A stretch of 64,000 nucleotides of DNA. Origin: an uncultured Desulfarculales bacterium. Lineage in GTDB: Bacteria; Desulfobacterota; Desulfarculia; Desulfarculales; JAHJDS01. The notes under the pieces are model-generated. The model was not told the origin of the DNA. It saw only the letters and a program-made list of their open reading frames with translations, and did not search any database. Position 1 is the stretch's first letter; every line of letters begins with the position of its first letter. Of this stretch, positions 1-64,000 are shown piece by piece. The stretch spans positions 107,092 through 171,091 of the forward strand of contig CAZMVB010000005.1 in NCBI GenBank assembly GCA_964569795.1. Reading direction: 5' to 3'. The position numbers and the translations under genes are program-made.

Positions 1-2
1 GC

Positions 3-296
3 CTGGCCGGGCCGATGGCGACCGGTCCGGCCGTTGTCAAGGCGGCGGCCGCGACGGACAATGGCGTCCGGGTTTGCCGGCTTGTCTGCCGGCCCATATG
101 TCACTGGGTCGTAATGCAGCGGCGCTGCCGACCGGGGATGCTCTGCCGCTTCAAGAGCCACGTCTTTTGCCGTTGTTATGTTCGGCCCAGGGGTTGCGCC
201 AAGCGATGCCGGTCAAGGCCCGTTGTCGCGCGCTGTTCCCGGGTGGGCTGGTGCCGGGTCAGGGTCAGGTTCTGCCGGTGCGGGTATCCCCGGTGA
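3..296 (+). CDS. Cys/Arg-rich small protein, 5' end cut by window edge (possible family member CARP-F)
   Basis: The ORF is open to the window start. About 75 aa contain 13 Cys and many Arg. Motifs RVCR.VCR and ICHWV resemble the paralogs at 9995-16779. Third codon positions are GC-rich and a hairpin terminator lies 50 nt downstream. It could still be a spurious high-GC ORF. Confidence 0.4.
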   Translation: MAGPMATGPAVVKAAAATDNGVRVCRLVCRPICHWVVMQRRCRPGMLCRFKSHVFCRCYVRPRGCAKRCRSRPVVARCSRVGWCRVRVRFCRCGYPR

Positions 297-346
297 CCCG
301 GGGGCCCGGCTGGTCGCAGCGCCGCCGGCCAGGCAGAGGCATGAAT

Positions 347-379
347 AAAGGGTGGGGTTCGCCCCACCCTTTTATATTT
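347..379. terminator. Rho-independent terminator, probably bidirectional
   Basis: Stem-loop GGGTGGGG-TTCG-CCCCACCC with AAA on the left and TTTTATATTT on the right. It sits between the convergent ORFs 3-296(+) and 456-869(-). Confidence 0.6.
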
Positions 380-455
380 CGTCCGGATCGCTAGGAGGGC
401 CCGCCCCGGGCCGGCTCGAGTCGCCAGCCGCTAATGATGGGCGCTCCGGTTCGCC

Positions 456-869
456 TCAGTTGACAAAGGTATTCTTGACCCGGGTCGATTTCACGAAATA
501 ACCGATCCACAGACAGCTCAAGACCAAATTCACGATCTCGCCACCCTGCACCCGCTGGACCATGATGATCGTGATGATGTTGATCACGATCCCGATGGCC
601 AGCAGGACGACGATCAGCTTCGGCGCCCATTTCTTCTTGAGGAAGATGACGATCAGTTCCAGCACGATCAGGGCCAGGCCGATGATCATCAAGACCGTCA
701 GGGTGGAAATGAACTTGGCCAACTCCGGCGCCCGTTGGCCCAGGGCGCCAATTCCGACCAGAATGACAATCGAAAAGATCAATCCGACAAAGGCCAGGAT
801 GACGTAAACCAGTAACCAGCCGCCGATGCCCTTCAGTTCCCTGGTCTCCGGCGCCGCCTGCTCGTTCAT
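456..869 (-). CDS. Small 4-helix membrane protein, DUF2569/YdgK-like
   Basis: 137 aa with a G-rich SD 5 nt before the ATG and four hydrophobic helices. The GIGGWLL motif and the C-terminal YF.KS.RV.NTFV are shared with the paralog at 13510-13959. The family name is from memory and unverified. Confidence 0.75.
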   Translation of the reverse strand: MNEQAAPETRELKGIGGWLLVYVILAFVGLIFSIVILVGIGALGQRAPELAKFISTLTVLMIIGLALIVLELIVIFLKKKWAPKLIVVLLAIGIVINIITIIMVQRVQGGEIVNLVLSCLWIGYFVKSTRVKNTFVN

Positions 870-920
870 TTAGTCCCCCCTGTTGAATAATGCTTCTGTC
901 TCAAAGAATATTAATTTGTG

Positions 921-948
921 ATTATAACATTACTATGCAATAACTCAA
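921..948 (-). promoter_or_regulatory. Candidate sigma70 promoter for 456-869
   Basis: TTGAGT-N16-TATAAT read on the minus strand, in an AT-rich spacer about 50 nt upstream of the start at 869. Confidence 0.4.
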
Positions 949-1033
949 GCGTTTTCTCGGCGTAGATCCGCCATCCGGGCGCGCATTCTGCCGGAAGAAG
1001 CGCGGTCCAGGGCGGCCGGCCCGTGGCGCTGAC

Positions 1034-1348
1034 TCAACCGTAAAGTTCGCTCACCGCGGCCGTCACATCTTTTCTGACCGCGGCCATCCTGGGTCGCAGG
1101 ATCATCCAGAACAGCAGGCCCCCGGTCACCAGGACGCCCCAGGGCGACCCAAAGGTATCGCTGACCGCGATCAGCTTTTTCTTGTCATTGAGCCTGACCA
1201 GGGCGGCCACGTAGGGGCTCTTTTTTACCAGGACGCCCTTGCCCAGGCCCCACATCGGCCTGACGGTGTACTGGGGCAACCGTTCGGTCAGCCTGGCTTG
1301 AACCTGTTCGTAGGACGGAAAAAGACCGGGCACCGCCACTTTTTCCAT
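1034..1348 (-). CDS. Hypothetical small protein with a C-terminal hydrophobic helix
   Basis: 104 aa with SD AAGGAGGTG 6 nt before the ATG. No family recognised. Confidence 0.65.
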   Translation of the reverse strand: MEKVAVPGLFPSYEQVQARLTERLPQYTVRPMWGLGKGVLVKKSPYVAALVRLNDKKKLIAVSDTFGSPWGVLVTGGLLFWMILRPRMAAVRKDVTAAVSELYG

Positions 1349-1587
1349 GAGTCACACCTCCTTTGGCGGGTCAGCGATAAATCGAGCTCAGCCGCGTCGA
1401 ACCGGTTATTAAAATTCTTATCAGCAGCGTCACCACAGGGCAAGTCCCGATCACCTGGCAGCCGGAGTACCGTGCCGCTGCGCAACAATAGGCAGTTGAC
1501 CCCCGAATGATGAAACGATTAACATAACTTCTAAAAGGTACGGGGTATTTGACAAGGCGGATAATTATCGGGGGCCGGGAGGTGCTC

Positions 1588-2547
1588 ATGGGCAGGTCGG
1601 TTTTGATCGGTGCTGTTTGTTCACTGTTGATCGCGGCCGGGGCCCAGGCGGCCTCCCCGCCCAAGTCACCGGGACCGGTCAACGCCCTGTTCATCTACTG
1701 GCGCGGTGAGACCGACTGCGCCCGGGGGCTCAAGGCCGGATTGATCCAGCGGGGGATCAAGCTCCGCGCCATTTCATTCAACGCCGAGCGCAATAAAAGA
1801 CGTCTGGACGCATTTCTCAGAGGCCTCAGGCCCGCCAACTATAAATTCATCTACACCTTCGGGACCACGGTCAGCCTGGCGGTCAAGAAGCGAGTCCACA
1901 AAATTCCGATCGTCTTTGGGATCGTCTCGGCCCCGGTGCGGGCCGGCCTGATCAAGGCCTGGGGTCCGTCGGGCACGAACGTGGTCGGGATCAGCGCCAC
2001 CATGACCCTGGCCGACCACCTGGGGCTGATCTCCCGGCTGGGCCGATTCAAAAGGATCGGCTTCCTCCACAACCCCCTCGAAAAGAACTCGGTGATCGAG
2101 CTGGACGAACTGAAGAAGCTGCTCGCGGCCCGGGGCGTGAGCCTGGTCGTGGCCCGGGCCCGTAGCGACCGGGAGGTGCCCACTGCGGTGCGGCAATTGA
2201 TCCAGGCCCGGGTCGATCTGGTCTTTCTGCCGTCCGTGTCCCTGGTCATCGCCAACGCCCGGAAGATCGCGGCCGCCCTGACCGCCCGCCAGATCCCGAC
2301 CTATGGGGCCACGGTCGGCCTGGTCAGGGCCGGGGCCATGATCGGCCTGGGGGTGACCTACGGCCAGGTGGGCCGGCTCCTGGCGGCCAAGGTGGCATTG
2401 ATTCTGGCCGGAAAAAGTCCCGGTCATATCCCCTCCGAGCGGGTGAGCCCGAACCAGGCCACGATCTGGATCAACCCGGCCACCCTGAAAAAACTCGGTC
2501 GAACCCTGCCGGCATTTTTCAGGAAAAAGGCCGTACCCGTTCGCTGA
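1588..2547 (+). CDS. Periplasmic substrate-binding protein of an ABC transporter (ABC_sub_bind type)
   Basis: Signal peptide MGRSVLIGAVCSLLIAAGAQA and SD GGGAGGTG. Overall resemblance to the uncharacterised ABC substrate-binding family. The start was moved from the TTG at 1549 to the ATG at 1588. Confidence 0.7.
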   Translation: MGRSVLIGAVCSLLIAAGAQAASPPKSPGPVNALFIYWRGETDCARGLKAGLIQRGIKLRAISFNAERNKRRLDAFLRGLRPANYKFIYTFGTTVSLAVKKRVHKIPIVFGIVSAPVRAGLIKAWGPSGTNVVGISATMTLADHLGLISRLGRFKRIGFLHNPLEKNSVIELDELKKLLAARGVSLVVARARSDREVPTAVRQLIQARVDLVFLPSVSLVIANARKIAAALTARQIPTYGATVGLVRAGAMIGLGVTYGQVGRLLAAKVALILAGKSPGHIPSERVSPNQATIWINPATLKKLGRTLPAFFRKKAVPVR

Positions 2548-2567
2548 CCACCACGTAGGGGATATCC

Positions 2568-3224
2568 ATGATCAAGATCGTCGGATTGAGCGGCAGCCGG
2601 ATCAAAGAGGGCAACGTCGAGGCCTATTTGTCCGCCTCCCTGGACCACGCTGCGGAACAAAAAGATGTCGAGACCGAACTGATCACCCTGGCCGTTAAAA
2701 AGATCGAGCCCTGCCTCCACTGCAACTGGTGCCTCAAGAAGCAGACCGCCGAAAAATACTGCGCCCAGGACGATGACATGGCCGGGATCTATCCCAAGCT
2801 GCTCGCAGCGGACGGGATCGTTCTGGCCTCGCCGGCCCACTTCGGCCGCCTGTCCGGGACCATGGCCGACGTCCTGGATCGGACCCGGGCCTTTGTCCAC
2901 GGCAACGTCTATCGTTTTCCCCTCAAGAACAAGGTCGGCGGGGCCCTGGCCGTGACCTATTTCCGGGGGGCCGGCCTGGAGACCACCCTGTCCGGCCTGG
3001 ATGTCTTTTTCCTGTGCCACCAGATGATCCTGGCCGTGAGCGGCCTGTATCACCTCGGGGCCGGGGCCTATTCCACCCGTCATGGCCTGGGCCTGTTCGA
3101 GAAGGAGCCCCGGCAGATGACCCTGGAGGACAACTATGGCCTGGTCTCGGCCCGGGTCCTGATGGATCGGATGATCGAGCTGATTCGAGTAATCAAAGCC
3201 GGAGAACAGGCTTTGAAAGGCTGA
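2568..3224 (+). CDS. Iron-sulfur flavoprotein / NADPH-dependent FMN reductase family
   Basis: Flavodoxin-like N-terminus MIKIVGLSGSR. The compact Cys motif CLHCNWC-x9-C is typical of Isf-type proteins. Confidence 0.7.
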   Translation: MIKIVGLSGSRIKEGNVEAYLSASLDHAAEQKDVETELITLAVKKIEPCLHCNWCLKKQTAEKYCAQDDDMAGIYPKLLAADGIVLASPAHFGRLSGTMADVLDRTRAFVHGNVYRFPLKNKVGGALAVTYFRGAGLETTLSGLDVFFLCHQMILAVSGLYHLGAGAYSTRHGLGLFEKEPRQMTLEDNYGLVSARVLMDRMIELIRVIKAGEQALKG

Positions 3225-3366
3225 AGGTCCAGATTGTGACTCGCCAGTTGATTTATAAAAAGGCGGACGGCGGGCATGACTATAATCGTGATACCGGTAC
3301 GCCTGGGCCATGCTAAAATTTTACTTGGTAAGGCTGACTGAACCTTTCATTTCACGGAGGGATGTG

Positions 3367-3924
3367 ATGAGACGGTTTTCAGTGGCTTTAGGCGTTGTGG
3401 CCGTAGGTTTGTTCATTTGCCTGCCTGCGGCCCGGGCGGCCCTGGACCCCATCCTGGCCGCGATCCGGTCCGGTGATCTGAAAGCGGTGGAGGCCAGGCT
3501 GGCGGCCGCACCGAAGTCGGTCATGGCCAAGGACTTCACCGGCCACACCGCCCTGCACTACGCCGCCAATTCCGGACGCGCCCGGATCGCCGCGCTCCTT
3601 TTGGCCAAGGGGGCCGACCCCAACGCCCTGAACATCGAGGGACGCTCGCCGCTGCATTTGGCGGCCATGCGCTGTTTTCTAGAGGTGGCAAAGGTCCTGA
3701 TCGCCAAGGGGGCCAAGATCAATCTGCGGGGTACGATGTTCGGCTCCACGCCGCTGCACGTGGCCGCCGGGTTCGGGTGTGTGAAGGTGATCGCCCTGCT
3801 CCTGGACAAGGGGGCCAAGACGGACGTGAAGGACAAGCAGGGCCTGACGCCCCTGGGCGTGGCCCAAAAGGACAAGATGAAGGCCGTGGTGGAGCTATTC
3901 AAGAAGCGCGGCGTGACCAGGTAG
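3367..3924 (+). CDS. Secreted ankyrin-repeat protein
   Basis: Signal peptide MRRFSVALGVVAVGLFICLPAARA and SD GGAGGG. Repeated ankyrin cores GHTALHYAA, GRSPLHLAA and GSTPLHVAA. Confidence 0.85.
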   Translation: MRRFSVALGVVAVGLFICLPAARAALDPILAAIRSGDLKAVEARLAAAPKSVMAKDFTGHTALHYAANSGRARIAALLLAKGADPNALNIEGRSPLHLAAMRCFLEVAKVLIAKGAKINLRGTMFGSTPLHVAAGFGCVKVIALLLDKGAKTDVKDKQGLTPLGVAQKDKMKAVVELFKKRGVTR

Positions 3925-3945
3925 CTTTTTTTTGATGGTCTGATC

Positions 3946-3995
3946 GGCCGCCGGAGGACGGTACGAAAATTCCAGCGCCGGCGGCCTGCTTTTTC
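3946..3995 (+). terminator. Candidate terminator after the ankyrin gene
   Basis: GGCCGCCGG...CCGGCGGCC stem with a large 23-nt loop, followed by TGCTTTTT. Confidence 0.4.
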
Positions 3996-4093
3996 GGGCG
4001 GGTCCCAATGGGCCGGATGATCGACTGATCCAGCTGATCGAGGCCGGCCAGGAGGACCTTCGAAGGTGAGTCTCACCAGAGGTCATTGAGACA

Positions 4094-5365
4094 GTGTTAC
4101 AAGAAGACCAAACTGCTGAACTTCTATTATGGTGCGAACAGGAATTGGGCGTAGAGCTACGCCAAATAAGAGGGAATTTGACAAAAGCATTAACACGGGC
4201 TTCAGCTGTCTGGGAACTATTAGTAATTGAAGAGGCTTCTAGGCTTGGAAAGGTGCAATATGAGCCGGACGCTGAAGGCAGCCCGGATCTATTTATTGAA
4301 TTCCCTAATGGGCGTCCCGTTTGGATCGAAATTAAATATCTGGCTAGGCGTTATGTCAAAGAAGAACAACAGACGCAAGAGGTTGCTAATTGGATATTTA
4401 ATGAGGCCAAGCGGCTTGGCGTACCACCTGAATCGGTCAAGCCGCGTTTCGGTCGTTTTGTTAGTGACAAAGGAAAATCAATTAGGATTTTACCGCAAAT
4501 TAATATGAGGAAGTTTTTCCTAAACGACCCAGAATTGCGCTACTTTTTCCGTAGGATAAAAATGTTTCCACATCACAATTTTTCTTGCGACCTTACTGAT
4601 TATACCATTTCGATTGATTATTGGCCTAAATTTCCATCATCAGGATATACTAGTTGGTCTGAATTACCTCTTGAACAACCAGCAATAGCCAAAGAGAATG
4701 CCATTTATAGGGCCTTGAGAGAAAAGGGTAAACAACACAAAGTCGAGGCTCCCCATGTAATATGCATTGGAAGCGATCAAAGCCCTGCATTAAATAGAAA
4801 AATTTATCAGGGTAATCTTGCTATTGAAAGAGCAATCGAATATGCTTTCAAAGATTATAGCTCCATTTCAGCCGCCATTATTGTCTTCATCGAATCAAAT
4901 ATTGATATTTTTGGCCAGGAAGAAGAGCGGAAGGCAGAGTTGAAAATATTTGAAAATCCAAGTGCAACACACCCACTTGAGGCTTCACAATTACATTTAT
5001 TAACAACAATGAACTTTAATAGACGGAAGTATACATCTACGCTGCCAAATAATGAGACTAACGACTTGGAACGTTTTCTGCGTGTATCAGGGTGCTTAAC
5101 TTGGAGGTCAACGGAAATGAGTGAATTTGTTGAAATCCCTTCTAACACACTGATGAGGATTCTATCAGGGAAAACCAATTTATATGATTCATTTCGTATT
5201 CGACCTGGTGATTTTCGAAGAATACCCTTTGAAAATGGATGGGCCATTCGGAGTGTTTCTATGAAAGAAGGAAATATTGAAAAGGGGGAAGATTCAAAGG
5301 TCGTATTGGAACTCGTTTCACCAATATTTAATCCATACAGGCCGCACAAAAAAAGTAAAGGTTAG
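4094..5365 (+). CDS. Hypothetical protein with a possible PD-(D/E)xK nuclease core, in an AT-rich islet
   Basis: 423 aa ORF that is clearly AT-richer than its flanks. The N-terminal segment SPDLFIEFPNGRPVWIEIKY fits a D...ExK motif. The rest is unrecognised. Confidence 0.65.
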   Translation: MLQEDQTAELLLWCEQELGVELRQIRGNLTKALTRASAVWELLVIEEASRLGKVQYEPDAEGSPDLFIEFPNGRPVWIEIKYLARRYVKEEQQTQEVANWIFNEAKRLGVPPESVKPRFGRFVSDKGKSIRILPQINMRKFFLNDPELRYFFRRIKMFPHHNFSCDLTDYTISIDYWPKFPSSGYTSWSELPLEQPAIAKENAIYRALREKGKQHKVEAPHVICIGSDQSPALNRKIYQGNLAIERAIEYAFKDYSSISAAIIVFIESNIDIFGQEEERKAELKIFENPSATHPLEASQLHLLTTMNFNRRKYTSTLPNNETNDLERFLRVSGCLTWRSTEMSEFVEIPSNTLMRILSGKTNLYDSFRIRPGDFRRIPFENGWAIRSVSMKEGNIEKGEDSKVVLELVSPIFNPYRPHKKSKG

Positions 5366-5462
5366 GCAGACGTTACTGCTAAAACAGGCTGGCTGTTTTC
5401 TGATAAAGGGACTTCTTTCTGCTGGCAGCGAATTTGCCGAATGTAATAGAGGCTGTCGGCCC

Positions 5463-6026
5463 TCAACCCCGGGGCGCCTTCGGCCTGAGGACCACGGCCG
5501 GCCGGGTGCGCTCGGAATACCTGAAATCCAAAGACTCATGAACGGTCCCGTACCTGCCCTCCAGATCCGCCAGGGGACCGGCATCCAGGGCCCGGGTGGG
5601 ACAGGACTCGATGCAGGCCGGGAGTTTTCCTTGGGTCCAGAGGTCCAGGCAGAAGTCGCACTTGCCCATCTTGGCCCCCGGGGTGGGTCCGAACTGCGGG
5701 GCGTCATAGGGGCAGGCCTTGCGGCACTTCTCGTCGCAGGCCTCATTGCCCAGGCAGGCCTCCCGGTCCACGACCACGATCCCGTCCGCCTCGCGCTTGG
5801 AGATGGCCCCCACCGGACAGGCCTCAACGCAGATCGGCTTCAGGCACTGGAAGCAGGGCAGCACCAGGTAGCTGACAAAGACCTCTGGCACCTCTCCTTG
5901 TTCAGTGTAGGCGATCCGCATCCAGTTCTCCGGACCGGCCGGGATGTCATGACAATCCTTGCAGGCGACGCGGCAGGCGCTGCAGCCGGTGCACCGGGTC
6001 TGATCGAAATAGAAACCGACTTGCAT
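5463..6026 (-). CDS. 4x[4Fe-4S] ferredoxin subunit, DmsB/NrfC type
   Basis: Cys clusters CTGCSACRVAC, CFQCLKPICVEACP, CLGNEACDEKCRKACP and CDFC..CIESCP. The ATG at 6026 follows a G-rich SD, 14 nt after the catalytic subunit stop. Confidence 0.85.
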   Translation of the reverse strand: MQVGFYFDQTRCTGCSACRVACKDCHDIPAGPENWMRIAYTEQGEVPEVFVSYLVLPCFQCLKPICVEACPVGAISKREADGIVVVDREACLGNEACDEKCRKACPYDAPQFGPTPGAKMGKCDFCLDLWTQGKLPACIESCPTRALDAGPLADLEGRYGTVHESLDFRYSERTRPAVVLRPKAPRG

Positions 6027-6039
6027 GTCCACCCCCCCC

Positions 6040-8250
6040 TCAGGCCCGGGCCACTTGGACCAGGGCCGTGTTCAGGCAGGCCGCCCCGCCGCCGGAGTAC
6101 TCGTCCTTGGTTAGGGTGTTAGCGCATCCGCCCCGGTCGATCCCTGTCTCGTCCGGATCGTACCAGGCCCCCTCGAAGATGCAGACCACGCCGGGCATGA
6201 TCCGCTGGGTGACCCAGGCAGTGATCGCCACCCGGCCCCGATCGTTGAACACGTGGACCTCGTCGCCGGTCTTGATGCCGCGCGGCCCGGCGTCCATGGG
6301 GTTGATCCAGACCCGATGGGGCTCGACCTCCCGGAGCCACTCGACCTTGTACATCTCCGAGTGGACCCGGTTCCTGGGGTGCGGCGTCAGCAGTTGCAAG
6401 GGGTACTTGGCCGCCAGGGGGTCGTTCCGGTCCTCCCAGGTGGGCATGTACTTGGGGATGGGCGGGCACAGGGGGTTGTCCAGATCGGCCACCCGCTGCG
6501 AAAAGATCTCGATCTTGCCCGACGGCGTGTCAAAGGGGTGGTTGTCCGGATCCTGGATCTGCTTCCTGAAGGCGACGATGGGCTCATCCAGCTTGACCCG
6601 GTGGATCCCCTCGCGCCGGAACTTGTCAAAGTCAATGATCAGCGGCGCGGTCTCCGGGTTCTTGGTCACGAACTGGCGGAGGATGTCGTCCTCGGTAAAG
6701 GGATTGAAATCCTGGATGCCCAGCCGCTCGGCCAGCAGCCCGGCGATCTCCAGGTCGGACTTGCACTCGCCGATGGGCTCGATGGCTCGGTTGACAAAGG
6801 TGAAGTAGGGGCCCGAGGGCCAGGGCCGGGTCAGGTCGTTTCGTTCCATGGCGCTGGTCACGGGCAGCAGCAGGTCCGCGTATCGGGCCTGGGCGGTCAT
6901 GAACAGTTCATTGACCGCCAGGAAGTCGAGCTGTTTGAGGGCCCGGTCGGCCTTGTTGCTGTTGCCGGTCTGGTTGACGTAGTTGTTGCACATGGACCAG
7001 GCCATCTTGATGTCCGCCGGGTAGCCGCCCGCCCGCCCCTTCAAGATGGCGTCGAAGATCTTGTTGATGTGGATCCGCTTGACCACCCGCAGCCGGATGT
7101 CCAGGGTGCCCTTGACCCGCGGGCCGTCCAGCTCGACCGGGTTCTTGCCCGGCGGGATGGCCGACATCCTAAACATGTGGCCGATGGGGATGCCCATCAG
7201 TCCGCCGCCGGCCGAGCCGCCGGGGACGCCGACGTTGCCGGTCATGGCGCACAGGGTCATGGCGCAGCGGTTGTACTGCTCGCCCATGGCCGAGCGGGCC
7301 GGGCCCTGGCAGTCCATCAGGGCGGCCGGTTTGGTGGCGGCGTATTCCCGGGCCAGGGCCTGGATGGTCTCGGCCGGGACCCCGGTGATCGGGGCCGCCC
7401 AGGCCGGCGTCTTGGGCGTGCTGTCTTCGGCGCCCAGGACGTAATCCCGGAATCGGTCGAACCCGACAGTGTATCGGTCCAGGAAGGCCTGGTCGTGCAG
7501 GTCTTCGTCGATCATGACGTGGGCCATGGCCACCATCATCGCCGTGTCGGTCCCGGGGTAGATCGGGATCCACTGGTCGGCCAGCACGGCGGCCGTGTCG
7601 GTGTAGCGCGGCTCGACACAGATCATCCGGGTCCCGGCCTCCTTGGCCCGGATGAGGTGATACATGGTGTTGGTTCCGGAAATCATCCGGGCCGGGTCCC
7701 AGCCCCAGAGGATGGCCAGCTTCGAGTTGAGCAGGTCCTCCCGGCTGTGGCCGACCATGACCGACCCGTACTGGGTCAACGAGGCCCAGACCGCCCCCTC
7801 GGAAGAAATGTTGCCGTAGTGGGTGGTATAGCCGCCGAACTGGTTGAGCAGCCGGGCGGCGGCCAGGCCGCCCATGTGCAGGCTGGCCAGGTAGCCCCCG
7901 CCGGTCAGGAGCAGGATGGCGGCGTTGCCGTGGGTCTCCTTGACCTGTTTGAGCTTGCCGGCCAGGGTGTCCAGGGCCTCGTCCCAGGAAATCCGTTCGA
8001 ACCTGCCCTCCCCCTTGGCCCCGATCCGCTTTTGGGGGTATTTGAGGCGCTCGGGGTGATGCACGTACTGGCGCAGGGCCCGGCACCGGAGGCAGGTCCG
8101 GAGCTGGTCCGGCTCGGCGGCGTCGTCGCCCTCGACTCGAATGATGACGTTGTCCTTGACGTGGAGCCGCAAGGGACAGCGACCCCCGCAGTCAAAGGTG
8201 GAGGTCGTGCGGACGATCTTGACTGCCTGATCCGATCGTCGGCCGGTCAT
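6040..8250 (-). CDS. Molybdopterin oxidoreductase, DMSO reductase (DmsA/YnfE-like) catalytic subunit, no Tat leader
   Basis: Collinear resemblance to E. coli DmsA: FDCGGRCPLRLHV, RLKYPQKRIGAKGEGRFERISWDEA, C-terminal GGCANTLT. The start is set at ATG 8250 with SD AAGGAGG. The track extension to 8484 is R/P/S-rich and overlaps the upstream gene. Confidence 0.9.
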   Translation of the reverse strand: MTGRRSDQAVKIVRTTSTFDCGGRCPLRLHVKDNVIIRVEGDDAAEPDQLRTCLRCRALRQYVHHPERLKYPQKRIGAKGEGRFERISWDEALDTLAGKLKQVKETHGNAAILLLTGGGYLASLHMGGLAAARLLNQFGGYTTHYGNISSEGAVWASLTQYGSVMVGHSREDLLNSKLAILWGWDPARMISGTNTMYHLIRAKEAGTRMICVEPRYTDTAAVLADQWIPIYPGTDTAMMVAMAHVMIDEDLHDQAFLDRYTVGFDRFRDYVLGAEDSTPKTPAWAAPITGVPAETIQALAREYAATKPAALMDCQGPARSAMGEQYNRCAMTLCAMTGNVGVPGGSAGGGLMGIPIGHMFRMSAIPPGKNPVELDGPRVKGTLDIRLRVVKRIHINKIFDAILKGRAGGYPADIKMAWSMCNNYVNQTGNSNKADRALKQLDFLAVNELFMTAQARYADLLLPVTSAMERNDLTRPWPSGPYFTFVNRAIEPIGECKSDLEIAGLLAERLGIQDFNPFTEDDILRQFVTKNPETAPLIIDFDKFRREGIHRVKLDEPIVAFRKQIQDPDNHPFDTPSGKIEIFSQRVADLDNPLCPPIPKYMPTWEDRNDPLAAKYPLQLLTPHPRNRVHSEMYKVEWLREVEPHRVWINPMDAGPRGIKTGDEVHVFNDRGRVAITAWVTQRIMPGVVCIFEGAWYDPDETGIDRGGCANTLTKDEYSGGGAACLNTALVQVARA

Positions 8251-8293
8251 CTCTGCCTCCTTATGTGGGTTCGGGTCGTGCGCCGCCTGCCCC

Positions 8294-9871
8294 TCAGGGC
8301 CGCATGCCACGGCTCTTGGGTCCGAGCTGGCTCGGCAACAACCGATACGCCGTCTCGATCCACTCGCACAGCAGGGGCCGGGTCTCCCGGGGGTCGATGA
8401 TCTCCTCGATACGGAAGGCCTCGGCCGTGCGGAAGGGCGAGGTGACCGCCGCCAGCCGCTGCTCGATCTCGGCCCGCAGGGCATCGGGGTCCTCGGCGGC
8501 CTCGATCTTCCGCCGGTAGGCCGCCTGGACGCCGCCCTCGAGCGGCAAGGACCCCCACTCGCCCGACGGCCAGGCGTAACGCAGATTGAGGCGGCTGTGG
8601 TCGCCGTGGGCCGCGCCGGCCACGCCGAACACCCGCCGCAGAATGATCGAGCACCAGGGCACCGTGGCCTGATAGACCGAGTATATCCACCGGCCGCCGG
8701 CCCGGATGGTCCCCTGCTTCTCGCCTTCGAGGCCGATCAGGAAGCCGGGGTTGTCCACGAAATAGACTATTGGCAGATGGAACGTGTCGCACAGGTCAAT
8801 GAACCGGGTCATCTTCTCGGCCGCCCGGACGTCCATGGCCCCGCCCAGAAAGCGCGGATCATTGGCCAGGACGCCGACCGGTTTTCCGGTCAGACGCCCC
8901 AGGCCAATGACCGCCGAGCGGCCCTGCCAATACCCCATCTCGAAAAAGCTGCCGCGGTCCAGGCTCAGGTCGATGATCCGGCGGACGTCAAAGGGCCGGC
9001 GCTTGTTCCGGGGGATGATGCCGAGCAGTTCCTCCTCCCGGCGGTCAGGCGGATCTTCGGCAAGGATCACCGGTGGCATCTCGTACACCGAATCGGGCAT
9101 GTAGGACAAAAAACGCCGGATCTGGCTGAAGACGTCGTCCTCGTCCGCGGCCTCGTTATCGACCACGCCCGAGCCCCGGGCGTGGATATGGGAGCCGCCC
9201 AGTTCCTCCTTGGTTAGCTTTTGCCCCAGGGCCGGCTCGACCACGGGCGGTCCGGCCACGAATACCTGGGTTTTTTGTCTCACCATGATCGAGAAATGCG
9301 AAAAGACCACCCGGGCCGCGCCCAGCCCGGCCACCGGCCCCAGGGCGGCGCTGACCACGGGCACGGTTTGCAGCAGCCTGACCATGACGTCCATGGCCGG
9401 GTTGGCCGGGACATAGGTCCGGCCCATCATCTCCAGGTGCTTGACGCTCCCGCCGCCGCCGGTGCCCTCGATCAGGCGGATCATGGGCAGCCGCAGTTCC
9501 AGGGCCATGCGCTCGCCGTAGGGGGCCTTGGCCCCGATGGCCGCGTCGGAAGCCCCGCCCCGGATGGTGAAGTCGTCGCCGCCGACCACTACCCGCCGGC
9601 CGTCGATCCGGCCGGTGCCGGTGATGAAATTCGAGGACAGCAGATCGACCAGACGATCGCCGTCATAGGTCGCCGCGCCGGCGATGGCCCCGGTCTCGTG
9701 AAAGGTGCCCGGGTCAAAGAGCCGGTCGATCCGTTCCCGGACGGTCAATCGCCCGGCGGCGTGCTGGCGCTCTATATTTTCCGGGCCGCCCATGCGGGCG
9801 GTCATCTCCCCGCGCCGCTTGATCTCCTCGACCTCGGGCGCCCAGCCCATATCATCGCGGTCATCGTCCAT
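8294..9871 (-). CDS. Acyl-CoA carboxyltransferase (propionyl-CoA carboxylase beta / methylmalonyl-CoA decarboxylase alpha family)
   Basis: 525 aa with typical carboxyltransferase motifs: RLTVRERIDRLFDPGTF, GRIDGRRVVVGGDDFTIRGGA, FVDNPGFLIG. Start at ATG 9871 (MDDDRDD). Confidence 0.9.
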   Translation of the reverse strand: MDDDRDDMGWAPEVEEIKRRGEMTARMGGPENIERQHAAGRLTVRERIDRLFDPGTFHETGAIAGAATYDGDRLVDLLSSNFITGTGRIDGRRVVVGGDDFTIRGGASDAAIGAKAPYGERMALELRLPMIRLIEGTGGGGSVKHLEMMGRTYVPANPAMDVMVRLLQTVPVVSAALGPVAGLGAARVVFSHFSIMVRQKTQVFVAGPPVVEPALGQKLTKEELGGSHIHARGSGVVDNEAADEDDVFSQIRRFLSYMPDSVYEMPPVILAEDPPDRREEELLGIIPRNKRRPFDVRRIIDLSLDRGSFFEMGYWQGRSAVIGLGRLTGKPVGVLANDPRFLGGAMDVRAAEKMTRFIDLCDTFHLPIVYFVDNPGFLIGLEGEKQGTIRAGGRWIYSVYQATVPWCSIILRRVFGVAGAAHGDHSRLNLRYAWPSGEWGSLPLEGGVQAAYRRKIEAAEDPDALRAEIEQRLAAVTSPFRTAEAFRIEEIIDPRETRPLLCEWIETAYRLLPSQLGPKSRGMRP

Positions 9872-9937
9872 GGCTGCCCCTTTCAGGTGAAAGACTAGCC
9901 ATAGCCCATTTTTGATTTGTATGCAATCGTCTAGAAA

Positions 9938-9969
9938 CCCAAAAAAGGGCCGGGGCAGAACCCCGGCCC
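9938..9969 (-). terminator. Rho-independent terminator after CARP-A
   Basis: Minus strand reads GGGCCGGGG-TTCTG-CCCCGGCCC followed by TTTTTTGGGTTT, about 25 nt after the stop at 9995. Confidence 0.75.
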
Positions 9970-9994
9970 TCACCGGCCCCCGCGGAGCGAAAGC

Positions 9995-10366
9995 TCAGCC
10001 CCGGATGACGCAGACCACGACAGTGCAGCGCAAATGGTACCGGCAAGCCCGCCTCGTTACCCATTGGCAAATTTTGTGCGTCACCCACTGGCAGATGGAC
10101 TGACATCTTCTGCGGATCATGTTGCCCACCCGGCTGTGCCAGCATTTTTGCAGCGGGTGGCAAATTCGCTGCACCTTGCAGACTTGCCTCGAGACCGGGC
10201 CGCAGGTCTTTACGTAGTTGCATTTCCGGCACGGAACCGTCTTGGCGATTTGGAACGTGACCCGGGACCGGACGGCAACCGCCGGGGTCGCCTTGTTACC
10301 GGCCGCCGCCGGGCCAACCAAAGCGACCAGCAGAACCAGGACTGCCATTGACCAGAGAACCTTCAT
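9995..10366 (-). CDS. Secreted Cys/Arg-rich mini-protein CARP-A (long type, 12 Cys)
   Basis: SD GAGGAGG and signal peptide MKVLWSMAVLVLLVALVGPAAA. The Cys spacing is shared with CARP-B and CARP-E. Internal ICQWVT(H/R)(K/R).C duplication. C-terminal VIRG. Confidence 0.8.
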   Translation of the reverse strand: MKVLWSMAVLVLLVALVGPAAAGNKATPAVAVRSRVTFQIAKTVPCRKCNYVKTCGPVSRQVCKVQRICHPLQKCWHSRVGNMIRRRCQSICQWVTHKICQWVTRRACRYHLRCTVVVCVIRG

Positions 10367-10423
10367 GCTGTTTCCTCCTCGTGACCTTTTCGCCGGACCG
10401 GCCCCCGATCCAACGAGAGTTTT

Positions 10424-10535
10424 TAGGCGTCACCGGGGACACGGTCCCGCGGTGACGACGAAGTTGATTTTCCTGACCGGTCGCCGGGGGGAGTAGAAGC
10501 CGCGTCCTCTTCCCGGGGACCGGTCTGACCGCCTG
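10424..10535 (-). pseudogene. Duplicated 3' end fragment of the 11976-12440 gene
   Basis: About 100 nt are nearly identical to 11968-12075. It encodes GFYSPRRPVRKINFVVTAGPCPR versus GFYSPWQPVRKINFVVTAGPCSR. There is no signal peptide or homologous upstream part. Confidence 0.6.
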
Positions 10536-10645
10536 GTGCGGGCGTTGTCTGTTCGGGCCCATTGGCTGGCCGTATGAGGTTCCACGGTCAGTCGTTTTTC
10601 ACGGCCATCACACTGGGCGATCATTCGAACCTTCGGCGCCCCCGT

Positions 10646-11914
10646 TCACCGGGGCGGGGGAAAGATGATCGGTCCGGACGGGAAGAAGACGTGCTGCAGG
10701 CGTCCCCCGCGGAAAAAGGCGATGATATGTTTCTTCAGATAAAAAAGAGAGTGCACCGTCCCTCTCCGGAACTTTTGGGTAATGACCTTGTCCGGCGAAC
10801 CGAAGATGCGTTCGAACTCGGCCCTGGTCAGGGACCCCGGTCGCTCGAAGTCGATCACCACCCCCGTAACCATGGCCGGTGGCCTGAAGTCGGCCGAACA
10901 AAACCTTATCTTGAATTTTTGGGGGTCGATCTTCAGGCCGGGGAACAGGTAGGGCAGCAGGGGGTCCAGGCCACGATGGCAAGGCTCATTGAAGAGCAGG
11001 CCGATCTCGCCGGGAAAGGTCTTCTTCAAATCCCAGGCGTGACCGTCCGCGATGGAATACGTCATTTGCCGGCGGATGGCCTCGATCAGGAAGTCGTTCT
11101 CCGGCCGCCAGGCCACGCCCTGGGCCTCGGCCGCCCGGCGCAGCTTGGCATAGAGATCCGGCCGCTTGGCCAGACGCCGGACCAGGGACCAGGGCACGAT
11201 CCAGCCGCAGGAGAAACTTTTTTCATCCCGAGGCCGGGGGCCGACCCGACCATGGCTGGGGCCGGAGTGGATGATCACCCGGACGACTTGTCCCTGATTG
11301 ACCCAGCAAATCATGTTGCGCCAGACGTACCACTTGACCTCGGACGGCAGTTTGAGGGCGTTCCCCGGGGGCAGCTTGACGTTCAGGACCAGGTCCGGTT
11401 TGCCCAGGGCGGCGGTGAATTTTTGAAGGCTCGCGTCCGCGGCCAGCGGGGCCGACGGGGTCCCACCCTGGATCATGACCTTGATCACCGTGCCGCCTCT
11501 GACGAATAAATCGGCCTTCAACCGCTTGTAGTCCACGTTTTTGATCTTCAAGAAGTTGAAGAACTGCCCCAGATATTGCCGGGCCCTGGCCGGCCCCATC
11601 TTCCTGGTGTTCAGATGCTTGAATATCGGTCCAAAATAGTGGGCGTAAATGACCAGATCGGCCTCGGTCAGGTTATGCTTTTTCAGGAAGGCCTCGATCT
11701 TGGCCCTGATTTCGACCGGATCGCCGAAGCCCAGGGCCGCGATCTGGTCCAACCTGTCGAAGGGCCGGCCCACGGTCAGGCCGTGGAAGGTGAAGGGCCA
11801 GACCACGTAGCGGAAGCCGCGCGGGTCGGTCACGATCCGACCGGGCTTTGCGTCCGCACGGCCGTACCCGGCCAGAAACACCAGGGCCAGCACGACAACG
11901 ATTGTCCTTTTCAT
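10646..11914 (-). CDS. Secreted hypothetical protein (422 aa)
   Basis: Start set at ATG 11914 with signal peptide MKRTIVVVLALVFLAGYGRADA. No family recognised. The long N-terminal extension in the track was rejected. Confidence 0.75.
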   Translation of the reverse strand: MKRTIVVVLALVFLAGYGRADAKPGRIVTDPRGFRYVVWPFTFHGLTVGRPFDRLDQIAALGFGDPVEIRAKIEAFLKKHNLTEADLVIYAHYFGPIFKHLNTRKMGPARARQYLGQFFNFLKIKNVDYKRLKADLFVRGGTVIKVMIQGGTPSAPLAADASLQKFTAALGKPDLVLNVKLPPGNALKLPSEVKWYVWRNMICWVNQGQVVRVIIHSGPSHGRVGPRPRDEKSFSCGWIVPWSLVRRLAKRPDLYAKLRRAAEAQGVAWRPENDFLIEAIRRQMTYSIADGHAWDLKKTFPGEIGLLFNEPCHRGLDPLLPYLFPGLKIDPQKFKIRFCSADFRPPAMVTGVVIDFERPGSLTRAEFERIFGSPDKVITQKFRRGTVHSLFYLKKHIIAFFRGGRLQHVFFPSGPIIFPPPR

Positions 11915-11975
11915 GAAACTCTCCCCCAGCTGACCATTCAAGGCCGGGCCTTGAACCGGCGAGCCTCTTTCGGCA

Positions 11976-12440
11976 TCACCGGGAACACGGTCCGGCGGTG
12001 ACGACGAAGTTGATTTTCCTGACCGGTTGCCAGGGGGAGTAGAAGCCGCGTCCACTCCCCGGGACCGGCTGACCATTGGCGTCGAACCTGATACCGCCGG
12101 TGAAATAGCGCCGCTGGATCTCCACCACTGCCATACCGGGCCGCAGGGCCTTGATCTCGGCGACATAGGCCATGGAGTGGATGAAGTTTCTCCCTACGGT
12201 TAAACTGTTTCCCCTGGTGACCACGGCCCGGTAAAACGGACCGTTCTGGCTGCCCACGGCACCCAGGCGCAGGTTGAATTTTTGGCCGACCCGCAGGCAC
12301 CGGGACGAGGTCGTCACCTTGACCGCTGGGGGCCTGACCGTTGCGGCCCGGGAGACGCCGCCGGCCGGAAACACACCGCCCAGGCTTCCGGCCAGGCAGA
12401 CCACCATCAAGGCCTTGAAACCACTTTTCCTCAGACACAT
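11976..12440 (-). CDS. Secreted hypothetical protein (154 aa)
   Basis: Start set at ATG 12440 (MCLRKSGFKALMVVCLAGSLG) with an AAGGA SD. Its C-terminal tail is duplicated at 10424-10535. Confidence 0.7.
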   Translation of the reverse strand: MCLRKSGFKALMVVCLAGSLGGVFPAGGVSRAATVRPPAVKVTTSSRCLRVGQKFNLRLGAVGSQNGPFYRAVVTRGNSLTVGRNFIHSMAYVAEIKALRPGMAVVEIQRRYFTGGIRFDANGQPVPGSGRGFYSPWQPVRKINFVVTAGPCSR

Positions 12441-12513
12441 GGGTAGATTCCTTTTATCACGGGCCCGGCCATGGCCCCCCAGCCAGGCCGCTTCTTCTCT
12501 TCTCCGGGGGACC

Positions 12514-12831
12514 TCACCGCTCGACTCGACCGCACCTGTAACACGAACCTTGATCGGTGCTGTAACAGCGACCATTGCAATACCACGCCTTGTCGCTCGG
12601 ACAGCAAGCCCTGTATTTCCAGCAGCAGTCATCGCCTGACGGGCAGCAGAAGCTCCCGCAATTGACCGGATAGTTGGCCGGACACCTCCGTCTGGCCAAT
12701 TGAACGGTTGTTCTCGTTTCCCGTTTGCAGCGCTGAACCGCTGTATGCCCTGCGCCCAGGGCCATGGTCGGCGCCAGGCAAATCGCCAGCAAGAACACCA
12801 CGATCAAGACGCTGATTCCTCCCCTTCTCAT
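12514..12831 (-). CDS. Secreted Cys-rich mini-protein with CC doublets (distinct from the CARP family)
   Basis: SD AAGGAGG 7 nt before ATG 12831 and signal peptide MRRGGISVLIVVFLLAICLAPTMALG. The mature part contains C-x7-C-x3-CC-x5-CC-x5-CC-x7-C-x3-C-x7-C-x2-C. Confidence 0.75.
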   Translation of the reverse strand: MRRGGISVLIVVFLLAICLAPTMALGAGHTAVQRCKRETRTTVQLARRRCPANYPVNCGSFCCPSGDDCCWKYRACCPSDKAWYCNGRCYSTDQGSCYRCGRVER

Positions 12832-13078
12832 GACGTGTCCTCCTTGACCCCCTGTTACTTCCATGGATGTTTCCCGCTCACGCTTCCGCCGGATTGGCTG
12901 GCCGGATTCGCCCTGGTCCGGCCTCTTCAGTTCGATTGGGTTCTCCTGGGTCCATGGCGTATCCTCCGTTTCCTTGGGGAAGCTGGATAAGTTGTCTCCC
13001 CAGTCGTTTTAGTGTTCCCCCGGCCGCGGCCGCGCCCTTGCGGCGGACATCATCGGGCCAGGGTGATCACCCCCGGCC

Positions 13079-13438
13079 TCAGTCTCGCACCGCACATATC
13101 GCCGCGACATGGACCTGCCGGCACCGAATCCGGTTGACCAGGCGGCAGTACTGGCGGGTCAGCCACCGGCAGATCCGGCGGCACTGCTCGACGATGCGGT
13201 TGCCGATCCGCGACCGGGTGCAGACGTGGGTCGGCTGGCAATAGCGCTGGGCTTGGCAGACCCGCATGGGCGCTTTTCGGCAGACCCGCACGGTCTTGTA
13301 ACACGTCTTGGCCAGCCTTTGCGCCGGCCGGGGCGGCGCGGCCGAGGCCGTCAGGGGCACGATCGTCAACCCCATGGCGACCAGGGCGATCAACATCCAG
13401 CCGAAGCAGATACCCAACTTGACACGACTTGAATACAT
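13079..13438 (-). CDS. Secreted Cys/Arg-rich mini-protein CARP-B (long type, 10 Cys)
   Basis: SD AAGGAGGAGG. Leader MYSSRVKLGICFGWMLIALVAMGLTIVPLTASA. By manual count the mature 86 aa hold 18 Arg, 3 Lys and 10 Cys with only 2 acidic residues. Core motifs are shared with A and E. Confidence 0.85.
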   Translation of the reverse strand: MYSSRVKLGICFGWMLIALVAMGLTIVPLTASAAPPRPAQRLAKTCYKTVRVCRKAPMRVCQAQRYCQPTHVCTRSRIGNRIVEQCRRICRWLTRQYCRLVNRIRCRQVHVAAICAVRD

Positions 13439-13509
13439 TTGATCCTCCTCCTTCTTGGGTCACGGACGGTCGATAACCGCGGCCGCCTCGGTGACCCCGA
13501 TCGGATGCC

Positions 13510-13959
13510 CTAGCGCACGAAGGTGTTGGCCACCCGTTTTGATTTCTTGAAGTACAAGATCCACAGCACCGACGCCACCATCCCGATGAAGTATAAGGGC
13601 AGGCCCCCCCGCGGCCCGACCCAAATAAGCAGGACCACCAAAGTAAGCCCGTACAAGATCAAATTCAGTCCCAGGCAGACGACAATGGTCCGAGGTCCCT
13701 TCACCCGGCGTCGATAGAGCGCCCACAAGACAACCAGGCTCAAGGCCAGATCCCAAATATAGCTCGCGAATATGATTACAATCAGGGTCTGGAGGACCCC
13801 ACTAGCCACCGCGACCATGTACGGGACGGCCTCGACGATATCCACCAAGGCAAACAGCACTGTTATGATCGTGTAAAATAATAGCCAACCGCCGAACCCG
13901 GACAACTCGTTTTCCCTGCCACGGCTGCTGGTTTGGGACATGACGATCTGATTATCCAT
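13510..13959 (-). CDS. Small 4-helix membrane protein, DUF2569/YdgK-like (paralog of 456-869)
   Basis: Start set at ATG 13959 (MDNQIVMSQ). The FGGWLLFY motif and the C-terminal YFKKSKRVANTFVR match the 456-869 protein. Confidence 0.8.
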   Translation of the reverse strand: MDNQIVMSQTSSRGRENELSGFGGWLLFYTIITVLFALVDIVEAVPYMVAVASGVLQTLIVIIFASYIWDLALSLVVLWALYRRRVKGPRTIVVCLGLNLILYGLTLVVLLIWVGPRGGLPLYFIGMVASVLWILYFKKSKRVANTFVR

Positions 13960-14077
13960 GGTTGCTCCCTTTGACAGGTTCACCGGACCGCCTGGGTAAA
14001 AACGGGAATACGTTTGTGGCGCCCTCTCGAGAGGCCGTCCGGGCCGCCCCGGCCACCTCTCTGGGCGGGATCGAGCC

Positions 14078-14371
14078 TCAACCTCGGATGGCGTTGCAGG
14101 AGGTCTCGCAACGCGTCTCCCTACGGTAAAAACGCCGCCGAACCCACCGGCAGACATGAGTTCCATTCAACCACTGGCACACCTTTTGAAGCACGGTGTG
14201 GGGCACCCGAACCGTTCTGCACACTCGATGGCACACCCTCTTGGCCAGCATCGTCCCCCCGTTGTTCCTCGCCGCCGAGGCCACCAGGGGCACGAACATC
14301 AGCCCCAGGGCGATCAGGGCGATCAAGACCCAGCCCATGCCGGCTCCCCACTTGACAGACTTGCCAGACAT
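14078..14371 (-). CDS. Secreted Cys/Arg-rich mini-protein CARP-C (short type, 6 Cys)
   Basis: Start at the second ATG (MSGKSVKWG), preceded by GGGAGGGG. The leader is nearly identical to B and D. Cys pattern C-x3-C-x13-C-x8-C-x13-C-x3-C. C-terminal AIRG. Confidence 0.8.
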   Translation of the reverse strand: MSGKSVKWGAGMGWVLIALIALGLMFVPLVASAARNNGGTMLAKRVCHRVCRTVRVPHTVLQKVCQWLNGTHVCRWVRRRFYRRETRCETSCNAIRG

Positions 14372-14489
14372 TTTCCCCTCCCACATCTTCGGTCATCGAA
14401 CTCGGTCATGACGGGCGCGGCCGGGCCGCCCCGGCCGCATCGCGTTGTCCACCCAGGCATCCGCCGCCTTTCAGAGGCGAGGTACGGCC

Positions 14490-14831
14490 TCAACCTCGGA
14501 CGGCAAGGGCGCAGGTTACATGGCACCTTCTCTCAATCCGGTACTCAACTATGGCCCTCAAGTGGCATAGTTGGCGTTTATACCAATCGCACACCCTTTG
14601 GAAAACGGTATGGGGCACCCGAACCCTCCGGCACACTGTATGGCACACTCGTTCGTAATGCCGTTTGGCCAGCATCGTCACACCGGTGTTCGCCGCCACC
14701 GCGTGGATCCCGGGATGATCGGGGACACCTTTCGCCGAGGCTGCCAAGGGCACGAACATCAGCCCCATGGCCACCAGGGCGATCAAGATCCAGCCGAAGC
14801 CGTTTCCCCACTTGACACGCTTGTCAGACAT
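14490..14831 (-). CDS. Secreted Cys/Arg-rich mini-protein CARP-D (short type, 6 Cys)
   Basis: Leader MSDKRVKWGNGFGWILIALVAMGLMFVPLAASA. Cys pattern C-x3-C-x13-C-x7-C-x13-C-x3-C. C-terminal AVRG. Tandem paralog of CARP-C. Confidence 0.8.
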   Translation of the reverse strand: MSDKRVKWGNGFGWILIALVAMGLMFVPLAASAKGVPDHPGIHAVAANTGVTMLAKRHYERVCHTVCRRVRVPHTVFQRVCDWYKRQLCHLRAIVEYRIERRCHVTCALAVRG

Positions 14832-14925
14832 TTTCTACTCCCATGTCTTCAATTAAAGAGCTTGGTTAAATAAGACCTCCCTCAGGGGCGGGTTGGCCGA
14901 TGTTAATGATCCGGACCTGAACCTC

Positions 14926-16170
14926 TCACCCCGCCGGGTTGACCACCCGTCCCATGAACAGGATCGTTCCGGTCCGGGTGTCCATCACCACGAACAGGAA
15001 GGGATGATCGGCCCGGAACACCGGCGGGCCGGACGGCGATCTCGTGGCGATGACCACGGCCGTGGCCGCGGCGGCCACGGTCCCGGCCTCGTTGACCTCG
15101 ATGAAGGCCTTGTGAAACACGCCGCTGATGTGCAAGTTCTTCTTTCTCCCGTCCATGCGAGAGAAATCGGCCTTGTCACCCTTGAAGGCGTCCTTGATCC
15201 CCAGGGCCTTGAGCGATTTTTTGAGGCTGATGGTCGGCGTGGTGACCTTGAACCGGGGCAGTGAGACCTGGACCACCCTCCCGGGGCGCACTGACGACAG
15301 CCACTTTTTCAGGTTGGCCGGGGTGAGGGCCCGTTCCAGGCCGGCCAGGCCGCCGGCCCGCTTGGGCAGCAGCACGAACATGGACAGGGACCGGTCGGCG
15401 TAAGGCATCTCCAGGACCTTGAGGGAGCCCAGATCGGCGTAACCGAACGGCTTGATGCCCCGACCGTTGGTCTGGGACATCATCTTGACCCGGACCTTTT
15501 TGTGGGGAGCGATGAAAAAGTCGGCCTCATGGGTCTTGGCCTTGTCGAACTTGAGCCGCCAGGTGCCCTTGAAGTACACGGCGTTGGTCAGCACCAGCGT
15601 GGTCAGGTTGGTGATCGACCCCGGTGGCAACAGGTCCTTGACCCTGTCCCGGGTCTTCTTGGCCGCCCAGGCGTTTATATTGCGACGCGAGGCCTCGGGC
15701 TGTGCTGCATAGTTCTGGGGAAACAGGGCGTTGCCATAGTTAACCTTGATCCTCTGCAAAAAGGATTTGAGAAAGGGATAGCCCTTCTGGGGAAACAGGG
15801 CGTTGGCGGTCAGCAGCACGGCGCCATTCCGGCCGGAGCGTTCCAGGCGCCGGATCAACCGGCCCAGGCGGAGGTGCCACGCGGCCTCGGGGCCCCTCAG
15901 GCCCAGGGCCGCGGCCATTTGACGCTGCGTCTCGTGGGCCGCCCCGGCCAGGGTCATGGACAGGGCCACGGTGATGCTGTAGGGCGAAAACACGATGTTG
16001 GCCGGGCCTTTGCGGAAGTCCTTGAGCCTGGTCAACTGGCCGTAGAGTTTGAGGGCAAAGGCGGTGTCCTTGCCGACCATGCGGCGCGGGATCGGGGCCA
16101 CGGCCGCGGCCGTGGACAGACCCAGGGTCAGGCTCACCAGGACAACGATCAGCAGTCGAACCGGTCTCAT
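14926..16170 (-). CDS. Secreted serpin (serine protease inhibitor), inhibitory-type hinge, predicted P1 Arg
   Basis: Signal peptide MRPVRLLIVVLVSLTLGLSTAAA. Serpin body and C-terminus FRADHPFLFVVMDTRTGTILFMGRVVNP. Reactive-centre loop EAGTVAAAATAVVIATR-S. Confidence 0.9.
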   Translation of the reverse strand: MRPVRLLIVVLVSLTLGLSTAAAVAPIPRRMVGKDTAFALKLYGQLTRLKDFRKGPANIVFSPYSITVALSMTLAGAAHETQRQMAAALGLRGPEAAWHLRLGRLIRRLERSGRNGAVLLTANALFPQKGYPFLKSFLQRIKVNYGNALFPQNYAAQPEASRRNINAWAAKKTRDRVKDLLPPGSITNLTTLVLTNAVYFKGTWRLKFDKAKTHEADFFIAPHKKVRVKMMSQTNGRGIKPFGYADLGSLKVLEMPYADRSLSMFVLLPKRAGGLAGLERALTPANLKKWLSSVRPGRVVQVSLPRFKVTTPTISLKKSLKALGIKDAFKGDKADFSRMDGRKKNLHISGVFHKAFIEVNEAGTVAAAATAVVIATRSPSGPPVFRADHPFLFVVMDTRTGTILFMGRVVNPAG

Positions 16171-16329
16171 GATTTCCCCCTGAAAAGAAGTTCCGGCCAT
16201 CGGCCCCAATGCCCTTTTGGCATCAGGATGAAATGGTTAGACCGAATCCGTGCCGTTCCGGTTCCCCTTTTTTTCCACCGGGCCGGATGAATGCGCTCGA
16301 TAATGAATGCCCCCCTGCCCCTGATGGCC

Positions 16330-16359
16330 AATAAAAAAGGCCGGGGGATTCCCCCGGCC
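16330..16359 (-). terminator. Rho-independent terminator after CARP-E
   Basis: Minus strand reads GGCCGGGGG-AAT-CCCCCGGCC followed by TTTTTTATT, about 30 nt after the stop at 16390. Confidence 0.8.
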
Positions 16360-16389
16360 CTGATCGGCGCTGCTCCAGTCGGTCGATAA

Positions 16390-16779
16390 TCAGCCCCGCA
16401 CGGCGACGCAGACCGTCTGGCACCTGGGCTGCAGTCGGCACTGCAGGCGGTAGATGAACCGGCAGATTCGCCGGGTGAGCCACTGGCAAACAGACTGGCA
16501 GCGTTGGACGATCTGATTGCCCACCCGGGACCTGGTGCACAGGCGCCGGGGCTGGCAGTAGCGCTGAAGCTGGCAGACCCGACTGGGGACCCGGCGGCAG
16601 ACCCTGACGTTGGTGCACCGCCGGAAGCATTTCCTCTTCTGCTGGGCCAGCCGCGCCGGCTCCACCCTGGCCCGGACTGAACCAGTCTCGGCCGGGTCCA
16701 TTCGCCCCTGGGCCATTGCCCCGGGACTGACCACCATGGCAGCCAGCATCAGGACCATCACCATGTAACTGACCTTCAT
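16390..16779 (-). CDS. Secreted Cys/Arg-rich mini-protein CARP-E (long type, 12 Cys)
   Basis: Signal peptide MKVSYMVMVLMLAAMVVSPGAMA. Same Cys spacing and QRYCQP / TRSRVGN / CQWLTR motifs as CARP-B. C-terminal AVRG. It has its own terminator. Confidence 0.85.
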   Translation of the reverse strand: MKVSYMVMVLMLAAMVVSPGAMAQGRMDPAETGSVRARVEPARLAQQKRKCFRRCTNVRVCRRVPSRVCQLQRYCQPRRLCTRSRVGNQIVQRCQSVCQWLTRRICRFIYRLQCRLQPRCQTVCVAVRG

Positions 16780-16941
16780 GTCTTCAACCCCATGACCTGT
16801 TTTGCCCGATAGGAACGGGCCGTTGGCATAGGTTTAAATTTTGGACCCCGGAAAGAGGCCGAGTCAACAATATTTTTAGTATCTTATCCCACCCTGATCA
16901 TACTCGAGGCAATGGTACCAAAATCGCCCCGAAAAACGGTG

Positions 16942-16970
16942 TTGCGCCCGGATTTTTATGCTAATATTAT
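16942..16970 (+). promoter_or_regulatory. Candidate sigma70 promoter for the crotonase / acyl-CoA synthetase genes
   Basis: TTGCGC-N17-TATTAT in an AT-rich spacer about 75 nt upstream of ATG 17046. Confidence 0.3.
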
Positions 16971-17045
16971 AGATTAAGATGAGCCCATCCCAAATTTTCA
17001 GGGTCCTTGAATCGCTCGCCACAGACCATAACCAAGGTTTATCCC

Positions 17046-17819
17046 ATGGAATTCGAATGTATTCTGTATGACAAGGCCGAGGGCGTGGCCTGCATCAGGC
17101 TCAACCGCCCCCGGGTCCTGAATGCCATGAACCGGCGTTTGTGGTTGGACTTTGAAATGGCCCTGGAAGACGCCCGCCAGGACCCCGGGGTCAAGGTCGT
17201 GATCATCACCGGCGAGGGCCGGGCCTTTTCCACCGGGGCCGACCTCAAGGAATCCAAGGACCGCAGCCCGGAGGACTATCGGGCCTACCTGGAAAAACTC
17301 CAGGAGGTCTCCCGGAAGCTCATCCGGTTCCCCAAGCCGACCATCGCCGCCATCAACGGCTATGCCCTGGGCTCGGGCTATGAACTGGCCCTGGCCTGCG
17401 ACATCCGCCTGGCGGCCGAGGACGCCCGGATCGGGTCTCCCGAGGCCCGGGTGAACTCGTCGGTCACCGGCGGGGCCATGCGCCTGATCCAGGACCTGAT
17501 CGGCCCGGGCCGGGCCCGCGAATTTTTGTACTCCGCCCGCGAGATGGACGGTCGCCAGGCCGAGCGGATCGGGCTGGTCAACCTGGCCGTGCCGGCCGAC
17601 CGGCTGATGCAGTCCGCCCGGGAGATGGCCGCGGAAATGGCCCGGAACTCGGCCCTGTCCCTCAAGCTGATCAAGAAGGGTCTGGGCCTGGCCCCCGAGG
17701 TCAGCCTCGAGGCCCTGATGGATTACGAGGTCGAGGCCTGCCTGGCCTGTGTGTCCACCGAGGATCGCCGCCAGTCACTGGAGCGCTTCGAGGGGCGCAA
17801 AAAAAGCGAACCCAAGTGA
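17046..17819 (+). CDS. Enoyl-CoA hydratase/isomerase (crotonase) family protein
   Basis: MEFECILYDKAEGVACIRLNRPRVLNAMN, GEGRAFSTGADL and AAINGYALGSGYELALACD are typical crotonase motifs. Confidence 0.9.
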   Translation: MEFECILYDKAEGVACIRLNRPRVLNAMNRRLWLDFEMALEDARQDPGVKVVIITGEGRAFSTGADLKESKDRSPEDYRAYLEKLQEVSRKLIRFPKPTIAAINGYALGSGYELALACDIRLAAEDARIGSPEARVNSSVTGGAMRLIQDLIGPGRAREFLYSAREMDGRQAERIGLVNLAVPADRLMQSAREMAAEMARNSALSLKLIKKGLGLAPEVSLEALMDYEVEACLACVSTEDRRQSLERFEGRKKSEPK

Positions 17820-17830
17820 GAGGATAGTTC

Positions 17831-19984
17831 ATGCCTTTGGACAGGGTCCTGAACCCGGAGTCAGTGGCCATTGTCGGAGCTTCCAAGGTCGAGACCAAGC
17901 GGGGTTTTCAGGCCCTGCGCACCCTGCTGGACGAAAAATTCGAGGGCCGGATCTACGCCGTCAATCCCAGGGAACAAACCATCCTCGGCGTCCCCTGCTA
18001 TGACAAGGTGTCGGATATCGAGGACCAGGTCGATCTGGTACTGATCACCACGCCGGCGGCGACCATCCCCGCCGTGCTCGAGGACTGCGGCAAAAAGGGC
18101 GTGGCCGGGGCGGTGATCATCGCCGGGGGTTTCGGCGAGCTGGGCGACGAGGGCAAGCAGCTCGAGGACGAGCTCATCGACGCGGCCCGCAAATACGGCG
18201 TCCGGGTCATCGGCCCCAACACCTCGGGCATGATGAACCTTACAAAAAACCTGAACCTGGTCGGCCTGCACGACGCCCCGGCCGGGGACATCGCCCTCAT
18301 CTCCCAGAGCGGCAACATGGCCCTGACCCTGATCACCGAGGCCAAGCTCAAGAGCCACAAGGGATTTTCGTACTACGTGGGCGTGGGCAACGAGTCGGAG
18401 ATCCATTTCCACGAATACCTCGAGTTTTTCAAAAACGATCCCGACACCAAGGCCATCCTGATGTACGTCGAGGGCCTGCGCGAGGGTCGGCGCTTTCTCC
18501 AGGAGGCCTACGAGACCACCCTGCACAAGCCCATCGTCCTGCTCAAGGGCGGACGCTCGCGCACCGGGAAACGCTCGGCCGGGTCGCACACCGGCGCCCT
18601 GGCCGGGATCTCCGAGGTGGCCCGGACCGCCTTCCAGCGGGCGGGCATCATCGTTGTCGAGAAATCGGACGCCCTGTTCCCGGTGGCCGAGACCCTGAGC
18701 AATCTGCCCCCGATCAAGAACAACCGGGTGGCCATCCTGGCCGACGGCGGGGGGCACGCCACCATCGCCGCCGACATCCTGAGCGACCGGGGTATTTCCA
18801 TACCGGAGATGACTGAAAAAACCCAGGACAAGCTGAAGAAAATCCTGCCCTTCACCGCCTCGGTGGTCAATCCGGTGGACGTGGCCGGGGGGACCGACGC
18901 CGATCCGTCCCTGTTCGCCGAGTGCGCCCGGATCATGCTCAAGGACCCCAATGTGGGCGGTCTGTTCCTGGTCGGCCTGTTCGGGGGGTACGGCATCCGG
19001 TTCGCCCAGAGCCTGGCCTGGAAGGAGGAGGACGCGGCCCATCAACTGGGCAAGCTGGTGGCCGAGCGGGACAAGCCGATCCTGGTGCACAGCCTGTACA
19101 GTTCGGCCAAGCCCCATGCCCTGGACCTCCTGCGCTACTACAAGATCCCGGTGTACGACTCCCTGGACGTGGCCTGCCGTTGCGTCGCCGCCTTGGCCGA
19201 ACGGGGCAGCTATCTCAAGGAATACCACGCCAAGGTCAGCTTCAAGTTCAAGTGGCAATCACACGCCAAACCCGAGGGACGCCAGATCATCGACCGGGCC
19301 CGGCAGCAGGGCCGGCGGACGTTGCTGGAACCCGAGGCCAGGAGCCTCTTCCGGTTGCACGGCGCGCCGGTGGGCGAGCACGCCCTGGCGACCACGACCG
19401 ACCAGGCCATCGAGATCGCCCGGAAACTGGGCGACAAGGTGGCCCTCAAGATCGTCTCGCCCAATATTCTGCACAAGATCGACGCCGGCGGCGTCTGGCT
19501 CAACCTCAGAAACGACATCGAGGTCGGCCGGGCCTTCGAGGAAATCATCGCCAGCGCCAGGCGCTACAACAACACGGCCGACATCCGGGGGGTGATGGTC
19601 ACCCCCATGGCCGAACCCGGACTCGAGGTCATCATCGGCACCAAGACCGACGATCAGTTCGGACCGGTGATCATGTTCGGACTGGGCGGGGTCATGGTCG
19701 AGGTCTTGAAGGACGTTTCATTCAGGGTCCTGCCCATCTCACCGCGCTCGGCCCGGGCGATGATCCATGAAATTCGGGCCTCGTCGGTCCTGGAGGGCTT
19801 CCGGGGCCGGCCGCCATATGATCAGGCCGCCCTGCAAAAGCTGCTGCTGATCTGCTCGGAGATCGTCGAGGCCTATCCGGACATCGCCGAGATGGACCTC
19901 AACCCGGTGATCGCCTATGAACGCGGGGCCCGGATCGTCGATGCCCGGGTGATCCTCAGGGACGAGGTGGCAGTGGCCACTTAG
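17831..19984 (+). CDS. ADP-forming acetyl/acyl-CoA synthetase (fused alpha-beta, NDP-forming)
   Basis: 717 aa with a CoA-binding N-terminus (VAIVGAS), a succinyl-CoA-ligase-like middle (SQSGN, phospho-His loop GSHTGALAG) and a C-terminal ATP-grasp domain. Confidence 0.9.
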   Translation: MPLDRVLNPESVAIVGASKVETKRGFQALRTLLDEKFEGRIYAVNPREQTILGVPCYDKVSDIEDQVDLVLITTPAATIPAVLEDCGKKGVAGAVIIAGGFGELGDEGKQLEDELIDAARKYGVRVIGPNTSGMMNLTKNLNLVGLHDAPAGDIALISQSGNMALTLITEAKLKSHKGFSYYVGVGNESEIHFHEYLEFFKNDPDTKAILMYVEGLREGRRFLQEAYETTLHKPIVLLKGGRSRTGKRSAGSHTGALAGISEVARTAFQRAGIIVVEKSDALFPVAETLSNLPPIKNNRVAILADGGGHATIAADILSDRGISIPEMTEKTQDKLKKILPFTASVVNPVDVAGGTDADPSLFAECARIMLKDPNVGGLFLVGLFGGYGIRFAQSLAWKEEDAAHQLGKLVAERDKPILVHSLYSSAKPHALDLLRYYKIPVYDSLDVACRCVAALAERGSYLKEYHAKVSFKFKWQSHAKPEGRQIIDRARQQGRRTLLEPEARSLFRLHGAPVGEHALATTTDQAIEIARKLGDKVALKIVSPNILHKIDAGGVWLNLRNDIEVGRAFEEIIASARRYNNTADIRGVMVTPMAEPGLEVIIGTKTDDQFGPVIMFGLGGVMVEVLKDVSFRVLPISPRSARAMIHEIRASSVLEGFRGRPPYDQAALQKLLLICSEIVEAYPDIAEMDLNPVIAYERGARIVDARVILRDEVAVAT

Positions 19985-20150
19985 ATTCGCGGGGTTTGGC
20001 GCAGATGGTGCGAACTTTAGAGCCGCGAGGGCACTGTGTATCTTTGAATTTCCGTGGCCAGCAGTGGCTACTTAGATTCGCGGGGCCGGCCAAGGGTGGT
20101 GCGAACCTCTCGGCCGCCAGGCCACGATGGATAAAGGAAATTCCAGGGGG
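19969..20150. repeat. Tandem repeat array 1 (2 units, ~91 nt)
   Basis: Unit consensus GGCAGTGGCCGCTCTTGATTCGCGGGG..GGTGCGAAC..GAGCCGCGAGGGCAC plus a variable tail. It begins inside the last codons of the acyl-CoA synthetase gene. Confidence 0.8.
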
Positions 20151-20181
20151 GGGCCGTCAACACCTATTTCGGAGGTAACTC

Positions 20182-20598
20182 ATGGAAAAAGTCAAGGAAT
20201 ACGCCTTTTCGGCCGTGCTGGACACCACCTTTGAGGAGGCCGTGGCGCGGGTCAAGGAGACCCTGAAAGACGAGGGCTTCGGGGTCTTGACCGAAATCGA
20301 CGTCAAGGCCACCCTCAAAAAAAAGCTGGACCAGGATTTCAGGAAATACGTCATCCTGGGGGCCTGCAATCCACCCTTTGCCTATCGGGCCGTTCAGGCC
20401 GACCTGGACGTGGGACTTCTGCTGCCCTGCAACGTCATCGTCTATGAGACCGACGATCAGAAGGCCTATATCGCGGCCATCAATCCCATCTCCGCGCTGC
20501 AGATAATCGAGAACCAGGAACTGCGCCAGATCGCCCAGGAGGTCTCGGGCAAGCTGGAAAAGGCAATCCAGGCGGCCAGCGGCAGTGGCCGCTCTTGA
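20182..20598 (+). CDS. DUF302 domain protein
   Basis: 138 aa. The sequence (VKETLKDEGFGVLTEIDV..., ILGACNP) matches my memory of the DUF302 family. SD GGAGG. Confidence 0.8.
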   Translation: MEKVKEYAFSAVLDTTFEEAVARVKETLKDEGFGVLTEIDVKATLKKKLDQDFRKYVILGACNPPFAYRAVQADLDVGLLLPCNVIVYETDDQKAYIAAINPISALQIIENQELRQIAQEVSGKLEKAIQAASGSGRS

Positions 20599-20880
20599 TT
20601 CGCGGGCTTGCTTCCGGGTAGTGCAAACCACTGAGCCGCGAGGGCACGACGGATTTGAAAAATTACCGTGATGGCAGCGGCAGTGGCCGCTCTTGATTCG
20701 CGGGGTGGGGTGCAGGCGGTGCGAACTCTAGAGCCGCGAGGGCACGGTAGGTTTTTATAATTCCCGTGATGGCAGCGGCAGTGGCCGCATCTAATTCGCG
20801 GGATTGGGTGCAGGTGGTGCGAACTCTAGAGCCGCGAGGGCAGGGTGGATGGTGGCCGTATCTGACTCGCGTAGCCGCCC
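20581..20880. repeat. Tandem repeat array 2 (3 units of 98/98/71 nt plus a partial unit)
   Basis: Unit starts are at 20581, 20679, 20777 and 20848. The first unit supplies the last codons and the TGA of the DUF302 gene. Confidence 0.85.
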
Positions 20881-20882
20881 CC

Positions 20883-21000
20883 TCAACCCCCCCGGTAAAA
20901 TCCGCCGTGGATCACGATTGACTTGCCTATCCGGAAAGCCCATGCGGCCCACCAAGATCATGGCCTCCTGACCGGCCCTGACTTCACCCCCAGGCTCGGG
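20883..21000 (-). pseudogene. Degenerate duplicate of the 3' end of the SDR gene at 21845-22633
   Basis: The reverse translation gives SIVIHGGFYRGG-stop, against SIVIDGGFYRGI-stop in the intact gene. Further upstream it gives EVRAGQEAMILVGRMGFPD against EVIAGWEATIPVGRLGFPDE. The two matching stretches are separated by a ~50 nt deletion and a frameshift. Confidence 0.65.
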
Positions 21001-21121
21001 CCCTTGTGTTTCGTGGCCTGGGGGTGTAATGAAAGGCGGGTATGACCACGGGACTGTCCCAGCCGCTCAGGTCAGGTTCCGAGGAAAAAATTCGCACCCT
21101 GACACCCTCGAGGAGACATTC

Positions 21122-21625
21122 ATGAAAGCACGGTCGGCCGCCATCGCCCTGATCATGGCCCTGATTTTGTCCCTGCACCTCATCGCCCCGGCGTCCGCCG
21201 CGTCAGACAAAGCCCAGATCAGATCAGTTATCAAGAACTACATCACCCTCCTGGCCAAGGGTGACATCCAGGGCGCCCTCCAATTAAAAATCAGAAAGCA
21301 GAGCATCCCGCCCCGGAACAGCTTCGAGTACCGGATGATCACCAAGCTGGCCGGGGCCTTTACCGGAATCGGTCAAATCCGGATCAAAGGCGATCGGGCC
21401 TGGGCCGTTCTCAACTTCGACCCCAAGGTAGCCGCGGATTTGGCCCAGCAGGACTATGCTTTTGCGCTCGACCAGGCCAAAAAGATCACCGACCCCCAAC
21501 CACGTGCCGACACGGTCGGGCACCTCAAGAAAAACAGAGACCGCGAGATTGCCAAGCGGATGAAAAGCTTCACCCAGCCCCGAATGCGTCTTCAAAAAAT
21601 AAGCGGCCATTGGATGATCCGCTAG
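21122..21625 (+). CDS. Secreted hypothetical protein (167 aa)
   Basis: Start set at ATG 21122 with signal peptide MKARSAAIALIMALILSLHLIAPASA. No family recognised. Confidence 0.7.
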   Translation: MKARSAAIALIMALILSLHLIAPASAASDKAQIRSVIKNYITLLAKGDIQGALQLKIRKQSIPPRNSFEYRMITKLAGAFTGIGQIRIKGDRAWAVLNFDPKVAADLAQQDYAFALDQAKKITDPQPRADTVGHLKKNRDREIAKRMKSFTQPRMRLQKISGHWMIR

Positions 21626-21627
21626 GC

Positions 21628-21843
21628 GGCGGTGGCCGCTTTTGATTCGCGGGGTCGCGCCCAGGTGGTGCGAACATCTGAGCCGCGAGGGCACGGTTGA
21701 TATGGGAAATTCCCTGGTGGCAGTGGCCGCTCTTGATTCGCGGGGTTGGGCGCAGTTGGTGCGAACCGCTGAGCCGCGAACGCACGGCGGATTTGTAAAA
21801 ATCTCATGATGGCATTTGCCACCTTGATTCGCGGAACCGCCCC
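21628..21843. repeat. Tandem repeat array 3 (2 units of ~91 nt plus a partial unit)
   Basis: Unit starts are at 21628, 21719 and 21811. The array begins 2 nt after the stop of 21122-21625 and ends at the stop of the SDR gene. Confidence 0.85.
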
Positions 21844-21844
21844 C

Positions 21845-22633
21845 TCAAATCCCCCGGTAAAATCCGCCGTCGATCACGATCGACTGGCCGGTGATGAACG
21901 CCGCCTGCTTTGAGGCCAGAAACGCGGCCAGGGCCCCGATCTCGTCCGGAAAACCCAGACGGCCCACCGGGATCGTCGCCTCCCAGCCGGCGATCACCTC
22001 GGCCGGACTGGTCCCCTTGTCCGCGGCCACCTTTTGGGCCAGCTGCTCCACCCGGGCCGTACGGGTGTAGCCCGGGCAGATGTTGTTCACGGTGATCCCG
22101 TCCGCGGCCCATTCAGTGGCCAGACTCTTGGCCAGGCCGACCACGGCGTTGCGCACGGCGTTGCTCAGGATCAATCCGTCCAGGGGCCTCTTCACCGAGA
22201 CCGAGGTCAGATTGATGATCCGGCCCCACCCGGCCCGGCGCATCAGCGGTCCGGCCGCCCGGATCAGGTTCAGACCTGACATGAAATTCAGGTCAACCGC
22301 CCGCTGCCAGTCGTCCAGGTCGAAATCCCCAAAAAAACCGCCGGGCGGTCCCCCGGCATTGGTCACCAGGATGTCCAGGCGACCGTACTTTTCGTGCACT
22401 TCCCGGACGAATTCAGCAGCCGCTGCAAAATCGGTCACGTCCAGGCCCTTGTGAAGAACCCTTGTCTTGTAACGGGCCGCAAGCTCACCGGCGGTCGCCT
22501 CAAGTTCCGCCTCAGAACGGGCGCACAGGGCCAGGTCAACCCCCTCGCCAGCCAACGCCTCGGCCACGGCCCGGCCTAAACCCTTACTTGAACCGGCCAC
22601 CAGGGCCGCCCTGCCCTCAAGTCCTAAATCCAT
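21845..22633 (-). CDS. Short-chain dehydrogenase/reductase (3-oxoacyl-ACP reductase-like)
   Basis: ALVAGSSKGLGRA (glycine-rich NAD(P)-binding motif) and NNICPGYTRT. ATG 22633 follows AAGGAGG by 5 nt. Confidence 0.9.
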   Translation of the reverse strand: MDLGLEGRAALVAGSSKGLGRAVAEALAGEGVDLALCARSEAELEATAGELAARYKTRVLHKGLDVTDFAAAAEFVREVHEKYGRLDILVTNAGGPPGGFFGDFDLDDWQRAVDLNFMSGLNLIRAAGPLMRRAGWGRIINLTSVSVKRPLDGLILSNAVRNAVVGLAKSLATEWAADGITVNNICPGYTRTARVEQLAQKVAADKGTSPAEVIAGWEATIPVGRLGFPDEIGALAAFLASKQAAFITGQSIVIDGGFYRGI

Positions 22634-22726
22634 GTCCACCTCCTTCAACCGGTACTTTAAATTTTCGTTTGTTCTCCCTGAGCCTTAACTTTAACTTAGC
22701 TCGTAACTCACTTTTATAATTGAATA

Positions 22727-24835
22727 TTAATCATCCTGCCTGACTCCGGCCTGAAGCTCGACCAGGCGGCGGTACAGGCCTTCCCTGGCCATCAACTCGG
22801 CGTGGGTCCCCTCCTCGACCACCCTGCCCCGGGAAATTACGAAGATCTTGGACGCCCGCCGGATGGTCGAGAGCAGATGGGCGATGACGATCGTGGTCCG
22901 GCCGGCCATGAGCCGCGGCAGGGCCTCCTGGATCTTCCCTTCCGTGTCCGGGTCCACGCTCGAGGTCGCCTCGTCCAGGATCAGGACCTCGGGCCGCCGC
23001 ACCAGGGCCCGGGCAAAGGCCAGGAGTTGTCTCTGGCCGGCCGACAGTTCGGCCCCGCCGCCGGTCAGGACCTGATCATACCCGTCAGGCAGGGCGGAAA
23101 TGAACTCGTCGGCCTTGACCGTCTTGGCCGCGGCCACGATCTCGTCGCGGCTCACCGGCCGGGGCGACCCCAGGGCGATGTTGTCCGCCACCGAGGACTC
23201 GAACAGATACACGTCCTGCATCACCAGGCCTGTCCGAGCCAGGATCTCATCCTGGCTCATGTCTGCCACATCCCGGCCGTTCCACAGGATGTGGCCTGAC
23301 TCGGGCAGGTAGAACCGGAGCAGGAGGTGGATCAGGCTGGTCTTGCCCTCGCCCGTGGCCCCCACCAGGGCCACGGTCTGCCCCGGCTCGACCGTGAACG
23401 ACACCTGGTCCAGGACCGGCTGGTCGGCCCGGTATCTGAATCCCACCCGGCGCAGTTCGATCCGGACCCCCGGGCCGTTCTCGGGCAGCCGGGCCGCTCC
23501 CTGGGGCAGTCCGGTCCGGGTGTCCATCAGCTCGAAGATGCGCTCGGCCGAGGCGTTGGCCGACTGGAGCAGGTTGTATTTCTCGGCCAGGTCCCGGATC
23601 GGCCTGAAAAAGAGCTGGATGTAGGCGATGAAGGCCACCAGGACGCCCAGGGACAGCCGATCCTGGATCACCTGGCCGCCGCCGTACCAGATGATCAGTC
23701 CCAGCCCGATCGCCCCCAGCAGCTCGACCACCGGACCGAACAGGGCAAAGACCATCACCTGTCTCATCCCGGCCTTGAACAGTGAAAAGTTCAGCCCCCC
23801 AAACCGATCCTTGAGCCGGGACACCTGGTTGAACAGGGTCGATTCCTTGACGCCCCCCAAGAACTCCTGGACAAAGGCGTTCAGCCGGGCCAGCCGGTCC
23901 CGCACCTGGCGAAAGGCCTGCCGCGACAGCCGGGAAAACACCCAGCTGGCGGCCGCGATCAGCGGGACCAGGACCAGACACCACAGGGTCAGCCTCGCGT
24001 CCAGGTGAAGCATGACCACCACGATCCCGATCAAAAGCAGCAGGTCCTGGAACAGGGTGTTGACCACTGACTTGAACATCTCGGCGATGTTCTGGACGTC
24101 ATTGGTCGTCCGGGTGACCAGGCGGCCGATGGGTTTGGCCCGGTAAAAGGCCAGGGACTGGCCGATGAGATGGGAGAACAGGTCCATCCGGAGCCGGTGC
24201 ATCATCCGCTGGCCCGCGATCTCCAGGATGACCAGTTGCCCCACCCAGGCCGCCAGATGGATCAACGCGATCAGCAGAAAGGCCGCGCCCAGCGCCCACA
24301 GCACGGACAGGTCCTTTCCCCGGATCGCCCGTCTGACGGACGCTGGCAGACGAGACAGATCATCAAAGGTGATGAACAACCGGCCGCCGGCGATGATTAT
24401 TTTACTTTTATATTTAATTAAAGAGCTTGTCAGGTGGGGCTCGGCCCGCGTGTAATAATAGCGCTGGGGCGAAATGAAGCGCTTCAAATGAGCCACCAGC
24501 CTCGGGTCCAGCCGCTTGAGGTCCGGCCCGGTCATGAAGCCCTGTCGCGGTCCGACCCGGATGTACCCCGGGGAGGCCGTGATCCGGGCCTGATCGCGAT
24601 GATGGTCGGTCCCCCAGTTGAATAAATGGGCCGTGGGGACAATGGCGTCATCCAGGGCCATCCGGGTGAGGTAAGGCAGGGCCAGGTCCCCGGCCGAGAC
24701 CAGGCCCACCAGGACGATGGCCGCCACGAAATGCCGCCAAAAGGTCCGGCCGTAGCCCAGCAACCGCCACAACAGGCGGAGGTTATAGCCCCGGCCCAGC
24801 CGGCCTTCCTCCATGTAGCCGTAATTACCGTTCAT
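22727..24835 (-). CDS. ABC exporter, fused permease/ATPase, with a large TM1-TM2 loop insertion
   Basis: 702 aa with Walker A GATGEGKTS, signature LSAGQRQ and Walker B ILDEATS. It overlaps the upstream partner gene by 11 nt. Confidence 0.9.
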   Translation of the reverse strand: MNGNYGYMEEGRLGRGYNLRLLWRLLGYGRTFWRHFVAAIVLVGLVSAGDLALPYLTRMALDDAIVPTAHLFNWGTDHHRDQARITASPGYIRVGPRQGFMTGPDLKRLDPRLVAHLKRFISPQRYYYTRAEPHLTSSLIKYKSKIIIAGGRLFITFDDLSRLPASVRRAIRGKDLSVLWALGAAFLLIALIHLAAWVGQLVILEIAGQRMMHRLRMDLFSHLIGQSLAFYRAKPIGRLVTRTTNDVQNIAEMFKSVVNTLFQDLLLLIGIVVVMLHLDARLTLWCLVLVPLIAAASWVFSRLSRQAFRQVRDRLARLNAFVQEFLGGVKESTLFNQVSRLKDRFGGLNFSLFKAGMRQVMVFALFGPVVELLGAIGLGLIIWYGGGQVIQDRLSLGVLVAFIAYIQLFFRPIRDLAEKYNLLQSANASAERIFELMDTRTGLPQGAARLPENGPGVRIELRRVGFRYRADQPVLDQVSFTVEPGQTVALVGATGEGKTSLIHLLLRFYLPESGHILWNGRDVADMSQDEILARTGLVMQDVYLFESSVADNIALGSPRPVSRDEIVAAAKTVKADEFISALPDGYDQVLTGGGAELSAGQRQLLAFARALVRRPEVLILDEATSSVDPDTEGKIQEALPRLMAGRTTIVIAHLLSTIRRASKIFVISRGRVVEEGTHAELMAREGLYRRLVELQAGVRQDD

Positions 24836-26579
24836 GGTCGTCCAGGCCGCCCATTTCCTCGAGGAGCTTCAGTCGATTTATCAGGTCGGCATAGGCCCCG
24901 CCCGCGGCCATCAACTCGGCCGGCGGCCCCTGGTCCGTGATCCGTCCCCCGTCCAGTACGGCCACGTGATCGCATTGGGCCAGGACCGTGGGCCGGTGGG
25001 TGACCAGGACCACGGTGCGGTGTTTCCCCAGCAGCCCCTCGAGGATGAGCCGCTCGGTGGCCGCGTCCACGTGGGACAGGGCGTCGTCGGCCACCAGGAT
25101 CGGGGCCCTGGTCAGCCAGGCCCGGGCCAGGGCCACCCGCTGGCGCTGGCCCCCGGACAGGGTCAGGCCCTTTTCCCCGACCAGGGTGTCCAGGCCGGCC
25201 GGAAAGGAGGCCAAATCATGGGCCAGGCCCGAGGCCGCAGCCGCGGCCTCGATCTCCTCGGCCGAGGCCTCGGGGCGCCCGAAGGCGATGTTCTGACGGA
25301 TGGTGTCCGAAAACAGGAAGCTCTCCTGGGGGACAAAGGCCAGCCGGGACCGCAGCGAGGCCAATTGGATGTCCCGGACGTCCATCCCGTCCAGGAATAC
25401 GGTCCCGGGCGGGGTCTCGTACAGCCGGCCGAGCAGGGCCAGCAGGGTCGATTTGCCCGATCCGGTCGGCCCGGTCAGGCCGGTGATGCCGCCCGCCGGA
25501 ATGTTCAGGGTCACCCCGGACAGCACCGGCCGTTTTTCCTCCGGATAGGCAAACGTCAGGTCCCTGATCTGGATCCCGCCCGGCCCCTGGGGGGCTGGCC
25601 GGGCGTCCGCGGCGTCCGTGACCTCGGGCCGGGTCGCCAGGATCTGGCCCAGGCGGGCCAGGGAGGCCGATCCCCGCTGCACCAGGCTGATGACCCACCC
25701 CAGGGCCATCATCGGCCAGCTCAACAGGGCCAGGTAGGCCCCGAAGGCCACGAAGTCGCCCGTGGTTATGGACTGATTGATGGTCAGCCGGCCGCCGAAC
25801 AGGAGCACCGCCGCGGCGCTGAGGTTGGTGAAGAAGAGCATGATCGGGAAAAACAGGCCCGAGGCCCAGATCAACTTGATGTTCTTGGTAATGAAATCGC
25901 GGCTGGCCACGTCCAGGCGCCGGGTCAGCACCCCCTGGGCCTGATAGGCCTGGATCAGATGGACCCCGGAATAATCCTGCCGGACCATCTCGGTCAGACC
26001 GGAAAAGGCGGCCTGAACGTCGGTGAAACGCCGGTGAGTCAGCCGGGACAGCCGCCGGGTGACGATCACCAGCAGGGGCATGGGCAGGATGGCGATCAGG
26101 GTCAGTCCGGGGTGGATCCAGAGCATGAATCCGATGGCCGCCAGCCCCAGGAAAATGCCGTCCACAAAGGCGACCATCCCGATCCCGACCGACATCCGGA
26201 CCGCGTCCATGTCATTGGTCAGCCGGGCCATCAGGTCGCCGTGGGGTGTTTTCTTGAAAAACCCGATGGACAGGCGGCTCAGATGATCGAAGACCTGGCC
26301 CCTCAGGTCCCGCTCCACCTGCCGGGCCTGGCCCAGGACCATCCGCCGCCAGACCACCCGCAACAGGGCCATGAACCCGCCCAGCAAGACGATCAGTCCG
26401 GCCTGCCCCAGCAGGCTCATCAGGGTCGCCTGATCCAGGGTCAACTGGTCAACCGCCCTCTTGATCAGGCGCGGGATGAAGAGCTGGGCCAGATCGACCA
26501 GCATCAGGGCCGACAGACCCAGGGAGATCATCCACCAGTGCCGCTTGAGAAAGGGCGTGACCAGTCGAAAGTTCTTCAT
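24825..26579 (-). CDS. ABC exporter, fused permease/ATPase (heterodimer partner)
   Basis: 584 aa with Walker A GPTGSGKST, signature LSGGQRQ and Walker B VADDALS. Confidence 0.9.
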   Translation of the reverse strand: MKNFRLVTPFLKRHWWMISLGLSALMLVDLAQLFIPRLIKRAVDQLTLDQATLMSLLGQAGLIVLLGGFMALLRVVWRRMVLGQARQVERDLRGQVFDHLSRLSIGFFKKTPHGDLMARLTNDMDAVRMSVGIGMVAFVDGIFLGLAAIGFMLWIHPGLTLIAILPMPLLVIVTRRLSRLTHRRFTDVQAAFSGLTEMVRQDYSGVHLIQAYQAQGVLTRRLDVASRDFITKNIKLIWASGLFFPIMLFFTNLSAAAVLLFGGRLTINQSITTGDFVAFGAYLALLSWPMMALGWVISLVQRGSASLARLGQILATRPEVTDAADARPAPQGPGGIQIRDLTFAYPEEKRPVLSGVTLNIPAGGITGLTGPTGSGKSTLLALLGRLYETPPGTVFLDGMDVRDIQLASLRSRLAFVPQESFLFSDTIRQNIAFGRPEASAEEIEAAAAASGLAHDLASFPAGLDTLVGEKGLTLSGGQRQRVALARAWLTRAPILVADDALSHVDAATERLILEGLLGKHRTVVLVTHRPTVLAQCDHVAVLDGGRITDQGPPAELMAAGGAYADLINRLKLLEEMGGLDDHER

Positions 26580-26751
26580 GATCAGGCGGTGCGCCGGCTA
26601 GCCGATGATCAGGGGCCGCGGCGATTCGGTGCGAGATTTTTTATCAAGCAATGCACTGGAATAAATAAACATTTCAGCCTCGAATGAAAGTCCCGAGTGT
26701 TGATTTTTGCTGCTTGATGCTTATTTTATAAGTCAAAGGAGGTTGAGGCAA

Positions 26752-26889
26752 ATGGATCCTCAGGTCAAAAGCGCGATCCGGTGGGACGAAATCGACGCCT
26801 GCCTGAAAAACTGGCAGCCTCCCGAGGAATGCCTCCCGTCCGACCCGGATTGGAAAGAGGCGTTGAAAAAGGTCGTGTCCGAGAACTGA
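26752..26889 (+). CDS. Small hypothetical protein (45 aa)
   Basis: AAGGAGG 9 nt before the ATG and a strong terminator 24 nt after the stop. No family recognised. Confidence 0.5.
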   Translation: MDPQVKSAIRWDEIDACLKNWQPPEECLPSDPDWKEALKKVVSEN

Positions 26890-26912
26890 CCCCCAAAACC
26901 ATATGTTTCTCG

Positions 26913-26943
26913 ACCCGGTCCCGATAAAGGGCCGGTTTTTTTT
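26913..26943 (+). terminator. Rho-independent terminator
   Basis: CCGG(T)CCC-GATAAA-GGGCCGG stem followed by a run of 8 T. Confidence 0.75.
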
Positions 26944-26948
26944 CACCG

Positions 26949-27620
26949 CTACGTTTCGCTGTTAGAAATTCCGGCCGGCCGCTTGATGAGCCAGACCGCG
27001 GCGTAAACGACCGGCGTGTCCAGAAGGGCGATGGCCAGCTTGACCAGGTACTGCCCGATCATCATCGGCACCAGGGGAAACACGCCGGCAAAGGCGATGG
27101 TGATGAACAGGACGGTGTCAATGGCCTGGGAGACCATGGTCGAGCCGTTGTTGCGCAGCCACAGCCATTTGCCCTTGGTCTGAACCCGAATCCGGTGGAA
27201 CAGGATCACGTCGTTCATCTGGGAGACCAGGTAGGCGATCAGCGAGGCGATGATGATCCGCAGGGTCGAACCGAGGACACACCCGAACGCCGGCTGGCCC
27301 TTCCAGAACCCGGCCGGGGGGACGACGATGGCCAGCCAGGCCAGTCCGTAAAATACGGCCAGGGCGAAAAACCCGGCCAGGACGACCTGTTGCGATCGTT
27401 TCTTGCCCCAGATCTCGCTGATGACGTCGGTGCAGGCAAAGGTGACCGCATAGGCCAGGACCCCGGCCGGAAAGGTCAGGCCGAACAGGTGCACCGGCTT
27501 GACGGCCAGGATGGCCGCGCCGACCAGGCACCCGGCGAACACGGCCGAGATCGAGGTAAAGGCCCCGGGCCGCCAGGTAACCGGCGCGGGATGGGCAAAG
27601 GGGTCAGGCATGGCGGTCAT
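26949..27620 (-). CDS. yhhQ: Queuosine-precursor transporter family (YhhQ/VUT, DUF165)
   Basis: Multi-helix membrane protein with AYAVTFACTDVISEIWGKK and GSTMVSQAIDTVLF motifs. The exact start is uncertain (27620 or 27611). Confidence 0.75.
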   Translation of the reverse strand: MTAMPDPFAHPAPVTWRPGAFTSISAVFAGCLVGAAILAVKPVHLFGLTFPAGVLAYAVTFACTDVISEIWGKKRSQQVVLAGFFALAVFYGLAWLAIVVPPAGFWKGQPAFGCVLGSTLRIIIASLIAYLVSQMNDVILFHRIRVQTKGKWLWLRNNGSTMVSQAIDTVLFITIAFAGVFPLVPMMIGQYLVKLAIALLDTPVVYAAVWLIKRPAGISNSET

Positions 27621-27810
27621 TGTTACCGGCCCGACCTGGTCCGTCAAGGGGAGACCTGAAACCGGGGCCCTGCCCTGCCCTCGGCCCAGGGGCCGGGCCT
27701 TTGATCCGCCGATCATTCATCCCCGTCCCGGACGCGTCATCCGAGCCCGCCGGACGACTTCAGGGCCTGGCCCGATATCGCTTCACAGTCTTGCCCCGGA
27801 AACAAATGCC

Positions 27811-28620
27811 ATGCTAAGGTGCGTTATGGCCCGGGCGAACCTGATAATCTGGCTGGCAATCTCGGTCCTGGTCGGTCTGGGCTGGTCGCAGGGATGGGCC
27901 GCCCGGCCCATAAAAATCAAGTTTCACATCCCCCGTCAGGTCCTGACCAAGGACGGACTGCTGCGGGCCGACGTCCTGATTGACGAGACCCGTCGTATCC
28001 TCCGGGACGGCTCGACCGACCCGCGGCTCAGATTTTTCCCCCAGATCATCTTCCTGCTCATGGACAAGCCGTATCGGCCCAAAACCGTCCGCCAGATCAT
28101 GAAGCGGGTGGCCGACACCCAGGACCCCCGGGTCATGAAACTGATCTATTTCACCCTGGGCCTGGCCGATCTGGCCGAGGGCAGGCTTGACGAGGCGGTC
28201 CGGCACTTTGACCTGGCGGCCTGGGGCAAGGGCAGTTCCCCGGTGGCCCGGCTGAACCTGGCCCAGCTGGCGATCGTCACCCATCAGCCCTGGGCGGCGA
28301 TCGAGGTCCTGGGCGCGGCCCGGATTCCGGCGTTCAAGGATTACTCGGGCCTGGCCCGGTATCACCTGGCCCAGGCCTACGCCCTGCTGTGGAAGGTCAA
28401 GCCGGCCATGGCCATGCTGGAGGGGGCCTTTCTCGAGCCCGGGGACCCGCCCCTGCTGCGGCAAGACCTGCCCGTGCCCCCGGCCTATCTGGACAAGGAC
28501 CCGGCCCTGAACGTTCTGAGGGGCAGGCGCGACTTCAAGGATTTGGTGGCCCTGATCAAGAGCCTGTGGGCCGAGGAAAAGGCCCTCCAAAAACCGATGG
28601 GCCGGCGATCGGCCAGGTAA
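27811..28620 (+). CDS. Secreted TPR-like hypothetical protein
   Basis: Start set at ATG 27811 with a hydrophobic N-terminus ANLIIWLAISVLVGLGWSQGWA. Helical-repeat-like sequence. Confidence 0.6.
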   Translation: MLRCVMARANLIIWLAISVLVGLGWSQGWAARPIKIKFHIPRQVLTKDGLLRADVLIDETRRILRDGSTDPRLRFFPQIIFLLMDKPYRPKTVRQIMKRVADTQDPRVMKLIYFTLGLADLAEGRLDEAVRHFDLAAWGKGSSPVARLNLAQLAIVTHQPWAAIEVLGAARIPAFKDYSGLARYHLAQAYALLWKVKPAMAMLEGAFLEPGDPPLLRQDLPVPPAYLDKDPALNVLRGRRDFKDLVALIKSLWAEEKALQKPMGRRSAR

Positions 28621-28980
28621 GTCGATCTTCTGAGATTCAAAATCAAGGTCGGAATTTAATGAGAACGGCGACCTGGTCTCCCCGGCCGCCGTTTGTCGGA
28701 TCAGAATCGATTTGTGGTTACCGACAGGCCAGGCAGCGGCGATGGACTCTCCATTGCAGGCAGCGACGGCCCCTGTACCCCCAGGCGCGACAAACGCGAT
28801 GGCCCGCGCCCCAACGTACACACCTGCCGGCGCGATAGGCCAGGCACCGCCGTCCGGCGTGCCGCCAGGGACGCACCGCCCCCTTCCCCGCCGGACGTGC
28901 GTCAGCAGGTCACGATCAGGGGCCGTATCCGCCGGACCGGCCCCTGGTTATTTCACCCGGATCAACCCGGTCCGGGCCGA

Positions 28981-29508
28981 TCAATAGACTTTCATGAACT
29001 CGGTGCCTTCAGAACCGCACACCGGACACTCGGCCGGGGCATCGCCTTCCCGGGTGTGACCGCAGCAGGAGCAGACAAAGTACGGAACGTTGCCCTGATC
29101 GCCGTCCCAGGTCTCCAGGAACCTCTGATACAGGTCGAGGTGTGTCTTTTCGGCCTCGTTGGCCCAATGAAAGGTGCGCCGGGTCTCTTCCTCGCCGTCC
29201 GCCAGGGCGTGAATGATCATGGCCGGATACATCACGTCGAACTCGTAGGTCTCCCGGGCCCGGGCCCTTTCCAGGTTCTCCCTGGTGCCCTGCACGGCCC
29301 CCAGCGCCCCGAAGTGGTTGCGGGCGTGGACGGCCTCGGCCAGGGCCACGGCCCGGAACAGGCGCCCGACCTGGGTAAAACCCTCCTCGTCCGCCCTGGC
29401 GGCAAAGGCCAGGTATTGATGGTTGGCCTCGGCCTCGGCGGCAAAGGCCTTTTCCAGATGATGCTGGATGTTGGTCGGCTTACGTTTGCCTTGGATATTG
29501 ACCGACAT
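28981..29508 (-). CDS. rbr: Rubrerythrin
   Basis: Di-iron ferritin-like motifs (EAEANHQY, EAVHARNH) plus a C-terminal rubredoxin-like CSCCGH..CPVCG. ATG 29508 is preceded by AGGAGGTG. Confidence 0.9.
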   Translation of the reverse strand: MSVNIQGKRKPTNIQHHLEKAFAAEAEANHQYLAFAARADEEGFTQVGRLFRAVALAEAVHARNHFGALGAVQGTRENLERARARETYEFDVMYPAMIIHALADGEEETRRTFHWANEAEKTHLDLYQRFLETWDGDQGNVPYFVCSCCGHTREGDAPAECPVCGSEGTEFMKVY

Positions 29509-29588
29509 ACGCCTCACCTCCTGTCTGGGAGTTATCGGCGCGGCCGGGTGCCCCAAAACAAGGGGCACCTCTTCTTTTGTCTGGCCCT

Positions 29589-30110
29589 TTACTGGTCAAT
29601 GAAGTGGGCCCGGCGGTTTTTCTGCCAGCAGGTCTCGTTGTGCTCGGTGCACAGGGGCCGGTCCTTGCCAAAGCTGACGGTCCTCATCCGGTCGGCGCTG
29701 ATGCCCAGGTCCGTCAGGTAGCGCTTGGCCGACTTGGCCCGGCGGTCGCCCAGGGCCAGGTTATAGGCTCGCGAGCCCCGTTCGTCACAGTTGCCTTGGA
29801 TGACCACCCGCACCCCTGGGTTGGATTTCATGTACGCGGCCTTGGCCTGGAGCACGAGCCGGGCGTCGGGTCGGATGAACGACCGGTCAAAGTCGAACAG
29901 GACGTCCTGGTTATAGAATTTTTGGCGGAGAAGCTGCCTTTGACGCATGGCTTCCGCCCGCCTGGCGGCCGCCTCCTGGGCCGCCCTGCGCCGGGCCAGC
30001 TCCTGCTGGCTGACGCCTGGGATCGCTTCCCTGGCGCAGCCAATGAATTGAACCATGAGCAGCACGGCCAGCAGGGCCAGTCCAGTCCCCATCAAGTAAC
30101 GCTTGAACAT
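29589..30110 (-). CDS. pal: Peptidoglycan-associated lipoprotein (Pal/OmpA family)
   Basis: Lipobox LMVQFIGC. OmpA-like C-terminal domain (VVIQGNCDERGSRAYNLALGDRRA). Confidence 0.85.
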   Translation of the reverse strand: MFKRYLMGTGLALLAVLLMVQFIGCAREAIPGVSQQELARRRAAQEAAARRAEAMRQRQLLRQKFYNQDVLFDFDRSFIRPDARLVLQAKAAYMKSNPGVRVVIQGNCDERGSRAYNLALGDRRAKSAKRYLTDLGISADRMRTVSFGKDRPLCTEHNETCWQKNRRAHFIDQ

Positions 30111-30461
30111 GTCTGCCTCCACGGTGGATGTCTGCGGTCGTTGCAGGGGCCGGCGCATATTCCCTCCGGCCCTGGGAGCGAGTACCTAGTCCTCCCTTCG
30201 CGTTATTGCAAATGTATCTCAGTAGCCGAGGAAGAACAATGAAGCCCAGACCTCATTGACAGACCAAACTGCCCCCATTTCAGGGAAGCCATCGCTTCAG
30301 CCGCCGGGGCCCCTATTTATATTTATTTATTTTAATTGGCACTCCAGGATCGTCAGGCGGCCGTCAATCGGGATCCTCAGCCAGCCTGGCCGGGTCAAGG
30401 CAGGGCTTTCGGTTTCGCCTCGATTCCGATATACTGGAACGGTCAAACCTGGCGAGCGGCC

Positions 30462-30584
30462 ATGAAATCCTATCGCAAAGAGCGATGGTTCGAGGTGCCG
30501 AGCCGGCGGGCCTTCATCCACATCACCCCGCAGGTCGAGGAGTGCCTCCGGGAGAGCGGGATCAAGGAGGGCCTGTGCCTGGTC
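30462..30584 (+). pseudogene. yjbQ: yjbQ (UPF0047) 5' part, 41 codons, cut by element insertion
   Basis: [41 protein letters not shown], then 7 element-derived codons and a stop. The continuation [10 protein letters not shown]... lies at 37774. Confidence 0.8.
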
Positions 30585-32244
30585 AAGACGAAGCATATGG
30601 AGTTTTGACCTCCACTCCGACTCCCTTTCCAACAATCTTACCGGCCTTCGCCGCCGCCTTGGTATCCCCGTCAAGAGGACGTTCCGCCGCAGCATAGACG
30701 TCCCCCGACCGAGCCTGTAAATGGCCCCATATGGTCCCCAGGCGGCCGTAGGCCTCGAACTCGTATCGGTGTGGGTTCCCTCCCAGGAACTTGATGTAAA
30801 CGCCGAACCGGCGGCCACCCGGGCCTGTCCCACCAAACACCAGGTTGACCAGGTCCTGTAGTTCGTCGTCGGGCATGTCATTGAAGGCGACCCCCGAGGA
30901 AATGTAACTCTCGACTATCCGCCGTACCAGTTGGGCGTCTTGGCTGTTCCGTTTGGCTTCGATTTCGGACTCCCGAGGCAGTGCCAATAACTGCTCGTCG
31001 ATGGCAGTCAACTCCTTCTTGTGGTTGGCCAACCGAGATTCAAGCTTCTTGAGGTTTCGCTGGGCCTGATCGTCGGTGACAATTCCCTTCCCGATGGCAG
31101 CCACGATTCGGTCCATTTCTGTTTGGACCTGTCGGACCTCTTTGAAGTGGAACGCCCTCTTGTCCAGGAGTTCCTTGACCACCTTTTCACTCGACTCGTG
31201 GCCCTCGAACACCGCGGCACGGAAGTCACCCTGGTTCGACAACATCACGGCCAGTTCATCCAAGACGGCCCGCTCCAAAACCTCGGCGTTGATACTGTAC
31301 TTGTAGCCGTCGCCGGAGTGTGGCCGGTAATACCTAAGGCCCCCTCGGTTTGCCGTCCCGGTCAAGGCCTTGCCCGTGTCGGTGTCGAAAATCTTGCGGC
31401 CCAATAAGTACCGGTGCTTGATATGCCCCCTGGCGTAGGTCTTCCGGGCCTTGGCCCTATCCTTGATGGCCTGGATTGTCTCCTCAGGCAGGAGTGGAGG
31501 CACAGGAGTCGGGACGGTCTCGTCGATCCTCGCCCACTCCAACCTGAACCTCTGATCCCAAGTGGCCCCGGCGGTCTTGGTTAACACCCGCCAAAGGTAC
31601 TGCCCGTTCATGCCGAACTTTCGTCCGAGTTCGTTGAATCCGGCGTTGGTCTCCAGGTACTCCCTGGCTATGGCCTCTATCTTGGCCTTGGCCTCGGGGT
31701 CAACCTGCCAGCCGTCCTCCTGGGACCAGGTCCGGCCATAGGGCCTCTTGCCACAACTGGGCCTCCCCTGCCTGGCACTTTCGATTTTGCCCAAAACCGA
31801 TTTGTAGGCCTGCTGGCCGGCAAAGAGCTCCCCGGCCTCGACACTCATCCCCAACACGAAAAAGGGCTCGGGATTGGTCAGCTCGTACTCCATCGGTCCG
31901 ACAAAAAACCTGACCCCCTTCATCCGAAGTGCCTTCAGGTTACCCTTGTTCTTCTCGTTGTCCCGGCTCCACCGACTAATGTCCGCCACGATCACGGCGT
32001 CAACCCGGCCATCCAGAGCATCGGTCATCAGTCGGTCAAGCTCGGCCCTTTCCCAGTTGGCGGTGGCGTGTTCCTGCCCGCCGTACCAGTCGACCACCTG
32101 CCCCCCGAGCCGGTCTATTGTCTGCTTGAGGTACCTCCGTTGGGTCTCCAGGCTTGTCCCCCGGTCAGCCTGTGCCTCGGTGCTGACCCGGATCAGGGGG
32201 GCGAACTTGATCGGCTGTTCTACCACGGCCTCGCCCTTTTTCAT
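30583..32244 (-). CDS. Large serine recombinase
   Basis: 553 aa. N-terminal resolvase domain with the catalytic Ser context LIRVSTEAQ, then a recombinase domain and a coiled-coil C-terminal part. Its stop codon sits at the attL core. Confidence 0.9.
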
Positions 32245-32272
32245 TGGACCACCCTCTCATCCTCCAGGGTAC

Positions 32273-32566
32273 TCACCGGTCGGCCCCTCCGCCCTTGACC
32301 AGTTCCAACTTCCCCCCCTTGTCCTGGATGGCCTCGGTCAAAGTGCTGTAGGAGGCAAAGTCGTTCAAGATCCCCAGCCACAAGGTCAACTCGACGGACT
32401 TGGGCATTGGGTAACGCCTCGTCAGCCAATTGCTGAGGGTGCCGTCGGACACCTCCAGGAATCGGGCTGCCTCGGACTGGGTTTTCCCAGCCGCCTGGAG
32501 TGCGGCCCTAAGCGGGTGAGCATTCGGGACCTCTTTTTGTGGCCTGCCGGGCCTTCCATCAGCCAT
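32273..32566 (-). CDS. Small helix-turn-helix DNA-binding protein
   Basis: 97 aa with SD GGAGGGGAG. HTH segment KTQSEAARFLEVSDGTLSNWL. Confidence 0.7.
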   Translation of the reverse strand: MADGRPGRPQKEVPNAHPLRAALQAAGKTQSEAARFLEVSDGTLSNWLTRRYPMPKSVELTLWLGILNDFASYSTLTEAIQDKGGKLELVKGGGADR

Positions 32567-32615
32567 GGTCTCCCCTCCACTGGGGGTTGAGGGTTTTTTT
32601 GAGGCCGGTCACCTG

Positions 32616-32644
32616 CCTCAATTACATTATTTGTGTGCAAAAAA
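32616..32644 (-). promoter_or_regulatory. Candidate sigma70 promoter for the HTH and recombinase genes
   Basis: TTGACA-N17-AATAAT on the minus strand in an AT-rich spacer about 50 nt upstream of ATG 32566. Confidence 0.45.
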
Positions 32645-32710
32645 ATCTTGTCAAGCATTTTTTGAAAAGATTTGTTATCTGACCCACTACAGGTAGTAGT
32701 TTCACCGGGC

Positions 32711-32775
32711 CATGGCCCCACAGGGGGACAGGTGAGATCTCCCCGCCATGGACGAATGCTTAAGCCCCCCACCCA
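32711..32775. repeat. Element intergenic motif, copy 1
   Basis: Shares GAGATC.CC.CGCCA.GG.C.AATGCTTAAGCCCCC with copy 2. Confidence 0.45.
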
Positions 32776-32807
32776 GTTTTTAGGCCAGGGGCAGGGGGGT
32801 CAAAAGT

Positions 32808-33743
32808 CTAAAAATTAGATTTTTCAGCTTCTGGCTGGTCATCGGCTAGTATGCCCGCAGGTAGGTCGAGGAGCTTCGTGGCCAATAGAAGCTTCACGTT
32901 CTCCACCGCCGCTACGACTGATTTGAGATCATCGGACAGATGTCTTAAAACCACTTTGCGCTCATCCTCCCCCAACGCAGGAGGACCCCCCCAGTTCCGG
33001 AACAGCAGGTCCGAAGTTTCTCCAACAGCTCGAAGCTGGTTTCTCAAGCGGACAATGAGGTCGTTTTTTCGTTTCTGTTGCCTGGCGACGATCCGGTCTC
33101 GGCCGCCGTTCTCCGCCCACACGCGGGTAATCTGCGGGCCATCGTCCTGCGGGTGGGTCGCCTGACCATGGTCCCACCACTGACCCTCTCTGACTCTTTT
33201 GTAGTCACCTGGGAACCTCTCCGGCTCAATGCCCACTATCTTCTGATAGCGCAACACGAACTCATCAACCTCGATTTCGCCCGACCGGTATGTCTTGTAG
33301 ACCTCCATGATTTGCTTCTGGTAGGCCCGGAATTCATCGGGATTGTCCTTGACCAGGGCCACGATCTCCTTGGGGAGCTTCCTGACGTCCATCAACACCG
33401 TCAGGGGGTATCCTTCGATCAAGTCCCTATGATACTCAAGGGTCTTGCAGATTGAAACGTAAAGCCAGGCGGTCTGGTAGGACAAATCGCCCCCCCAGTG
33501 GTCCTGGATGAAACGCTTATACTGGCCGTGCGGCAAGATGGCTTTCGCCTCCAGCAACGCCGTCCCGATGTCGTAGATGTTGTGTTTTATCGCGCTCAGC
33601 CGGAGGTCAACCTTTTTTGTAATTCTGGCCAATTTCCGACACTTAGAAGGAAAAAACTCACCGCCGTCACTATACTTGTGGAATTTTTTTGGATCATACC
33701 TTTCCTGCTCCCTGGCAGCGACATCTGGCAGAATCGGTTCCAT
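32808..33743 (-). CDS. Hypothetical protein, DUF3102-like N-terminal region
   Basis: 311 aa with SD AGGAGGTG. IGTALLEAKAILPHGQYKRFIQ resembles DUF3102 of phage and plasmid proteins (from memory). Confidence 0.6.
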   Translation of the reverse strand: MEPILPDVAAREQERYDPKKFHKYSDGGEFFPSKCRKLARITKKVDLRLSAIKHNIYDIGTALLEAKAILPHGQYKRFIQDHWGGDLSYQTAWLYVSICKTLEYHRDLIEGYPLTVLMDVRKLPKEIVALVKDNPDEFRAYQKQIMEVYKTYRSGEIEVDEFVLRYQKIVGIEPERFPGDYKRVREGQWWDHGQATHPQDDGPQITRVWAENGGRDRIVARQQKRKNDLIVRLRNQLRAVGETSDLLFRNWGGPPALGEDERKVVLRHLSDDLKSVVAAVENVKLLLATKLLDLPAGILADDQPEAEKSNF

Positions 33744-33814
33744 ATCGCACCTCCTGTTCGTCTGTATCTACATCTATTTTAGCATGTATTTACAAAAGTC
33801 CTGAAAGATTGTCG

Positions 33815-33875
33815 GGCCCTGGGCAGGGGCTTGATCGAGATCGCCTCGCCACGGGCAAATGCTTAAGCCCCCGGC
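33815..33875. repeat. Element intergenic motif, copy 2
   Basis: CCCTGGGCAGGGGCTTGATCGAGATCGCCTCGCCACGGGCAAATGCTTAAGCCCCC. The left half matches copy 3 and the right half matches copy 1. Confidence 0.45.
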
Positions 33876-33900
33876 CCGGATTTGGTGGTGGGCTTCCGGT

Positions 33901-34476
33901 TCACAGGCACACTTGGTCTTCCACGGCGGCGATCTCATCGGCCGTGATTCCAATGTACCGCCGGGTGATGGCAGGGGAGGAATGGCCAAACTTGGCTTGG
34001 ATCAGTTCAATGGGGATTCCTTTCTGCCGGGCCTGGTAGCCCCAGGTTTTCCGGAGGGTGTGTGTGCCACACCGTTCCTTGACCCCCACGGCCTCGCACC
34101 AGGACTTCATCAATGCCCAGGCCCGGACCTTGTCCAGGGGCTTGTCCGATCGGAGTGACTTGAACAGCCATTGGTCGGCCTCGGGATACCCCACCTTATC
34201 GAAGTACCAGGTCAAGGCCTCCTTGGCGCTGTCGTTGATGGTGATCTTGGCGTCCCGGTTGGTCTTGCCCTCCCTGATGGTGAAGTGGGGCCTGACTTCA
34301 TATTGGGCATCGAGGACGTCCCCGACCTTCAACCGGAGGAGGTCACCAACCCGCAGGGCAAAATTGATCCCCAGGACAAACAGCAGGTAGTCCCTCGGGT
34401 GGCCCTTGGCCTTGAGCATCGACCTGATGGCCATGATCTTTTTTTCGTCTCTGATGGGTTCGACTGCATTGGACAT
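33901..34476 (-). CDS. Tyrosine recombinase (phage-integrase family), minimal 191 aa form
   Basis: ALRVGDLLRLKVGDV (Arg I region), THTLRKTWG (H-x-x-R) and GHSSPAITRRYIG (catalytic Tyr region). Start set at ATG 34476. Confidence 0.8.
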   Translation of the reverse strand: MSNAVEPIRDEKKIMAIRSMLKAKGHPRDYLLFVLGINFALRVGDLLRLKVGDVLDAQYEVRPHFTIREGKTNRDAKITINDSAKEALTWYFDKVGYPEADQWLFKSLRSDKPLDKVRAWALMKSWCEAVGVKERCGTHTLRKTWGYQARQKGIPIELIQAKFGHSSPAITRRYIGITADEIAAVEDQVCL

Positions 34477-34606
34477 CACGGCATCTCCACTTAATGTTTG
34501 ATCCAATTATAGAGGGTTATATTATGCAAATCAAGCATTTTTTTGCCCCGGTGACCGGCCATTTTGAGAAATGGCTTTAACATCAACCTGTTAATGATCT
34601 GGGCTT

Positions 34607-34636
34607 AACACAATAAAATGACAGTTTTATTGTGTT
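34607..34636. repeat. Perfect 12-bp inverted repeat
   Basis: AACACAATAAAA-TGACAG-TTTTATTGTGTT, about 130 nt upstream of the tyrosine recombinase start. Confidence 0.7.
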
Positions 34637-34674
34637 GGTGGTTGGTGGGGGTGCCAGTTAGGTAAAACCACACA

Positions 34675-34725
34675 CCCTGGACAGGGGCTTGATCGAGAAC
34701 TCACCGCCACGGGCCTGTCATGCCG
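34675..34725. repeat. Element intergenic motif, copy 3
   Basis: CCCTGGACAGGGGCTTGATCGAGAACTCACCGCCACGGGCC matches copy 2 over about 40 nt. Confidence 0.45.
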
Positions 34726-34954
34726 AAAAAATGGGCCACCCCAGACCATGATGTCCAAGTGATCCAGGGTGGCCCCGCCGCTCAGCCTATCCCCTCTTAA
34801 CCTTGGTGGAGGAAACCAAGGCGGCCTCGGGCATGGAGGTAAATTTTGGGTTGGCCCCTGGCGCCTCGGGGGCCACACCAACGGACAACCAGACCAGGGG
34901 GAAGCCATCTCGGCCTCTGCTGAAGGGGCGGTCCCTGGCCCGGTTGACCTTGAT

Positions 34955-35695
34955 TCACACTTTGACCTTTTCAGAGAAGTTGCCTCTGGCCTTCCTCAAG
35001 GGGGGTGGTGGTGCCGCTTCCGGGTAGGCCTTCCACACGTCCTCCCTGGTGATCCCGAAGTGCTGACGGAGTTCTTCATCGGTCATGGCAATGGCAGTCC
35101 TGGGGATCCTGTCCCGCAAGGTCATCCTGGCCACGTTTTTTTGTGTGACCTGGTCCTTGGCCACCTTCACGGCCATGGGGGCCTTGCCAGAGCGGATGTC
35201 CGTCTGCGTGATGGTCAACAGTGACCAGTCCGGCAACTTGGGGTCATGGGCAGGAAGTTCGTCCTGGCCGGTCTCTATCTTTTTGGCCCTGGCCCACAGC
35301 TTGCCGATCTTGGCGTGGTCGTGGCACTTGACCTCTGCCGCCTTGATGAGGTCGATGTAGTGGGCCTGGGCGTCGGCCACCTGGGCCATGATGTCATTGA
35401 ACTCCTGCCGTAGCTGGGCTTGGGCTTCCTCTGCCTCGGCAAGGGCGGCCTGGACCAAAGGCGCGGGAGTGATGGCATCGAGGGCCGCTTGTTGATCGGC
35501 CAGCCACCCTTTCCTTTCCTCGATCAACTTTTCTGCCTTGGCCCGTCGTTTGGGATCGGACATCAGGTCAGCCGCTTTGATCTCCTTTTCCAAGACCTCG
35601 ATCTCGGACCTGGTGTCAGCCATCAGTCTTTCATAGGCCCGGCGCTCGGCTTTTTCGTTCGCCTGGAACTTCTCCAGGGCGTCAAATGATTTCAT
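34955..35695 (-). CDS. Hypothetical coiled-coil protein (246 aa)
   Basis: SD GGGAGG. The start overlaps the upstream stop (ATGA). The N-terminal half is rich in A/E/K/Q heptad-like sequence. Confidence 0.7.
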   Translation of the reverse strand: MKSFDALEKFQANEKAERRAYERLMADTRSEIEVLEKEIKAADLMSDPKRRAKAEKLIEERKGWLADQQAALDAITPAPLVQAALAEAEEAQAQLRQEFNDIMAQVADAQAHYIDLIKAAEVKCHDHAKIGKLWARAKKIETGQDELPAHDPKLPDWSLLTITQTDIRSGKAPMAVKVAKDQVTQKNVARMTLRDRIPRTAIAMTDEELRQHFGITREDVWKAYPEAAPPPPLRKARGNFSEKVKV

Positions 35696-35982
35696 TCCTG
35701 GCCTCCCTCATCCTTGTCGGGCTTGGGCCAGAGAGAAGGACTGTTGGGGTACATGGCAGCAATGCCACCACGGGCCTGGCCGGCGCGGACCTTGGCATCT
35801 TGAGCGGCCTTCTGCCGGGCTGAGGCTTGATACCAATCCGTCTCAGGTGGGTTGGTCTGCTGGCGGTCATGTTCTGCCAGGCCGTCCATGACACCCTTCT
35901 TGACGGATTCGGCCATGGGGTCAACTTCCTGATCGGCCACGGCCCGTTCTTCTGGTGTCTGATTCTGATTGTCGTCGGTCAT
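35692..35982 (-). CDS. Hypothetical protein (96 aa)
   Basis: SD AAGGAGAA. Translationally coupled to the downstream gene. Confidence 0.6.
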   Translation of the reverse strand: MTDDNQNQTPEERAVADQEVDPMAESVKKGVMDGLAEHDRQQTNPPETDWYQASARQKAAQDAKVRAGQARGGIAAMYPNSPSLWPKPDKDEGGQE

Positions 35983-36090
35983 CGTTTCTCCTTGCCGCTG
36001 TCCACACTAAGCGCCACTAAGGGCCTTCAAACTTAGTTTCTATTAGGGCCTTTTTTTGGTGGTTTCACTACTTGTCATTTGACGGTTTGC

Positions 36091-36378
36091 CTATTGGCAA
36101 TTCACTGCCTTGCTGAAAAGTGGATCGTGATATGCCCGCAGTCCATTGGGCAGGCGTCCCTTCTTGCCCACTGTCTTCTTGTAGATGTGCGCGTTGTGGC
36201 GCTCCACTAACCACTTGGCCACAGCCCGCTCAAGTTCATATTGCCCAGTGGCCAGGGTGGCCGTCTGCAGGTCGGCGGTGATCCTCACTCCTATGTGCTG
36301 AAACGGGGGTGGAGTGACCACTTCATGGCCCCGTTGCAGGTACCGGCCAGGTATGCCGTGGACAGTGAACCTAAACAT
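36091..36378 (-). CDS. Hypothetical protein (95 aa)
   Basis: SD AAGGAG 9 nt before the ATG. No family recognised. Confidence 0.55.
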   Translation of the reverse strand: MFRFTVHGIPGRYLQRGHEVVTPPPFQHIGVRITADLQTATLATGQYELERAVAKWLVERHNAHIYKKTVGKKGRLPNGLRAYHDPLFSKAVNCQ

Positions 36379-36757
36379 GATAAGGTACTCCTTCGGGGAT
36401 GCAGCCTTGGGTCAGGAAGGATTGGTTTGCTCGGCCAGGCCAGATCGAAGCTAACATCTCCTGCCCAACCTCTCCTGATTCTTCCTGGCCAAGGGTGGTC
36501 CCTGCGGGACCACCTTGTTGCTTAGTAAAATAAGTCTCTGGGGAGGGATCAAGCTGAGCAAAGCAAGGCTTCCTGACCCAAGGCTTATTCTTAATAAGCA
36601 ACAGGATCATAAAATGATCATATCTACCTGAATTATTTTTGGCAAATTTTGATTGTAAAATCAACGCAGTACATTTTAAAGCATGATCATTGACTATCTG
36701 TAACCTGTTGATTTTAGGAAAGTGGATCATAATTCTACGGCCGAATCAAAAATGATG

Positions 36758-37549
36758 TCATTTTTGACTCCGTCCCCTTCCTTGTTGCAGGTTGAAGCTG
36801 GCCAACTTCCGTCGCCACTCGGGCGTGTCACTAACAAAAGACACGCGATTGAATTTGCTCCCCTCATAGCCCACCCGAGTCCCGATGGCATAGATGTAGC
36901 CGGAGTGCGGGCCTGGCTTGACCACCTTTTCGAGGATGCCGAGATCGACGCAGGCCCTGATGTATTTCGTGACCATCCCTGGTGACAGCCCCAGCCTTTT
37001 TGCTGCATCCTGGTTGTCGATCTGGAGCAGCATAAGGTCCCGCCGGTCGGTCTGGCCTTTGCGCTCCCCCGATTTGACCGGGACCGGTCTTGATCGACGA
37101 TGCTCTGGCAGGGGGGCTGCCAATCTATCGGACTCCTCCTTGTTGGCAGTGTTGGCAGTGGTTTCCCAGAGGTAGTTGTAGAAGTCAGCCAGCCGAGTGC
37201 GCCTGAACACCTTACTGTCCCTGATCCCTGGGTCCGACGCCATCCATCTCCGCGGCCACCCCCCCTGTCGTGGAGCCAGCTCGGCCTGATATTCGTTCTT
37301 GATGTCCGCGATCCATTCCTCCACGAATGAGACGTAGGGCTTAACCACGTCCCGTCTGGCCTTGAGTACCTCCTTGTCCATGGCCTTGCTGTCAGGGGGG
37401 AGCAAATGCGGGTGCTCGCCCGCATCGACCTCGGCGCGAAGTTGGTCTTCAGCCCCCTGGACTTCTTCGCCGATTCTCCACTTGATCGCACGAAGTTGCT
37501 TCTGGAGTATTTGGTATCGAGGGTGTAGGTCATCCGCTTTTTTCGTCAT
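36758..37549 (-). CDS. Hypothetical protein with a C-terminal winged-helix-like segment (263 aa)
   Basis: SD ACGGAGG. DAAKRLGLSPGMVTKYIRACVDLGILEKV resembles an HTH. It is the first gene of the element on the minus strand. Confidence 0.65.
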   Translation of the reverse strand: MTKKADDLHPRYQILQKQLRAIKWRIGEEVQGAEDQLRAEVDAGEHPHLLPPDSKAMDKEVLKARRDVVKPYVSFVEEWIADIKNEYQAELAPRQGGWPRRWMASDPGIRDSKVFRRTRLADFYNYLWETTANTANKEESDRLAAPLPEHRRSRPVPVKSGERKGQTDRRDLMLLQIDNQDAAKRLGLSPGMVTKYIRACVDLGILEKVVKPGPHSGYIYAIGTRVGYEGSKFNRVSFVSDTPEWRRKLASFNLQQGRGRSQK

Positions 37550-37688
37550 CGCCTTGGCCTCCGTTCTGGCCGTGAATCCTGGGCTCGGGGCTGGGTGAAC
37601 GGCCCCAGCCCCTCAACCGCCTGGCCAGACGGTGCCCAGGAATTTGAAGGTTCAGGTTTGAATTTAGCATCTGGAAGCCTCCCGCCCC

Positions 37689-37717
37689 TTGTGTTTCCAC
37701 GGGCGCCTGGCTACAAT
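37689..37717 (+). promoter_or_regulatory. Candidate outward-facing sigma70 promoter at the right end of the element
   Basis: TTGTGT-N17-TACAAT, 33 nt upstream of ATG 37750, which opens the chimeric ORF running into the yjbQ 3' part. An AAGGGA SD-like sequence lies in between. Confidence 0.35.
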
Positions 37718-37773
37718 TTCACCACGCAGTTTGAAGGGAATGATTTTACATGCAGAACTTTGTGTGTTTGGTA

Positions 37774-38070
37774 AACGCCATGCACATTACGGCATCGGTA
37801 TTCATCAACGACGACGAGTCGGGCCTGCATCACGACTACGAGAAGTGGCTCGAAGGCCTGGCCCCTCACGCCCCGGTGAGCCAGTACCAGCACAACCGGA
37901 CCGGCGAGGACAACGCCGACGCCCATCTCAAGCGGCAAGTGATGGGCCGGGAGGTGGTGGTGGCCGTGACCGACGGCCGCCTGGACTTCGGCACCTGGGA
38001 GCAAATCTTCTACGGCGAGTTCGACGGCCGCCGCCGCAAGCGGGTCCTGGTCAAGATCATCGGGGAGTAA
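37774..38070 (+). pseudogene. yjbQ: yjbQ (UPF0047) 3' part, 98 codons
   Basis: [17 protein letters not shown]...[53 protein letters not shown] aligns with the C-terminal two thirds of E. coli YjbQ (from memory). It is preceded by 8 element-derived codons starting at ATG 37750. Confidence 0.8.
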
Positions 38071-38091
38071 CGATCCTTTGGGGGGGACGCA

Positions 38092-38949
38092 ATGGAGTTA
38101 GTTAAGCCCGAACGCATTTGGGTAAAAGACCACCCTTCCCTTAACGAAAAGTGGGTCCAGTCTATAATCGAGGACGACCCTTCAATCCTTGGCTTGGGTG
38201 AGCTTGATTTCAGGGACAAAGAACGCCGTCATCCTCGGGCTGGCCGGCTGGACTTGTTATTGGAAGACTCTGAGGCCAATCGCCGATATGAAGTTGAAAT
38301 TCAACTTGGGGCAACGAATGAAAGTCACATAATTCGAACTATAGAGTATTGGGACATCGAACGTAAAAGGTATCCACAATATGACCACTGCGCAGTCATT
38401 GTAGCCGAAGACATTACTAGCCGGTTCTTGAACGTAATTGGTCTGTTTAACGGATTCATTCCAATCGTTGCCATTCAATTTCAAGCTATGATGTTCAATG
38501 ACAAAATTGCCCTGATTTTTACAACAGTCTTAGACGAAATGACTTTGGGTGAAGATGAAGGAAACGGACCTCTGCCGAGAGTCGACAGGGGTTATTGGGA
38601 AACAAAACGGGGCACCAAAGAAACCGTTGCGCTAGCTGACGGAATTCTTGATTTAATCCATTCATTTTCTCCCGAATACGAACTAAATTATAACAAATAC
38701 TACATAGGACTTGTAAAGCAGGGGCAACCAAACAACTTTGTAATTGTCAAGCCAAAGAAAAAATATGCAGTAGTCGAAATTAAACTGGCCAAGACAGATG
38801 AAGTTAATGGCCAGTTGGAAGACAGTGATCTGGACGTGATCGATCATCATAAAAGTGGGAGATGGAGAATCAGGCTGAAAAAGAAAGATATTCTCGCAAA
38901 CAAGGAGTTGTTAACTGAATTGTTAAAAAAAGCCTCCAATGAATTTTGA
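38092..38949 (+). CDS. NucS/DUF91-like PD-(D/E)xK fold protein (hypothetical), AT-rich
   Basis: 285 aa. GRLDLLLEDSEANRRYEVEIQLG resembles a D...E.(K/Q) nuclease core. The IIRTIEYWDIERKRYPQYDH block is known to me from widespread uncharacterised homologs. Confidence 0.65.
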   Translation: MELVKPERIWVKDHPSLNEKWVQSIIEDDPSILGLGELDFRDKERRHPRAGRLDLLLEDSEANRRYEVEIQLGATNESHIIRTIEYWDIERKRYPQYDHCAVIVAEDITSRFLNVIGLFNGFIPIVAIQFQAMMFNDKIALIFTTVLDEMTLGEDEGNGPLPRVDRGYWETKRGTKETVALADGILDLIHSFSPEYELNYNKYYIGLVKQGQPNNFVIVKPKKKYAVVEIKLAKTDEVNGQLEDSDLDVIDHHKSGRWRIRLKKKDILANKELLTELLKKASNEF

Positions 38950-39131
38950 TAATAGAAACTGGACCGGGGCTAATGGGCGTTGTATTGTCGAGAGCGTAAA
39001 ATCAAGTTATATCGTCATAAGGCCAGACATTAACTTTCCATAAAAAGTTATGATTCCACAAAAGCCCCACCATCATCCATCACGGAAGGCGAAAAGTCAA
39101 TAGGGGGTATCGAGGCGGTTGGGATTTCTCC

Positions 39132-40421
39132 TCATGGTTTAGCCCTGGATAACAGTTCATGTATGTGCCTACTAGATATCGCAAAGTTTAAATTCTGACC
39201 TGTCTTAATTGACAATGTTACTATACCAATAACCTTACCCCCATAATTCAATAATGGGCTCCCGCTTGACCCTTGCGATATGGGGGCCGTGAACTGAATG
39301 AGATATCCATATTTTTTAACCTTTCTAACTCCGGAAACAATTCCATTTGATACTGTATGATATAATAATCCTAAAGGGCTTCCTATAACCACAATAGGTT
39401 CTCCCACTTGAGGTAGTCTATTTGATAATCTTAGATGATGGAATATGTAGCCTTTATGCCCAAGATGCAGGATTGCTATATCATGTGGTATAGAAAATGC
39501 GACTACCCTGGATATTTTAAATAATTTTCCATTATAGTCACGGATAAATAGCGAAGTCGCTTTCGCTATAACATGATAGTTTGTCACTATTAATTGCTTT
39601 CCTTTAATAAAAAATCCGCTGCCTGCCTTTCTGCGTCTTGATTTAAAGACCGCGTACACTGTGACTATGGACCGTTGCACCTTTTTGATCAAATTTGGGA
39701 GTGACCTTGTGGTATCGCTTGACCCCACATCACGGCGATTATAACTAGACCTACTTTTAAGATATAGCCTGGGTTTGTACCGTTTCCACCTCTGGCCCGT
39801 GGTCACTGCAGTCACGAATTTGGCAAAATGTATGCCAGTAACTTTTTTCAAGTCGGCGAAAAAATGAGCCTCCACCACCACAATTCGTTTCCTGAGATAA
39901 CTACGCACTTTTTCAGGCATACAATTAATCAACATTTCTGCAAATCTAATGTACCGCAGACTCCTCCAAAATAAACCTGTAGCTTGTCTATATTTCTTCT
40001 CTTTAAAATTTCTCGCTCCATATTTAAACATTACCTGTGCGAGTCTAACCATGTCTCCAATAAAACTATCATAAACTATTGTAAACCTTTTTACCTGCTT
40101 TGGCCCCGCAATATTTTCTGCCTTTATTAAAAGGGCTAAGCTGCTCTTCAGTCGCCGATAGCTTGCTTTGGGATGCCCATTCCAATAAAGTATTTGGCCT
40201 TTCCTGAATTCTTGTCGAGCCTTTTTAACCAACTTGATAGCGGAATCGGGTCTAGAGGTGGATGCAAAAGAAATGGCAGGCATTGAAAATGTAAATAGTA
40301 ATATTACTAACAAGTTTGCAAGAAACCATATGTATGGGGACTCCCGAAACTGCAAATTTTCAACTGATTTCTTCTGACGTTCAGGTGCTTGAATCGGAAC
40401 CAAATAGCGGAAGAACTTCAC
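39132..40421 (-). CDS. Trypsin-like serine protease (S1C-like) with an N-terminal membrane anchor and helical region, AT-rich
   Basis: Catalytic triad contexts TNYHVI, DIAILHL and GSSGSPLL. Hydrophobic helix IWFLANLLVILLFTF. Confidence 0.8.
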   Translation of the reverse strand: MKFFRYLVPIQAPERQKKSVENLQFRESPYIWFLANLLVILLFTFSMPAISFASTSRPDSAIKLVKKARQEFRKGQILYWNGHPKASYRRLKSSLALLIKAENIAGPKQVKRFTIVYDSFIGDMVRLAQVMFKYGARNFKEKKYRQATGLFWRSLRYIRFAEMLINCMPEKVRSYLRKRIVVVEAHFFADLKKVTGIHFAKFVTAVTTGQRWKRYKPRLYLKSRSSYNRRDVGSSDTTRSLPNLIKKVQRSIVTVYAVFKSRRRKAGSGFFIKGKQLIVTNYHVIAKATSLFIRDYNGKLFKISRVVAFSIPHDIAILHLGHKGYIFHHLRLSNRLPQVGEPIVVIGSPLGLLYHTVSNGIVSGVRKVKKYGYLIQFTAPISQGSSGSPLLNYGGKVIGIVTLSIKTGQNLNFAISSRHIHELLSRAKP

Positions 40422-40595
40422 AAGGCCCCCCTGTATCGATCTTTATAGTATAACTCAAACTGGCCGAATTAGGAAGCCTGGCCGTGCGTGGTTTACAAGC
40501 GGCTGATCAATAATAACTTTTCCGTAGAAGTTAAGAATTTATATTGGATATTCACGAACTTGCGATTGAAAAGCTGGACTAGCCCCTCACCCCTT

Positions 40596-40622
40596 CCCTC
40601 TCCCCACCCGGTGGGGAGAGGG
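40596..40622. repeat. REP-like GC hairpin, copy 1
   Basis: CCCTCTCCCCAC-CCG-GTGGGGAGAGGG, a perfect 12-bp stem, preceded by CCCCTCACCCC. Confidence 0.7.
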
Positions 40623-40845
40623 AGACGTTCGGCCGGCCGCCGGAGTCGCCTTGCGGCCCGGCAGTCTGGGGCGCGGCTCAACCCTGGAGTTTATATACTG
40701 CGAAGCCGGAATGAAATGGAGGCGGCAAGCGCGAACGAGGAGTTGGCCAAGCACCAATCGGTTATCGCGAGTCAAGAGGCGCCCACTGGCGCCCGGTCAC
40801 CCCCCTTCCGGGGGGTGACCGCTTTGGTGCCAGTGCCGGCTCGCG

Positions 40846-41412
40846 TCAGCGTCTGCGGCGGTTCTGATTGCCACTCGTTGACCGTGACCGGTTATTTCCG
40901 ACGTTTTGGTTCCGCGCTACCGTGGGGCGCGAAACAGTGTTGATTCGACGCACGTTCACCTGGGGTCTTGAGACCCGAGCCGTGGGGCGCGAAACAGTGT
41001 TGATCCGACGCACGTTCACCTGGGGTCTTGAGGCCCGAGGCGCTCGCCGGCTGACGTTCCGGGTCGGTGTCGGCCGGGAGATGCGGCGCGAACCGGTGTT
41101 GTTTCTACGCAAGGCTGGCCGGGGACCGGCCCGGTTGACTGCCGTTCCGGTAACGCGACGGCGCGGCTGATTTCGGCCCCGGGCCCGATTGCGGTGAATG
41201 GCCGGGCCCTGATAGCTGTTTTGGCCGCGGTAAAAATGTACCGGGCCGCTTTGGTTATAGTAGTAGCCGCTGGAGTTGTACTGAGGGACGGCCGGTCCGT
41301 AATAATAGCCGCCGTCGGTATAGAAGTACTGGTCAGTGGGGACACACCCCACACTCGTGACACCGATAAGACCGACGAACAGCATGGCGACGAGGGCTTT
41401 TTTCGCGTTCAT
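40846..41412 (-). CDS. Lipoprotein with a Tyr/Gly-rich and an Arg-rich repetitive region
   Basis: Lipobox LIGVTSVGC. Contains YYYGPAVPQYNSSGYYYNQSG, then two SRPQVNVRRINTVSRPT.. repeats and an RRRR tail. Confidence 0.75.
   Translation of the reverse strand: MNAKKALVAMLFVGLIGVTSVGCVPTDQYFYTDGGYYYGPAVPQYNSSGYYYNQSGPVHFYRGQNSYQGPAIHRNRARGRNQPRRRVTGTAVNRAGPRPALRRNNTGSRRISRPTPTRNVSRRAPRASRPQVNVRRINTVSRPTARVSRPQVNVRRINTVSRPTVARNQNVGNNRSRSTSGNQNRRRR
40921..41040. repeat. 60-bp tandem duplication inside the lipoprotein gene
   Basis: 40921-40980 and 40981-41040 differ at 3 positions. Each copy encodes one 20-aa repeat. Confidence 0.9.
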
Positions 41413-41709
41413 GGCGACCTCCTTTCCGAACCCGTCTCCATTGACGGATTCAGTCCTTGGTCCGCCTTATTGAAGGGCACACAGTGTGCCATTGGTCTCA
41501 ATTTGCTGATATTATTGATTATATGAAGCGAAGGGCCCTGTTTCAGCCTGAGGATTGTTTAGATTTTATCCAGACGGCCCGACTGATGGATAATAAGGTT
41601 ACATTTTCTCGGCCAACGGGGCCTTGCTTCCGAGATTCGGACCGTTGTCAATAAATTTCCGACAATTGGAATGTATCATTTCTTCTTGATCGAGGCCCCC
41701 TCACCCTGT

Positions 41710-41733
41710 CCCTCTCCCCGCAAGGGGCGAGGG
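41710..41733. repeat. REP-like GC hairpin, copy 2
   Basis: CCCTCTCCCC-GCAA-GGGGCGAGGG (one mismatch), preceded by CCCCCTCACCCTG. Same family and orientation as 40596-40622. Confidence 0.6.
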
Positions 41734-41840
41734 AAACTTACTGAAAATGGGGGCGGCCCTTCCCGGCCTTCTTATTCGTAAAAAAAATCCCGGCCAAAAC
41801 TGGGCGTCCCGGCCGGGATTTCAATTCCAGTTAAAGGGCG

Positions 41841-43037
41841 CTAGGACAGATCGGCCAGGGCCTTTTCGAAACGATTCAGCCCCTCCTCGATGGTCTTCAT
41901 CGAGGTCGCATAGGAGATGCGGATACAGGCGTCATCGCCAAAGGCCGCGCCGGGCACCAGGGCCACGTTGGCCTCGGTCAGCAGGTACTCGGCCAGGGCC
42001 ACCGAGCCGTCGATCTCCCGCCCCTTGAACTTGCCGCCGAAGATCTCGTTCACCTTGGGAAACACATAGAACGCGCCGCCCGGGACGTGGCAGCTCACCC
42101 CGTCGATCTTGTCGATACGCTCGAGCACGTAGTCCCGCCGGCGCCGGAACTCCTCGACCATGCCAATAATAAAATCCTGCGGGCCTTTCAGACCGGCGAT
42201 GGTCGCCGCCTGGGCGATGGAGTTCGGGTTCGAGGTGGACTGGGACTGGATCTTGTTGACCCCCTTGATGATCGGCTCGGGGCCGGCCATGTATCCGATC
42301 CGCCAGCCGGTCATGGCATAGGTCTTGGACACGCCGTTGAGTACCATGGTCCGCTCGATCATGCCCGGCCGGGTGGCGATGGAATCGAATTTTTCCCCGG
42401 TGTACATGATCTTCTCGTAGATGTCGTCCGAGATGACCACCAGGTCGTGCTTGACGGCCAGATCGGCCACCATATCCAGTTCGTCTGACGAAAAGACCGA
42501 GCCGGTCGGGTTGGACGGCGAGTTAAGTACGAAAGCCTTTGTTTTCGAGGTGATCGCCGCCTCGATTTCGGCCCGGGTCGGCTTGAACTGGTTGGCCTGG
42601 CTGGTGGGGACGATGATCGGCTTGCCCCCGGCCAGCATGACCATGGGCGGATAGGACACCCAGTAGGGGGCCGGGACGATCACCTCGTCGTCCGGGTTGA
42701 TGATCGCCTGGCAGAGCTCGTAGAACGAGTGCTTGCCGCCGCAGTTGACCGTGATCTGATCGATCGAGTATTCCAGGCCGTTGTCCCGGCGGAACTTGTC
42801 GGCGACTGCTTTTCGTAATGCGGCAGTGCCCGGCACCGGGGTGTAACGGGTCTGGCCCTCGTCCATGGCCTTCTTGGCCGCCTCGCGGATGTGCTCCGGG
42901 GTGTCGAAGTCCGGCTCGCCGACCGCGAAGCTCAGGACGTCTATCCCCTGGGCCTTGAGTTCGGTGGCTTTGGCGTTGATGGACAGCGTCGGCGAGGGCG
43001 GGATTTCCAGGATGCGGCGGGCCAGTTCAATGCTCAT
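41841..43037 (-). CDS. PLP-dependent aspartate/aromatic aminotransferase (class I)
   Basis: 398 aa with typical motifs GEPDFDTP, NSPSNPTG and SKTYAMTGWRIGY (Lys for PLP). Confidence 0.9.
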   Translation of the reverse strand: MSIELARRILEIPPSPTLSINAKATELKAQGIDVLSFAVGEPDFDTPEHIREAAKKAMDEGQTRYTPVPGTAALRKAVADKFRRDNGLEYSIDQITVNCGGKHSFYELCQAIINPDDEVIVPAPYWVSYPPMVMLAGGKPIIVPTSQANQFKPTRAEIEAAITSKTKAFVLNSPSNPTGSVFSSDELDMVADLAVKHDLVVISDDIYEKIMYTGEKFDSIATRPGMIERTMVLNGVSKTYAMTGWRIGYMAGPEPIIKGVNKIQSQSTSNPNSIAQAATIAGLKGPQDFIIGMVEEFRRRRDYVLERIDKIDGVSCHVPGGAFYVFPKVNEIFGGKFKGREIDGSVALAEYLLTEANVALVPGAAFGDDACIRISYATSMKTIEEGLNRFEKALADLS

Positions 43038-43432
43038 TTTCCATTTTCCTCGGTGGCCAATTTTTCCGGATCAACGAACGGATGGGACACCTCCTCCAGG
43101 ATCCCGTCCGGGTCTTCGGCGTTGTAAACGATCAGATTGCGCAGATGGACATAGGAGTCCAGGTCCAGGGAGGTGAACTCCACGGCCAGACCGTCGTCGG
43201 TCACCCTGACCACCCGCCCCTCGGCGGTCAACCGCAGATCAGAGCTGGCCCCCAGCAGGCGGATGGTGATCTGGCAGGCCGCGCCCGGCTCCAGGTGCTG
43301 ATCGGTATAGATAAATATACCGGTCATGCTCACGTCCCGGGACCGGGTGGATTTGACTGTCAGGTCACCCGAGGCCAGCTCCACTTCGGTGGTAAAGACA
43401 ACCCTGGTCCGGCGTCGGCGTTCATCTTCCAT
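43034..43432 (-). CDS. PilZ domain protein
   Basis: RRRRTRV (RxxxR) and DVSMTG (D.S..G) motifs. Its stop overlaps the aminotransferase start. Confidence 0.75.
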   Translation of the reverse strand: MEDERRRRTRVVFTTEVELASGDLTVKSTRSRDVSMTGIFIYTDQHLEPGAACQITIRLLGASSDLRLTAEGRVVRVTDDGLAVEFTSLDLDSYVHLRNLIVYNAEDPDGILEEVSHPFVDPEKLATEENGK

Positions 43433-43637
43433 GGTTTGCCCCTGGTGAAAGTAACCATTCTATTTATCATAAATGATTTTTCAGGGCAAGGGGAAGGCCT
43501 GATTTCCTCCCGATCGGCCTCGGCCCGGTGGTCCGGGCCTGCCCCCCCGGCCCCAATCAGGATAAAAAAAGTCCTGGTTGCCCCTGGCAGGGGCGGCCTA
43601 AGGTGCATATATTTAATATTAAAAAAAGGAGACAGCC

Positions 43638-44153
43638 ATGTACTCTGAAATCGTGATGGATCATTTCAAGAATCCGCGGAACGTGGGGGAGATCGAAAAC
43701 GCCGACGGCGTGGGCGAGGTCGGTAACCCGGTCTGCGGCGACATGATGTCCGTGTATATCAGGGTCAAGGACGAGAAGATCGACGACATCAAGTTCAAGA
43801 CATTCGGCTGCGGGGCGGCCATCGCCGTGTCGAGCATGGTCACCGAAATGGCCAAGGGCAAGACCGTGGACGAGGCGATGAAGATCTCCAATCGGGACGT
43901 GGCCTCCGAACTGGGGGGACTGCCCAAGAACAAGCTCCACTGCTCGAACCTGGGGGCCGACGCCCTGCACCTGGCGGTGACCGACTACCTGGATCGAAAG
44001 GCCGGCAAGCCGCCCAAGGAAGTGGCCCGCAAGGACGTGCACGAGCACACCCACGGCGACAAGTGCTACTGCCCCTACTGCGACGCCGAGTTGGAAGAGC
44101 CCGCGCCCCCCTTCTGCAGGTCCTGCGGCCGGGAAATCGAGGCCGAGCACTGA
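43638..44153 (+). CDS. nifU: NifU/IscU-type Fe-S scaffold with a C-terminal Cys-rich tail
   Basis: NPVCGD, FGCGAAIA and LHCS scaffold cysteines. SD AAGGAG. The tail is CYCPYC..CRSC. Confidence 0.9.
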   Translation: MYSEIVMDHFKNPRNVGEIENADGVGEVGNPVCGDMMSVYIRVKDEKIDDIKFKTFGCGAAIAVSSMVTEMAKGKTVDEAMKISNRDVASELGGLPKNKLHCSNLGADALHLAVTDYLDRKAGKPPKEVARKDVHEHTHGDKCYCPYCDAELEEPAPPFCRSCGREIEAEH

Positions 44154-44191
44154 TCGTCATCAACCGCTGACCGGATTCTAGCGAGGTAGAG

Positions 44192-45349
44192 ATGCAACGG
44201 ATCATCAATCTGGATAACGCCGCGGCCACGCCGATTCATCCCCAGGTCAAGGCGGAGATGATCGACTATCTGGAAAACGTTTACGCCAACCCTTCGAGCC
44301 AGCACCGCCTGGGGGATCGGGCGGCCGAGGCCCTGGACAAGGCCCGGGAGCAGGTCGCGCTCCTGATCAACGCCGAGCCGCGGGAGATCGTCTTCGGCTC
44401 GGGCGGGACCGAGTCAATCAATCACGCGGTCAAGGGCGTGGCCTTTGCCAAGCGCGACAAGGGCAAACATATCATCACCAGCAACATCGAGCACAACGCC
44501 GTCTTGCGGACCCTGCGGGCCCTGCGGCTGATGGACTGGCGGGTGACCTCGCTGGAGGTGGATCATCACGGCCGGCTCGATCCGGCGGCGGTCGAGAAGG
44601 CCATCACCGATGAGACCGTCCTGATCACGATCATGCACGCCAACAACGAGATCGGGACCATCGAACCCATCGCCGAGATCGGGGAGATCGCCGGCAAGAT
44701 CGTGTTTCACTCCGACGCCGTGGCCTCGACCGGGATCATTCCGGTGGACGTGAAGGCCATGAACGTGGACCTGCTGTCCCTGTCGGCCAATCAGTTCTAC
44801 GGGCCTTCGGGCGTGGGGGCGCTGTACGTCAAGCGGGGCACGGCCCTGTGGCCCCTGCTGGACGGCGGGGTCCAAGAGCAAAACAAGCGGGCCGGCACCC
44901 AGAACATGGTGGGCATCGTCGGCCTGGGGGCCGCGGCCGAGCTGGCCCGGGCTGAAATGAATCAGCGGGCCAAGCACACCCGGACCCTCAAGGAGAGAAT
45001 GGCCGCGGGCCTTTCGGAACGGATCGACCACCTCATCTTCAACGGTCATCCCGAGCACAACCTGCCGCATCTGCTGTCGGTCTCGGTCGGGTTCATCGAG
45101 GGCGAATCGATGATGATCATGCTCGACGAGGAGGGCGTGGCCGTGGCGACCCGGTCGGCCTGCGCCGCCGGGGCCCTGCAGGCCAGCCACGTGCTCCTGG
45201 GCATCGGGCTGGATTTCGCCGACGCCCAGGGGACCCTGGTGTTCACCTTCAGTCCGGACAATACCGCCGCCGACGTCGATTTCGTGGTAGAGAAGCTGCC
45301 GCCCATTGTCGAGCGGTTGAGGGAGATGAGTCCTCTATACAAAAAATAA
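44192..45349 (+). CDS. nifS: Cysteine desulfurase (NifS/IscS)
   Basis: 385 aa with FGSGGTESIN, the SANQFYGPSG region and the active-site loop ATRSACAAG. Confidence 0.9.
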   Translation: MQRIINLDNAAATPIHPQVKAEMIDYLENVYANPSSQHRLGDRAAEALDKAREQVALLINAEPREIVFGSGGTESINHAVKGVAFAKRDKGKHIITSNIEHNAVLRTLRALRLMDWRVTSLEVDHHGRLDPAAVEKAITDETVLITIMHANNEIGTIEPIAEIGEIAGKIVFHSDAVASTGIIPVDVKAMNVDLLSLSANQFYGPSGVGALYVKRGTALWPLLDGGVQEQNKRAGTQNMVGIVGLGAAAELARAEMNQRAKHTRTLKERMAAGLSERIDHLIFNGHPEHNLPHLLSVSVGFIEGESMMIMLDEEGVAVATRSACAAGALQASHVLLGIGLDFADAQGTLVFTFSPDNTAADVDFVVEKLPPIVERLREMSPLYKK

Positions 45350-45503
45350 TTGTTCTCAAACCTTGGCCTGAATCGGTGCGGAGTGAGTCATCGTAGTTGT
45401 CTCGTTGTAAAATATTCCTGACCCGCCCCAAGGCCGGCCTGAAACGCCCGAAGCCGTGTAACGGGCGTCCGCTATAAGGATCGCCCTCCGTCCAAATTGG
45501 GTA

Positions 45504-45532
45504 TTGACTGCCCAGTTCCATCTATATAGAAT
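45504..45532 (+). promoter_or_regulatory. Candidate sigma70 promoter for the PAS gene
   Basis: TTGACT-N17-TAGAAT, about 90 nt upstream of the GTG at 45622. Confidence 0.45.
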
Positions 45533-45621
45533 GGTCAATCGTTTTTAAATGAAACAATTGGTTTAACTCCAGGATATAATTGATTGATTTCGCCAAGTGG
45601 CGATGAAGCGCGAGGCTGAAG

Positions 45622-46287
45622 GTGACAGTTGAACTTGACACCGGGAACCAATCCCCTTCCGAGGCCGGGTGCGAGGACAAGTATCGGCTTTTGGCCGAGA
45701 ACATCCAGGAGGTCATCTGGTCCCTGGACCTGGCCAGCCTCAAATTGACCTACATCAGTCCGTCCGTGGAAAAGAAATCGGGTTACACGGTCCAGGAACT
45801 GCTGGACATGCCGCTGGGGGAGCGCATGTCTGCCGAATCATTTCAGACGGTAATGAGGCTGTTTCAGGAAGAGATGGCCCTGGAAGCCACCGGCCGGGCC
45901 GCCCCGGACCGGACCCGGACCCTGGAACTGCTGGAATACACCAAGGACGGCCGGCCGGTCTGGGTCGAGACGACCATGTCGTTTCTGCGCGATGAGGGCG
46001 GCCGGGCCACGGGCGTGGTCGGCGTTTCCCGGGACATCACCGAGCGGAAGCAATTCGAGGAGGAGCGCGAGCGGCTGATCAGCGAGCTGGAGGCGGCCCT
46101 GGCCAAGGTCAAGACGTTGAAGGGCCTGGTGCCGATCTGTCCCTCTTGCAAGAAGATCCGCGACGACCACGGATTCTGGCACCAGGTCGAGATCTATATC
46201 CGGGATCATTCCGAGGCCGAGTTCAGCCATAACATCTGCCCCGAGTGCTTGGCCAAACTCTATCCCGAATACGCCAAGGGCAAGTAG
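45622..46287 (+). CDS. PAS-domain protein with a C-terminal four-Cys module
   Basis: PAS core (IQEVIWSLDL...YISPSVEKKSGYT), a coiled linker, then ICPSCKKIRDDHGFWHQVEIYIRDHSEAEFSHNICPEC. Confidence 0.8.
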   Translation: MTVELDTGNQSPSEAGCEDKYRLLAENIQEVIWSLDLASLKLTYISPSVEKKSGYTVQELLDMPLGERMSAESFQTVMRLFQEEMALEATGRAAPDRTRTLELLEYTKDGRPVWVETTMSFLRDEGGRATGVVGVSRDITERKQFEEERERLISELEAALAKVKTLKGLVPICPSCKKIRDDHGFWHQVEIYIRDHSEAEFSHNICPECLAKLYPEYAKGK

Positions 46288-46309
46288 CTCTCAAAATCGT
46301 ATTTCGAAA

Positions 46310-48265
46310 TCACAGGGCGTCGATCTGATGGGCAGCTCGGGCGCCTTCGCTGGTGGCGTGCAGGATCTTGCCCGGGTTCAGGGCGTCGCCCACCAAAAAG
46401 ACGTGGTCGTGTTTGCCCTCGAGCTTTAACGCCAGATCGTCACGGGGACGGACGCCCATGGCGTTGACGATGGTGTCCACCCCGGTCAGTTCGCGATGAT
46501 ACCGCTGGCCGTCGCGCTCCTCGAGAATGTACGAGATCCTGTCCGGATGAATCCGCCTGACCTTGCACCTAATCAGACGCCTGAGCTTGAGTTCCCTCAG
46601 CCGGCGCATCAGCAAAAAACGCCGGGCCGGGCCCAGGTCCAGGCCGATCTGCTGGCCCATCTCGATGACCGTCACTTTATGCCCCTGGTGCAGGAGCAGG
46701 TGGGCCGTCTCCAGGCCGATGTTGCCCCCGCCCAGGATGACCACCTTGTCGCCGACCCGAGCCTTATCGGCCAGGACGTCGTGGGCGGTGACCACGCTCG
46801 GGTTGTCCATGCCCGGCAGGTCAGGCACCAAAGGCACCGCGCCGGTGGCGATGACAATGGCCTCCGGGTTTTCACCCAAGATCGTGTCGGCGTCGGCCAT
46901 GACCCCCAGGCGCAGCTCGATCCGGCTTCGATTGAGCGTTTCCTGATAAAAACGGATCACCCCGAAAAACTCGTCCTTGTCCGGCGGCCGGCCGGCCAGG
47001 TTGACCTGACCGCCGATTTTTTCATCCGCCTCGAACAGGATGACCTGGTGGCCCATCAAATCCAGGACCCGGGCCGCCTCCAGGCCGGCCGGACCGGCCC
47101 CGACCACGACCACCTTTTTGGATTTTTCGCTCTGGCGGACGGCCAGCTGAGATTCGTGTCCGGCCTCGGGATTGTAGAGGCAGGTCACCGGGCGCTCGGC
47201 AAAGAAGTAGTCGATGCAGCCCTGGTTGCAGCCGATGCAGGGGCGAATGGCCCGCCAGTCCGAGGCCCGGGCCTTGGCGGTCCAGGCCGCATCGGCCAGC
47301 ATGGCCCGGCCGCAGGCGATCAGGTCGGCCTGACCCCGCTTCAGGGCAAGTTCGGCCTGGGCCGGGGTGGTGATCCGGCCGACGCCGATGACCGGGACGT
47401 CCACCGCCGCCTTGACCGCCTGGGCCAGGGCCAGGTGGGTGCCGTGGGCCACGGGCAGGGGCGGAATCAAGAGGTGCGGCGTCTCGAACACGCCGCCGGT
47501 GACGTTCAGGACGTCCACCCCGGCCTCGGCCAGCAATTTCGCCAGGGCGGGCGTGTCCTCGGGTCCCAGGCCGCCGCTGACATAGTCATTGGCGTTGAAT
47601 CGAAACGACAGAATTTTGTCCTGAAAGTCGTGCTTGATCCGCCGGACGATTTCCAGCGGAAAGCGCATCCGCTTTTCCGGGCTGCCGCCGTAGGCGTCGG
47701 TCCGCTGGTTGCAGTAGGGAGAGATGAACTGGTGGACCAGGTATTCGTGGGCGCCGTGGATCTCGACCCCGTCAAAGCCGGCCTCCACGGCCCGATCCGC
47801 GGCCCGGCCGAATGCCTCGACCATCAGTTCGATCTGGTCCAGGGTCATCTCGACCGGCGTCATCCGGCCGACCGGGCCCCGGACGGGCGACGGCCCCAGG
47901 GGCGTCCGGCCCGAGACCCGCAAATCGGTGTTGCGCCCGCCGTGAAAGAGCTGCAGGATCACCGCCGCGCCCTCTTGGCGAACGGCCGCGGCCAGTTTGG
48001 CGAAACCGTCGATCAGGTCGTCGCGGGACAGATCGAGCATCAGGGGATAGGCCCGGCCCGAGGGGTGGACGGCCGTTCCCTCGACCACGATCAGGCCCGG
48101 CCCATCGGCCGCCCGGGCGGCATAGTAGTCGATCAGCCGGTCGGTGACCTCGCCCTGACGGCTGGCCAGGTTGGTCCCCATGGGCGACATGACGATCCGG
48201 TTGCGCAGTTCGAGCCGGCCCAGCCCGAACGGTGAAAACAGGTGCTGATAGACGCTCACGACCAC
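46310..48265 (-). CDS. Old-yellow-enzyme / 2,4-dienoyl-CoA reductase-like flavoprotein (OYE domain + FAD/NAD(P) domain)
   Basis: N-terminal OYE TIM-barrel (RIVMSPMG, GFDGVEIHGAHEYL), a CxxC..C cluster (CIGCNQGC), then VVVVGAGPAGLEAA and VVILGGGNIGLE dinucleotide folds. The start is GTG 48265 or 48259. Confidence 0.85.
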   Translation of the reverse strand: MVVSVYQHLFSPFGLGRLELRNRIVMSPMGTNLASRQGEVTDRLIDYYAARAADGPGLIVVEGTAVHPSGRAYPLMLDLSRDDLIDGFAKLAAAVRQEGAAVILQLFHGGRNTDLRVSGRTPLGPSPVRGPVGRMTPVEMTLDQIELMVEAFGRAADRAVEAGFDGVEIHGAHEYLVHQFISPYCNQRTDAYGGSPEKRMRFPLEIVRRIKHDFQDKILSFRFNANDYVSGGLGPEDTPALAKLLAEAGVDVLNVTGGVFETPHLLIPPLPVAHGTHLALAQAVKAAVDVPVIGVGRITTPAQAELALKRGQADLIACGRAMLADAAWTAKARASDWRAIRPCIGCNQGCIDYFFAERPVTCLYNPEAGHESQLAVRQSEKSKKVVVVGAGPAGLEAARVLDLMGHQVILFEADEKIGGQVNLAGRPPDKDEFFGVIRFYQETLNRSRIELRLGVMADADTILGENPEAIVIATGAVPLVPDLPGMDNPSVVTAHDVLADKARVGDKVVILGGGNIGLETAHLLLHQGHKVTVIEMGQQIGLDLGPARRFLLMRRLRELKLRRLIRCKVRRIHPDRISYILEERDGQRYHRELTGVDTIVNAMGVRPRDDLALKLEGKHDHVFLVGDALNPGKILHATSEGARAAHQIDAL

Positions 48266-48366
48266 CTTCCCCGAAAGAATACTTTATTAACTTGTCTGGA
48301 AATAACCCCGGGGTCAAGTCCTTGTTCCAGGAATTACTTGGGGGGTCGCCGCCCGGCCAGCCAAAT

Positions 48367-49368
48367 TCAGCCGGAAACGGCCCAGACGTGGCCGTGCGAC
48401 CCGCCCTTCTGGGCGACGCCGATCGCCCCCTTGTCCAGGTAGAGGGCCATGGCCCAGTCCGGCTCGAACGAACTGGTGGTCGAGGACCAGTACACGTCCC
48501 GCGGGTTTCTGAAGGGATGCCCCACGGGCAAGGCCGGCGAGTGCCGGGAGGCATCGACCAGGGATTCCAGCTCGTTGATCGTGGGCAGCCGCCAGTCAAC
48601 GCGACCCGAGGTCTCATTCAGGCGGCGGACCGCCTCCAGGGCGGCGGCCCAGTCCACTGGCCCGTCCGCCAGATCGGCCTCCCGGGTCCAGGTGAGCCGG
48701 GTCAGCTCGTCCCTGATGCCGACCCCATGCTCGATGAATCTGGGCCGGGGCCAGGCGACGCCCAGGCGCAGTTCGCCGTCCTGACCCGTGCCCTGGGGGC
48801 CTACCGGCCGGCCGGCGTCATCAAAACAGGTTGTCTGCCCGGTCTGGGGAAGGACCAGGCTGCCCGGACCCCGGACCGGCCAGACCAGGTAGGACATATC
48901 CTTTTTCCCGAAAAACATCCGGCCGCCTTCCAGATGCACGTACCAGGCATAGGCTGGATTTCCGGCCCAACTGGTGCTGGTCCAGTGCCAGCCCAGGAAG
49001 ACATTTTGGAAGGGATGGCCCGCGGGCAGGGCCGGATTTTTATCGGCAAAACTGAGGAGGCTGGTCAGTTCCCGGCTGTTGGGCAGCCGCCAGTCGCGGC
49101 CGTCGAGATATCCCGTCTGGTTCAGGTCATGGACATGGGTCAGGGCCTCGGACCAGGTCAGCGGCAACCCGGCCGGGTTGCCGTCCCCTGACCAGACAAG
49201 TCCGGTCAGCCGATCCTTCACGACCTCGCCCTGGATCTCGAACCGGGGTTCGGGCCAGGGCAGGCCCGTTTTGAACTCGGCGTCCTGACCGCTCCCGGCG
49301 CAGGGGATCACCTCTCCCTCGACCGAGTAGCATTGACCCTGGCCCGTACCCAGACAGAAGCGGCCCAT
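48367..49368 (-). CDS. DUF1566 (Lcl C-terminal-like) repeat protein
   Basis: Repeated DWRLP(N/T)..EL motifs. No signal peptide seen. Confidence 0.7.
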   Translation of the reverse strand: MGRFCLGTGQGQCYSVEGEVIPCAGSGQDAEFKTGLPWPEPRFEIQGEVVKDRLTGLVWSGDGNPAGLPLTWSEALTHVHDLNQTGYLDGRDWRLPNSRELTSLLSFADKNPALPAGHPFQNVFLGWHWTSTSWAGNPAYAWYVHLEGGRMFFGKKDMSYLVWPVRGPGSLVLPQTGQTTCFDDAGRPVGPQGTGQDGELRLGVAWPRPRFIEHGVGIRDELTRLTWTREADLADGPVDWAAALEAVRRLNETSGRVDWRLPTINELESLVDASRHSPALPVGHPFRNPRDVYWSSTTSSFEPDWAMALYLDKGAIGVAQKGGSHGHVWAVSG

Positions 49369-49424
49369 CGGTCAATCCCTGGCCTCCTGTTTGATCAGGC
49401 GCGGCCGGTCATCCCGGGACATGC

Positions 49425-50189
49425 TCACCGGGCCTCGGGCAGAAATTGAAAAAGCACGAAAATCTCCTGATTGCCCTTGGGACCCTTGATCACGGCGTCC
49501 GCCCTGCCCTCCTCGACCAGGCCGAGGGACCGGGCCAAGGCGGCCACCTCGTCCACGGCCGCCCGGCGAACGGCCTCATCCCGGACCACCCCGCCCTTGC
49601 TCACTTTTTCCGGCCCGGCCTCGAACTGGGGCTTGATCAGGGCCAGCACCCGGGCCCCGGGTTTGAGCAGTTCCAGCAGCGGGGGCAGTATTTTTTTTAA
49701 AGAGATGAAGGACACGTCCACCGTGGCCAGATCGAATCTATCCGTAAAATCGGCCGGCGCGGCGTGGCGGAAGTTGTATCGTTCGAGGGCGACCACCCGG
49801 GTGTCTTGGCGTAGCTTCCAGTCGAGCTGGCCCCGGCCCACGTCCACGGCCCAGACCCGGGCCGCGCCGCGCTGGAGCAGGCAGTCGGTGAACCCGCCGG
49901 TCGAGGCCCCCACGTCCAGGCAGACCAGGCCGACTACATTCAGCCCGAAATGATCCAGGGCCCCGGCCAGCTTGACGCCGCCGCGACTTACGTAGGGATG
50001 ATCGGGTTCCTTGAGTTCGATCCGGGCATCGACCGGGACCAATGAGCCCGGCTTGGGACGGTCAATCCCCTCGACCAGGACCTGCCCCGCCAGGATCAAG
50101 GCCTGGGCCCGGGTCCGGGACGGAGCCAGGCCCCTTGTCTCCAGCAGCTTATCGAGCCGCTCTTTGGCTGAAGGCGGGGGTGTGGACAC
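49425..50189 (-). CDS. tlyA: TlyA family rRNA 2'-O-methyltransferase
   Basis: S4-like N-terminus ERLDKLLETRGLAPSRTRAQALI and SAM motif LDVGASTGGFTD. Confidence 0.9.
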   Translation of the reverse strand: MSTPPPSAKERLDKLLETRGLAPSRTRAQALILAGQVLVEGIDRPKPGSLVPVDARIELKEPDHPYVSRGGVKLAGALDHFGLNVVGLVCLDVGASTGGFTDCLLQRGAARVWAVDVGRGQLDWKLRQDTRVVALERYNFRHAAPADFTDRFDLATVDVSFISLKKILPPLLELLKPGARVLALIKPQFEAGPEKVSKGGVVRDEAVRRAAVDEVAALARSLGLVEEGRADAVIKGPKGNQEIFVLFQFLPEAR

Positions 50190-52080
50190 CGGACACGATT
50201 TCCAGGGTGGCCTTGACTATCCCGGCTTGATCCAGGCCAAAGGCGGCCCGCATCTCGGGCTGGGTGCCGTGGGGCACGAACACGTCCGGGATGCCCAGCC
50301 GCTTGAGGGAGACGTGGCCCAGACCCCGGTCGGTCAACATTGCGGCCACGGACGAGCCGAACCCGCCGTGGATGACGTTCTCCTCGACGGTGACGATCCG
50401 TCCTGTCCGCTCGGCCAAGTCCGTGATGAGATCGGCGTCCAGGGGCTTGATGAACCGGGCGTTGATCACGGCCGCGTCGATGCCCTGCCGGGCCAGCTGG
50501 GCGGCGGCCTCGGCGGCCGGCTCGACCATGGCCCCCACGGCGATCAGGGCCGCCTCACCTCCCTCCCGCAACACCTCTCCCCGGCCGACGGGCAGTTCCC
50601 GGAATTCCTGGCCGAGTTGGACGCCCAGGCCGTATCCCCGGGGATACCGGAAGGCAAAGGGGTGGTCCTGGTTGAGGCCGGTGTACAGGAGGTGGCGCAG
50701 CTCTTCCTCGTCCTTGGGGGCGCAGACGATCATCCGGGGCAGGGCCCGCAAATAACTCAGGTCGAACAGTCCCTGGTGGGTCGAGCCGTCCTGGCCGACG
50801 ATGCCCCCCCGATCCAGGGCGAAGACCACCGGCAGGTCCTGATGGCAGACGTCGTGGAGGATCTGATCAAAGGCCCGCTGCAGGAAGGTGGAATAGATCG
50901 CCACCACCGGCCGGAAACCCTCGACGGCCAGCCCGGCGGCCACGACCACGGCGTGCTGCTCGGCGATGCCCACGTCCATGAAGCGGTCGGGGAATTTTTC
51001 GGCAAACTCGATCAGCCCGGTCCCCTCGGGCATGGCCGCGGTAATGGCGATGATCCGCTGGTTGTCCTCGGCCAGACGGCACATGGCGTGGCCGAAGACG
51101 TGGGTGTAGCTGGGGGCGTGGGGCCCTTTCTTGTAGGGCGAGCCCGAGTTGACGTCGAACTTGCCCACGCCGTGGTAGTGGGCCGGGTCGGCCTCGGCCG
51201 GGGCAAAGCCCTTGCCTTTCTGGGTCACCACGTGGATCAGGATCGGTCCGGACAGGTCCCGGACGTTCTCGAAGGTGGTGATCAGGCGGTCCAGGCGGTG
51301 GCCGTCCACCGGTCCGAGGTAGTTGAACTTGAAGGCCTCGAAGAGCATGCCCGGGGTGACAAAACTCTTCCAGGACTCCTCGCTCTTGCGGGCCAGGTTC
51401 ACCACGGACTCGCCGATGCCGGGGATGGATTTCAGGAGCTTCTCGATCTCCTTGCGCAGCCGCTGGTAGAACCGGCTCGAGAGCTGACGGGACAGGATCG
51501 AGGACAAGGCGCCCACGTTTCTGGAAATGGACATCTTGTTGTCGTTCAGGACGACGATCAGGTCCTCGTCCAGGTCGCCGGCCTGATTCAGCCCCTCGAA
51601 GGCCAGCCCGCCGGTCAGGGAGCCGTCTCCGATGACGGCGATGACCCGGCCGGGTTCTTTTTTGAGGCGCTTGGCCACGGCCATGCCCAGGGCGGCCGAG
51701 ATCGAGGTCGAGGAGTGCCCGGTGTCATAGGTGTCGTACACGCTCTCGCTGCGCCGGGGAAATCCGGACAGCCCGCCCTGCTGCCGCAGGGAATCGAACC
51801 GGTCATACCGGCCGGTGATCAGCTTGTGGGCATAGGTCTGATGGCCCACGTCCCAGACGATCCGGTCCTGGGGGGCGTCAAAGACCTTGTGCAGGGCCAG
51901 GGTCAACTCGACCACACCCAGGGACGGGGCCAGGTGGCCGCCGGTCCGGGACACGGTGTCAATGATCTTGGCCCGGATCTGTTCGGCCAGGTCCTCGAGA
52001 TCGGCCAGGTCCAGGCCCTTGAGATCGGCCGGCGACTTGATGTCGGCCAGGTTGACTTTCGGTTTGTCGATTTCGTCCAT
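50149..52080 (-). CDS. dxs: 1-deoxy-D-xylulose-5-phosphate synthase
   Basis: 643 aa with GGHLAPSLGVVELT, the GDG thiamine-diphosphate motif (IGDGSLTGG) and GIAEQHAV. Confidence 0.95.
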   Translation of the reverse strand: MDEIDKPKVNLADIKSPADLKGLDLADLEDLAEQIRAKIIDTVSRTGGHLAPSLGVVELTLALHKVFDAPQDRIVWDVGHQTYAHKLITGRYDRFDSLRQQGGLSGFPRRSESVYDTYDTGHSSTSISAALGMAVAKRLKKEPGRVIAVIGDGSLTGGLAFEGLNQAGDLDEDLIVVLNDNKMSISRNVGALSSILSRQLSSRFYQRLRKEIEKLLKSIPGIGESVVNLARKSEESWKSFVTPGMLFEAFKFNYLGPVDGHRLDRLITTFENVRDLSGPILIHVVTQKGKGFAPAEADPAHYHGVGKFDVNSGSPYKKGPHAPSYTHVFGHAMCRLAEDNQRIIAITAAMPEGTGLIEFAEKFPDRFMDVGIAEQHAVVVAAGLAVEGFRPVVAIYSTFLQRAFDQILHDVCHQDLPVVFALDRGGIVGQDGSTHQGLFDLSYLRALPRMIVCAPKDEEELRHLLYTGLNQDHPFAFRYPRGYGLGVQLGQEFRELPVGRGEVLREGGEAALIAVGAMVEPAAEAAAQLARQGIDAAVINARFIKPLDADLITDLAERTGRIVTVEENVIHGGFGSSVAAMLTDRGLGHVSLKRLGIPDVFVPHGTQPEMRAAFGLDQAGIVKATLEIVSGVHTPAFSQRAAR

Positions 52081-52985
52081 CAGACTTTTCTTTCCACGAT
52101 GTAACGGGCCAGGGCGGCCAGGGGTTCGGCCGGCCCGCCCCAGGGCTCGATCAGGGCCGCGGCCCGCCCGGCCAGTTCCCGGGCCCGCCTTCGGGCGGTC
52201 TCGAGACCGACCAGGGCCGGATAGGTGGCCTTGCCCCGGGCCGCGTCCGAGCCGACGGCCTTTCCCAAGGAGGCGGCGTCGCCCTCGACGTTCAACAGGT
52301 CGTCCTGGATCTGAAAGGCCAGGCCGATCTGGCGGCCGTAGTCGAGCAGGGTCTGGATCCGGTCCTCGTCGCCTTGGCCCAGGATCGCCCCGGCCCCGAC
52401 CGCGGCGGTGATCATCGCCCCGGTCTTGGCGCCGTGGATGAACTCGACCGTGGCCAGGTCCACCTCGACCCCGGCCGCGGCCACGTCCACGTCCTGGCCG
52501 CCGACCATGCCCCTGACGCCGGCCGCCTGAAAGATCAGGTGCGCCGCCCGGAGCAGCCGGTCCGGACTGAACCGACCGCTAAAGTCGGGATTCAAGCACA
52601 AGACGGCCGCCTCGGTCAAGAGGGCGTCCCCGGCCAGGAGGGCCCGGGCCTGACCGAACTTGACGTGGCAGGTCGGCTGGCCCCGCCGGAGATCGTCGTC
52701 GTCCAGGGCGGGCAGATCGTCGTGGATCAGGGAGTAGGTGTGGATGAACTCCAGGGCGCAGGCCACTGGCAGCAGGGATTCGAGATCGATCGGACCGCTC
52801 GGGGCCACGGCCTCGGCCCCGGCCAGGCAGAGGATCGGCCGGAGGCGCTTGCCCCCGGCGAACAGGCTGTGGGCCATGGCCATAACCAGGGGCCTGACCA
52901 TCCCCTCGGCCGGCGCCAGGAACCGCGGCAGGGCGGCCTCGATCAGGGACCGGCGTTCCTCGAGGTATGCGGTCAGGTCGAACAA
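52080..52985 (-). CDS. ispA: Farnesyl-diphosphate synthase (polyprenyl synthetase)
   Basis: DDxxD motifs (IHDDLPALDDDDLRRG and FQIQDDLLN). Sits in the conserved xseB-ispA-dxs order. Confidence 0.9.
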   Translation of the reverse strand: MFDLTAYLEERRSLIEAALPRFLAPAEGMVRPLVMAMAHSLFAGGKRLRPILCLAGAEAVAPSGPIDLESLLPVACALEFIHTYSLIHDDLPALDDDDLRRGQPTCHVKFGQARALLAGDALLTEAAVLCLNPDFSGRFSPDRLLRAAHLIFQAAGVRGMVGGQDVDVAAAGVEVDLATVEFIHGAKTGAMITAAVGAGAILGQGDEDRIQTLLDYGRQIGLAFQIQDDLLNVEGDAASLGKAVGSDAARGKATYPALVGLETARRRARELAGRAAALIEPWGGPAEPLAALARYIVERKV

Positions 52986-52986
52986 G

Positions 52987-53232
52987 TCAGGCTTCGTCCT
53001 CGTCGGCCTCGGTCCACGGCTCGGCCCGGACCTGTCCGTTTTCCTTTTTGAGGAGAAGCTCGACCTTGGCCTCGGCCTGGCTCAGGGTCTTATCCAGTTC
53101 CCGGGCCAGCTTCATCCCCTCCTCGAAGGCCTCCAGGGACTTCTCCAGGGGCATTTCGCCGGATTCGAGTCGGGCGGTGAGGCCCTCCAGTTTCTTGAGC
53201 ATCTGCTCGAAGGTCGGCTTCTTGTCGGCCAT
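52987..53232 (-). CDS. xseB: Exodeoxyribonuclease VII small subunit
   Basis: 81 aa. FEQMLKKLEGLTARLESGEMPLEKSLEAFEEGMKLAR is typical of XseB. Confidence 0.9.
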   Translation of the reverse strand: MADKKPTFEQMLKKLEGLTARLESGEMPLEKSLEAFEEGMKLARELDKTLSQAEAKVELLLKKENGQVRAEPWTEADEDEA

Positions 53233-53235
53233 GAT

Positions 53236-54600
53236 TCAGTTCACCTCGTCAACCGTGACGCCCAGGCGCCCCTCACCCAGCCGGACCCGAAGTTTTTCGT
53301 CCACGGCGACCTCGGTCGAGCGCCGGATGACCCTGGTCTCGCCAGCGTCCAGGACGATGGCGTAGCCGCGGGACAGCACGGCGACCGGGCTCAAGGCCTC
53401 GAGGCGCTGGTGGATGCCCGAAAATCTCAGCCGCGCCGTCTTGACCTGGTCGGCGATCAACCGGGCCAGGTCCCGGGCCAGCCGGTCCCGTTCCCGCCGG
53501 GCCAGGGCCACGCTCCGGTCCGGTCCGGCGGCCCTCAGCCGGGCGGTCAAGGTCTCCAGGCCGCGCCGGGCGTCCCGGAGGGCCTTGAGGATCAGCCGGT
53601 CCATCCGCCCGGCCAGGTCGTCCAGGCGCTGGAGGTATTCCCCCAGGGCCCGCCGCGGATCGCGCAGGGCCCGTTTCGCGGCCTCCAGGCGCCAGCGCAG
53701 ATTTCCCAGGCCAACGGCCAGGCCCCGGGCCAGCCCCCGGGTCAACTCGGTGGTCCGGGCGATCAGGTCTTGCCGGGCCCCGGCCAGAAGGGCCGCCGCG
53801 GCCGTGGGCGTGGCCGCCCGGAGGTCGGCCACGAAGTCGCAGATGGTGAAGTCGGTCTCGTGACCGACCGCCGAGACGGTCGGGATCCTCGAGGCGGCCA
53901 CGGTCCGGGCCAGTCGCTCGTCATTGAAGGCCCACAGGTCCTCGACCGATCCCCCGCCCCGGGTCAGGACGATGACGTCCACCTGGCCCTGCCGGTTGAA
54001 ATACTCGACGGCCTCGATCAGCCGCGGCGGGGCGGCCTCGCCCTGGACCGGGACCGGATAGATCTGAACCTCGAACACCGGCTCGGCCGGGTGAATCGTC
54101 CGCAAAAAATCCCGGACCGCCGCCCCCTGGGCCGAGGTGACCAGGCCGATGCGCCTCACCGGGACCGGCAAAGGACGCTTGCGGGCCTCATCCAGCAGGC
54201 CCTCGTCGGCCAGCTTGGCCTTGAGGGCCACGAAGGCGGCCATCAGGGCCCCGGCACCCCGCGGCTCGATGGTGTCCACCACCAGTTGCAGATCGCCCCG
54301 CGGGGCAAACAAATTGATCCGGCCCAGGATCAGGACCTGGTCCCCGTCCAGGGGGACGTACTTCAGCCGGGAGGCCTGCCACTTGAAACAGACCGCCCGC
54401 AACTGGCCGGCCTCGTCCTTGAGGCTGAAATAGAGGTGGCCCGACCCGGCCCGGCGCAGGCCGGAGATCTCCCCTTCGACCCAGACGAACTGGAATTTTT
54501 CTTCCAGGGCCCCCTCGATCTGCCGGAGAAGCTCGGACACGGTGAACACGTGCCGGGTCGGGGCGAACAGGGGCAGTTCTTCCTGGGGGGGATGTTTCAT
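53236..54600 (-). CDS. xseA: Exodeoxyribonuclease VII large subunit
   Basis: 454 aa with an OB-fold N-terminus (VWVEGEISG..GHLYFSLKD) and the VISAVGHETD-like motif (VSAVGHETDFT). Confidence 0.9.
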   Translation of the reverse strand: MKHPPQEELPLFAPTRHVFTVSELLRQIEGALEEKFQFVWVEGEISGLRRAGSGHLYFSLKDEAGQLRAVCFKWQASRLKYVPLDGDQVLILGRINLFAPRGDLQLVVDTIEPRGAGALMAAFVALKAKLADEGLLDEARKRPLPVPVRRIGLVTSAQGAAVRDFLRTIHPAEPVFEVQIYPVPVQGEAAPPRLIEAVEYFNRQGQVDVIVLTRGGGSVEDLWAFNDERLARTVAASRIPTVSAVGHETDFTICDFVADLRAATPTAAAALLAGARQDLIARTTELTRGLARGLAVGLGNLRWRLEAAKRALRDPRRALGEYLQRLDDLAGRMDRLILKALRDARRGLETLTARLRAAGPDRSVALARRERDRLARDLARLIADQVKTARLRFSGIHQRLEALSPVAVLSRGYAIVLDAGETRVIRRSTEVAVDEKLRVRLGEGRLGVTVDEVN

Positions 54601-54678
54601 AACCTAAAAGTTTAACACGGCCTCTACGGGACGCAATTAAAAAAGGGTGGGTCCGATCCCAGGCGGCCGGTAAATCCC

Positions 54679-54707
54679 TTGCCAACCGGTCGCTCTGGGA
54701 TTAATAT
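54679..54707 (+). promoter_or_regulatory. Candidate sigma70 promoter for the PEPCK gene
   Basis: TTGCCA-N17-TAATAT, about 105 nt upstream of ATG 54812. Confidence 0.4.
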
Positions 54708-54811
54708 CAAAACCTCAAAAGTGTGTTTTGGAGGGAATTAATAGTAAATACATCCGGTTGGTCACCTTTTACTCATCGACGGCGAACAGTACCTACTTCA
54801 GGGGAGCTCTC

Positions 54812-56776
54812 ATGTTTGAACTGGGAAAAGGGGTGGACATCCTGTCCGACATCGGCGGCGTCAAAGACCAGGCCCGGGCCGAGGCCGTCTTCAGCGAGCA
54901 CATGGCCGAGGCCGAGCTAAACAAGATCCAGCGGATCACAAATAAAAAGGCCCGCCTGAAAATAGCCAACGCCATCGCCCTGGGCCGGCCGGACGAGGTC
55001 TTCATCAACACCGGCAGCGAGGCGGACAAGCAATACATCCGGGAGATGTGCCTCAAGTCAAAGGAGGAGCGCACCCTGGCCATCCCGGGGCACACCCTGC
55101 ATTACGATCTGGCCCAGGAGCAGGCCCGGATCGTGGATCGCACCTTTTACATCGCCAATGACGACGAGACGGTCAGCTCCCTGGCCAACCGGATCGGCCG
55201 CCAGGAGGCCTACGATTATGTCCGGGAGTACATGGTCGGCATGATGCAGGGCATGACCCTGGTGGTCGGGTTTTACAGCCGGGGACCGATCGGGGCCCAT
55301 GCGGCCATCCCGGCCATCGAGGCCACCACCTCGTTCTACGTCTGCCACTCGGCCGAACTGCTCTACCGCAACTGTTACGAAAAATTTGACGCCGAGGTGG
55401 AACGGGTCGGCCTCTTCTTCACCAATGTCCACTGCCAGGGTCCCAACCGGCCCGAGGATTTGCCCAATGCCCGGGTGTTCATGGACCGGGCCCATCAAAC
55501 GACCTACAGCACCTTCTGCACCTACGCCGGCAACACCTTACTTTTAAAAAAGGGAAACCACCGCTTTGCGGTTGATCGGGCGACTTATTACCTGCGGGGT
55601 GATGAACTTTCCGAGCACATGTTCATCACCGGCCTCAAGGGCCCGGGCGGCCGGGTGACCTTTTTCGCCGGGGCGGCCCCTTCCGGGTGCGGCAAGACGA
55701 CCACGGCCATGGTCGGCGACGAGTTCATCTCCGACGATCTGGCCCAGATCTGGATCGCCGAGGACGGGACCATCCGGAGCATCAATCCCGAGACCGGGAT
55801 CTTCGGGATCATCGAGGACGTCAACTGGACCGACGACCCGATGATCCTGGACATTCTGCGGCACGAGAAGACCGAGGTGATCTTCTCCAACGTCCTGGTG
55901 GATGATCAGGGCACGCCCCACTGGGTGGGCAGCGGCGAGGAGAACCCGACCAAGGGCTTCAACTTCCAGGGCGAGTGGCATGACGGAAAAACCGACGCCA
56001 AGGGTAAGAAGATTCCCCTGTCCCACGCCAACGCCCGGTTCACCATCCGAGCGGAAATTTTGGCCAACTGCAGCCCCCGGCTGCACGATCCGGCCGGGGT
56101 GGTCACCCGGGTCTTCACCTACAACGGCCGGGACGCGGACACCATGCCCCCTGTCCGGGTGGCCCGCGACGCGAACGAGGGGGTGGTCATCGGGGCGTCC
56201 ATCGTCAGTCAGGCCACGGCCACCGAGGTCGGGGTGACCGGCGTCAAGCGCCAGCCCTGGGCCAACCAGCCCTTCATCCCCGGGGCCCTGGGCGACAACA
56301 TGGTCGCCCAGTTCGAGTTCTTCAACAGCCCCAAAATTTCGGCCGAAAACCGGCCGATCATGGCCGGCCTGAACTACTTCCTGACCCACGGGGCCCGGGA
56401 CGGCCAGGGCAAGGCCCTGCTGGGCGAAAAGCGGGATGTCAAGGTCTGGCTGGGCTGGCTGGACCGGCTGATCCACGGCGACGTGGGGAGCATCGCCACG
56501 CCCGTGGGCCTGATCCCCAGGTACGAGGACCTGCGGGCCATGTTCGACGAACTGCTGGGCAAGGAGTATCCCCGGGACCTGTATGAAAAGCAGTTCTCGC
56601 TCTACGTGGACAACATCATCGCCCGGATCGACCTCCAGTACGAGGCCTTCCAGGCCGAGGAAAACATCCCCTCGATACTGTTCGAGATTTACGACCAACA
56701 AAAGCAAGAACTGGTGGCCCTTAAAGAACGCTGGGGGGCAGTGGTAAGTCCCGAACAAATTGCGGCGGACGCATGA
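54812..56776 (+). CDS. pckG: Phosphoenolpyruvate carboxykinase (GTP)
   Basis: GTP-PEPCK kinase-1a loop GAAPSGCGKTT and NARFT motif. Start moved to ATG 54812 (MFELGKG). Confidence 0.85.
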   Translation: MFELGKGVDILSDIGGVKDQARAEAVFSEHMAEAELNKIQRITNKKARLKIANAIALGRPDEVFINTGSEADKQYIREMCLKSKEERTLAIPGHTLHYDLAQEQARIVDRTFYIANDDETVSSLANRIGRQEAYDYVREYMVGMMQGMTLVVGFYSRGPIGAHAAIPAIEATTSFYVCHSAELLYRNCYEKFDAEVERVGLFFTNVHCQGPNRPEDLPNARVFMDRAHQTTYSTFCTYAGNTLLLKKGNHRFAVDRATYYLRGDELSEHMFITGLKGPGGRVTFFAGAAPSGCGKTTTAMVGDEFISDDLAQIWIAEDGTIRSINPETGIFGIIEDVNWTDDPMILDILRHEKTEVIFSNVLVDDQGTPHWVGSGEENPTKGFNFQGEWHDGKTDAKGKKIPLSHANARFTIRAEILANCSPRLHDPAGVVTRVFTYNGRDADTMPPVRVARDANEGVVIGASIVSQATATEVGVTGVKRQPWANQPFIPGALGDNMVAQFEFFNSPKISAENRPIMAGLNYFLTHGARDGQGKALLGEKRDVKVWLGWLDRLIHGDVGSIATPVGLIPRYEDLRAMFDELLGKEYPRDLYEKQFSLYVDNIIARIDLQYEAFQAEENIPSILFEIYDQQKQELVALKERWGAVVSPEQIAADA

Positions 56777-56865
56777 ATTGCCTCGGTAGGCAGGATTGAC
56801 TAACGTAATTTGCCGTCAAAGAGTTGCCTGAATCGGGGCGACTGCTTTTGTAGTCGCCCCGTTAT

Positions 56866-57699
56866 TTAATTGACATCCGCCACGGCCTGATTGATGACGA
56901 TCGCCCGCTGGCTCCTGACCTGGATCAGATAGTGATCATTTTCCTGCCAGCCCTCGGTGGTCAGGGTGTCCCCGGGATAGACCACATCCGAGAAGCGGGC
57001 CTTGAACTCCAGCAGGCGGTCCGCCTCCCCGTCCAGGAGACCGTTGACAATGGCCCGGGTGGCAAAGCCATAGGTGCACAGGCCGTGGAGGATGGGCCGG
57101 TCGAACCCGGCACCCTTGGCGGCGGCCGGGTCCAGGTGGAGCGGGTTGACGTCGCCGCTGAGTCGATACAGGGCGGCCTGATTCTCGGCGACCCGGTCTG
57201 ACACGCTGAAGTCGGGTTTCCGGTCCTGGGGAAACTCGATCTTGGGGGCGGGCGGTCCGGGATCGCCCCCGAAGCCGCCGGCGCCCAGGTAGAAGACGAC
57301 CCAGTCGGCGTCGTAGAGCGTGCCGCCGTCCTCGGCCGTGCCGGTGATCCGGATGCGATAGAGCGCGCCCTTGCCCTTGTCAAAGATGTCGGTCACCTCG
57401 CCGACCTGGCTGATCTTTCCGGACGGTTCCAGCGGCCGATGGAGCCTGATGGCCTGCTCGCCGTGGATGAACAAGGGCCACTCGATTTCTTCCCTGGCCA
57501 GGGGAAAGGCCTTCATGGCCGCCACGACGCAGAAGCTGGGCAGGACCTTCAGGCCGCCTGGGGCGTGCTCGTAAACGAACGACAGATCCCCGGCCCCGGC
57601 CCCGACCCCCAGGGCGTAGAGGACCACGTCTTGCCAGGTGTACTCGAAGGTCACCGGCCCCCTCTTCCGGCCGATCACGCTCAGGTCAACTTCGGGCAT
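56866..57699 (-). CDS. MaoC-like (R)-hydratase, double hot-dog fold
   Basis: 277 aa with N-terminal and C-terminal MaoC dehydratase halves (YRLSGDVNPLHLDP). Confidence 0.8.
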   Translation of the reverse strand: MPEVDLSVIGRKRGPVTFEYTWQDVVLYALGVGAGAGDLSFVYEHAPGGLKVLPSFCVVAAMKAFPLAREEIEWPLFIHGEQAIRLHRPLEPSGKISQVGEVTDIFDKGKGALYRIRITGTAEDGGTLYDADWVVFYLGAGGFGGDPGPPAPKIEFPQDRKPDFSVSDRVAENQAALYRLSGDVNPLHLDPAAAKGAGFDRPILHGLCTYGFATRAIVNGLLDGEADRLLEFKARFSDVVYPGDTLTTEGWQENDHYLIQVRSQRAIVINQAVADVN

Positions 57700-57759
57700 G
57701 ACTCTCCCCCCGGGCTGGCTGTTGCATGATTGATCCAGGCGAAACCCAACGGTCCGAAC

Positions 57760-58239
57760 TCAGGCCTGGAACCTGGCGACCAGTCTGTCGAAAGTCGCCT
57801 CGAGGTGCTCGGGCACGACCCGGACCTCGGCCAAAACGGTCATGTAGTTGACGTCCCCGCTCCACCGGGGCACCAGGTGATAGTGGAGGTGGGATTCGAC
57901 CCCGGCCCCGGCGACGCGGCTCAGGTTGAGGCCGATGTTGAACCCGTCGGGTTTCATCTCGGCCTTGAGTGCGGCCAGGGCCCGGCACTGGAGGTCAGTC
58001 AGCCGGGCGACCTCGCCGGCCGACAGATCGTCCAGGCCCGAGACGTGACGCCGCGGGGCGATCAACAGGTGACCGTTGTTGTAAGGGTACCGGTTCATCA
58101 TCACCAGGGCGGTCTGGTCGGCGTACAGGACCAGGCGGTCCTTGTCCGGCCCCTCCCGGTCCAGACAGAAGATGCAGCCCTCGGTCTTGTCTTCGCCCAG
58201 GATATAGGTCATCCGCCACGGGGCCCAGAGATTGTCCAC
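57760..58239 (-). CDS. HIT family protein (Ap4A phosphorylase / GalT-like branch)
   Basis: Histidine triad HLHYHLVPRW. N-terminal LWAPWRMTYI and CIFC motifs. Confidence 0.85.
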   Translation of the reverse strand: MDNLWAPWRMTYILGEDKTEGCIFCLDREGPDKDRLVLYADQTALVMMNRYPYNNGHLLIAPRRHVSGLDDLSAGEVARLTDLQCRALAALKAEMKPDGFNIGLNLSRVAGAGVESHLHYHLVPRWSGDVNYMTVLAEVRVVPEHLEATFDRLVARFQA

Positions 58240-58248
58240 GCCTCACTC

Positions 58249-58722
58249 CTATATATTGAATATTTCGCCCCGGATCGTCTGCCCCAGGCTGAGGCGGCCC
58301 ATGGTCCCGCCGGCAAACAATCTCCCCCGGGCCGCGCCGGGGTTGAACATCAGGACGCCGCCCAGGATCTCGTTACAGACGTGGTGGGTATGCCCGAAGA
58401 CGATGCAGTCCACGTCGTCGAACTGGTTTCTGACCTTTTTCATCAAACCGAATGGCGAGCCCCAGCCGTGGATCAGGCCGATGCGCTTGCCGGCCAGGTC
58501 CAGGATTTTTTGCTCCGGGAGCCGGCCCCTGAGTTCGGGCAGGTCCATGTTGCCGGCCACGGCCTCGACCCGGGGAAAGGGCAAGGCCGTAAGCACCTTG
58601 GCGCTGACCATGTCGCCGACGTGGAGCAGGACCTCGCAGCCCGTCCCCAACTCGGCCAGGCGGTCCATGAAATCCTGATCCGGCTCGCGCAGATGGGTGT
58701 CCGAGATGACCGCGACGTCCAT
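58249..58722 (-). CDS. YfcE/MJ0936-family metallophosphoesterase
   Basis: VISDTH, HVGD, GNMD and FGHTH metal-binding motifs. Confidence 0.85.
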   Translation of the reverse strand: MDVAVISDTHLREPDQDFMDRLAELGTGCEVLLHVGDMVSAKVLTALPFPRVEAVAGNMDLPELRGRLPEQKILDLAGKRIGLIHGWGSPFGLMKKVRNQFDDVDCIVFGHTHHVCNEILGGVLMFNPGAARGRLFAGGTMGRLSLGQTIRGEIFNI

Positions 58723-59450
58723 TACAATCCTTTCATCTCGACCTGGCCGCCGGCGGCTATTTTGTCATGCAGCACGGCCACCGCCCCGCGGACGCCGCCC
58801 ATGTTCAGGGCCCAGGCCACGGCCCGGTTCAGATCGGCCGCCCGCTGGACCCGGTTGGCCGCGGCCGTGGCCACGGCGTCTGCCAGGGCGGCCGACTCGG
58901 CGACGACGCAGACCGCGTCGGCCCGCCCGAGGCTCAGGGAATGGCCGACCGTGCCCGACGAGGTGCAGACCCCGAAGGGTTTTTCGTAATGGGCCAGGGC
59001 CAGTCCCACCCGTCCGGACAGGGGAGATTCGCCGGCCCACAGGGCGACGGTCACCGGCCGGTCCGAACTGATGAACACGTCCCCGCCGTTTTCAATGATC
59101 AGGCGCGGGCTCAGGGGCAGTACCTCGAGGCCGACCGTCTCGGCCACGGCCCCGGCCACGGCGGCCATGGGCCCTACCCCGGCCGCCTCCCCGGCCTGAA
59201 TCATCAGCCTGACCACCGCCGGGGCCAACTCGTCGTCAGGCCACGGCGCCAGGCTCTCCAGGAAACCGGGCGTTCGGCCGGCGTAATCCTCGATCTGGCG
59301 GCGGCAGCGCCCCAATGACAAAAGGACCTCGGCGGACAGGTCGCGCTCGGCCATGACCCACAGGTCTGATTCCTTGACCGCGGCCCGAAAACCGACCAGG
59401 TCCTCGCCAGACACCAGCCGCCGGTAAGTTCGATCCTGATGAGCGCCCAT
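58722..59450 (-). CDS. UPF0280 / ApbE-like family protein
   Basis: 242 aa with GVGPMAAVAGAVAE and GHSLSLGRADAV segments, as in UPF0280 proteins (from memory). Confidence 0.55.
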   Translation of the reverse strand: MGAHQDRTYRRLVSGEDLVGFRAAVKESDLWVMAERDLSAEVLLSLGRCRRQIEDYAGRTPGFLESLAPWPDDELAPAVVRLMIQAGEAAGVGPMAAVAGAVAETVGLEVLPLSPRLIIENGGDVFISSDRPVTVALWAGESPLSGRVGLALAHYEKPFGVCTSSGTVGHSLSLGRADAVCVVAESAALADAVATAAANRVQRAADLNRAVAWALNMGGVRGAVAVLHDKIAAGGQVEMKGL

Positions 59451-59483
59451 GGGGGTTAAGAGTATAACAAAAAATCCGGTTCG

Positions 59484-61364
59484 TCACCGTCTTCGGCGTC
59501 GGCGCCCGCGCCGGACCGAACGGTTCCGGTCGCCGGGCCCCTGGGAGAGGTGGCGGATGTAGGCCCGGATGCCGTTGGTCAGACCCTGGGCCAGACTGAC
59601 GAGATAGGCCCGGTTGACGATCCGCCGCCGTTCCTGGGGATTGGACAGGAAACCGATCTCGATCAGGACGGCCGGCATCTCGGCCCCCATCAGCACGAAG
59701 AAGGGCGCCTGCTTCACCCCCAGATTGCGCACGCCCTTCCAGTGGTGTCTCAGCCCGGAGATCATGCCCCTCTGGACGAACCGGGCCAGCCGGGCCGATT
59801 CATTGATCCGGGTGTTGAGCATCAGGTCCTGGAGGATCATCCTCAGGTCGCTCATCTTGCGCTGGGAGGTGGCGTTCTCCCGGGCGGCGACGCGCATGGC
59901 GTCCCGGTCCGTGGTCAGGTTGAGGAAGTAGGTCTCGATGCCCTTGATCCGCGACAGGGGGTGGGAGTTGACGTGGAGGGAGATGAAGATATCGCCGGCC
60001 AGGGCGTTGGCCTTGGCCGTGCGGGCCTCGAGGGCCACGTAACGGTCCCGGCGCCGGGTGAGGATGACCTTCAACCCCAGTTGTTTTTGGATCCGCCGTT
60101 TCAGGAGCCGGGCCAGCCAAAGGACGATCCGCTTCTCCTTGATCCCATGGCAGCTGGCCCCCGGGTCCCGGCCGCCGTGGCCGGCGTCGATGATCACCCG
60201 TTTGATCTTCAGGCCCAGTTGCCGGGCCAGGCTGTAGCGCGAAGGCTTGACCCGGGCGGGTCCCCGGGGAGTGGTCTTCCGCCCCAGACGCCGGGCCACC
60301 GTCTCCGGCCGGTTCGGGTCACGGGGGACCCGGGCCTGACGCACGGCCCGCCGGCCCGAGAAATCGACCACGATCCGGAACGGACTCTCCAGGGCGAAGA
60401 CCTGAAACCGTTTCAACTGGTGCAGGTCCAGGACAACCCGGACCGTGTTCCGATCGAACTGACCGACCCTGATCCGCCGCAGCAGGCCGTGACCATGCTT
60501 GACCCAGTGTCTCAGGCGCCGGGCGGACCTGGCCTTGTGGACGTCGATGTAGAGCCGGTAATCGTGGCCCCGGCGGGGAGGCAGGAGATGATGCTCGAAG
60601 TCGGCCGGCCGGTCGAGGCGGATGACCACCCGGGTGTAGCTGGGGGTGGTCCAGTTCTGTATTCGCTCGACCAGGGCCGGTCCCTTGAGATGGGCGGGCC
60701 GCCGGGCCGTGTAATAGCGCCGGCGGGGCATCTTGACCGGGACCGGCCGGGTCGCCGGCCGCGACTTGACCCGGGGGGCGGCCTCCGGGGACGGCGCGGG
60801 CGGGGCCTGGCGGGCCGCCCGGGCGGGCGGGGCGGCCTCCAGCCGGGCCCGGATCACCTTGAGACGCTCCCGGGCCCGGGGGACCATGTCCCCCTTGGGA
60901 AAGAGGAGTTCGACCTTGAGGTATTCCCGGAAGGCCTTGAGGTCGTTTTTGAGCAGGAACTCGTTGATGTATCCGATCATGTACTGGGCGTCGTCGCCGA
61001 GCCGGCTGTCGGCGAAGCGCATCACCAGGCGGCGGAAGGCGTCCAGGGAGTGATCCAGGTCGGACCGTTTCCGGTAGCGTTGGTAGAGGTCCAGGTAGGC
61101 GTGGCCCAGGCGGAACATGGCCCTGTCGGCCAGGGGTCCCTGGGGCTCGGCCTTGTAGATGCGTTCGAAGCGATTGATGATCCGCCGCCACCGCTCTCGA
61201 AACGCGGGGGTGGCCGGGGTCTTCTTGATGGCCAGATAGGCCCGCACCGCCTGCTTGTACTGGGCCATCAGTCCCTGCCGGGCGACCGCCGTCCGTCCGG
61301 CCCACGGCGCCAGGCATAGCAGCGCCAGGACCGCCGCGATCGAGATGCGACCCCGGGCGGTCAT
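59484..61364 (-). CDS. N-acetylmuramoyl-L-alanine amidase (Amidase_3) with N-terminal TPR-like and AMIN-like regions
   Basis: Signal peptide. Catalytic domain VIIDAGHGGRDPGA...FISLHVNS. Basic low-complexity linker. Confidence 0.85.
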   Translation of the reverse strand: MTARGRISIAAVLALLCLAPWAGRTAVARQGLMAQYKQAVRAYLAIKKTPATPAFRERWRRIINRFERIYKAEPQGPLADRAMFRLGHAYLDLYQRYRKRSDLDHSLDAFRRLVMRFADSRLGDDAQYMIGYINEFLLKNDLKAFREYLKVELLFPKGDMVPRARERLKVIRARLEAAPPARAARQAPPAPSPEAAPRVKSRPATRPVPVKMPRRRYYTARRPAHLKGPALVERIQNWTTPSYTRVVIRLDRPADFEHHLLPPRRGHDYRLYIDVHKARSARRLRHWVKHGHGLLRRIRVGQFDRNTVRVVLDLHQLKRFQVFALESPFRIVVDFSGRRAVRQARVPRDPNRPETVARRLGRKTTPRGPARVKPSRYSLARQLGLKIKRVIIDAGHGGRDPGASCHGIKEKRIVLWLARLLKRRIQKQLGLKVILTRRRDRYVALEARTAKANALAGDIFISLHVNSHPLSRIKGIETYFLNLTTDRDAMRVAARENATSQRKMSDLRMILQDLMLNTRINESARLARFVQRGMISGLRHHWKGVRNLGVKQAPFFVLMGAEMPAVLIEIGFLSNPQERRRIVNRAYLVSLAQGLTNGIRAYIRHLSQGPGDRNRSVRRGRRRRRR

Positions 61365-63973
61365 CAGACCTCCCCCTTGAGCCGGTTGAGGACGTTCAAG
61401 GCCTCGAGCGGGGTCAGGCGTTCGACGTCGAGCCGGGCCAGTTCCTTGATCACCGGGTGGGTCGGGGCGGCGAACAGACTGATCTGCTCCTGGCCCGGGG
61501 CCGGGTGCTTGGCGCGGGCCGGGTCCAGCCGGGTGGTGCGGTCGGCGTCCTCGGACTCGAGGGTGGCCAGTACCTCCCGGGCCCGATCCAGGACCGCCTC
61601 GGGCAGGCCGGCCAGCCGGGCGACCTGGATGCCGTAACTCCGGGAAACCCCGCCCTTGATCATCTGCCGCAGAAACAGGACCTCGTCGCCCAGTTCCTTG
61701 ACGGCGATGGTGAAGTTGCGGACCCGGGGCAGGAGGCCGGCCAGGTCGGTCAGCTCGTGATAGTGGGTGGCGAACAGGGTCTTGACCCCCACGCCCTCCA
61801 GGGCGTGGAGGTGCTCGACCACGGCCCAGGCCAGGGACAGCCCGTCAAAGGTCGAGGTCCCCCGGCCGACCTCGTCCAGGATGACCAGGGACCGCGGCGT
61901 GGCGTTGTGCAGGATGTTGGCCGTCTCGCACATCTCGACCATGAACGTCGAGCGCCCCCGGGTCAGGTCGTCGGCCGCACCCACCCGGGTGAAGACCCGG
62001 TCAATGACCGGGACCAGGGCCGCCTCGGCCGGGACGAACGATCCGGCCTGGGCCATGATCACGATCAGGGCCGTCTGCCTCAGAATGGTCGATTTGCCGG
62101 CCATGTTGGGGCCGGTCAGGATGATGATCTGCTGGCGCTGATGGTCCAGGTGGACGTCGTTGGGCACGAACTGCCCGGCCGGCAGAAAGGATTCGACCAT
62201 GGGGTGCCGGCCGGCCCGGATGTCCAGCTCATCGCCGGCGTGCAGGCGGGGCCGGACGTAGCCGTTCTCGCGGGCCCGCTGGGCCAGGGCGGCCAGGGCG
62301 TCCAGGCGGGCCAGACGCCGGGCCGTATCGGCCAGCCGCCGTGAAGCGCCGGCCACCCGGTCCCGGATTCTTTCGAAGAGCTCGGCCTCGAGCTGGATCC
62401 GTTTCTCCTCGGCGCCTAGGACCTTGTCCTCGACCTCCTTGAGCTCGGGGGTGATGTAGCGCTCGGCGTTTACCAGGGTCTGCTTCCGGATGTAGTCCTC
62501 GGGCGCCAGGTGGGACTTGGTCTTGGAAATCTCGAGAAAGTAGCCGAAGACCCGGTTAAAACCGACCTTGAGGCCGGGGATGCCCGTCCGGCGTCGTTCC
62601 TTGTCCTCCAGGGCGGCGATCCACTGCTTGCCCTGGGTGGCCGCGGTTACCAGCTCGTCCAGGCCAAGGTCGTACCCGGCCCGAAATACCCCGCCCTCGC
62701 CCAGTCCGGCCGGCGGCTCGTCCACCAGGGCCCGGTCGAGTTCGTCGGCCAGGTCCTCGAGCCGGTCCAGGCCGCCGGTCGTCTCCTGGAGCAAGGGCGC
62801 CTGGGCGTCATTCAGCAGGTCCGCCGTGGCGGGCAGGGACAGGAGGCTAGCGCGCAGGGCCGCCGCCTCGCGGGGGCCGAGCTGGCCCAGGACCGCCCGC
62901 GAGCCCAGCCGCTCCAGATCGGCCATCCCGGCCAGGCGGCGTCGAATTTCGTCCCGCCACTCGTCCCGGTCGGTGAGTTCGGCCACGGCCTCGTGACGGG
63001 CGACGATCCGGTCCAGGTCGCGCAAGGGGTAGAGGAGCCACTGCCGCAGCCGCCGCCCGCCCATGGCGGTCATCGTGGCGTCCAGGACGTGCAGGAGCGA
63101 GCCCCGCCGCGAGCCGTCCCGCAGGGACCGGGTCAACTCCAGGTTGCGCCGGGTGGCGTCGTCGATGATCAGGGCCGACTCGTCGGACAGGGGGGTCAGC
63201 CGCAGGACGTGGCTGGGCTTGACCTTTTGCCGGTCCAGGACGTAGTTCAAGACGGCCGCCGCGGCCGACAGGCCCGCGCCATAGCCGCCCAGGCCGAAGC
63301 CCTCCAGGCTGGCCACCTCGAAAAAGTCGATCAGGTCCCGCGTCGCCCGGCCCGGTCCCGGGGCGACCACGGGATTGACCGTCCACTCGGCCCCGGGCGG
63401 GCGTGAATCCTGGTCCCACGGCCGCCCGTCCTGGCCCTCGGGCACCAGGAGTTCGGCCGGATCGAGCCGCCACAGCTCCTCGAGCACGGCCTCGTCGCTG
63501 GTGACCTCCTTGACCACGAACCGCCCCGTGGACAAATCCAGGGCCGACAGGCCGAAGGTCCCCGACCGTTCGACCACGGCCGCCAGAAAGTGATCCCGCT
63601 TGGGATTCAGGGCCTCGGGATCGACGACCATGCCCGGGGTGATCACCCGGATCACCTCGCGCCGGACCAGGCCCTTGGCCTGTTTGGGGTCCTCGGTCTG
63701 CTCGCACACGGCCACGGTCAAGCCGGCCTGGGTCAGCCGGCTCAGGTAGGTCCCGGCCGAGTGATGGGGAACGCCGCACATGGGGATGGGCCGGCCCTCG
63801 AGCCGGCCCCGGGAGGTCAGGGCGATGTCCAGAACCGGGGCCGCCTTTTCGGCGTCCTCGAAGAACATCTCGTAAAAATCGCCCATCCGGAAGAAAAGAA
63901 TCGCCTCGGGATACTCCTCCTTGAGGCTGAAGTACTGCCTGACCATGGGTGTCAGATTACCAGGGCGACCCAC
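61364..63973 (-). CDS. mutS: DNA mismatch repair protein MutS
   Basis: 869 aa with N-terminal TPMVRQYFSLKEEYP..FFRMGDFYE, Walker A GPNMAGKST and DEVGRGTSTFDG. GTG start at 63973. Confidence 0.95.
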   Translation of the reverse strand: MGRPGNLTPMVRQYFSLKEEYPEAILFFRMGDFYEMFFEDAEKAAPVLDIALTSRGRLEGRPIPMCGVPHHSAGTYLSRLTQAGLTVAVCEQTEDPKQAKGLVRREVIRVITPGMVVDPEALNPKRDHFLAAVVERSGTFGLSALDLSTGRFVVKEVTSDEAVLEELWRLDPAELLVPEGQDGRPWDQDSRPPGAEWTVNPVVAPGPGRATRDLIDFFEVASLEGFGLGGYGAGLSAAAAVLNYVLDRQKVKPSHVLRLTPLSDESALIIDDATRRNLELTRSLRDGSRRGSLLHVLDATMTAMGGRRLRQWLLYPLRDLDRIVARHEAVAELTDRDEWRDEIRRRLAGMADLERLGSRAVLGQLGPREAAALRASLLSLPATADLLNDAQAPLLQETTGGLDRLEDLADELDRALVDEPPAGLGEGGVFRAGYDLGLDELVTAATQGKQWIAALEDKERRRTGIPGLKVGFNRVFGYFLEISKTKSHLAPEDYIRKQTLVNAERYITPELKEVEDKVLGAEEKRIQLEAELFERIRDRVAGASRRLADTARRLARLDALAALAQRARENGYVRPRLHAGDELDIRAGRHPMVESFLPAGQFVPNDVHLDHQRQQIIILTGPNMAGKSTILRQTALIVIMAQAGSFVPAEAALVPVIDRVFTRVGAADDLTRGRSTFMVEMCETANILHNATPRSLVILDEVGRGTSTFDGLSLAWAVVEHLHALEGVGVKTLFATHYHELTDLAGLLPRVRNFTIAVKELGDEVLFLRQMIKGGVSRSYGIQVARLAGLPEAVLDRAREVLATLESEDADRTTRLDPARAKHPAPGQEQISLFAAPTHPVIKELARLDVERLTPLEALNVLNRLKGEV

Positions 63974-64000
63974 TGACTCTCCTGCAGGATGGTAATAATT

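Follow-up and report, generated by a model that had tools for sequence, protein, structure and literature searches.

The 64,000 nt stretch of DNA from an uncultured Desulfarculales bacterium analysed here (the window) contains a previously undescribed, non-coding repeat located at gene 3' ends in a bacterium that resembles sulfate reducers. The repeat resembles the known intergenic repeats MIRU, BOX and REP rather than a new kind of system, and it is probably a lineage-restricted interspersed repeat of this type that has multiplied locally into arrays and is transcribed in 3' UTRs. The units, their host genes and the associated features are as follows.

17831 to 19984, + strand: ADP-forming acyl-CoA synthetase gene, its native C-terminal tail replaced by unit 1a
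19966 to 20058, + strand: unit 1a, hairpin 1 GTGGC-AGTG-GCCAC; 98.9 bits
20059 to 20150, + strand: unit 1b, the most diverged, hairpin 1 only AGC/GCT and one C-C mismatch in hairpin 2; 63.4 bits
20182 to 20598, + strand: DUF302 gene, between arrays 1 and 2
20577 to 20674, + strand: unit 2a, encoding the end and stop of the DUF302 gene; 97.2 bits
20675 to 20772, + strand: unit 2b; 106.3 bits
20773 to 20852, + strand: unit 2c, tail shortened; 81.8 bits
20853 to 20874, + strand: partial unit 2d, a degenerate hairpin 1 then CTGACTCGCG; 10.3 bits only
20875 to 20985, - strand: degenerate remnant of the 3' end of a short-chain dehydrogenase (SDR) gene, 75-82% identical to 21835-22000
21122 to 21625, + strand: gene encoding a 167-aa protein with a signal peptide, flanked by the SDR remnant and array 3
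21624 to 21714, + strand: unit 3a, loop GGTG; 95.1 bits
21715 to 21805, + strand: unit 3b, a U-G pair in hairpin 1 and an outer U-A pair in hairpin 2; 105.5 bits
21806 to 21834, + strand: partial unit 3c, TGGC-ATT-GCCA then CCTTGATTCGCGG; 38.6 bits
21845 to 22648, - strand: SDR gene, convergent on array 3
about 40700-40796, - strand: solo copy of a second subtype, GGCGCC-AGTG-GGCGCC-TCTTGACTCGCG plus about 60 nt; 37.4 bits

There are three head-to-tail arrays, comprising seven full and two partial units, and all nine copies are direct and on the + strand. The original prediction placed the arrays at 19969-20150, 20581-20880 and 21628-21843, and they are found there in the sequence itself, by Tandem Repeats Finder, by a sequence pattern and by a covariance model. 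Tandem Repeats Finder reports array 2 at 20577-20842 (period 98, 2.7 copies, 84% matches) and array 3 at 21628-21834 (period 91, 2.3 copies, 80% matches); array 1 was recovered at 19968-20151 by a separate repeat search. The fixed-spacing pattern ATTCGCGG-N15-GTGCRAAC-N6-GCCGCSA matches exactly the seven full units, all on the + strand, with 0 matches expected from 100 shuffles. The covariance model, run over the whole window with filters off, scores the same seven units at 63-106 bits and the next best match at 19 bits. The same run was assembled independently as Logan contigs, of which L034 and L035 reproduce units 2a to 2d and 3a, so the array sequence is not an assembly artefact. These contigs break inside the arrays, and the copy number per array could be uncertain.

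The unit cores are 72-93% identical. A CRISPR array was rejected because whole units, in every part, are homologous to one another and there are no unique spacers between identical repeats. Sequence constraint on the units is block-wise: substitutions cluster (window variance p=0.0005), and ATTCGCGGG is the longest stretch without variation. The division of the unit into a core of about 68 nt and an AT-richer tail of about 25 nt, as first proposed, is correct, and it is supported independently by a related metagenome contig (L036), where the tandem units are 68 nt long and consist of the core without the AT-rich tail. In the window arrays the AT-richer tail stands before each next unit, as would be the case if the units were tandem small regulatory RNA genes, each with its own promoter in the tail. 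Tandem arrays of sRNA genes occur in other bacteria. However, a search of the units turned up neither a sigma-70-like promoter nor a terminator, the L036 units lack the tail, Rfam gives no match and the first units overlap coding sequence. We give this explanation next to no credence.

The family is dispersed. There is a fourth locus on the other strand of the window, the solo copy at about 40.7 kb, which lies about 50 nt past the stop of a 188-aa gene and directly 3' of a GC-rich hairpin. L036 has three module copies, with a tandem period of 68 nt, after the orthologue of the 167-aa gene, and a second related metagenome contig (L037) has one copy directly 3' of the stop of an unrelated 102-aa gene. 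A model of the module scores true copies at 37-50 bits and noise at 11 bits or less. At the orthologous site the unit type and period in L036, which is not from a strain of the same species, differ from those in the window. The original prediction weighed a repeat family against simple local duplications; the fourth locus, together with the non-orthologous copies in two related genomes, shows that this is a repeat family. The count is 14 copies in three genomes, the window's own genome being covered over about 70 kb with two loci there, and CTCGCGG variants were missed in the metagenome search because its pattern demanded TTCGCGG. None of the loci showed a target-site duplication or a clean empty site, a point against the interspersed-repeat reading.

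All 14 copies have in common a hairpin of 5-6 bp with the loop AGTG (GGTG in unit 3a), followed after 1-3 nt by TTGAYTCGCG. This 5' module can be written as a short hairpin then the 11-nt motif YTTGAYTCGCG, and the sequence beyond it differs by subtype. In type A the module is followed by the GGTGCGAAC and GAGCCGCGAGGGCAC blocks, with or without the AT-rich tail, and in type B by a sequence with CGCGCTTGCCGC. Between the type B copies of the window and of L036, homology extends past the module although the loci are not orthologous, and the 60 nt or so after the module of the solo copy correspond to L036 5003-5075.

Hairpin 1 is maintained by compensatory change, in the variants originally described. 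Across 13 copies, 95.4% of cells are paired, compared with 26-68% in slid controls, both-sided change occurs in three of the five pairs, and the covariation score was reached by none of 500 shuffles. The stem variants are GCGGC/GCCGC, GTGGC/GCCAC, GTGCC/GGCAC and GGCGCC/GGCGCC. Compensatory change is confined to this hairpin. Hairpin 2 is intact in six of the seven full units, as was claimed, the exception being unit 1b with its single C-C mismatch, and five of its seven pairs never vary. Being nearly invariant, it is uninformative either way on structure. The inner helices are about 80% paired without any compensatory change and are unsupported, and the minimum free energy of the units on the + strand equals that of shuffled sequence (z -1.0 to +0.9). 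The earlier argument from covariation to structural selection holds for hairpin 1 and does not extend beyond it.

Rfam, one of the checks named with the original prediction, gave no match to the units. Over the whole window none of the 4227 families matched at the gathering score, and at E<=10 there were just two weak unrelated matches in 19900-21900, both outside the units. A small structured RNA family, one of the identities first suggested, is possible. The suggestion of serial terminator or attenuator modules did not hold up: there is one weak terminator-like match in a unit (unit 3a, GGCGGTGGCCGCT then TTTGATTCGC), none in the other units, and no T tract follows any stem. Terminator-like matches are not in excess (5, compared with 2.4 +/- 2.0 in shuffles), and intrinsic terminators were rejected as the units contain no GC-rich stem-loop with a T/U tract.

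The copies are co-oriented with the upstream gene at all five independent loci, and at four of these the start of the hairpin falls within the range from 16 nt ahead of the stop codon to immediately past it (the fifth, about 50 nt past, is the solo copy). This position and direction at gene 3' ends suggest that the copies are transcribed as 3' UTR. An arriving copy can overwrite a gene's last codons and supply a new stop. Five synthetase orthologues (78-92% identity) keep 10-12 residues after ILKDE, in place of which the window gene has VAVAT*; these last five codons are encoded by unit 1a and the TAG stop is within CTTAGATTC. Unit 2a likewise encodes the last DUF302 codons (SGSGRS), with the TGA stop within TCTTGATTC. 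The 167-aa protein, which matches no Pfam family, ends at a TAG stop directly before hairpin 1 of unit 3a.

Counting against the repeat reading, a selected RNA function would likewise account for the strict co-orientation and for conservation in blocks. The hairpin with its AGUG loop and the adjacent UUGAYUCGCG would then be a cis-acting 3' UTR element that binds a protein or RNA, blocks exonucleases or stalls terminating ribosomes, and so sets the stability or translation of the upstream gene, with arrays providing dosage. The location at the stop codon, the compensatory change in the stem and the invariant loop and 3' flank are all consistent with this, and there is a precedent in REPs, which down-regulate translation when located <=15 nt from the stop codon (PMC12306157). 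However, only five base pairs are supported, with no support for the rest of the proposed fold and a folding energy equal to that of shuffles. The host genes are unrelated, the tail is dispensable in L036, and the partial and degenerate units and the overwritten gene tail look selfish or neutral. We therefore regard a selected RNA element as unlikely.

The gene that follows the synthetase is different in every relative (DUF302, a 149-aa gene, ApbA, radical SAM). Array 2 is followed at 20863-20985 by the degenerate copy of the SDR 3' end, and the junction with the partial unit has been copied too. Partial unit 3c stops 10 nt short of the SDR gene's stop codon, and the 962 nt from partial unit 2d to partial unit 3c are flanked by direct copies of the unit/SDR junction. 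Together with the single genes between the arrays, this might suggest that the modules are site-specific recombination sites, similar to integron attC, that bound small mobile cassettes carrying the DUF302 gene and the 167-aa gene. Back-to-back units that enclose no gene do not look like cassettes, however, and the flanking copies are only 75-82% identical, as for an old duplication. Integron attC was rejected because inspection found no RYYYAAC/GTTRRRY cores (the nearest sequence, TGCGAAC, fails RYYYAAC) and there is no IntI; the window's two recombinases are 9-12 kb from the arrays, in an element at 30.6-37.75 kb. Mobile cassettes are thus a very improbable explanation. The 30.6-37.75 kb element splits a UPF0047 gene, and a tyrosine recombinase fragment is found at 33.9 kb, about 12 kb from the arrays.

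ISDra2 inserts 3' of the pentanucleotide TTGAT (PMC2806898), and the ends of IS200/IS605 elements, like the units, combine a subterminal hairpin with a short specific motif nearby. The repeat could on this basis be a non-autonomous IS200/IS605 derivative (PATE-like) or a REP-like RAYT substrate, in which the transposase would bind the hairpin, TTGAT would be the motif for cleavage or targeting, and each insertion would recreate the target to give tandem arrays. The fixed distance from the hairpin to the conserved motif containing TTGAT, the variable stem with a constant loop and flank, and the head-to-tail arrays all agree with this. However, TTGAT is a mere 5-nt resemblance, and conservation crosses it into TCGCG in every subtype, so no element end can be placed there and left and right ends are not definable. 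The arrays start with a hairpin and not with a bare target, and the copies on the two strands track gene direction and not one replication strand. Additionally, neither the window nor the loci yielded a Y1 transposase or TnpB, and Pfam analysis of the approximately 46 window ORFs gave no Y1, RAYT or TnpB protein; the lack of a mobilising enzyme there also counts against the interspersed-repeat reading. Such a derivative is improbable. A further proposal is that the AGTG hairpin and TTGAYTCGCG are recognised and cleaved by a mobility system not yet described, of a single-strand DNA (HUH/Y1-like) or recombinase type, which would home to gene ends at stop codons, rebuild the last codons, stack head-to-tail arrays and shuffle single-gene segments. 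We consider this a long shot.

The interspersed-repeat reading is best judged against the known families. Supply in 1997 reportedly described MIRUs as oriented with their flanking genes and overlapping the stop and start codons of these genes. MIRUs are units of 40-100 bp that follow one another head to tail at a number of intergenic loci, where the genes on both sides are co-oriented (PMC2734929). The units described here, at 68-98 nt, are also found in tandem at three gene ends in the window, in addition to the solo copy and those in L036 and L037; the loci are co-oriented in five of five cases, and the stop codon is inside the unit at two and immediately next to hairpin 1 at three. In contrast with MIRUs, they have no sequence similarity to them, belong to another phylum, carry a covarying hairpin and a conserved flanking motif, and have lengths (68, 91 and 98 nt) that keep no reading frame. 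The BOX elements of Streptococcus pneumoniae are intergenic repeats built of modules, one of them conserved and another repeated in tandem a variable number of times, with a predicted RNA fold. Both features are shared here, but the units have no terminal pair of the boxA/boxC type, and the sequence and host lineage differ.

Like REP and BIME elements, the units are short extragenic hairpins, rich in GC and close to gene 3' ends, whose stem varies while an adjacent short motif is fixed. REP sequences have a GTAG/GTGG head 5' of the palindrome (consensus list in PMC2817692), whereas here GTGG occurs in the loop and 3' arm; membership was rejected on this ground. Additionally, all nine array copies are direct, in contrast with the alternating orientation of REP/BIME clusters. 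REP/BIME elements reach >100 copies per genome and have an associated RAYT gene; the approximately 70 kb of this genome covered here hold two loci, and no RAYT was seen among the ORFs. The original candidate of a REP/MITE-like family is thus favoured as an analogy in kind and not as membership of REP.

If the repeat is of this interspersed type, the arrays may gain and lose units through unequal recombination or slippage, and they would mark, and probably promote, local rearrangement, in line with the changing gene after the synthetase and the duplicated SDR remnant with its repeat junction. The hairpin and the adjacent conserved single-stranded motif could serve as the handle for an element-copying agent; our first guess at this agent would be an enzyme of the HUH/Y1 type that acts on single-strand DNA. 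In RNA, the hairpin close to the stop codon could act in the manner of REPs to protect the upstream mRNA or damp translation.

As it stands, the finding is modest. For annotators of Thermodesulfobacteriota metagenome-assembled genomes, the repeat explains contig breaks, odd protein C-terminal tails (VAVAT*, SGSGRS*) and local loss of synteny, and it is a clean case of a tandem gene-end repeat outside the mycobacteria. The small defined module, a covarying hairpin and an 11-nt motif, could help to find the machinery that spreads such repeats. If the module does prove to be the substrate of an enzyme or a control element of 3' UTRs, it would be a compact one that lends itself to testing.

There are three head-to-tail arrays of the repeat between 19966 and 21843 of the window, all on the plus strand. 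Tandem Repeats Finder gives a period of 98 and 2.7 copies for array 2 and a period of 91 and 2.3 copies for array 3, and array 1 was recovered too by a separate repeat search of the window. A fixed-spacing pattern of the conserved blocks matches the seven full units and nothing else (shuffled sequences gave 0 matches). When R1, a covariance model of the full unit, was scored at every window position, the seven units reached 63-106 bits and no other position exceeded 19 bits. The pattern, Tandem Repeats Finder and R1 confirm the arrays of the original prediction, and the searches described below extend them to further copies. Identity between units is 72-93% in the core and 60-88% in the tail, so they are not fresh duplications. 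Directly 3' of array 2 (20875-20985) there is a remnant of the 3' end of a short-chain dehydrogenase (SDR) gene, 75-82% identical and copied with its partial-unit junction. The remnant and the copied junction are the trace of an old duplication or recombination involving the arrays. L034 and L035, Logan contigs from an independent assembly of the same run (SRR14802574), break exactly inside units 2a, 2b and 3b. Short-read assemblies are thus fragmented by the repeat, and caution is due with the number of units given for each window array.

The genes upstream of arrays 1, 2 and 3 encode an ADP-forming acyl-CoA synthetase, a DUF302 protein and a 167-aa signal-peptide protein with no Pfam family, respectively; the SDR gene is convergent on array 3 and abuts it. 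A search of the protein database with the 167-aa protein returned only the protein itself. The stop codons of the synthetase (TAG) and DUF302 (TGA) genes lie within the first unit of their arrays, in the linker 3' of hairpin 1 (the stem with the loop AGTG), and the 167-aa gene stops directly 5' of hairpin 1. In five synthetase orthologues (78-92% identity) a conserved ILKDE is followed by a further 10-12 residues, and in the window synthetase by VAVAT* alone, which hairpin 1 of unit 1a encodes. The native tail has therefore been overwritten by the repeat. The orthologue at 92% identity (P0122), whose tail is not repeat-derived, is encoded on a 3,916-bp JGI contig that may represent an empty site for array 1. 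Array 1 is also traversed by a 60-codon ORF with a TTG start (19996-20178), whose stop lies 3 nt short of the DUF302 ATG. This ORF recalls the small coupling ORFs of MIRUs and may be fortuitous.

A search for the module, hairpin 1 plus the adjoining motif, found a tenth window copy at ~40700-40796 on the minus strand, located after an unrelated 188-aa gene and a GC-rich hairpin. This gene (40846-41412, minus strand) encodes a Tyr/Arg-rich secreted protein and contains an in-frame 60-nt tandem duplication (40920-41039; two copies, 96-97% identical) that doubles the 20-aa segment RVSRPQVNVRRINTVSRPTA. The host is a Thermodesulfobacteriota-like metagenome-assembled genome. L036, a contig of the closest relative available and with a synthetase at 89% identity, has its units downstream of the 167-aa gene's orthologue; a single degenerate unit comes first, then 68-nt tandem units with no AT-rich tail, within which the contig ends. 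A single copy stands in a second related contig (L037, 80% identical), immediately 3' of the stop of a 102-aa gene. Downstream of this solo module, low-GC DNA at 6317-7697 of L037 encodes a DNA methylase together with a DUF4928 protein, likely a restriction-modification-type acquisition adjoining the repeat. The solo window copy and the first L036 unit share additional sequence (...CGCGAT..CCGRTTG..TCGTYCGCGCTTGCCGC) at loci that are not orthologous, and they therefore form a second subtype, type B, beside the type A array units. R2, a covariance model of the module alone, scores the 14 true copies at 37-50 bits and noise at no more than 11 bits. No module was found in the 10-22 kb read from each of the relatives at 77-79% synthetase identity (L038-L043), and no further copy came from extending the source genome with Logan contigs (L044, +6 kb; L045, none). 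Copies at gene ends that are not orthologous between the related genomes show the repeat family to be genuine. At all five independent loci the units are co-oriented with the upstream gene, and opposite-strand copies follow the gene direction, suggesting that the element is transcribed as a 3' UTR.

Common to all copies is a 5-6 bp hairpin with the loop AGTG, followed by 1-3 nt and then TTGAYTCGCG. Hairpin 1 is 95.4% paired on 13 copies and three of its five pairs are altered on both sides, the stem variants being GCGGC/GCCGC, GTGGC/GCCAC, GTGCC/GGCAC and GGCGCC/GGCGCC. Its covariation score was reached by none of 500 shuffles in what is a small sample (14 copies, three genomes), and controls slid along the sequence were 26-68% paired. 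Hairpin 2 (TTCGCGG/CCGCGAR), in the whole type A unit, is 98% paired, with five of seven pairs invariant and the outer pair alone varying (U-G, U-A, C-G). Two inner helices from RNAalifold are ~80% paired and compensatory change is absent from them. The minimum free energy is no different from that of shuffles on the plus strand and only slightly lower on the minus strand. The structural part of the original prediction thus holds for hairpin 1, which covaries; nothing supports a larger RNA fold. Substitutions between units cluster in variable stretches separated by invariant blocks (p=0.0005), so that some constraint, or patchy gene conversion, must act on ATTCGCGGG, GGTGCGAAC and GAGCCGCGA.

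The repeat had not been recognised as a described motif, and Rfam gave no family at gathering or at E<=10. By eye, the units were also considered as tRNA-like, SECIS-like or T-arm-like, the tail as a CsrA site (GGA), and a sigma-54 promoter was weighed as well. These readings were dropped, since ARAGORN found no tRNA-like gene, the candidate stems fail across units and the L036 units have no tail. No sigma-70-like promoter was found. The earlier suggestion of serial terminators found no evidence, as terminator-like sites do not exceed shuffle expectation. A metagenome scan with TTCGCGG-N15-GTGCRAAC-N6-GCCGC gave 28 loci, all chance matches by R1 (21 bits or less) and one of them (L022) in coding sequence, with a pattern that was too strict because L036 carries CTCGCGG where TTCGCGG is demanded. 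Viral contigs gave four pattern matches, none scoring with R1, and plasmids and phages showed no similarity by blastn at a distant setting. Translated repeat ORFs, searched against the protein database for spurious ORFs called over the arrays, matched nothing.

Pfam detects neither a Y1/RAYT/TnpB transposase nor an integron integrase among ~46 window ORFs. There are two recombinase genes in the window:

30583-32244, minus strand: serine recombinase, 553 aa, at the edge of the insert
33901-34506: tyrosine recombinase fragment, 201 aa, within the insert

The insert, of ~7.2 kb, apparently splits a UPF0047 (YjbQ-like) gene (30336-38070), whose N-terminal part (30336-30608) ends ...GLCLVKTKH and whose remainder resumes at 37750-38070. 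It also holds several ORFs with no Pfam family and, at 36403-36585, a 33-nt inverted repeat with arms 88% complementary and 117 nt apart. Both recombinases fall within this segment (30.6-37.75 kb), with the arrays 9-12 kb away and the solo copy at ~3 kb. The solo copy was considered as the end of a recombinase island, and this was rejected because the element is bounded by the UPF0047 halves at 30.6 and 37.75 kb.

Elsewhere in the window, 38000-40600 and 4000-5400 have a G+C content of 40-44%, compared with ~63% in the remainder. One segment carries a DUF5655 protein and a trypsin-like peptidase and the other a 423-aa ORF with no Pfam family, and both were probably acquired horizontally. Other features are:

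456-869 and 13510-14166: two DUF2569 paralogues
3310-3924: ankyrin-repeat protein, 204 aa
14926-16209: bacterial serpin, 427 aa

By its anatomy the element is most likely an interspersed repeat of intergenic DNA, akin to MIRU, BOX and REP. Its short units are scattered over non-orthologous gene ends of related genomes and have multiplied locally into arrays with a period that varies from genome to genome, and among them are degenerate and partial copies able to overwrite a few terminal codons. A hairpin that covaries while its loop and 3' flank stay invariant is the classic pattern of a site recognised by structure and sequence together, and the hairpin module may be what the copying machinery of the element recognises. 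TTGAT is also the target of ISDra2 (PMC2806898), a 5-nt resemblance and not a test. By analogy with REP elements, the repeat could plausibly affect mRNA stability or terminating ribosomes (PMC12306157).

Follow-up and report, generated by a model that had tools for sequence, protein, structure and literature searches.

In Bacillus subtilis, large serine recombinase (LSR) elements occupy two protein-coding genes, SPbeta (recombinase SprA) in spsM and skin (recombinase SpoIVCA) in sigK. In the integration-dependent immunity systems of mycobacteriophages, attP lies within the repressor reading frame, and integration is catalysed by a tyrosine recombinase. The integrase of Listeria phages A118/U153 targets comK through a 2-bp asymmetric core, which alone sets the orientation of insertion (PMC3556126). 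The sections of Durrant et al. (2022; PMC10083194) covered here describe how distant LSRs converge upon a single site within a conserved gene, such as those for Mg chelatase and prolyl isomerase. In Vibrio cholerae, yjbQ is listed, in the part of the preprint covered, as an insertion site of defence-carrying mobile elements (bioRxiv 10.1101/2024.07.25.605194).

A 64-kb stretch of metagenomic DNA (the window) was analysed, in which a yjbQ (UPF0047) gene is split into two pieces. We consider it very probable that a 7,189-bp integrative element (30587-37775) was put into chromosomal yjbQ by its own LSR, through recombination of attP with attB at an AA dinucleotide. The features of the locus, in window coordinates, are as follows.

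30462..30584, + strand: yjbQ 5′ fragment, codons 1-41 (91% identical to the joined YjbQ across aa 1-46)
30555..30616, + strand: attL, with host arm ...CTGTGCCTGGTC, core AA (30585-30586) and element arm GACGAAGCATATGGAG...
30583..32244, − strand: large serine recombinase, 553 aa (Pfam Resolvase, 49.5 bits; phrog_95 integrase, E 4e-38; predicted fold)
32273..32566, − strand: 97-aa cI/Cro-like helix-turn-helix (HTH) protein (HTH_31/HTH_3 below the Pfam curated cut-offs; phage repressor PHROGs)
32626..32654, − strand: sigma-70-like promoter match, TTGACA-17-AATAAT, 11/12 (consensus match only)
32808..33743, − strand: 311-aa protein, N-terminus weakly DUF3102-like (homologs confined to 2 other loci)
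33901..34506, − strand: 201-aa tyrosine recombinase, catalytic domain only (Phage_integrase, 81 bits; phrog_216, E 1e-49)
34955..35695, − strand: 246-aa protein, no family match (Pfam, PHROGs)
35692..35982, − strand: 96-aa protein, no family match (Pfam, PHROGs)
36091..36378, − strand: 95-aa protein, no family match (Pfam, PHROGs)
36379..36757, no strand: lower-GC intergenic region with repeats and promoter-like matches
36758..37549, − strand: 263-aa protein with a C-terminal winged helix (HTH_24; 58 relatives; model pLDDT 90)
37744..37805, + strand: attR, with element arm ...CTTTGTGTGTTTGGTA, core AA (37774-37775) and host arm CGCCATGCACAT...
37774..38070, + strand: yjbQ 3′ fragment, codons 42-139 and stop (99% identity over aa 38-139)

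A sequence-only reading of this DNA had proposed that the halves of yjbQ, split 41/98 codons, rejoin in frame, and an in silico join of 30584 to 37774 produced the expected 139-aa protein. As they stand, the 5′ reading frame (30462-30608) encodes MKSY...EGLCLV, then departs from the YjbQ sequence and continues within the element until it meets a stop codon at 30608, while the 3′ frame (37750-38070) reads MQNFVCLV followed by NAMHITAS...KIIGE. The joined protein matched PF01894 (UPF0047) with 132.6 bits (cutoff, 27) over profile positions 2 to 117 of 117 and TIGR00149 (YjbQ) with 117.6 bits (cutoff, 67.75), and was 93 to 94% identical to the intact 139-aa proteins P0005, P0006 and P0007 over 99 to 100% of its length. 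The empty site was also found: syntenic relatives L152 and L153 (OmpA-yjbQ) carry an uninterrupted yjbQ, with 84 to 91% nucleotide identity to the window and alignments that break at window positions 30586 and 37769. On the in silico join, precise excision would restore the reading frame; yjbQ would be inactive for as long as the element stays integrated. There was no second yjbQ copy within the 64-kb window.

The TGGT reported at both junctions was confirmed, but its assignment as the crossover core was probably off by one or two bases, AA being the core that fits the family-wide data. Comparison with 13 other two-ended elements placed strand exchange at the AA just right of TGGT, which forms part of the Asn42 codon of yjbQ; the joined protein is identical with either core. 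AA is the only junction dinucleotide common to attL and attR in L122 and L104, and in L087 and L127 the two sites have nothing in common to the left of AA. A TGGT crossover was ruled out because attL and attR of L087, L122 and L104 do not share this motif; L127 likewise argues against it. In the attP sites reconstructed for the 14 two-ended elements, dyad symmetry averaged 10.6/16 when centred on AA, compared with 3.0 to 5.4 at the other centres tested. Read in the element's frame, the core was TT in 43/43 type A junctions and AA in 31/37 type B junctions, with the same conserved arm adjoining it in both types; on these junction sequences, insertion orientation changes with the core. For the window, the reconstructed attB is CTGTGCCTGGTC-AA-CGCCATGCACAT and the reconstructed attP is TTTGTGTGTTTGGTA-AA-GACGAAGCATATGGAG. 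The symmetry of these two sites was only moderate (attB, 8/14, and attP, 7/14, with 14-nt arms; attP, 9/16, with 16-nt arms). Judged by sequence, the att sites resemble those of LSRs, which are short (about 40 to 50 bp), with an imperfect dyad and a 2-bp asymmetric core that sets orientation.

In the proposed mechanism, the host would be an uncultured Desulfobacterota-like bacterium and the target its chromosomal yjbQ. The LSR encoded by the element would recombine attP, a site of about 50 bp overlapping the last recombinase codons, with attB inside yjbQ, the strands being exchanged at the AA of codon Asn42. The products would be attL, joining the host 5′ piece to the element, and attR, joining the element to the host 3′ piece.

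Insertion by the 201-aa tyrosine recombinase instead of the serine recombinase is highly improbable. This protein is present in the element, keeps the active-site set expected of such enzymes (R, K, HxxR, H and Y, as read from its sequence) and has homologs in 28 related loci, mostly just upstream of the serine recombinase. However, it is the serine recombinase gene that the att site adjoins and overlaps at every locus, and elements without the tyrosine enzyme occupy the same site, an example being L087, which has a small serine recombinase in its place. Furthermore, the identity shared by attL and attR goes down to 2 bp, which fits serine and not tyrosine integrases, the latter requiring an identical overlap of 6 to 8 bp.

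As the earlier reading had stated, the serine recombinase gene adjoins the left junction; its TGA stop codon (30583-85), made up of the core T and a host GA, overlaps that junction. From the reconstructed sequence, the protein would be 553 aa long when integrated and 589 aa long in the circle. Its N-terminus contains a resolvase-type catalytic domain (PF00239), with R19-V20-S21 and SRWSRDN motifs that are invariant across 43 relatives, and the recombinase profile matched the catalytic domain of TP901-1 integrase (3bvp, E 6.5e-13). An AF2 model (pLDDT 81.6) aligned from end to end with serine integrase-DNA complexes (9dxd_A, E 4.7e-18), covering about 560 columns with full-length integrases 9dxd, 9tep, 9iu2 and 4kis, and exhibited the expected domain order with long paired helices at 352-443. 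LSRs combine an N-terminal catalytic domain, which has a serine nucleophile, with a large C-terminal part in which a recombinase domain precedes a zinc ribbon carrying a coiled-coil insertion. Neither PF07508 (Recombinase) nor PF13408 (zinc ribbon) was detected by Pfam in the 553-aa protein; among relatives, PF13408 first appears in P0189 (42% identity) and is present in most of those below 40%. The protein contains a single cysteine and, therefore, would not bind zinc in the usual way. Sequence and predicted fold together indicate that this gene encodes an LSR. In LSRs, attP × attB recombination runs in one direction, and a directionality factor reverses it. No directionality factor was recognised among the small reading frames of the element; excision would presumably require one.

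A search for relatives of this LSR yielded 147 loci (28 to 56% identity) from about eight phyla. In 84/147 of these, or 84/124 when only loci with enough downstream sequence are counted, a yjbQ fragment broken at the same codon adjoins the 3′ end of the recombinase gene. Both insertion orientations occur among the 84 (46 and 38), the cargo varies between elements and about a quarter of the relatives bring their own intact yjbQ. Two-ended loci contain complementary host yjbQ 5′ and 3′ fragments 6 to 11 kb apart, and the same architecture is present in the complete genome of Desulfosarcina widdelii PP31. An invertase-type switch composed of a full yjbQ, the recombinase and an inverted 5′ fragment was rejected because the host fragments of two-ended loci are complementary and separated by these distances. 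The recombinase had no match at 1e-10 among INPHARED phages (50,697 phage records) or PLSDB plasmids, and IMG/VR contained only 3 relatives. These sequences point to an integrase family, widespread and not described before, that targets the same spot in yjbQ across many phyla. What look like scars of earlier insertions are present in L002, L003 and L004, each of which has an additional 5′ fragment terminating either at the att core or no more than three codons away from it.

The sequence-only reading had also raised a reversible interruption of the skin, SPbeta or heterocyst type. In such a regulated system, as for sigK, spsM and the heterocyst nifD, fdxN and hupL elements, a host trigger, under a certain condition or in a certain cell type, would excise a domesticated intervening element to rebuild yjbQ. 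The insertion lies within a gene whose frame would be restored by precise excision, transfer or capsid genes are not recognisable in the element and, unlike about a quarter of its relatives, the 7,189-bp element contains no intact yjbQ as a replacement. These properties would suit such a role, but the family data gave it no support and we regard it as very unlikely. Members of this recombinase family sit at the same position in about eight phyla, inserted either way round and with differing cargo, and hence active horizontal spread is indicated rather than host domestication. Many relatives make up for the interruption by bringing a yjbQ of their own, this element has its own cI-like regulator and nothing ties the host lineage to terminal differentiation, which it is not known to undergo. 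Nor was an excised form seen: an exact look-up of the restored 139-aa protein in a collection of 15 billion proteins found no copy. The family pattern looks like that of a mobile element with a conserved gene as its landing site, the interruption being treated as a cost.

In many members of the family, a complete yjbQ lies between the two recombinase genes in a compact operon (tyrosine recombinase, yjbQ, LSR), with gaps of 9 to 12 bp. The 139-aa YjbQ subfamily exhibits 88 to 94% identity across phyla, while Dxs of the same host drops to about 65% identity within its own phylum. At core-proximal positions (−4 to −2 and +4), the yjbQ copies borne by elements depart from those of hosts, as though shielded from self-targeting. 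Elements may conceivably spread yjbQ too, with the landing pad carried between phyla and the element copy replacing the host gene and seeding a new attB. We regard this extension as doubtful; if true, it would explain the odd conservation of the 139-aa type.

Within the element, the 97-aa HTH gene sits 28 bp upstream of the recombinase gene, and the sigma-70-like match lies upstream of both. A 33-nt inverted repeat (arms at 36403-36435 and 36553-36585), four repeats containing ATGATC and several promoter-like matches make the intergenic region at 36379..36757 a possible origin or operator region. The model of the 263-aa protein had a weak fold resemblance to RepA_N-type plasmid initiators (4pql, 5kbj and 4pt7), which was not significant (E 0.15 to 0.4); this protein had no match among plasmids. 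No transfer or capsid genes were recognisable by Pfam or PHROGs, and Rfam detected no RNA family in the window or element (gathering threshold, or E ≤ 1). We infer a plasmid-like element with a candidate winged-helix initiator by AT-rich repeats, a tyrosine recombinase as a possible multimer resolvase and a cI-like regulator, a reading of the cargo that leans on the non-significant fold matches.

The element could alternatively be a fixed, immobile remnant, with yjbQ simply a pseudogene in this lineage. Its LSR is unique, occurring in one contig and a Logan contig with a closest relative that is 48% identical, and this single occurrence, the small cargo without known mobility functions, an LSR zinc ribbon without cysteines and the old-insertion scars in three other genomes are all compatible with a remnant. 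However, the 553-aa recombinase frame is intact and keeps the family-invariant residues, both att sites retain the conserved arms and core, and all eight reading frames of the element are uninterrupted. The yjbQ halves, moreover, are still 91 to 99% identical to the intact consensus, with no frameshift, indicating that the insertion is recent or reversible. A remnant is rather unlikely, and the sequence suggests that this copy of the integrative element may still be active. Junctions of the attP or attB kind were not observed in this population.

The DNA comes from a metagenome assembly, in which a chimeric join could in principle mimic an insertion. An independent Logan assembly of run SRR14802574, however, reproduced attL base for base, and the architecture recurs in the 84 unrelated loci, including that of the complete D. 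widdelii genome; an artefact is exceedingly improbable. The 7,100-bp Logan contig was also considered as an excised circle or branch point and rejected, as it carries the integrated attL. Its ends lie 52 bp outside attL on one side and about 140 bp inside attR on the other; hence, it is uninformative on excision.

Insertion of large DNA at defined sites relies chiefly on large serine integrases as tools. The present family appears to recognise a site of roughly 26 bp inside a gene that is near-identical across many phyla (Desulfobacterota, Planctomycetota, Bacteroidota, Spirochaetota, Verrucomicrobiota, Acidobacteriota and others), and so could provide ready-made landing sites in many organisms that so far lack genetic tools. 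Among its members, a flip of the 2-bp core (AA or TT) has repeatedly reversed insertion orientation, which makes them a natural series. For annotation, interruption of yjbQ by this family explains the many 96- to 106-aa ′YjbQ′ fragments called in metagenomes.

As in mycobacteriophage integration-dependent immunity, attP lies in the 3′ end of a coding sequence and integration alters the C-terminus (553 versus 589 aa for the LSR), but here the attP-bearing frame is the recombinase and not a repressor, and the integrase is a serine enzyme; a regulatory role for the altered C-terminus would be speculation. The 139-aa YjbQ interrupted here and the E. coli/Vibrio type fall into different subfamilies and, therefore, the hot spot listed in the covered part of the V. 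cholerae preprint and the yjbQ-LSR family are probably unrelated systems. Like the LSR clusters in the covered sections of Durrant et al., the yjbQ family consists of distant LSRs at one conserved-gene site; yjbQ/UPF0047 is not among the targets mentioned in those sections of the text or supplements, nor were paired orientations through a flipped core and whole target-gene carriage, as in the yjbQ family, found there. [quoted passage not shown] With SPbeta and skin, the element shares an LSR, a location within a protein-coding gene and a reading frame that precise excision would rebuild. It differs from them in having no recognised directionality factor and no link to sporulation or any developmental programme, and in belonging to a family that crosses phyla, inserts in both orientations and often carries its own copy of the target gene.

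The yjbQ gene was present as two plus-strand pieces, and both ORFs were as the sequence-only reading had described them.

30462-30608, plus strand, yjbQ 5′ piece (ORF start to stop), in which the YjbQ part is followed by the foreign residues KTKHMEF
37750-38070, plus strand, yjbQ 3′ piece (ORF), with eight foreign codons (MQNFVCLV), then YjbQ, ending in VLVKIIGE

Joining 30584 to 37774 in silico produced an in-frame protein of 139 aa that matched the Pfam UPF0047 profile with 132.6 bits (positions 2 to 117 of 117) and TIGR00149 YjbQ with 117.6 bits (cutoff, 67.75), confirming that the halves rejoin as YjbQ. The joined YjbQ was 93 to 94% identical to intact 139-aa proteins, with 99 to 100% of the length covered, and no second yjbQ copy was detected elsewhere within the 64-kb window. 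The closest intact homolog, P0005, was encoded on two small metagenome contigs, L152 and L153, both with an opposite-strand OmpA-family gene ahead of yjbQ, exactly the arrangement of the window. The DNA of these contigs aligned to window positions 29591 to 30308 and 30456 to 30586 and then jumped to 37769 to 38069, with 84 to 91% nucleotide identity and alignment ends overlapping by 7 bases (TGGTSAA). This jump within the same neighbourhood indicated that yjbQ is uninterrupted in a relative at roughly genus distance and that the 7.2 kb is an insertion, so that an empty site was found for the proposed interruption.

The 139-aa type of YjbQ was 88 to 94% identical to proteins labelled Anaerolineae, Nitrospira, Chthoniobacteraceae and Proteobacteria, as against identities for Dxs from the same window (50149-52080) that fell to 63 to 66% within Desulfobacterota; this cross-phylum identity would represent unusual conservation or horizontal transfer. 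A 90%-identity cluster containing the window's 106-aa 3′ fragment had 524 members, and 10 of the 15 members listed were of 96 to 106 aa, corresponding to genes that begin at or slightly before Met44, near the att site. These lengths suggest that metagenomes commonly hold interrupted yjbQ genes under the annotation of short YjbQ proteins.

The gene proposed to encode a large serine recombinase (LSR) was also upheld.

30583-32244, minus strand, LSR of 553 aa with a resolvase catalytic domain (Pfam)

Residues 10 to 447 matched the phage integrase family phrog_95 (E = 4e-38), and the motifs R19-V20-S21 and SRWSRDN were invariant across 43 relatives. An AlphaFold2 model (pLDDT 81.6) had its parts in LSR order, and Foldseek aligned ∼560 columns to full-length serine integrase-DNA complexes, with 9dxd_A as the top match (E = 4.7e-18) followed by PhiC31, Bxb1 and A118. 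The Recombinase and zinc-ribbon domains were not detected in the Pfam search of this protein; PF13408 first appeared in a relative at 42% identity and was present in most relatives below 40%. As there is one cysteine, the usual mode of zinc binding is not available to the "zinc ribbon", and on the basis of sequence and model the protein is classed as an LSR with a deviant zinc-ribbon feature.

A set of 147 loci with LSR relatives (80 metagenome contigs and 67 GTDB species genomes; 28 to 56% identity over the matched stretch) was searched with the joined YjbQ. A yjbQ fragment adjoined the LSR 3′ end in 84 of these loci, equivalent to 84 of the 124 with ≥150 bp of downstream sequence and including 40 of the 67 genomes, and the break was at one and the same codon in every case. 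Two layouts were observed: type A (46 loci, including the window's layout), with a 5′ fragment (aa 1 to ∼43) on the opposite strand to the LSR, and type B (38 loci), with a 3′ fragment (from ∼aa 38) on the same strand. Hosts included many Desulfobacterota, Planctomycetota, Bacteroidales, Spirochaetes, Verrucomicrobia (Nibricoccus), Acidobacteriota, Lentisphaerae and one Bacillota MAG, these names being record-title labels, which may be wrong for MAGs; Desulfosarcina widdelii PP31 is a host with a complete genome. Both element ends were present in 13 loci, with element sizes of 6.3 to 10.9 kb. A further 40 loci with room had the conserved element arm followed by non-yjbQ sequence, presumably representing other targets. 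Collections of cultured phages and plasmids contained no member of the LSR family, and IMG/VR contained very few. In L018, L058 and L114, insertion was at the equivalent position of another YjbQ subfamily (VYTPHTTAAVTINE), 36 to 37% identical to the window's protein, indicating that the site preference reaches beyond the highly conserved subfamily.

The crossover core had been read as TGGT. The window's attL and attR have in common TGGT and, one base on, AA; in L122 and L104, AA was the sole junction dinucleotide common to both ends, while in L087 and L127 the two ends had nothing in common to the left of AA. The attP sites rebuilt from 14 two-ended elements were imperfect palindromes with a mean dyad symmetry of 10.6 out of 16 when centred on AA (14/16 for L104, 9/16 for the window) versus 3.0 to 5.4 at every other centre tested. 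The attB sites were less symmetric (mean, 6.6/16; 8/14 for the window, with TGTGCnTGG on both arms). The junctions in these four loci and the attP symmetry place the core at the AA of the Asn42 codon (30585-86 and 37774-75) instead of TGGT, and the element then extends from 30587 to 37775 (7,189 bp).

attB, predicted uninterrupted junction: GGAGGGCCTGTGCCTGGTCAACGCCATGCACATTACGGC
attP, predicted excised-circle junction: GAACTTTGTGTGTTTGGTAAAGACGAAGCATATGGAGTT

When read in the direction of the LSR gene, all junctions had one conserved arm in common (roughly AAnnAnATnTGCTTnGTA). The two bases after this arm were TT in all 43 type A junctions and AA in 31 of the 37 type B junctions; among the six that deviated were the divergent-subfamily junctions of L018, L058 and L114. 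For Bxb1, the core dinucleotide alone decides orientation. The same applies to the A118 integrase, another LSR (PMC3556126). As the core alone decides orientation, the two layouts can be attributed to a flipped attP core acting on a roughly symmetric attB. In a rough, approximate neighbour-joining tree built from 116 recombinases, types A and B were found in blocks, and the type had switched at least 11 times. The stop codon of the window's LSR (TGA) consists of the core T and a host GA, and attP overlaps the gene; in the excised circle the ORF would extend to 589 aa (in silico), and in type B loci it overlaps the host fragment by some tens of bases.

Extra yjbQ 5′ fragments ("scars") were observed in L003 (10001-10615), L004 (4154-4702) and L002 (3640-5420), ending at, or ≤3 codons from, the att core. 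An intact yjbQ follows after 18 bp, 75 bp or 1.2 kb, and there is no recombinase in the vicinity; L003 also had a degenerate element arm. These fragments are annotated as fusion proteins of 182 aa and 204 aa (P0002 to P0004). The 3′ end of the window's yjbQ (38045-38056, GTCCTGGTC-AA-GATC, encoding VLVK) repeats the left half of attB and the core. In P0001, a metagenomic protein of 232 aa (L158, 118-816), codons 42 to 133 are in tandem duplicate with the junction precisely at GTGCTGGTC-AA-CGCCATGCAC, as would result from recombination between attB and such a pseudo-site at the yjbQ 3′ end. A low-GC island (38090-40480; ∼40% versus ∼62% around) begins 20 bp past the yjbQ stop.

38092-38949, plus strand, DUF5655 protein
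39132-40421, minus strand, trypsin-like protease (phrog_11383)

In L152, another gene occupies this position, indicating that variability extends to the sequence downstream of yjbQ.

The window's element contains eight ORFs, all on the minus strand, comprising the LSR gene and the following.

28 bp upstream of the LSR gene, minus strand, 97-aa cI-like HTH protein, with a strong promoter-like match ahead of its gene
in the element, minus strand, 311-aa DUF3102-like protein (p311)
in the element, minus strand, 201-aa tyrosine recombinase (catalytic domain only)
in the element, minus strand, three proteins without any family match
in the element, minus strand, 263-aa winged-helix protein

The tyrosine recombinase was the sole widely shared cargo, with homologs in 28 related loci, mostly just upstream of the LSR; in L030, the tyrosine recombinase, yjbQ and LSR genes are spaced by 12 and 9 bp, and other family elements have a small serine recombinase in its place. 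The 263-aa protein (model pLDDT 90) had a likeness to RepA_N-type initiators that was below significance. Just downstream of its gene lies a lower-GC region in which a 33-nt inverted repeat (36403-36585; 88% complementary, 117 nt apart) adjoins an AT-rich stretch (36590-36760) that holds four repeats containing ATGATC and several matches to promoter-like sequence; the region as a whole is a candidate origin or operator. Three direct copies of a 45- to 70-nt intergenic motif that can form a hairpin (GGGGCTTAAGCATTYG...GATCTCGATCAAGCCCCTGYCCAGGG; 32734-32780, 33813-33883 and 34671-34714) flank the p311 and tyrosine recombinase genes, giving a cassette-like look, and no copy of its 24-nt core was found in the window outside the element; the copies may act as terminators or be recognised by the small tyrosine recombinase. 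Our working reading is of a small plasmid-like integrative element, with guessed cargo functions. Some family members of 9 to 11 kb (L103 [3586-5834], L117, L127 and L099/L102) encode a large terminase (phrog_2, E = 1.5e-19) and a head maturation protease (DUF2213), indicating that one recombination module is used by elements of more than one kind; these relatives would be small phage-like or satellite-like elements with the same integration module.

A full-length yjbQ was also present in 21 of the 84 yjbQ-inserted loci (18 of the 49 with >3 kb of upstream sequence), usually directly upstream of the LSR and sometimes at the element's far end, with none in the window's element or its nearer relatives (e.g., L087). 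Element-borne copies (e.g., L030 3578-3991 and L102 9584-9997) differed from host copies near the core, having G at position +4 in 16 of 21 cases versus C in 20 of 33 host fragments and a left arm that was mostly CTyTGy or CTCAT, not CTGGTC. These differences may provide protection from self-targeting or simply indicate shared descent.

If the LSR, together with a directionality factor, excised the element, yjbQ would be restored precisely, and the reversible interruption raised by the sequence-only reading is hence possible in principle. That excision is host controlled, making the element a regulated gene switch, is nevertheless very improbable given the spread of the family over phyla, the existence of both insertion orientations, the differing cargo, the frequent replacement copies of yjbQ, the element's own regulator and a host that is an uncultured Desulfobacterota-like bacterium (Dxs identity, 83 to 89% to MAG proteins and 63 to 66% to Desulfobaccales and Desulfarculus). 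The sequence comparisons point to an ordinary mobile element for which a conserved gene serves as the insertion target.

Insertion of LSR elements into genes is long established, with SPbeta, skin and A118 in comK as examples, and the window's element is likewise intragenic. Durrant et al. (PMC10083194) showed that distantly related LSRs frequently share a single conserved gene as their target, and yjbQ was not among the targets named in the text or accessible supplements of that study. The sole mention of yjbQ as an insertion site found in the literature was in a Vibrio cholerae survey (bioRxiv 10.1101/2024.07.25.605194), which probably concerns another system. The use of one site across phyla, the naturally flipped core and the carriage of the target gene may be new details at the level of this family.
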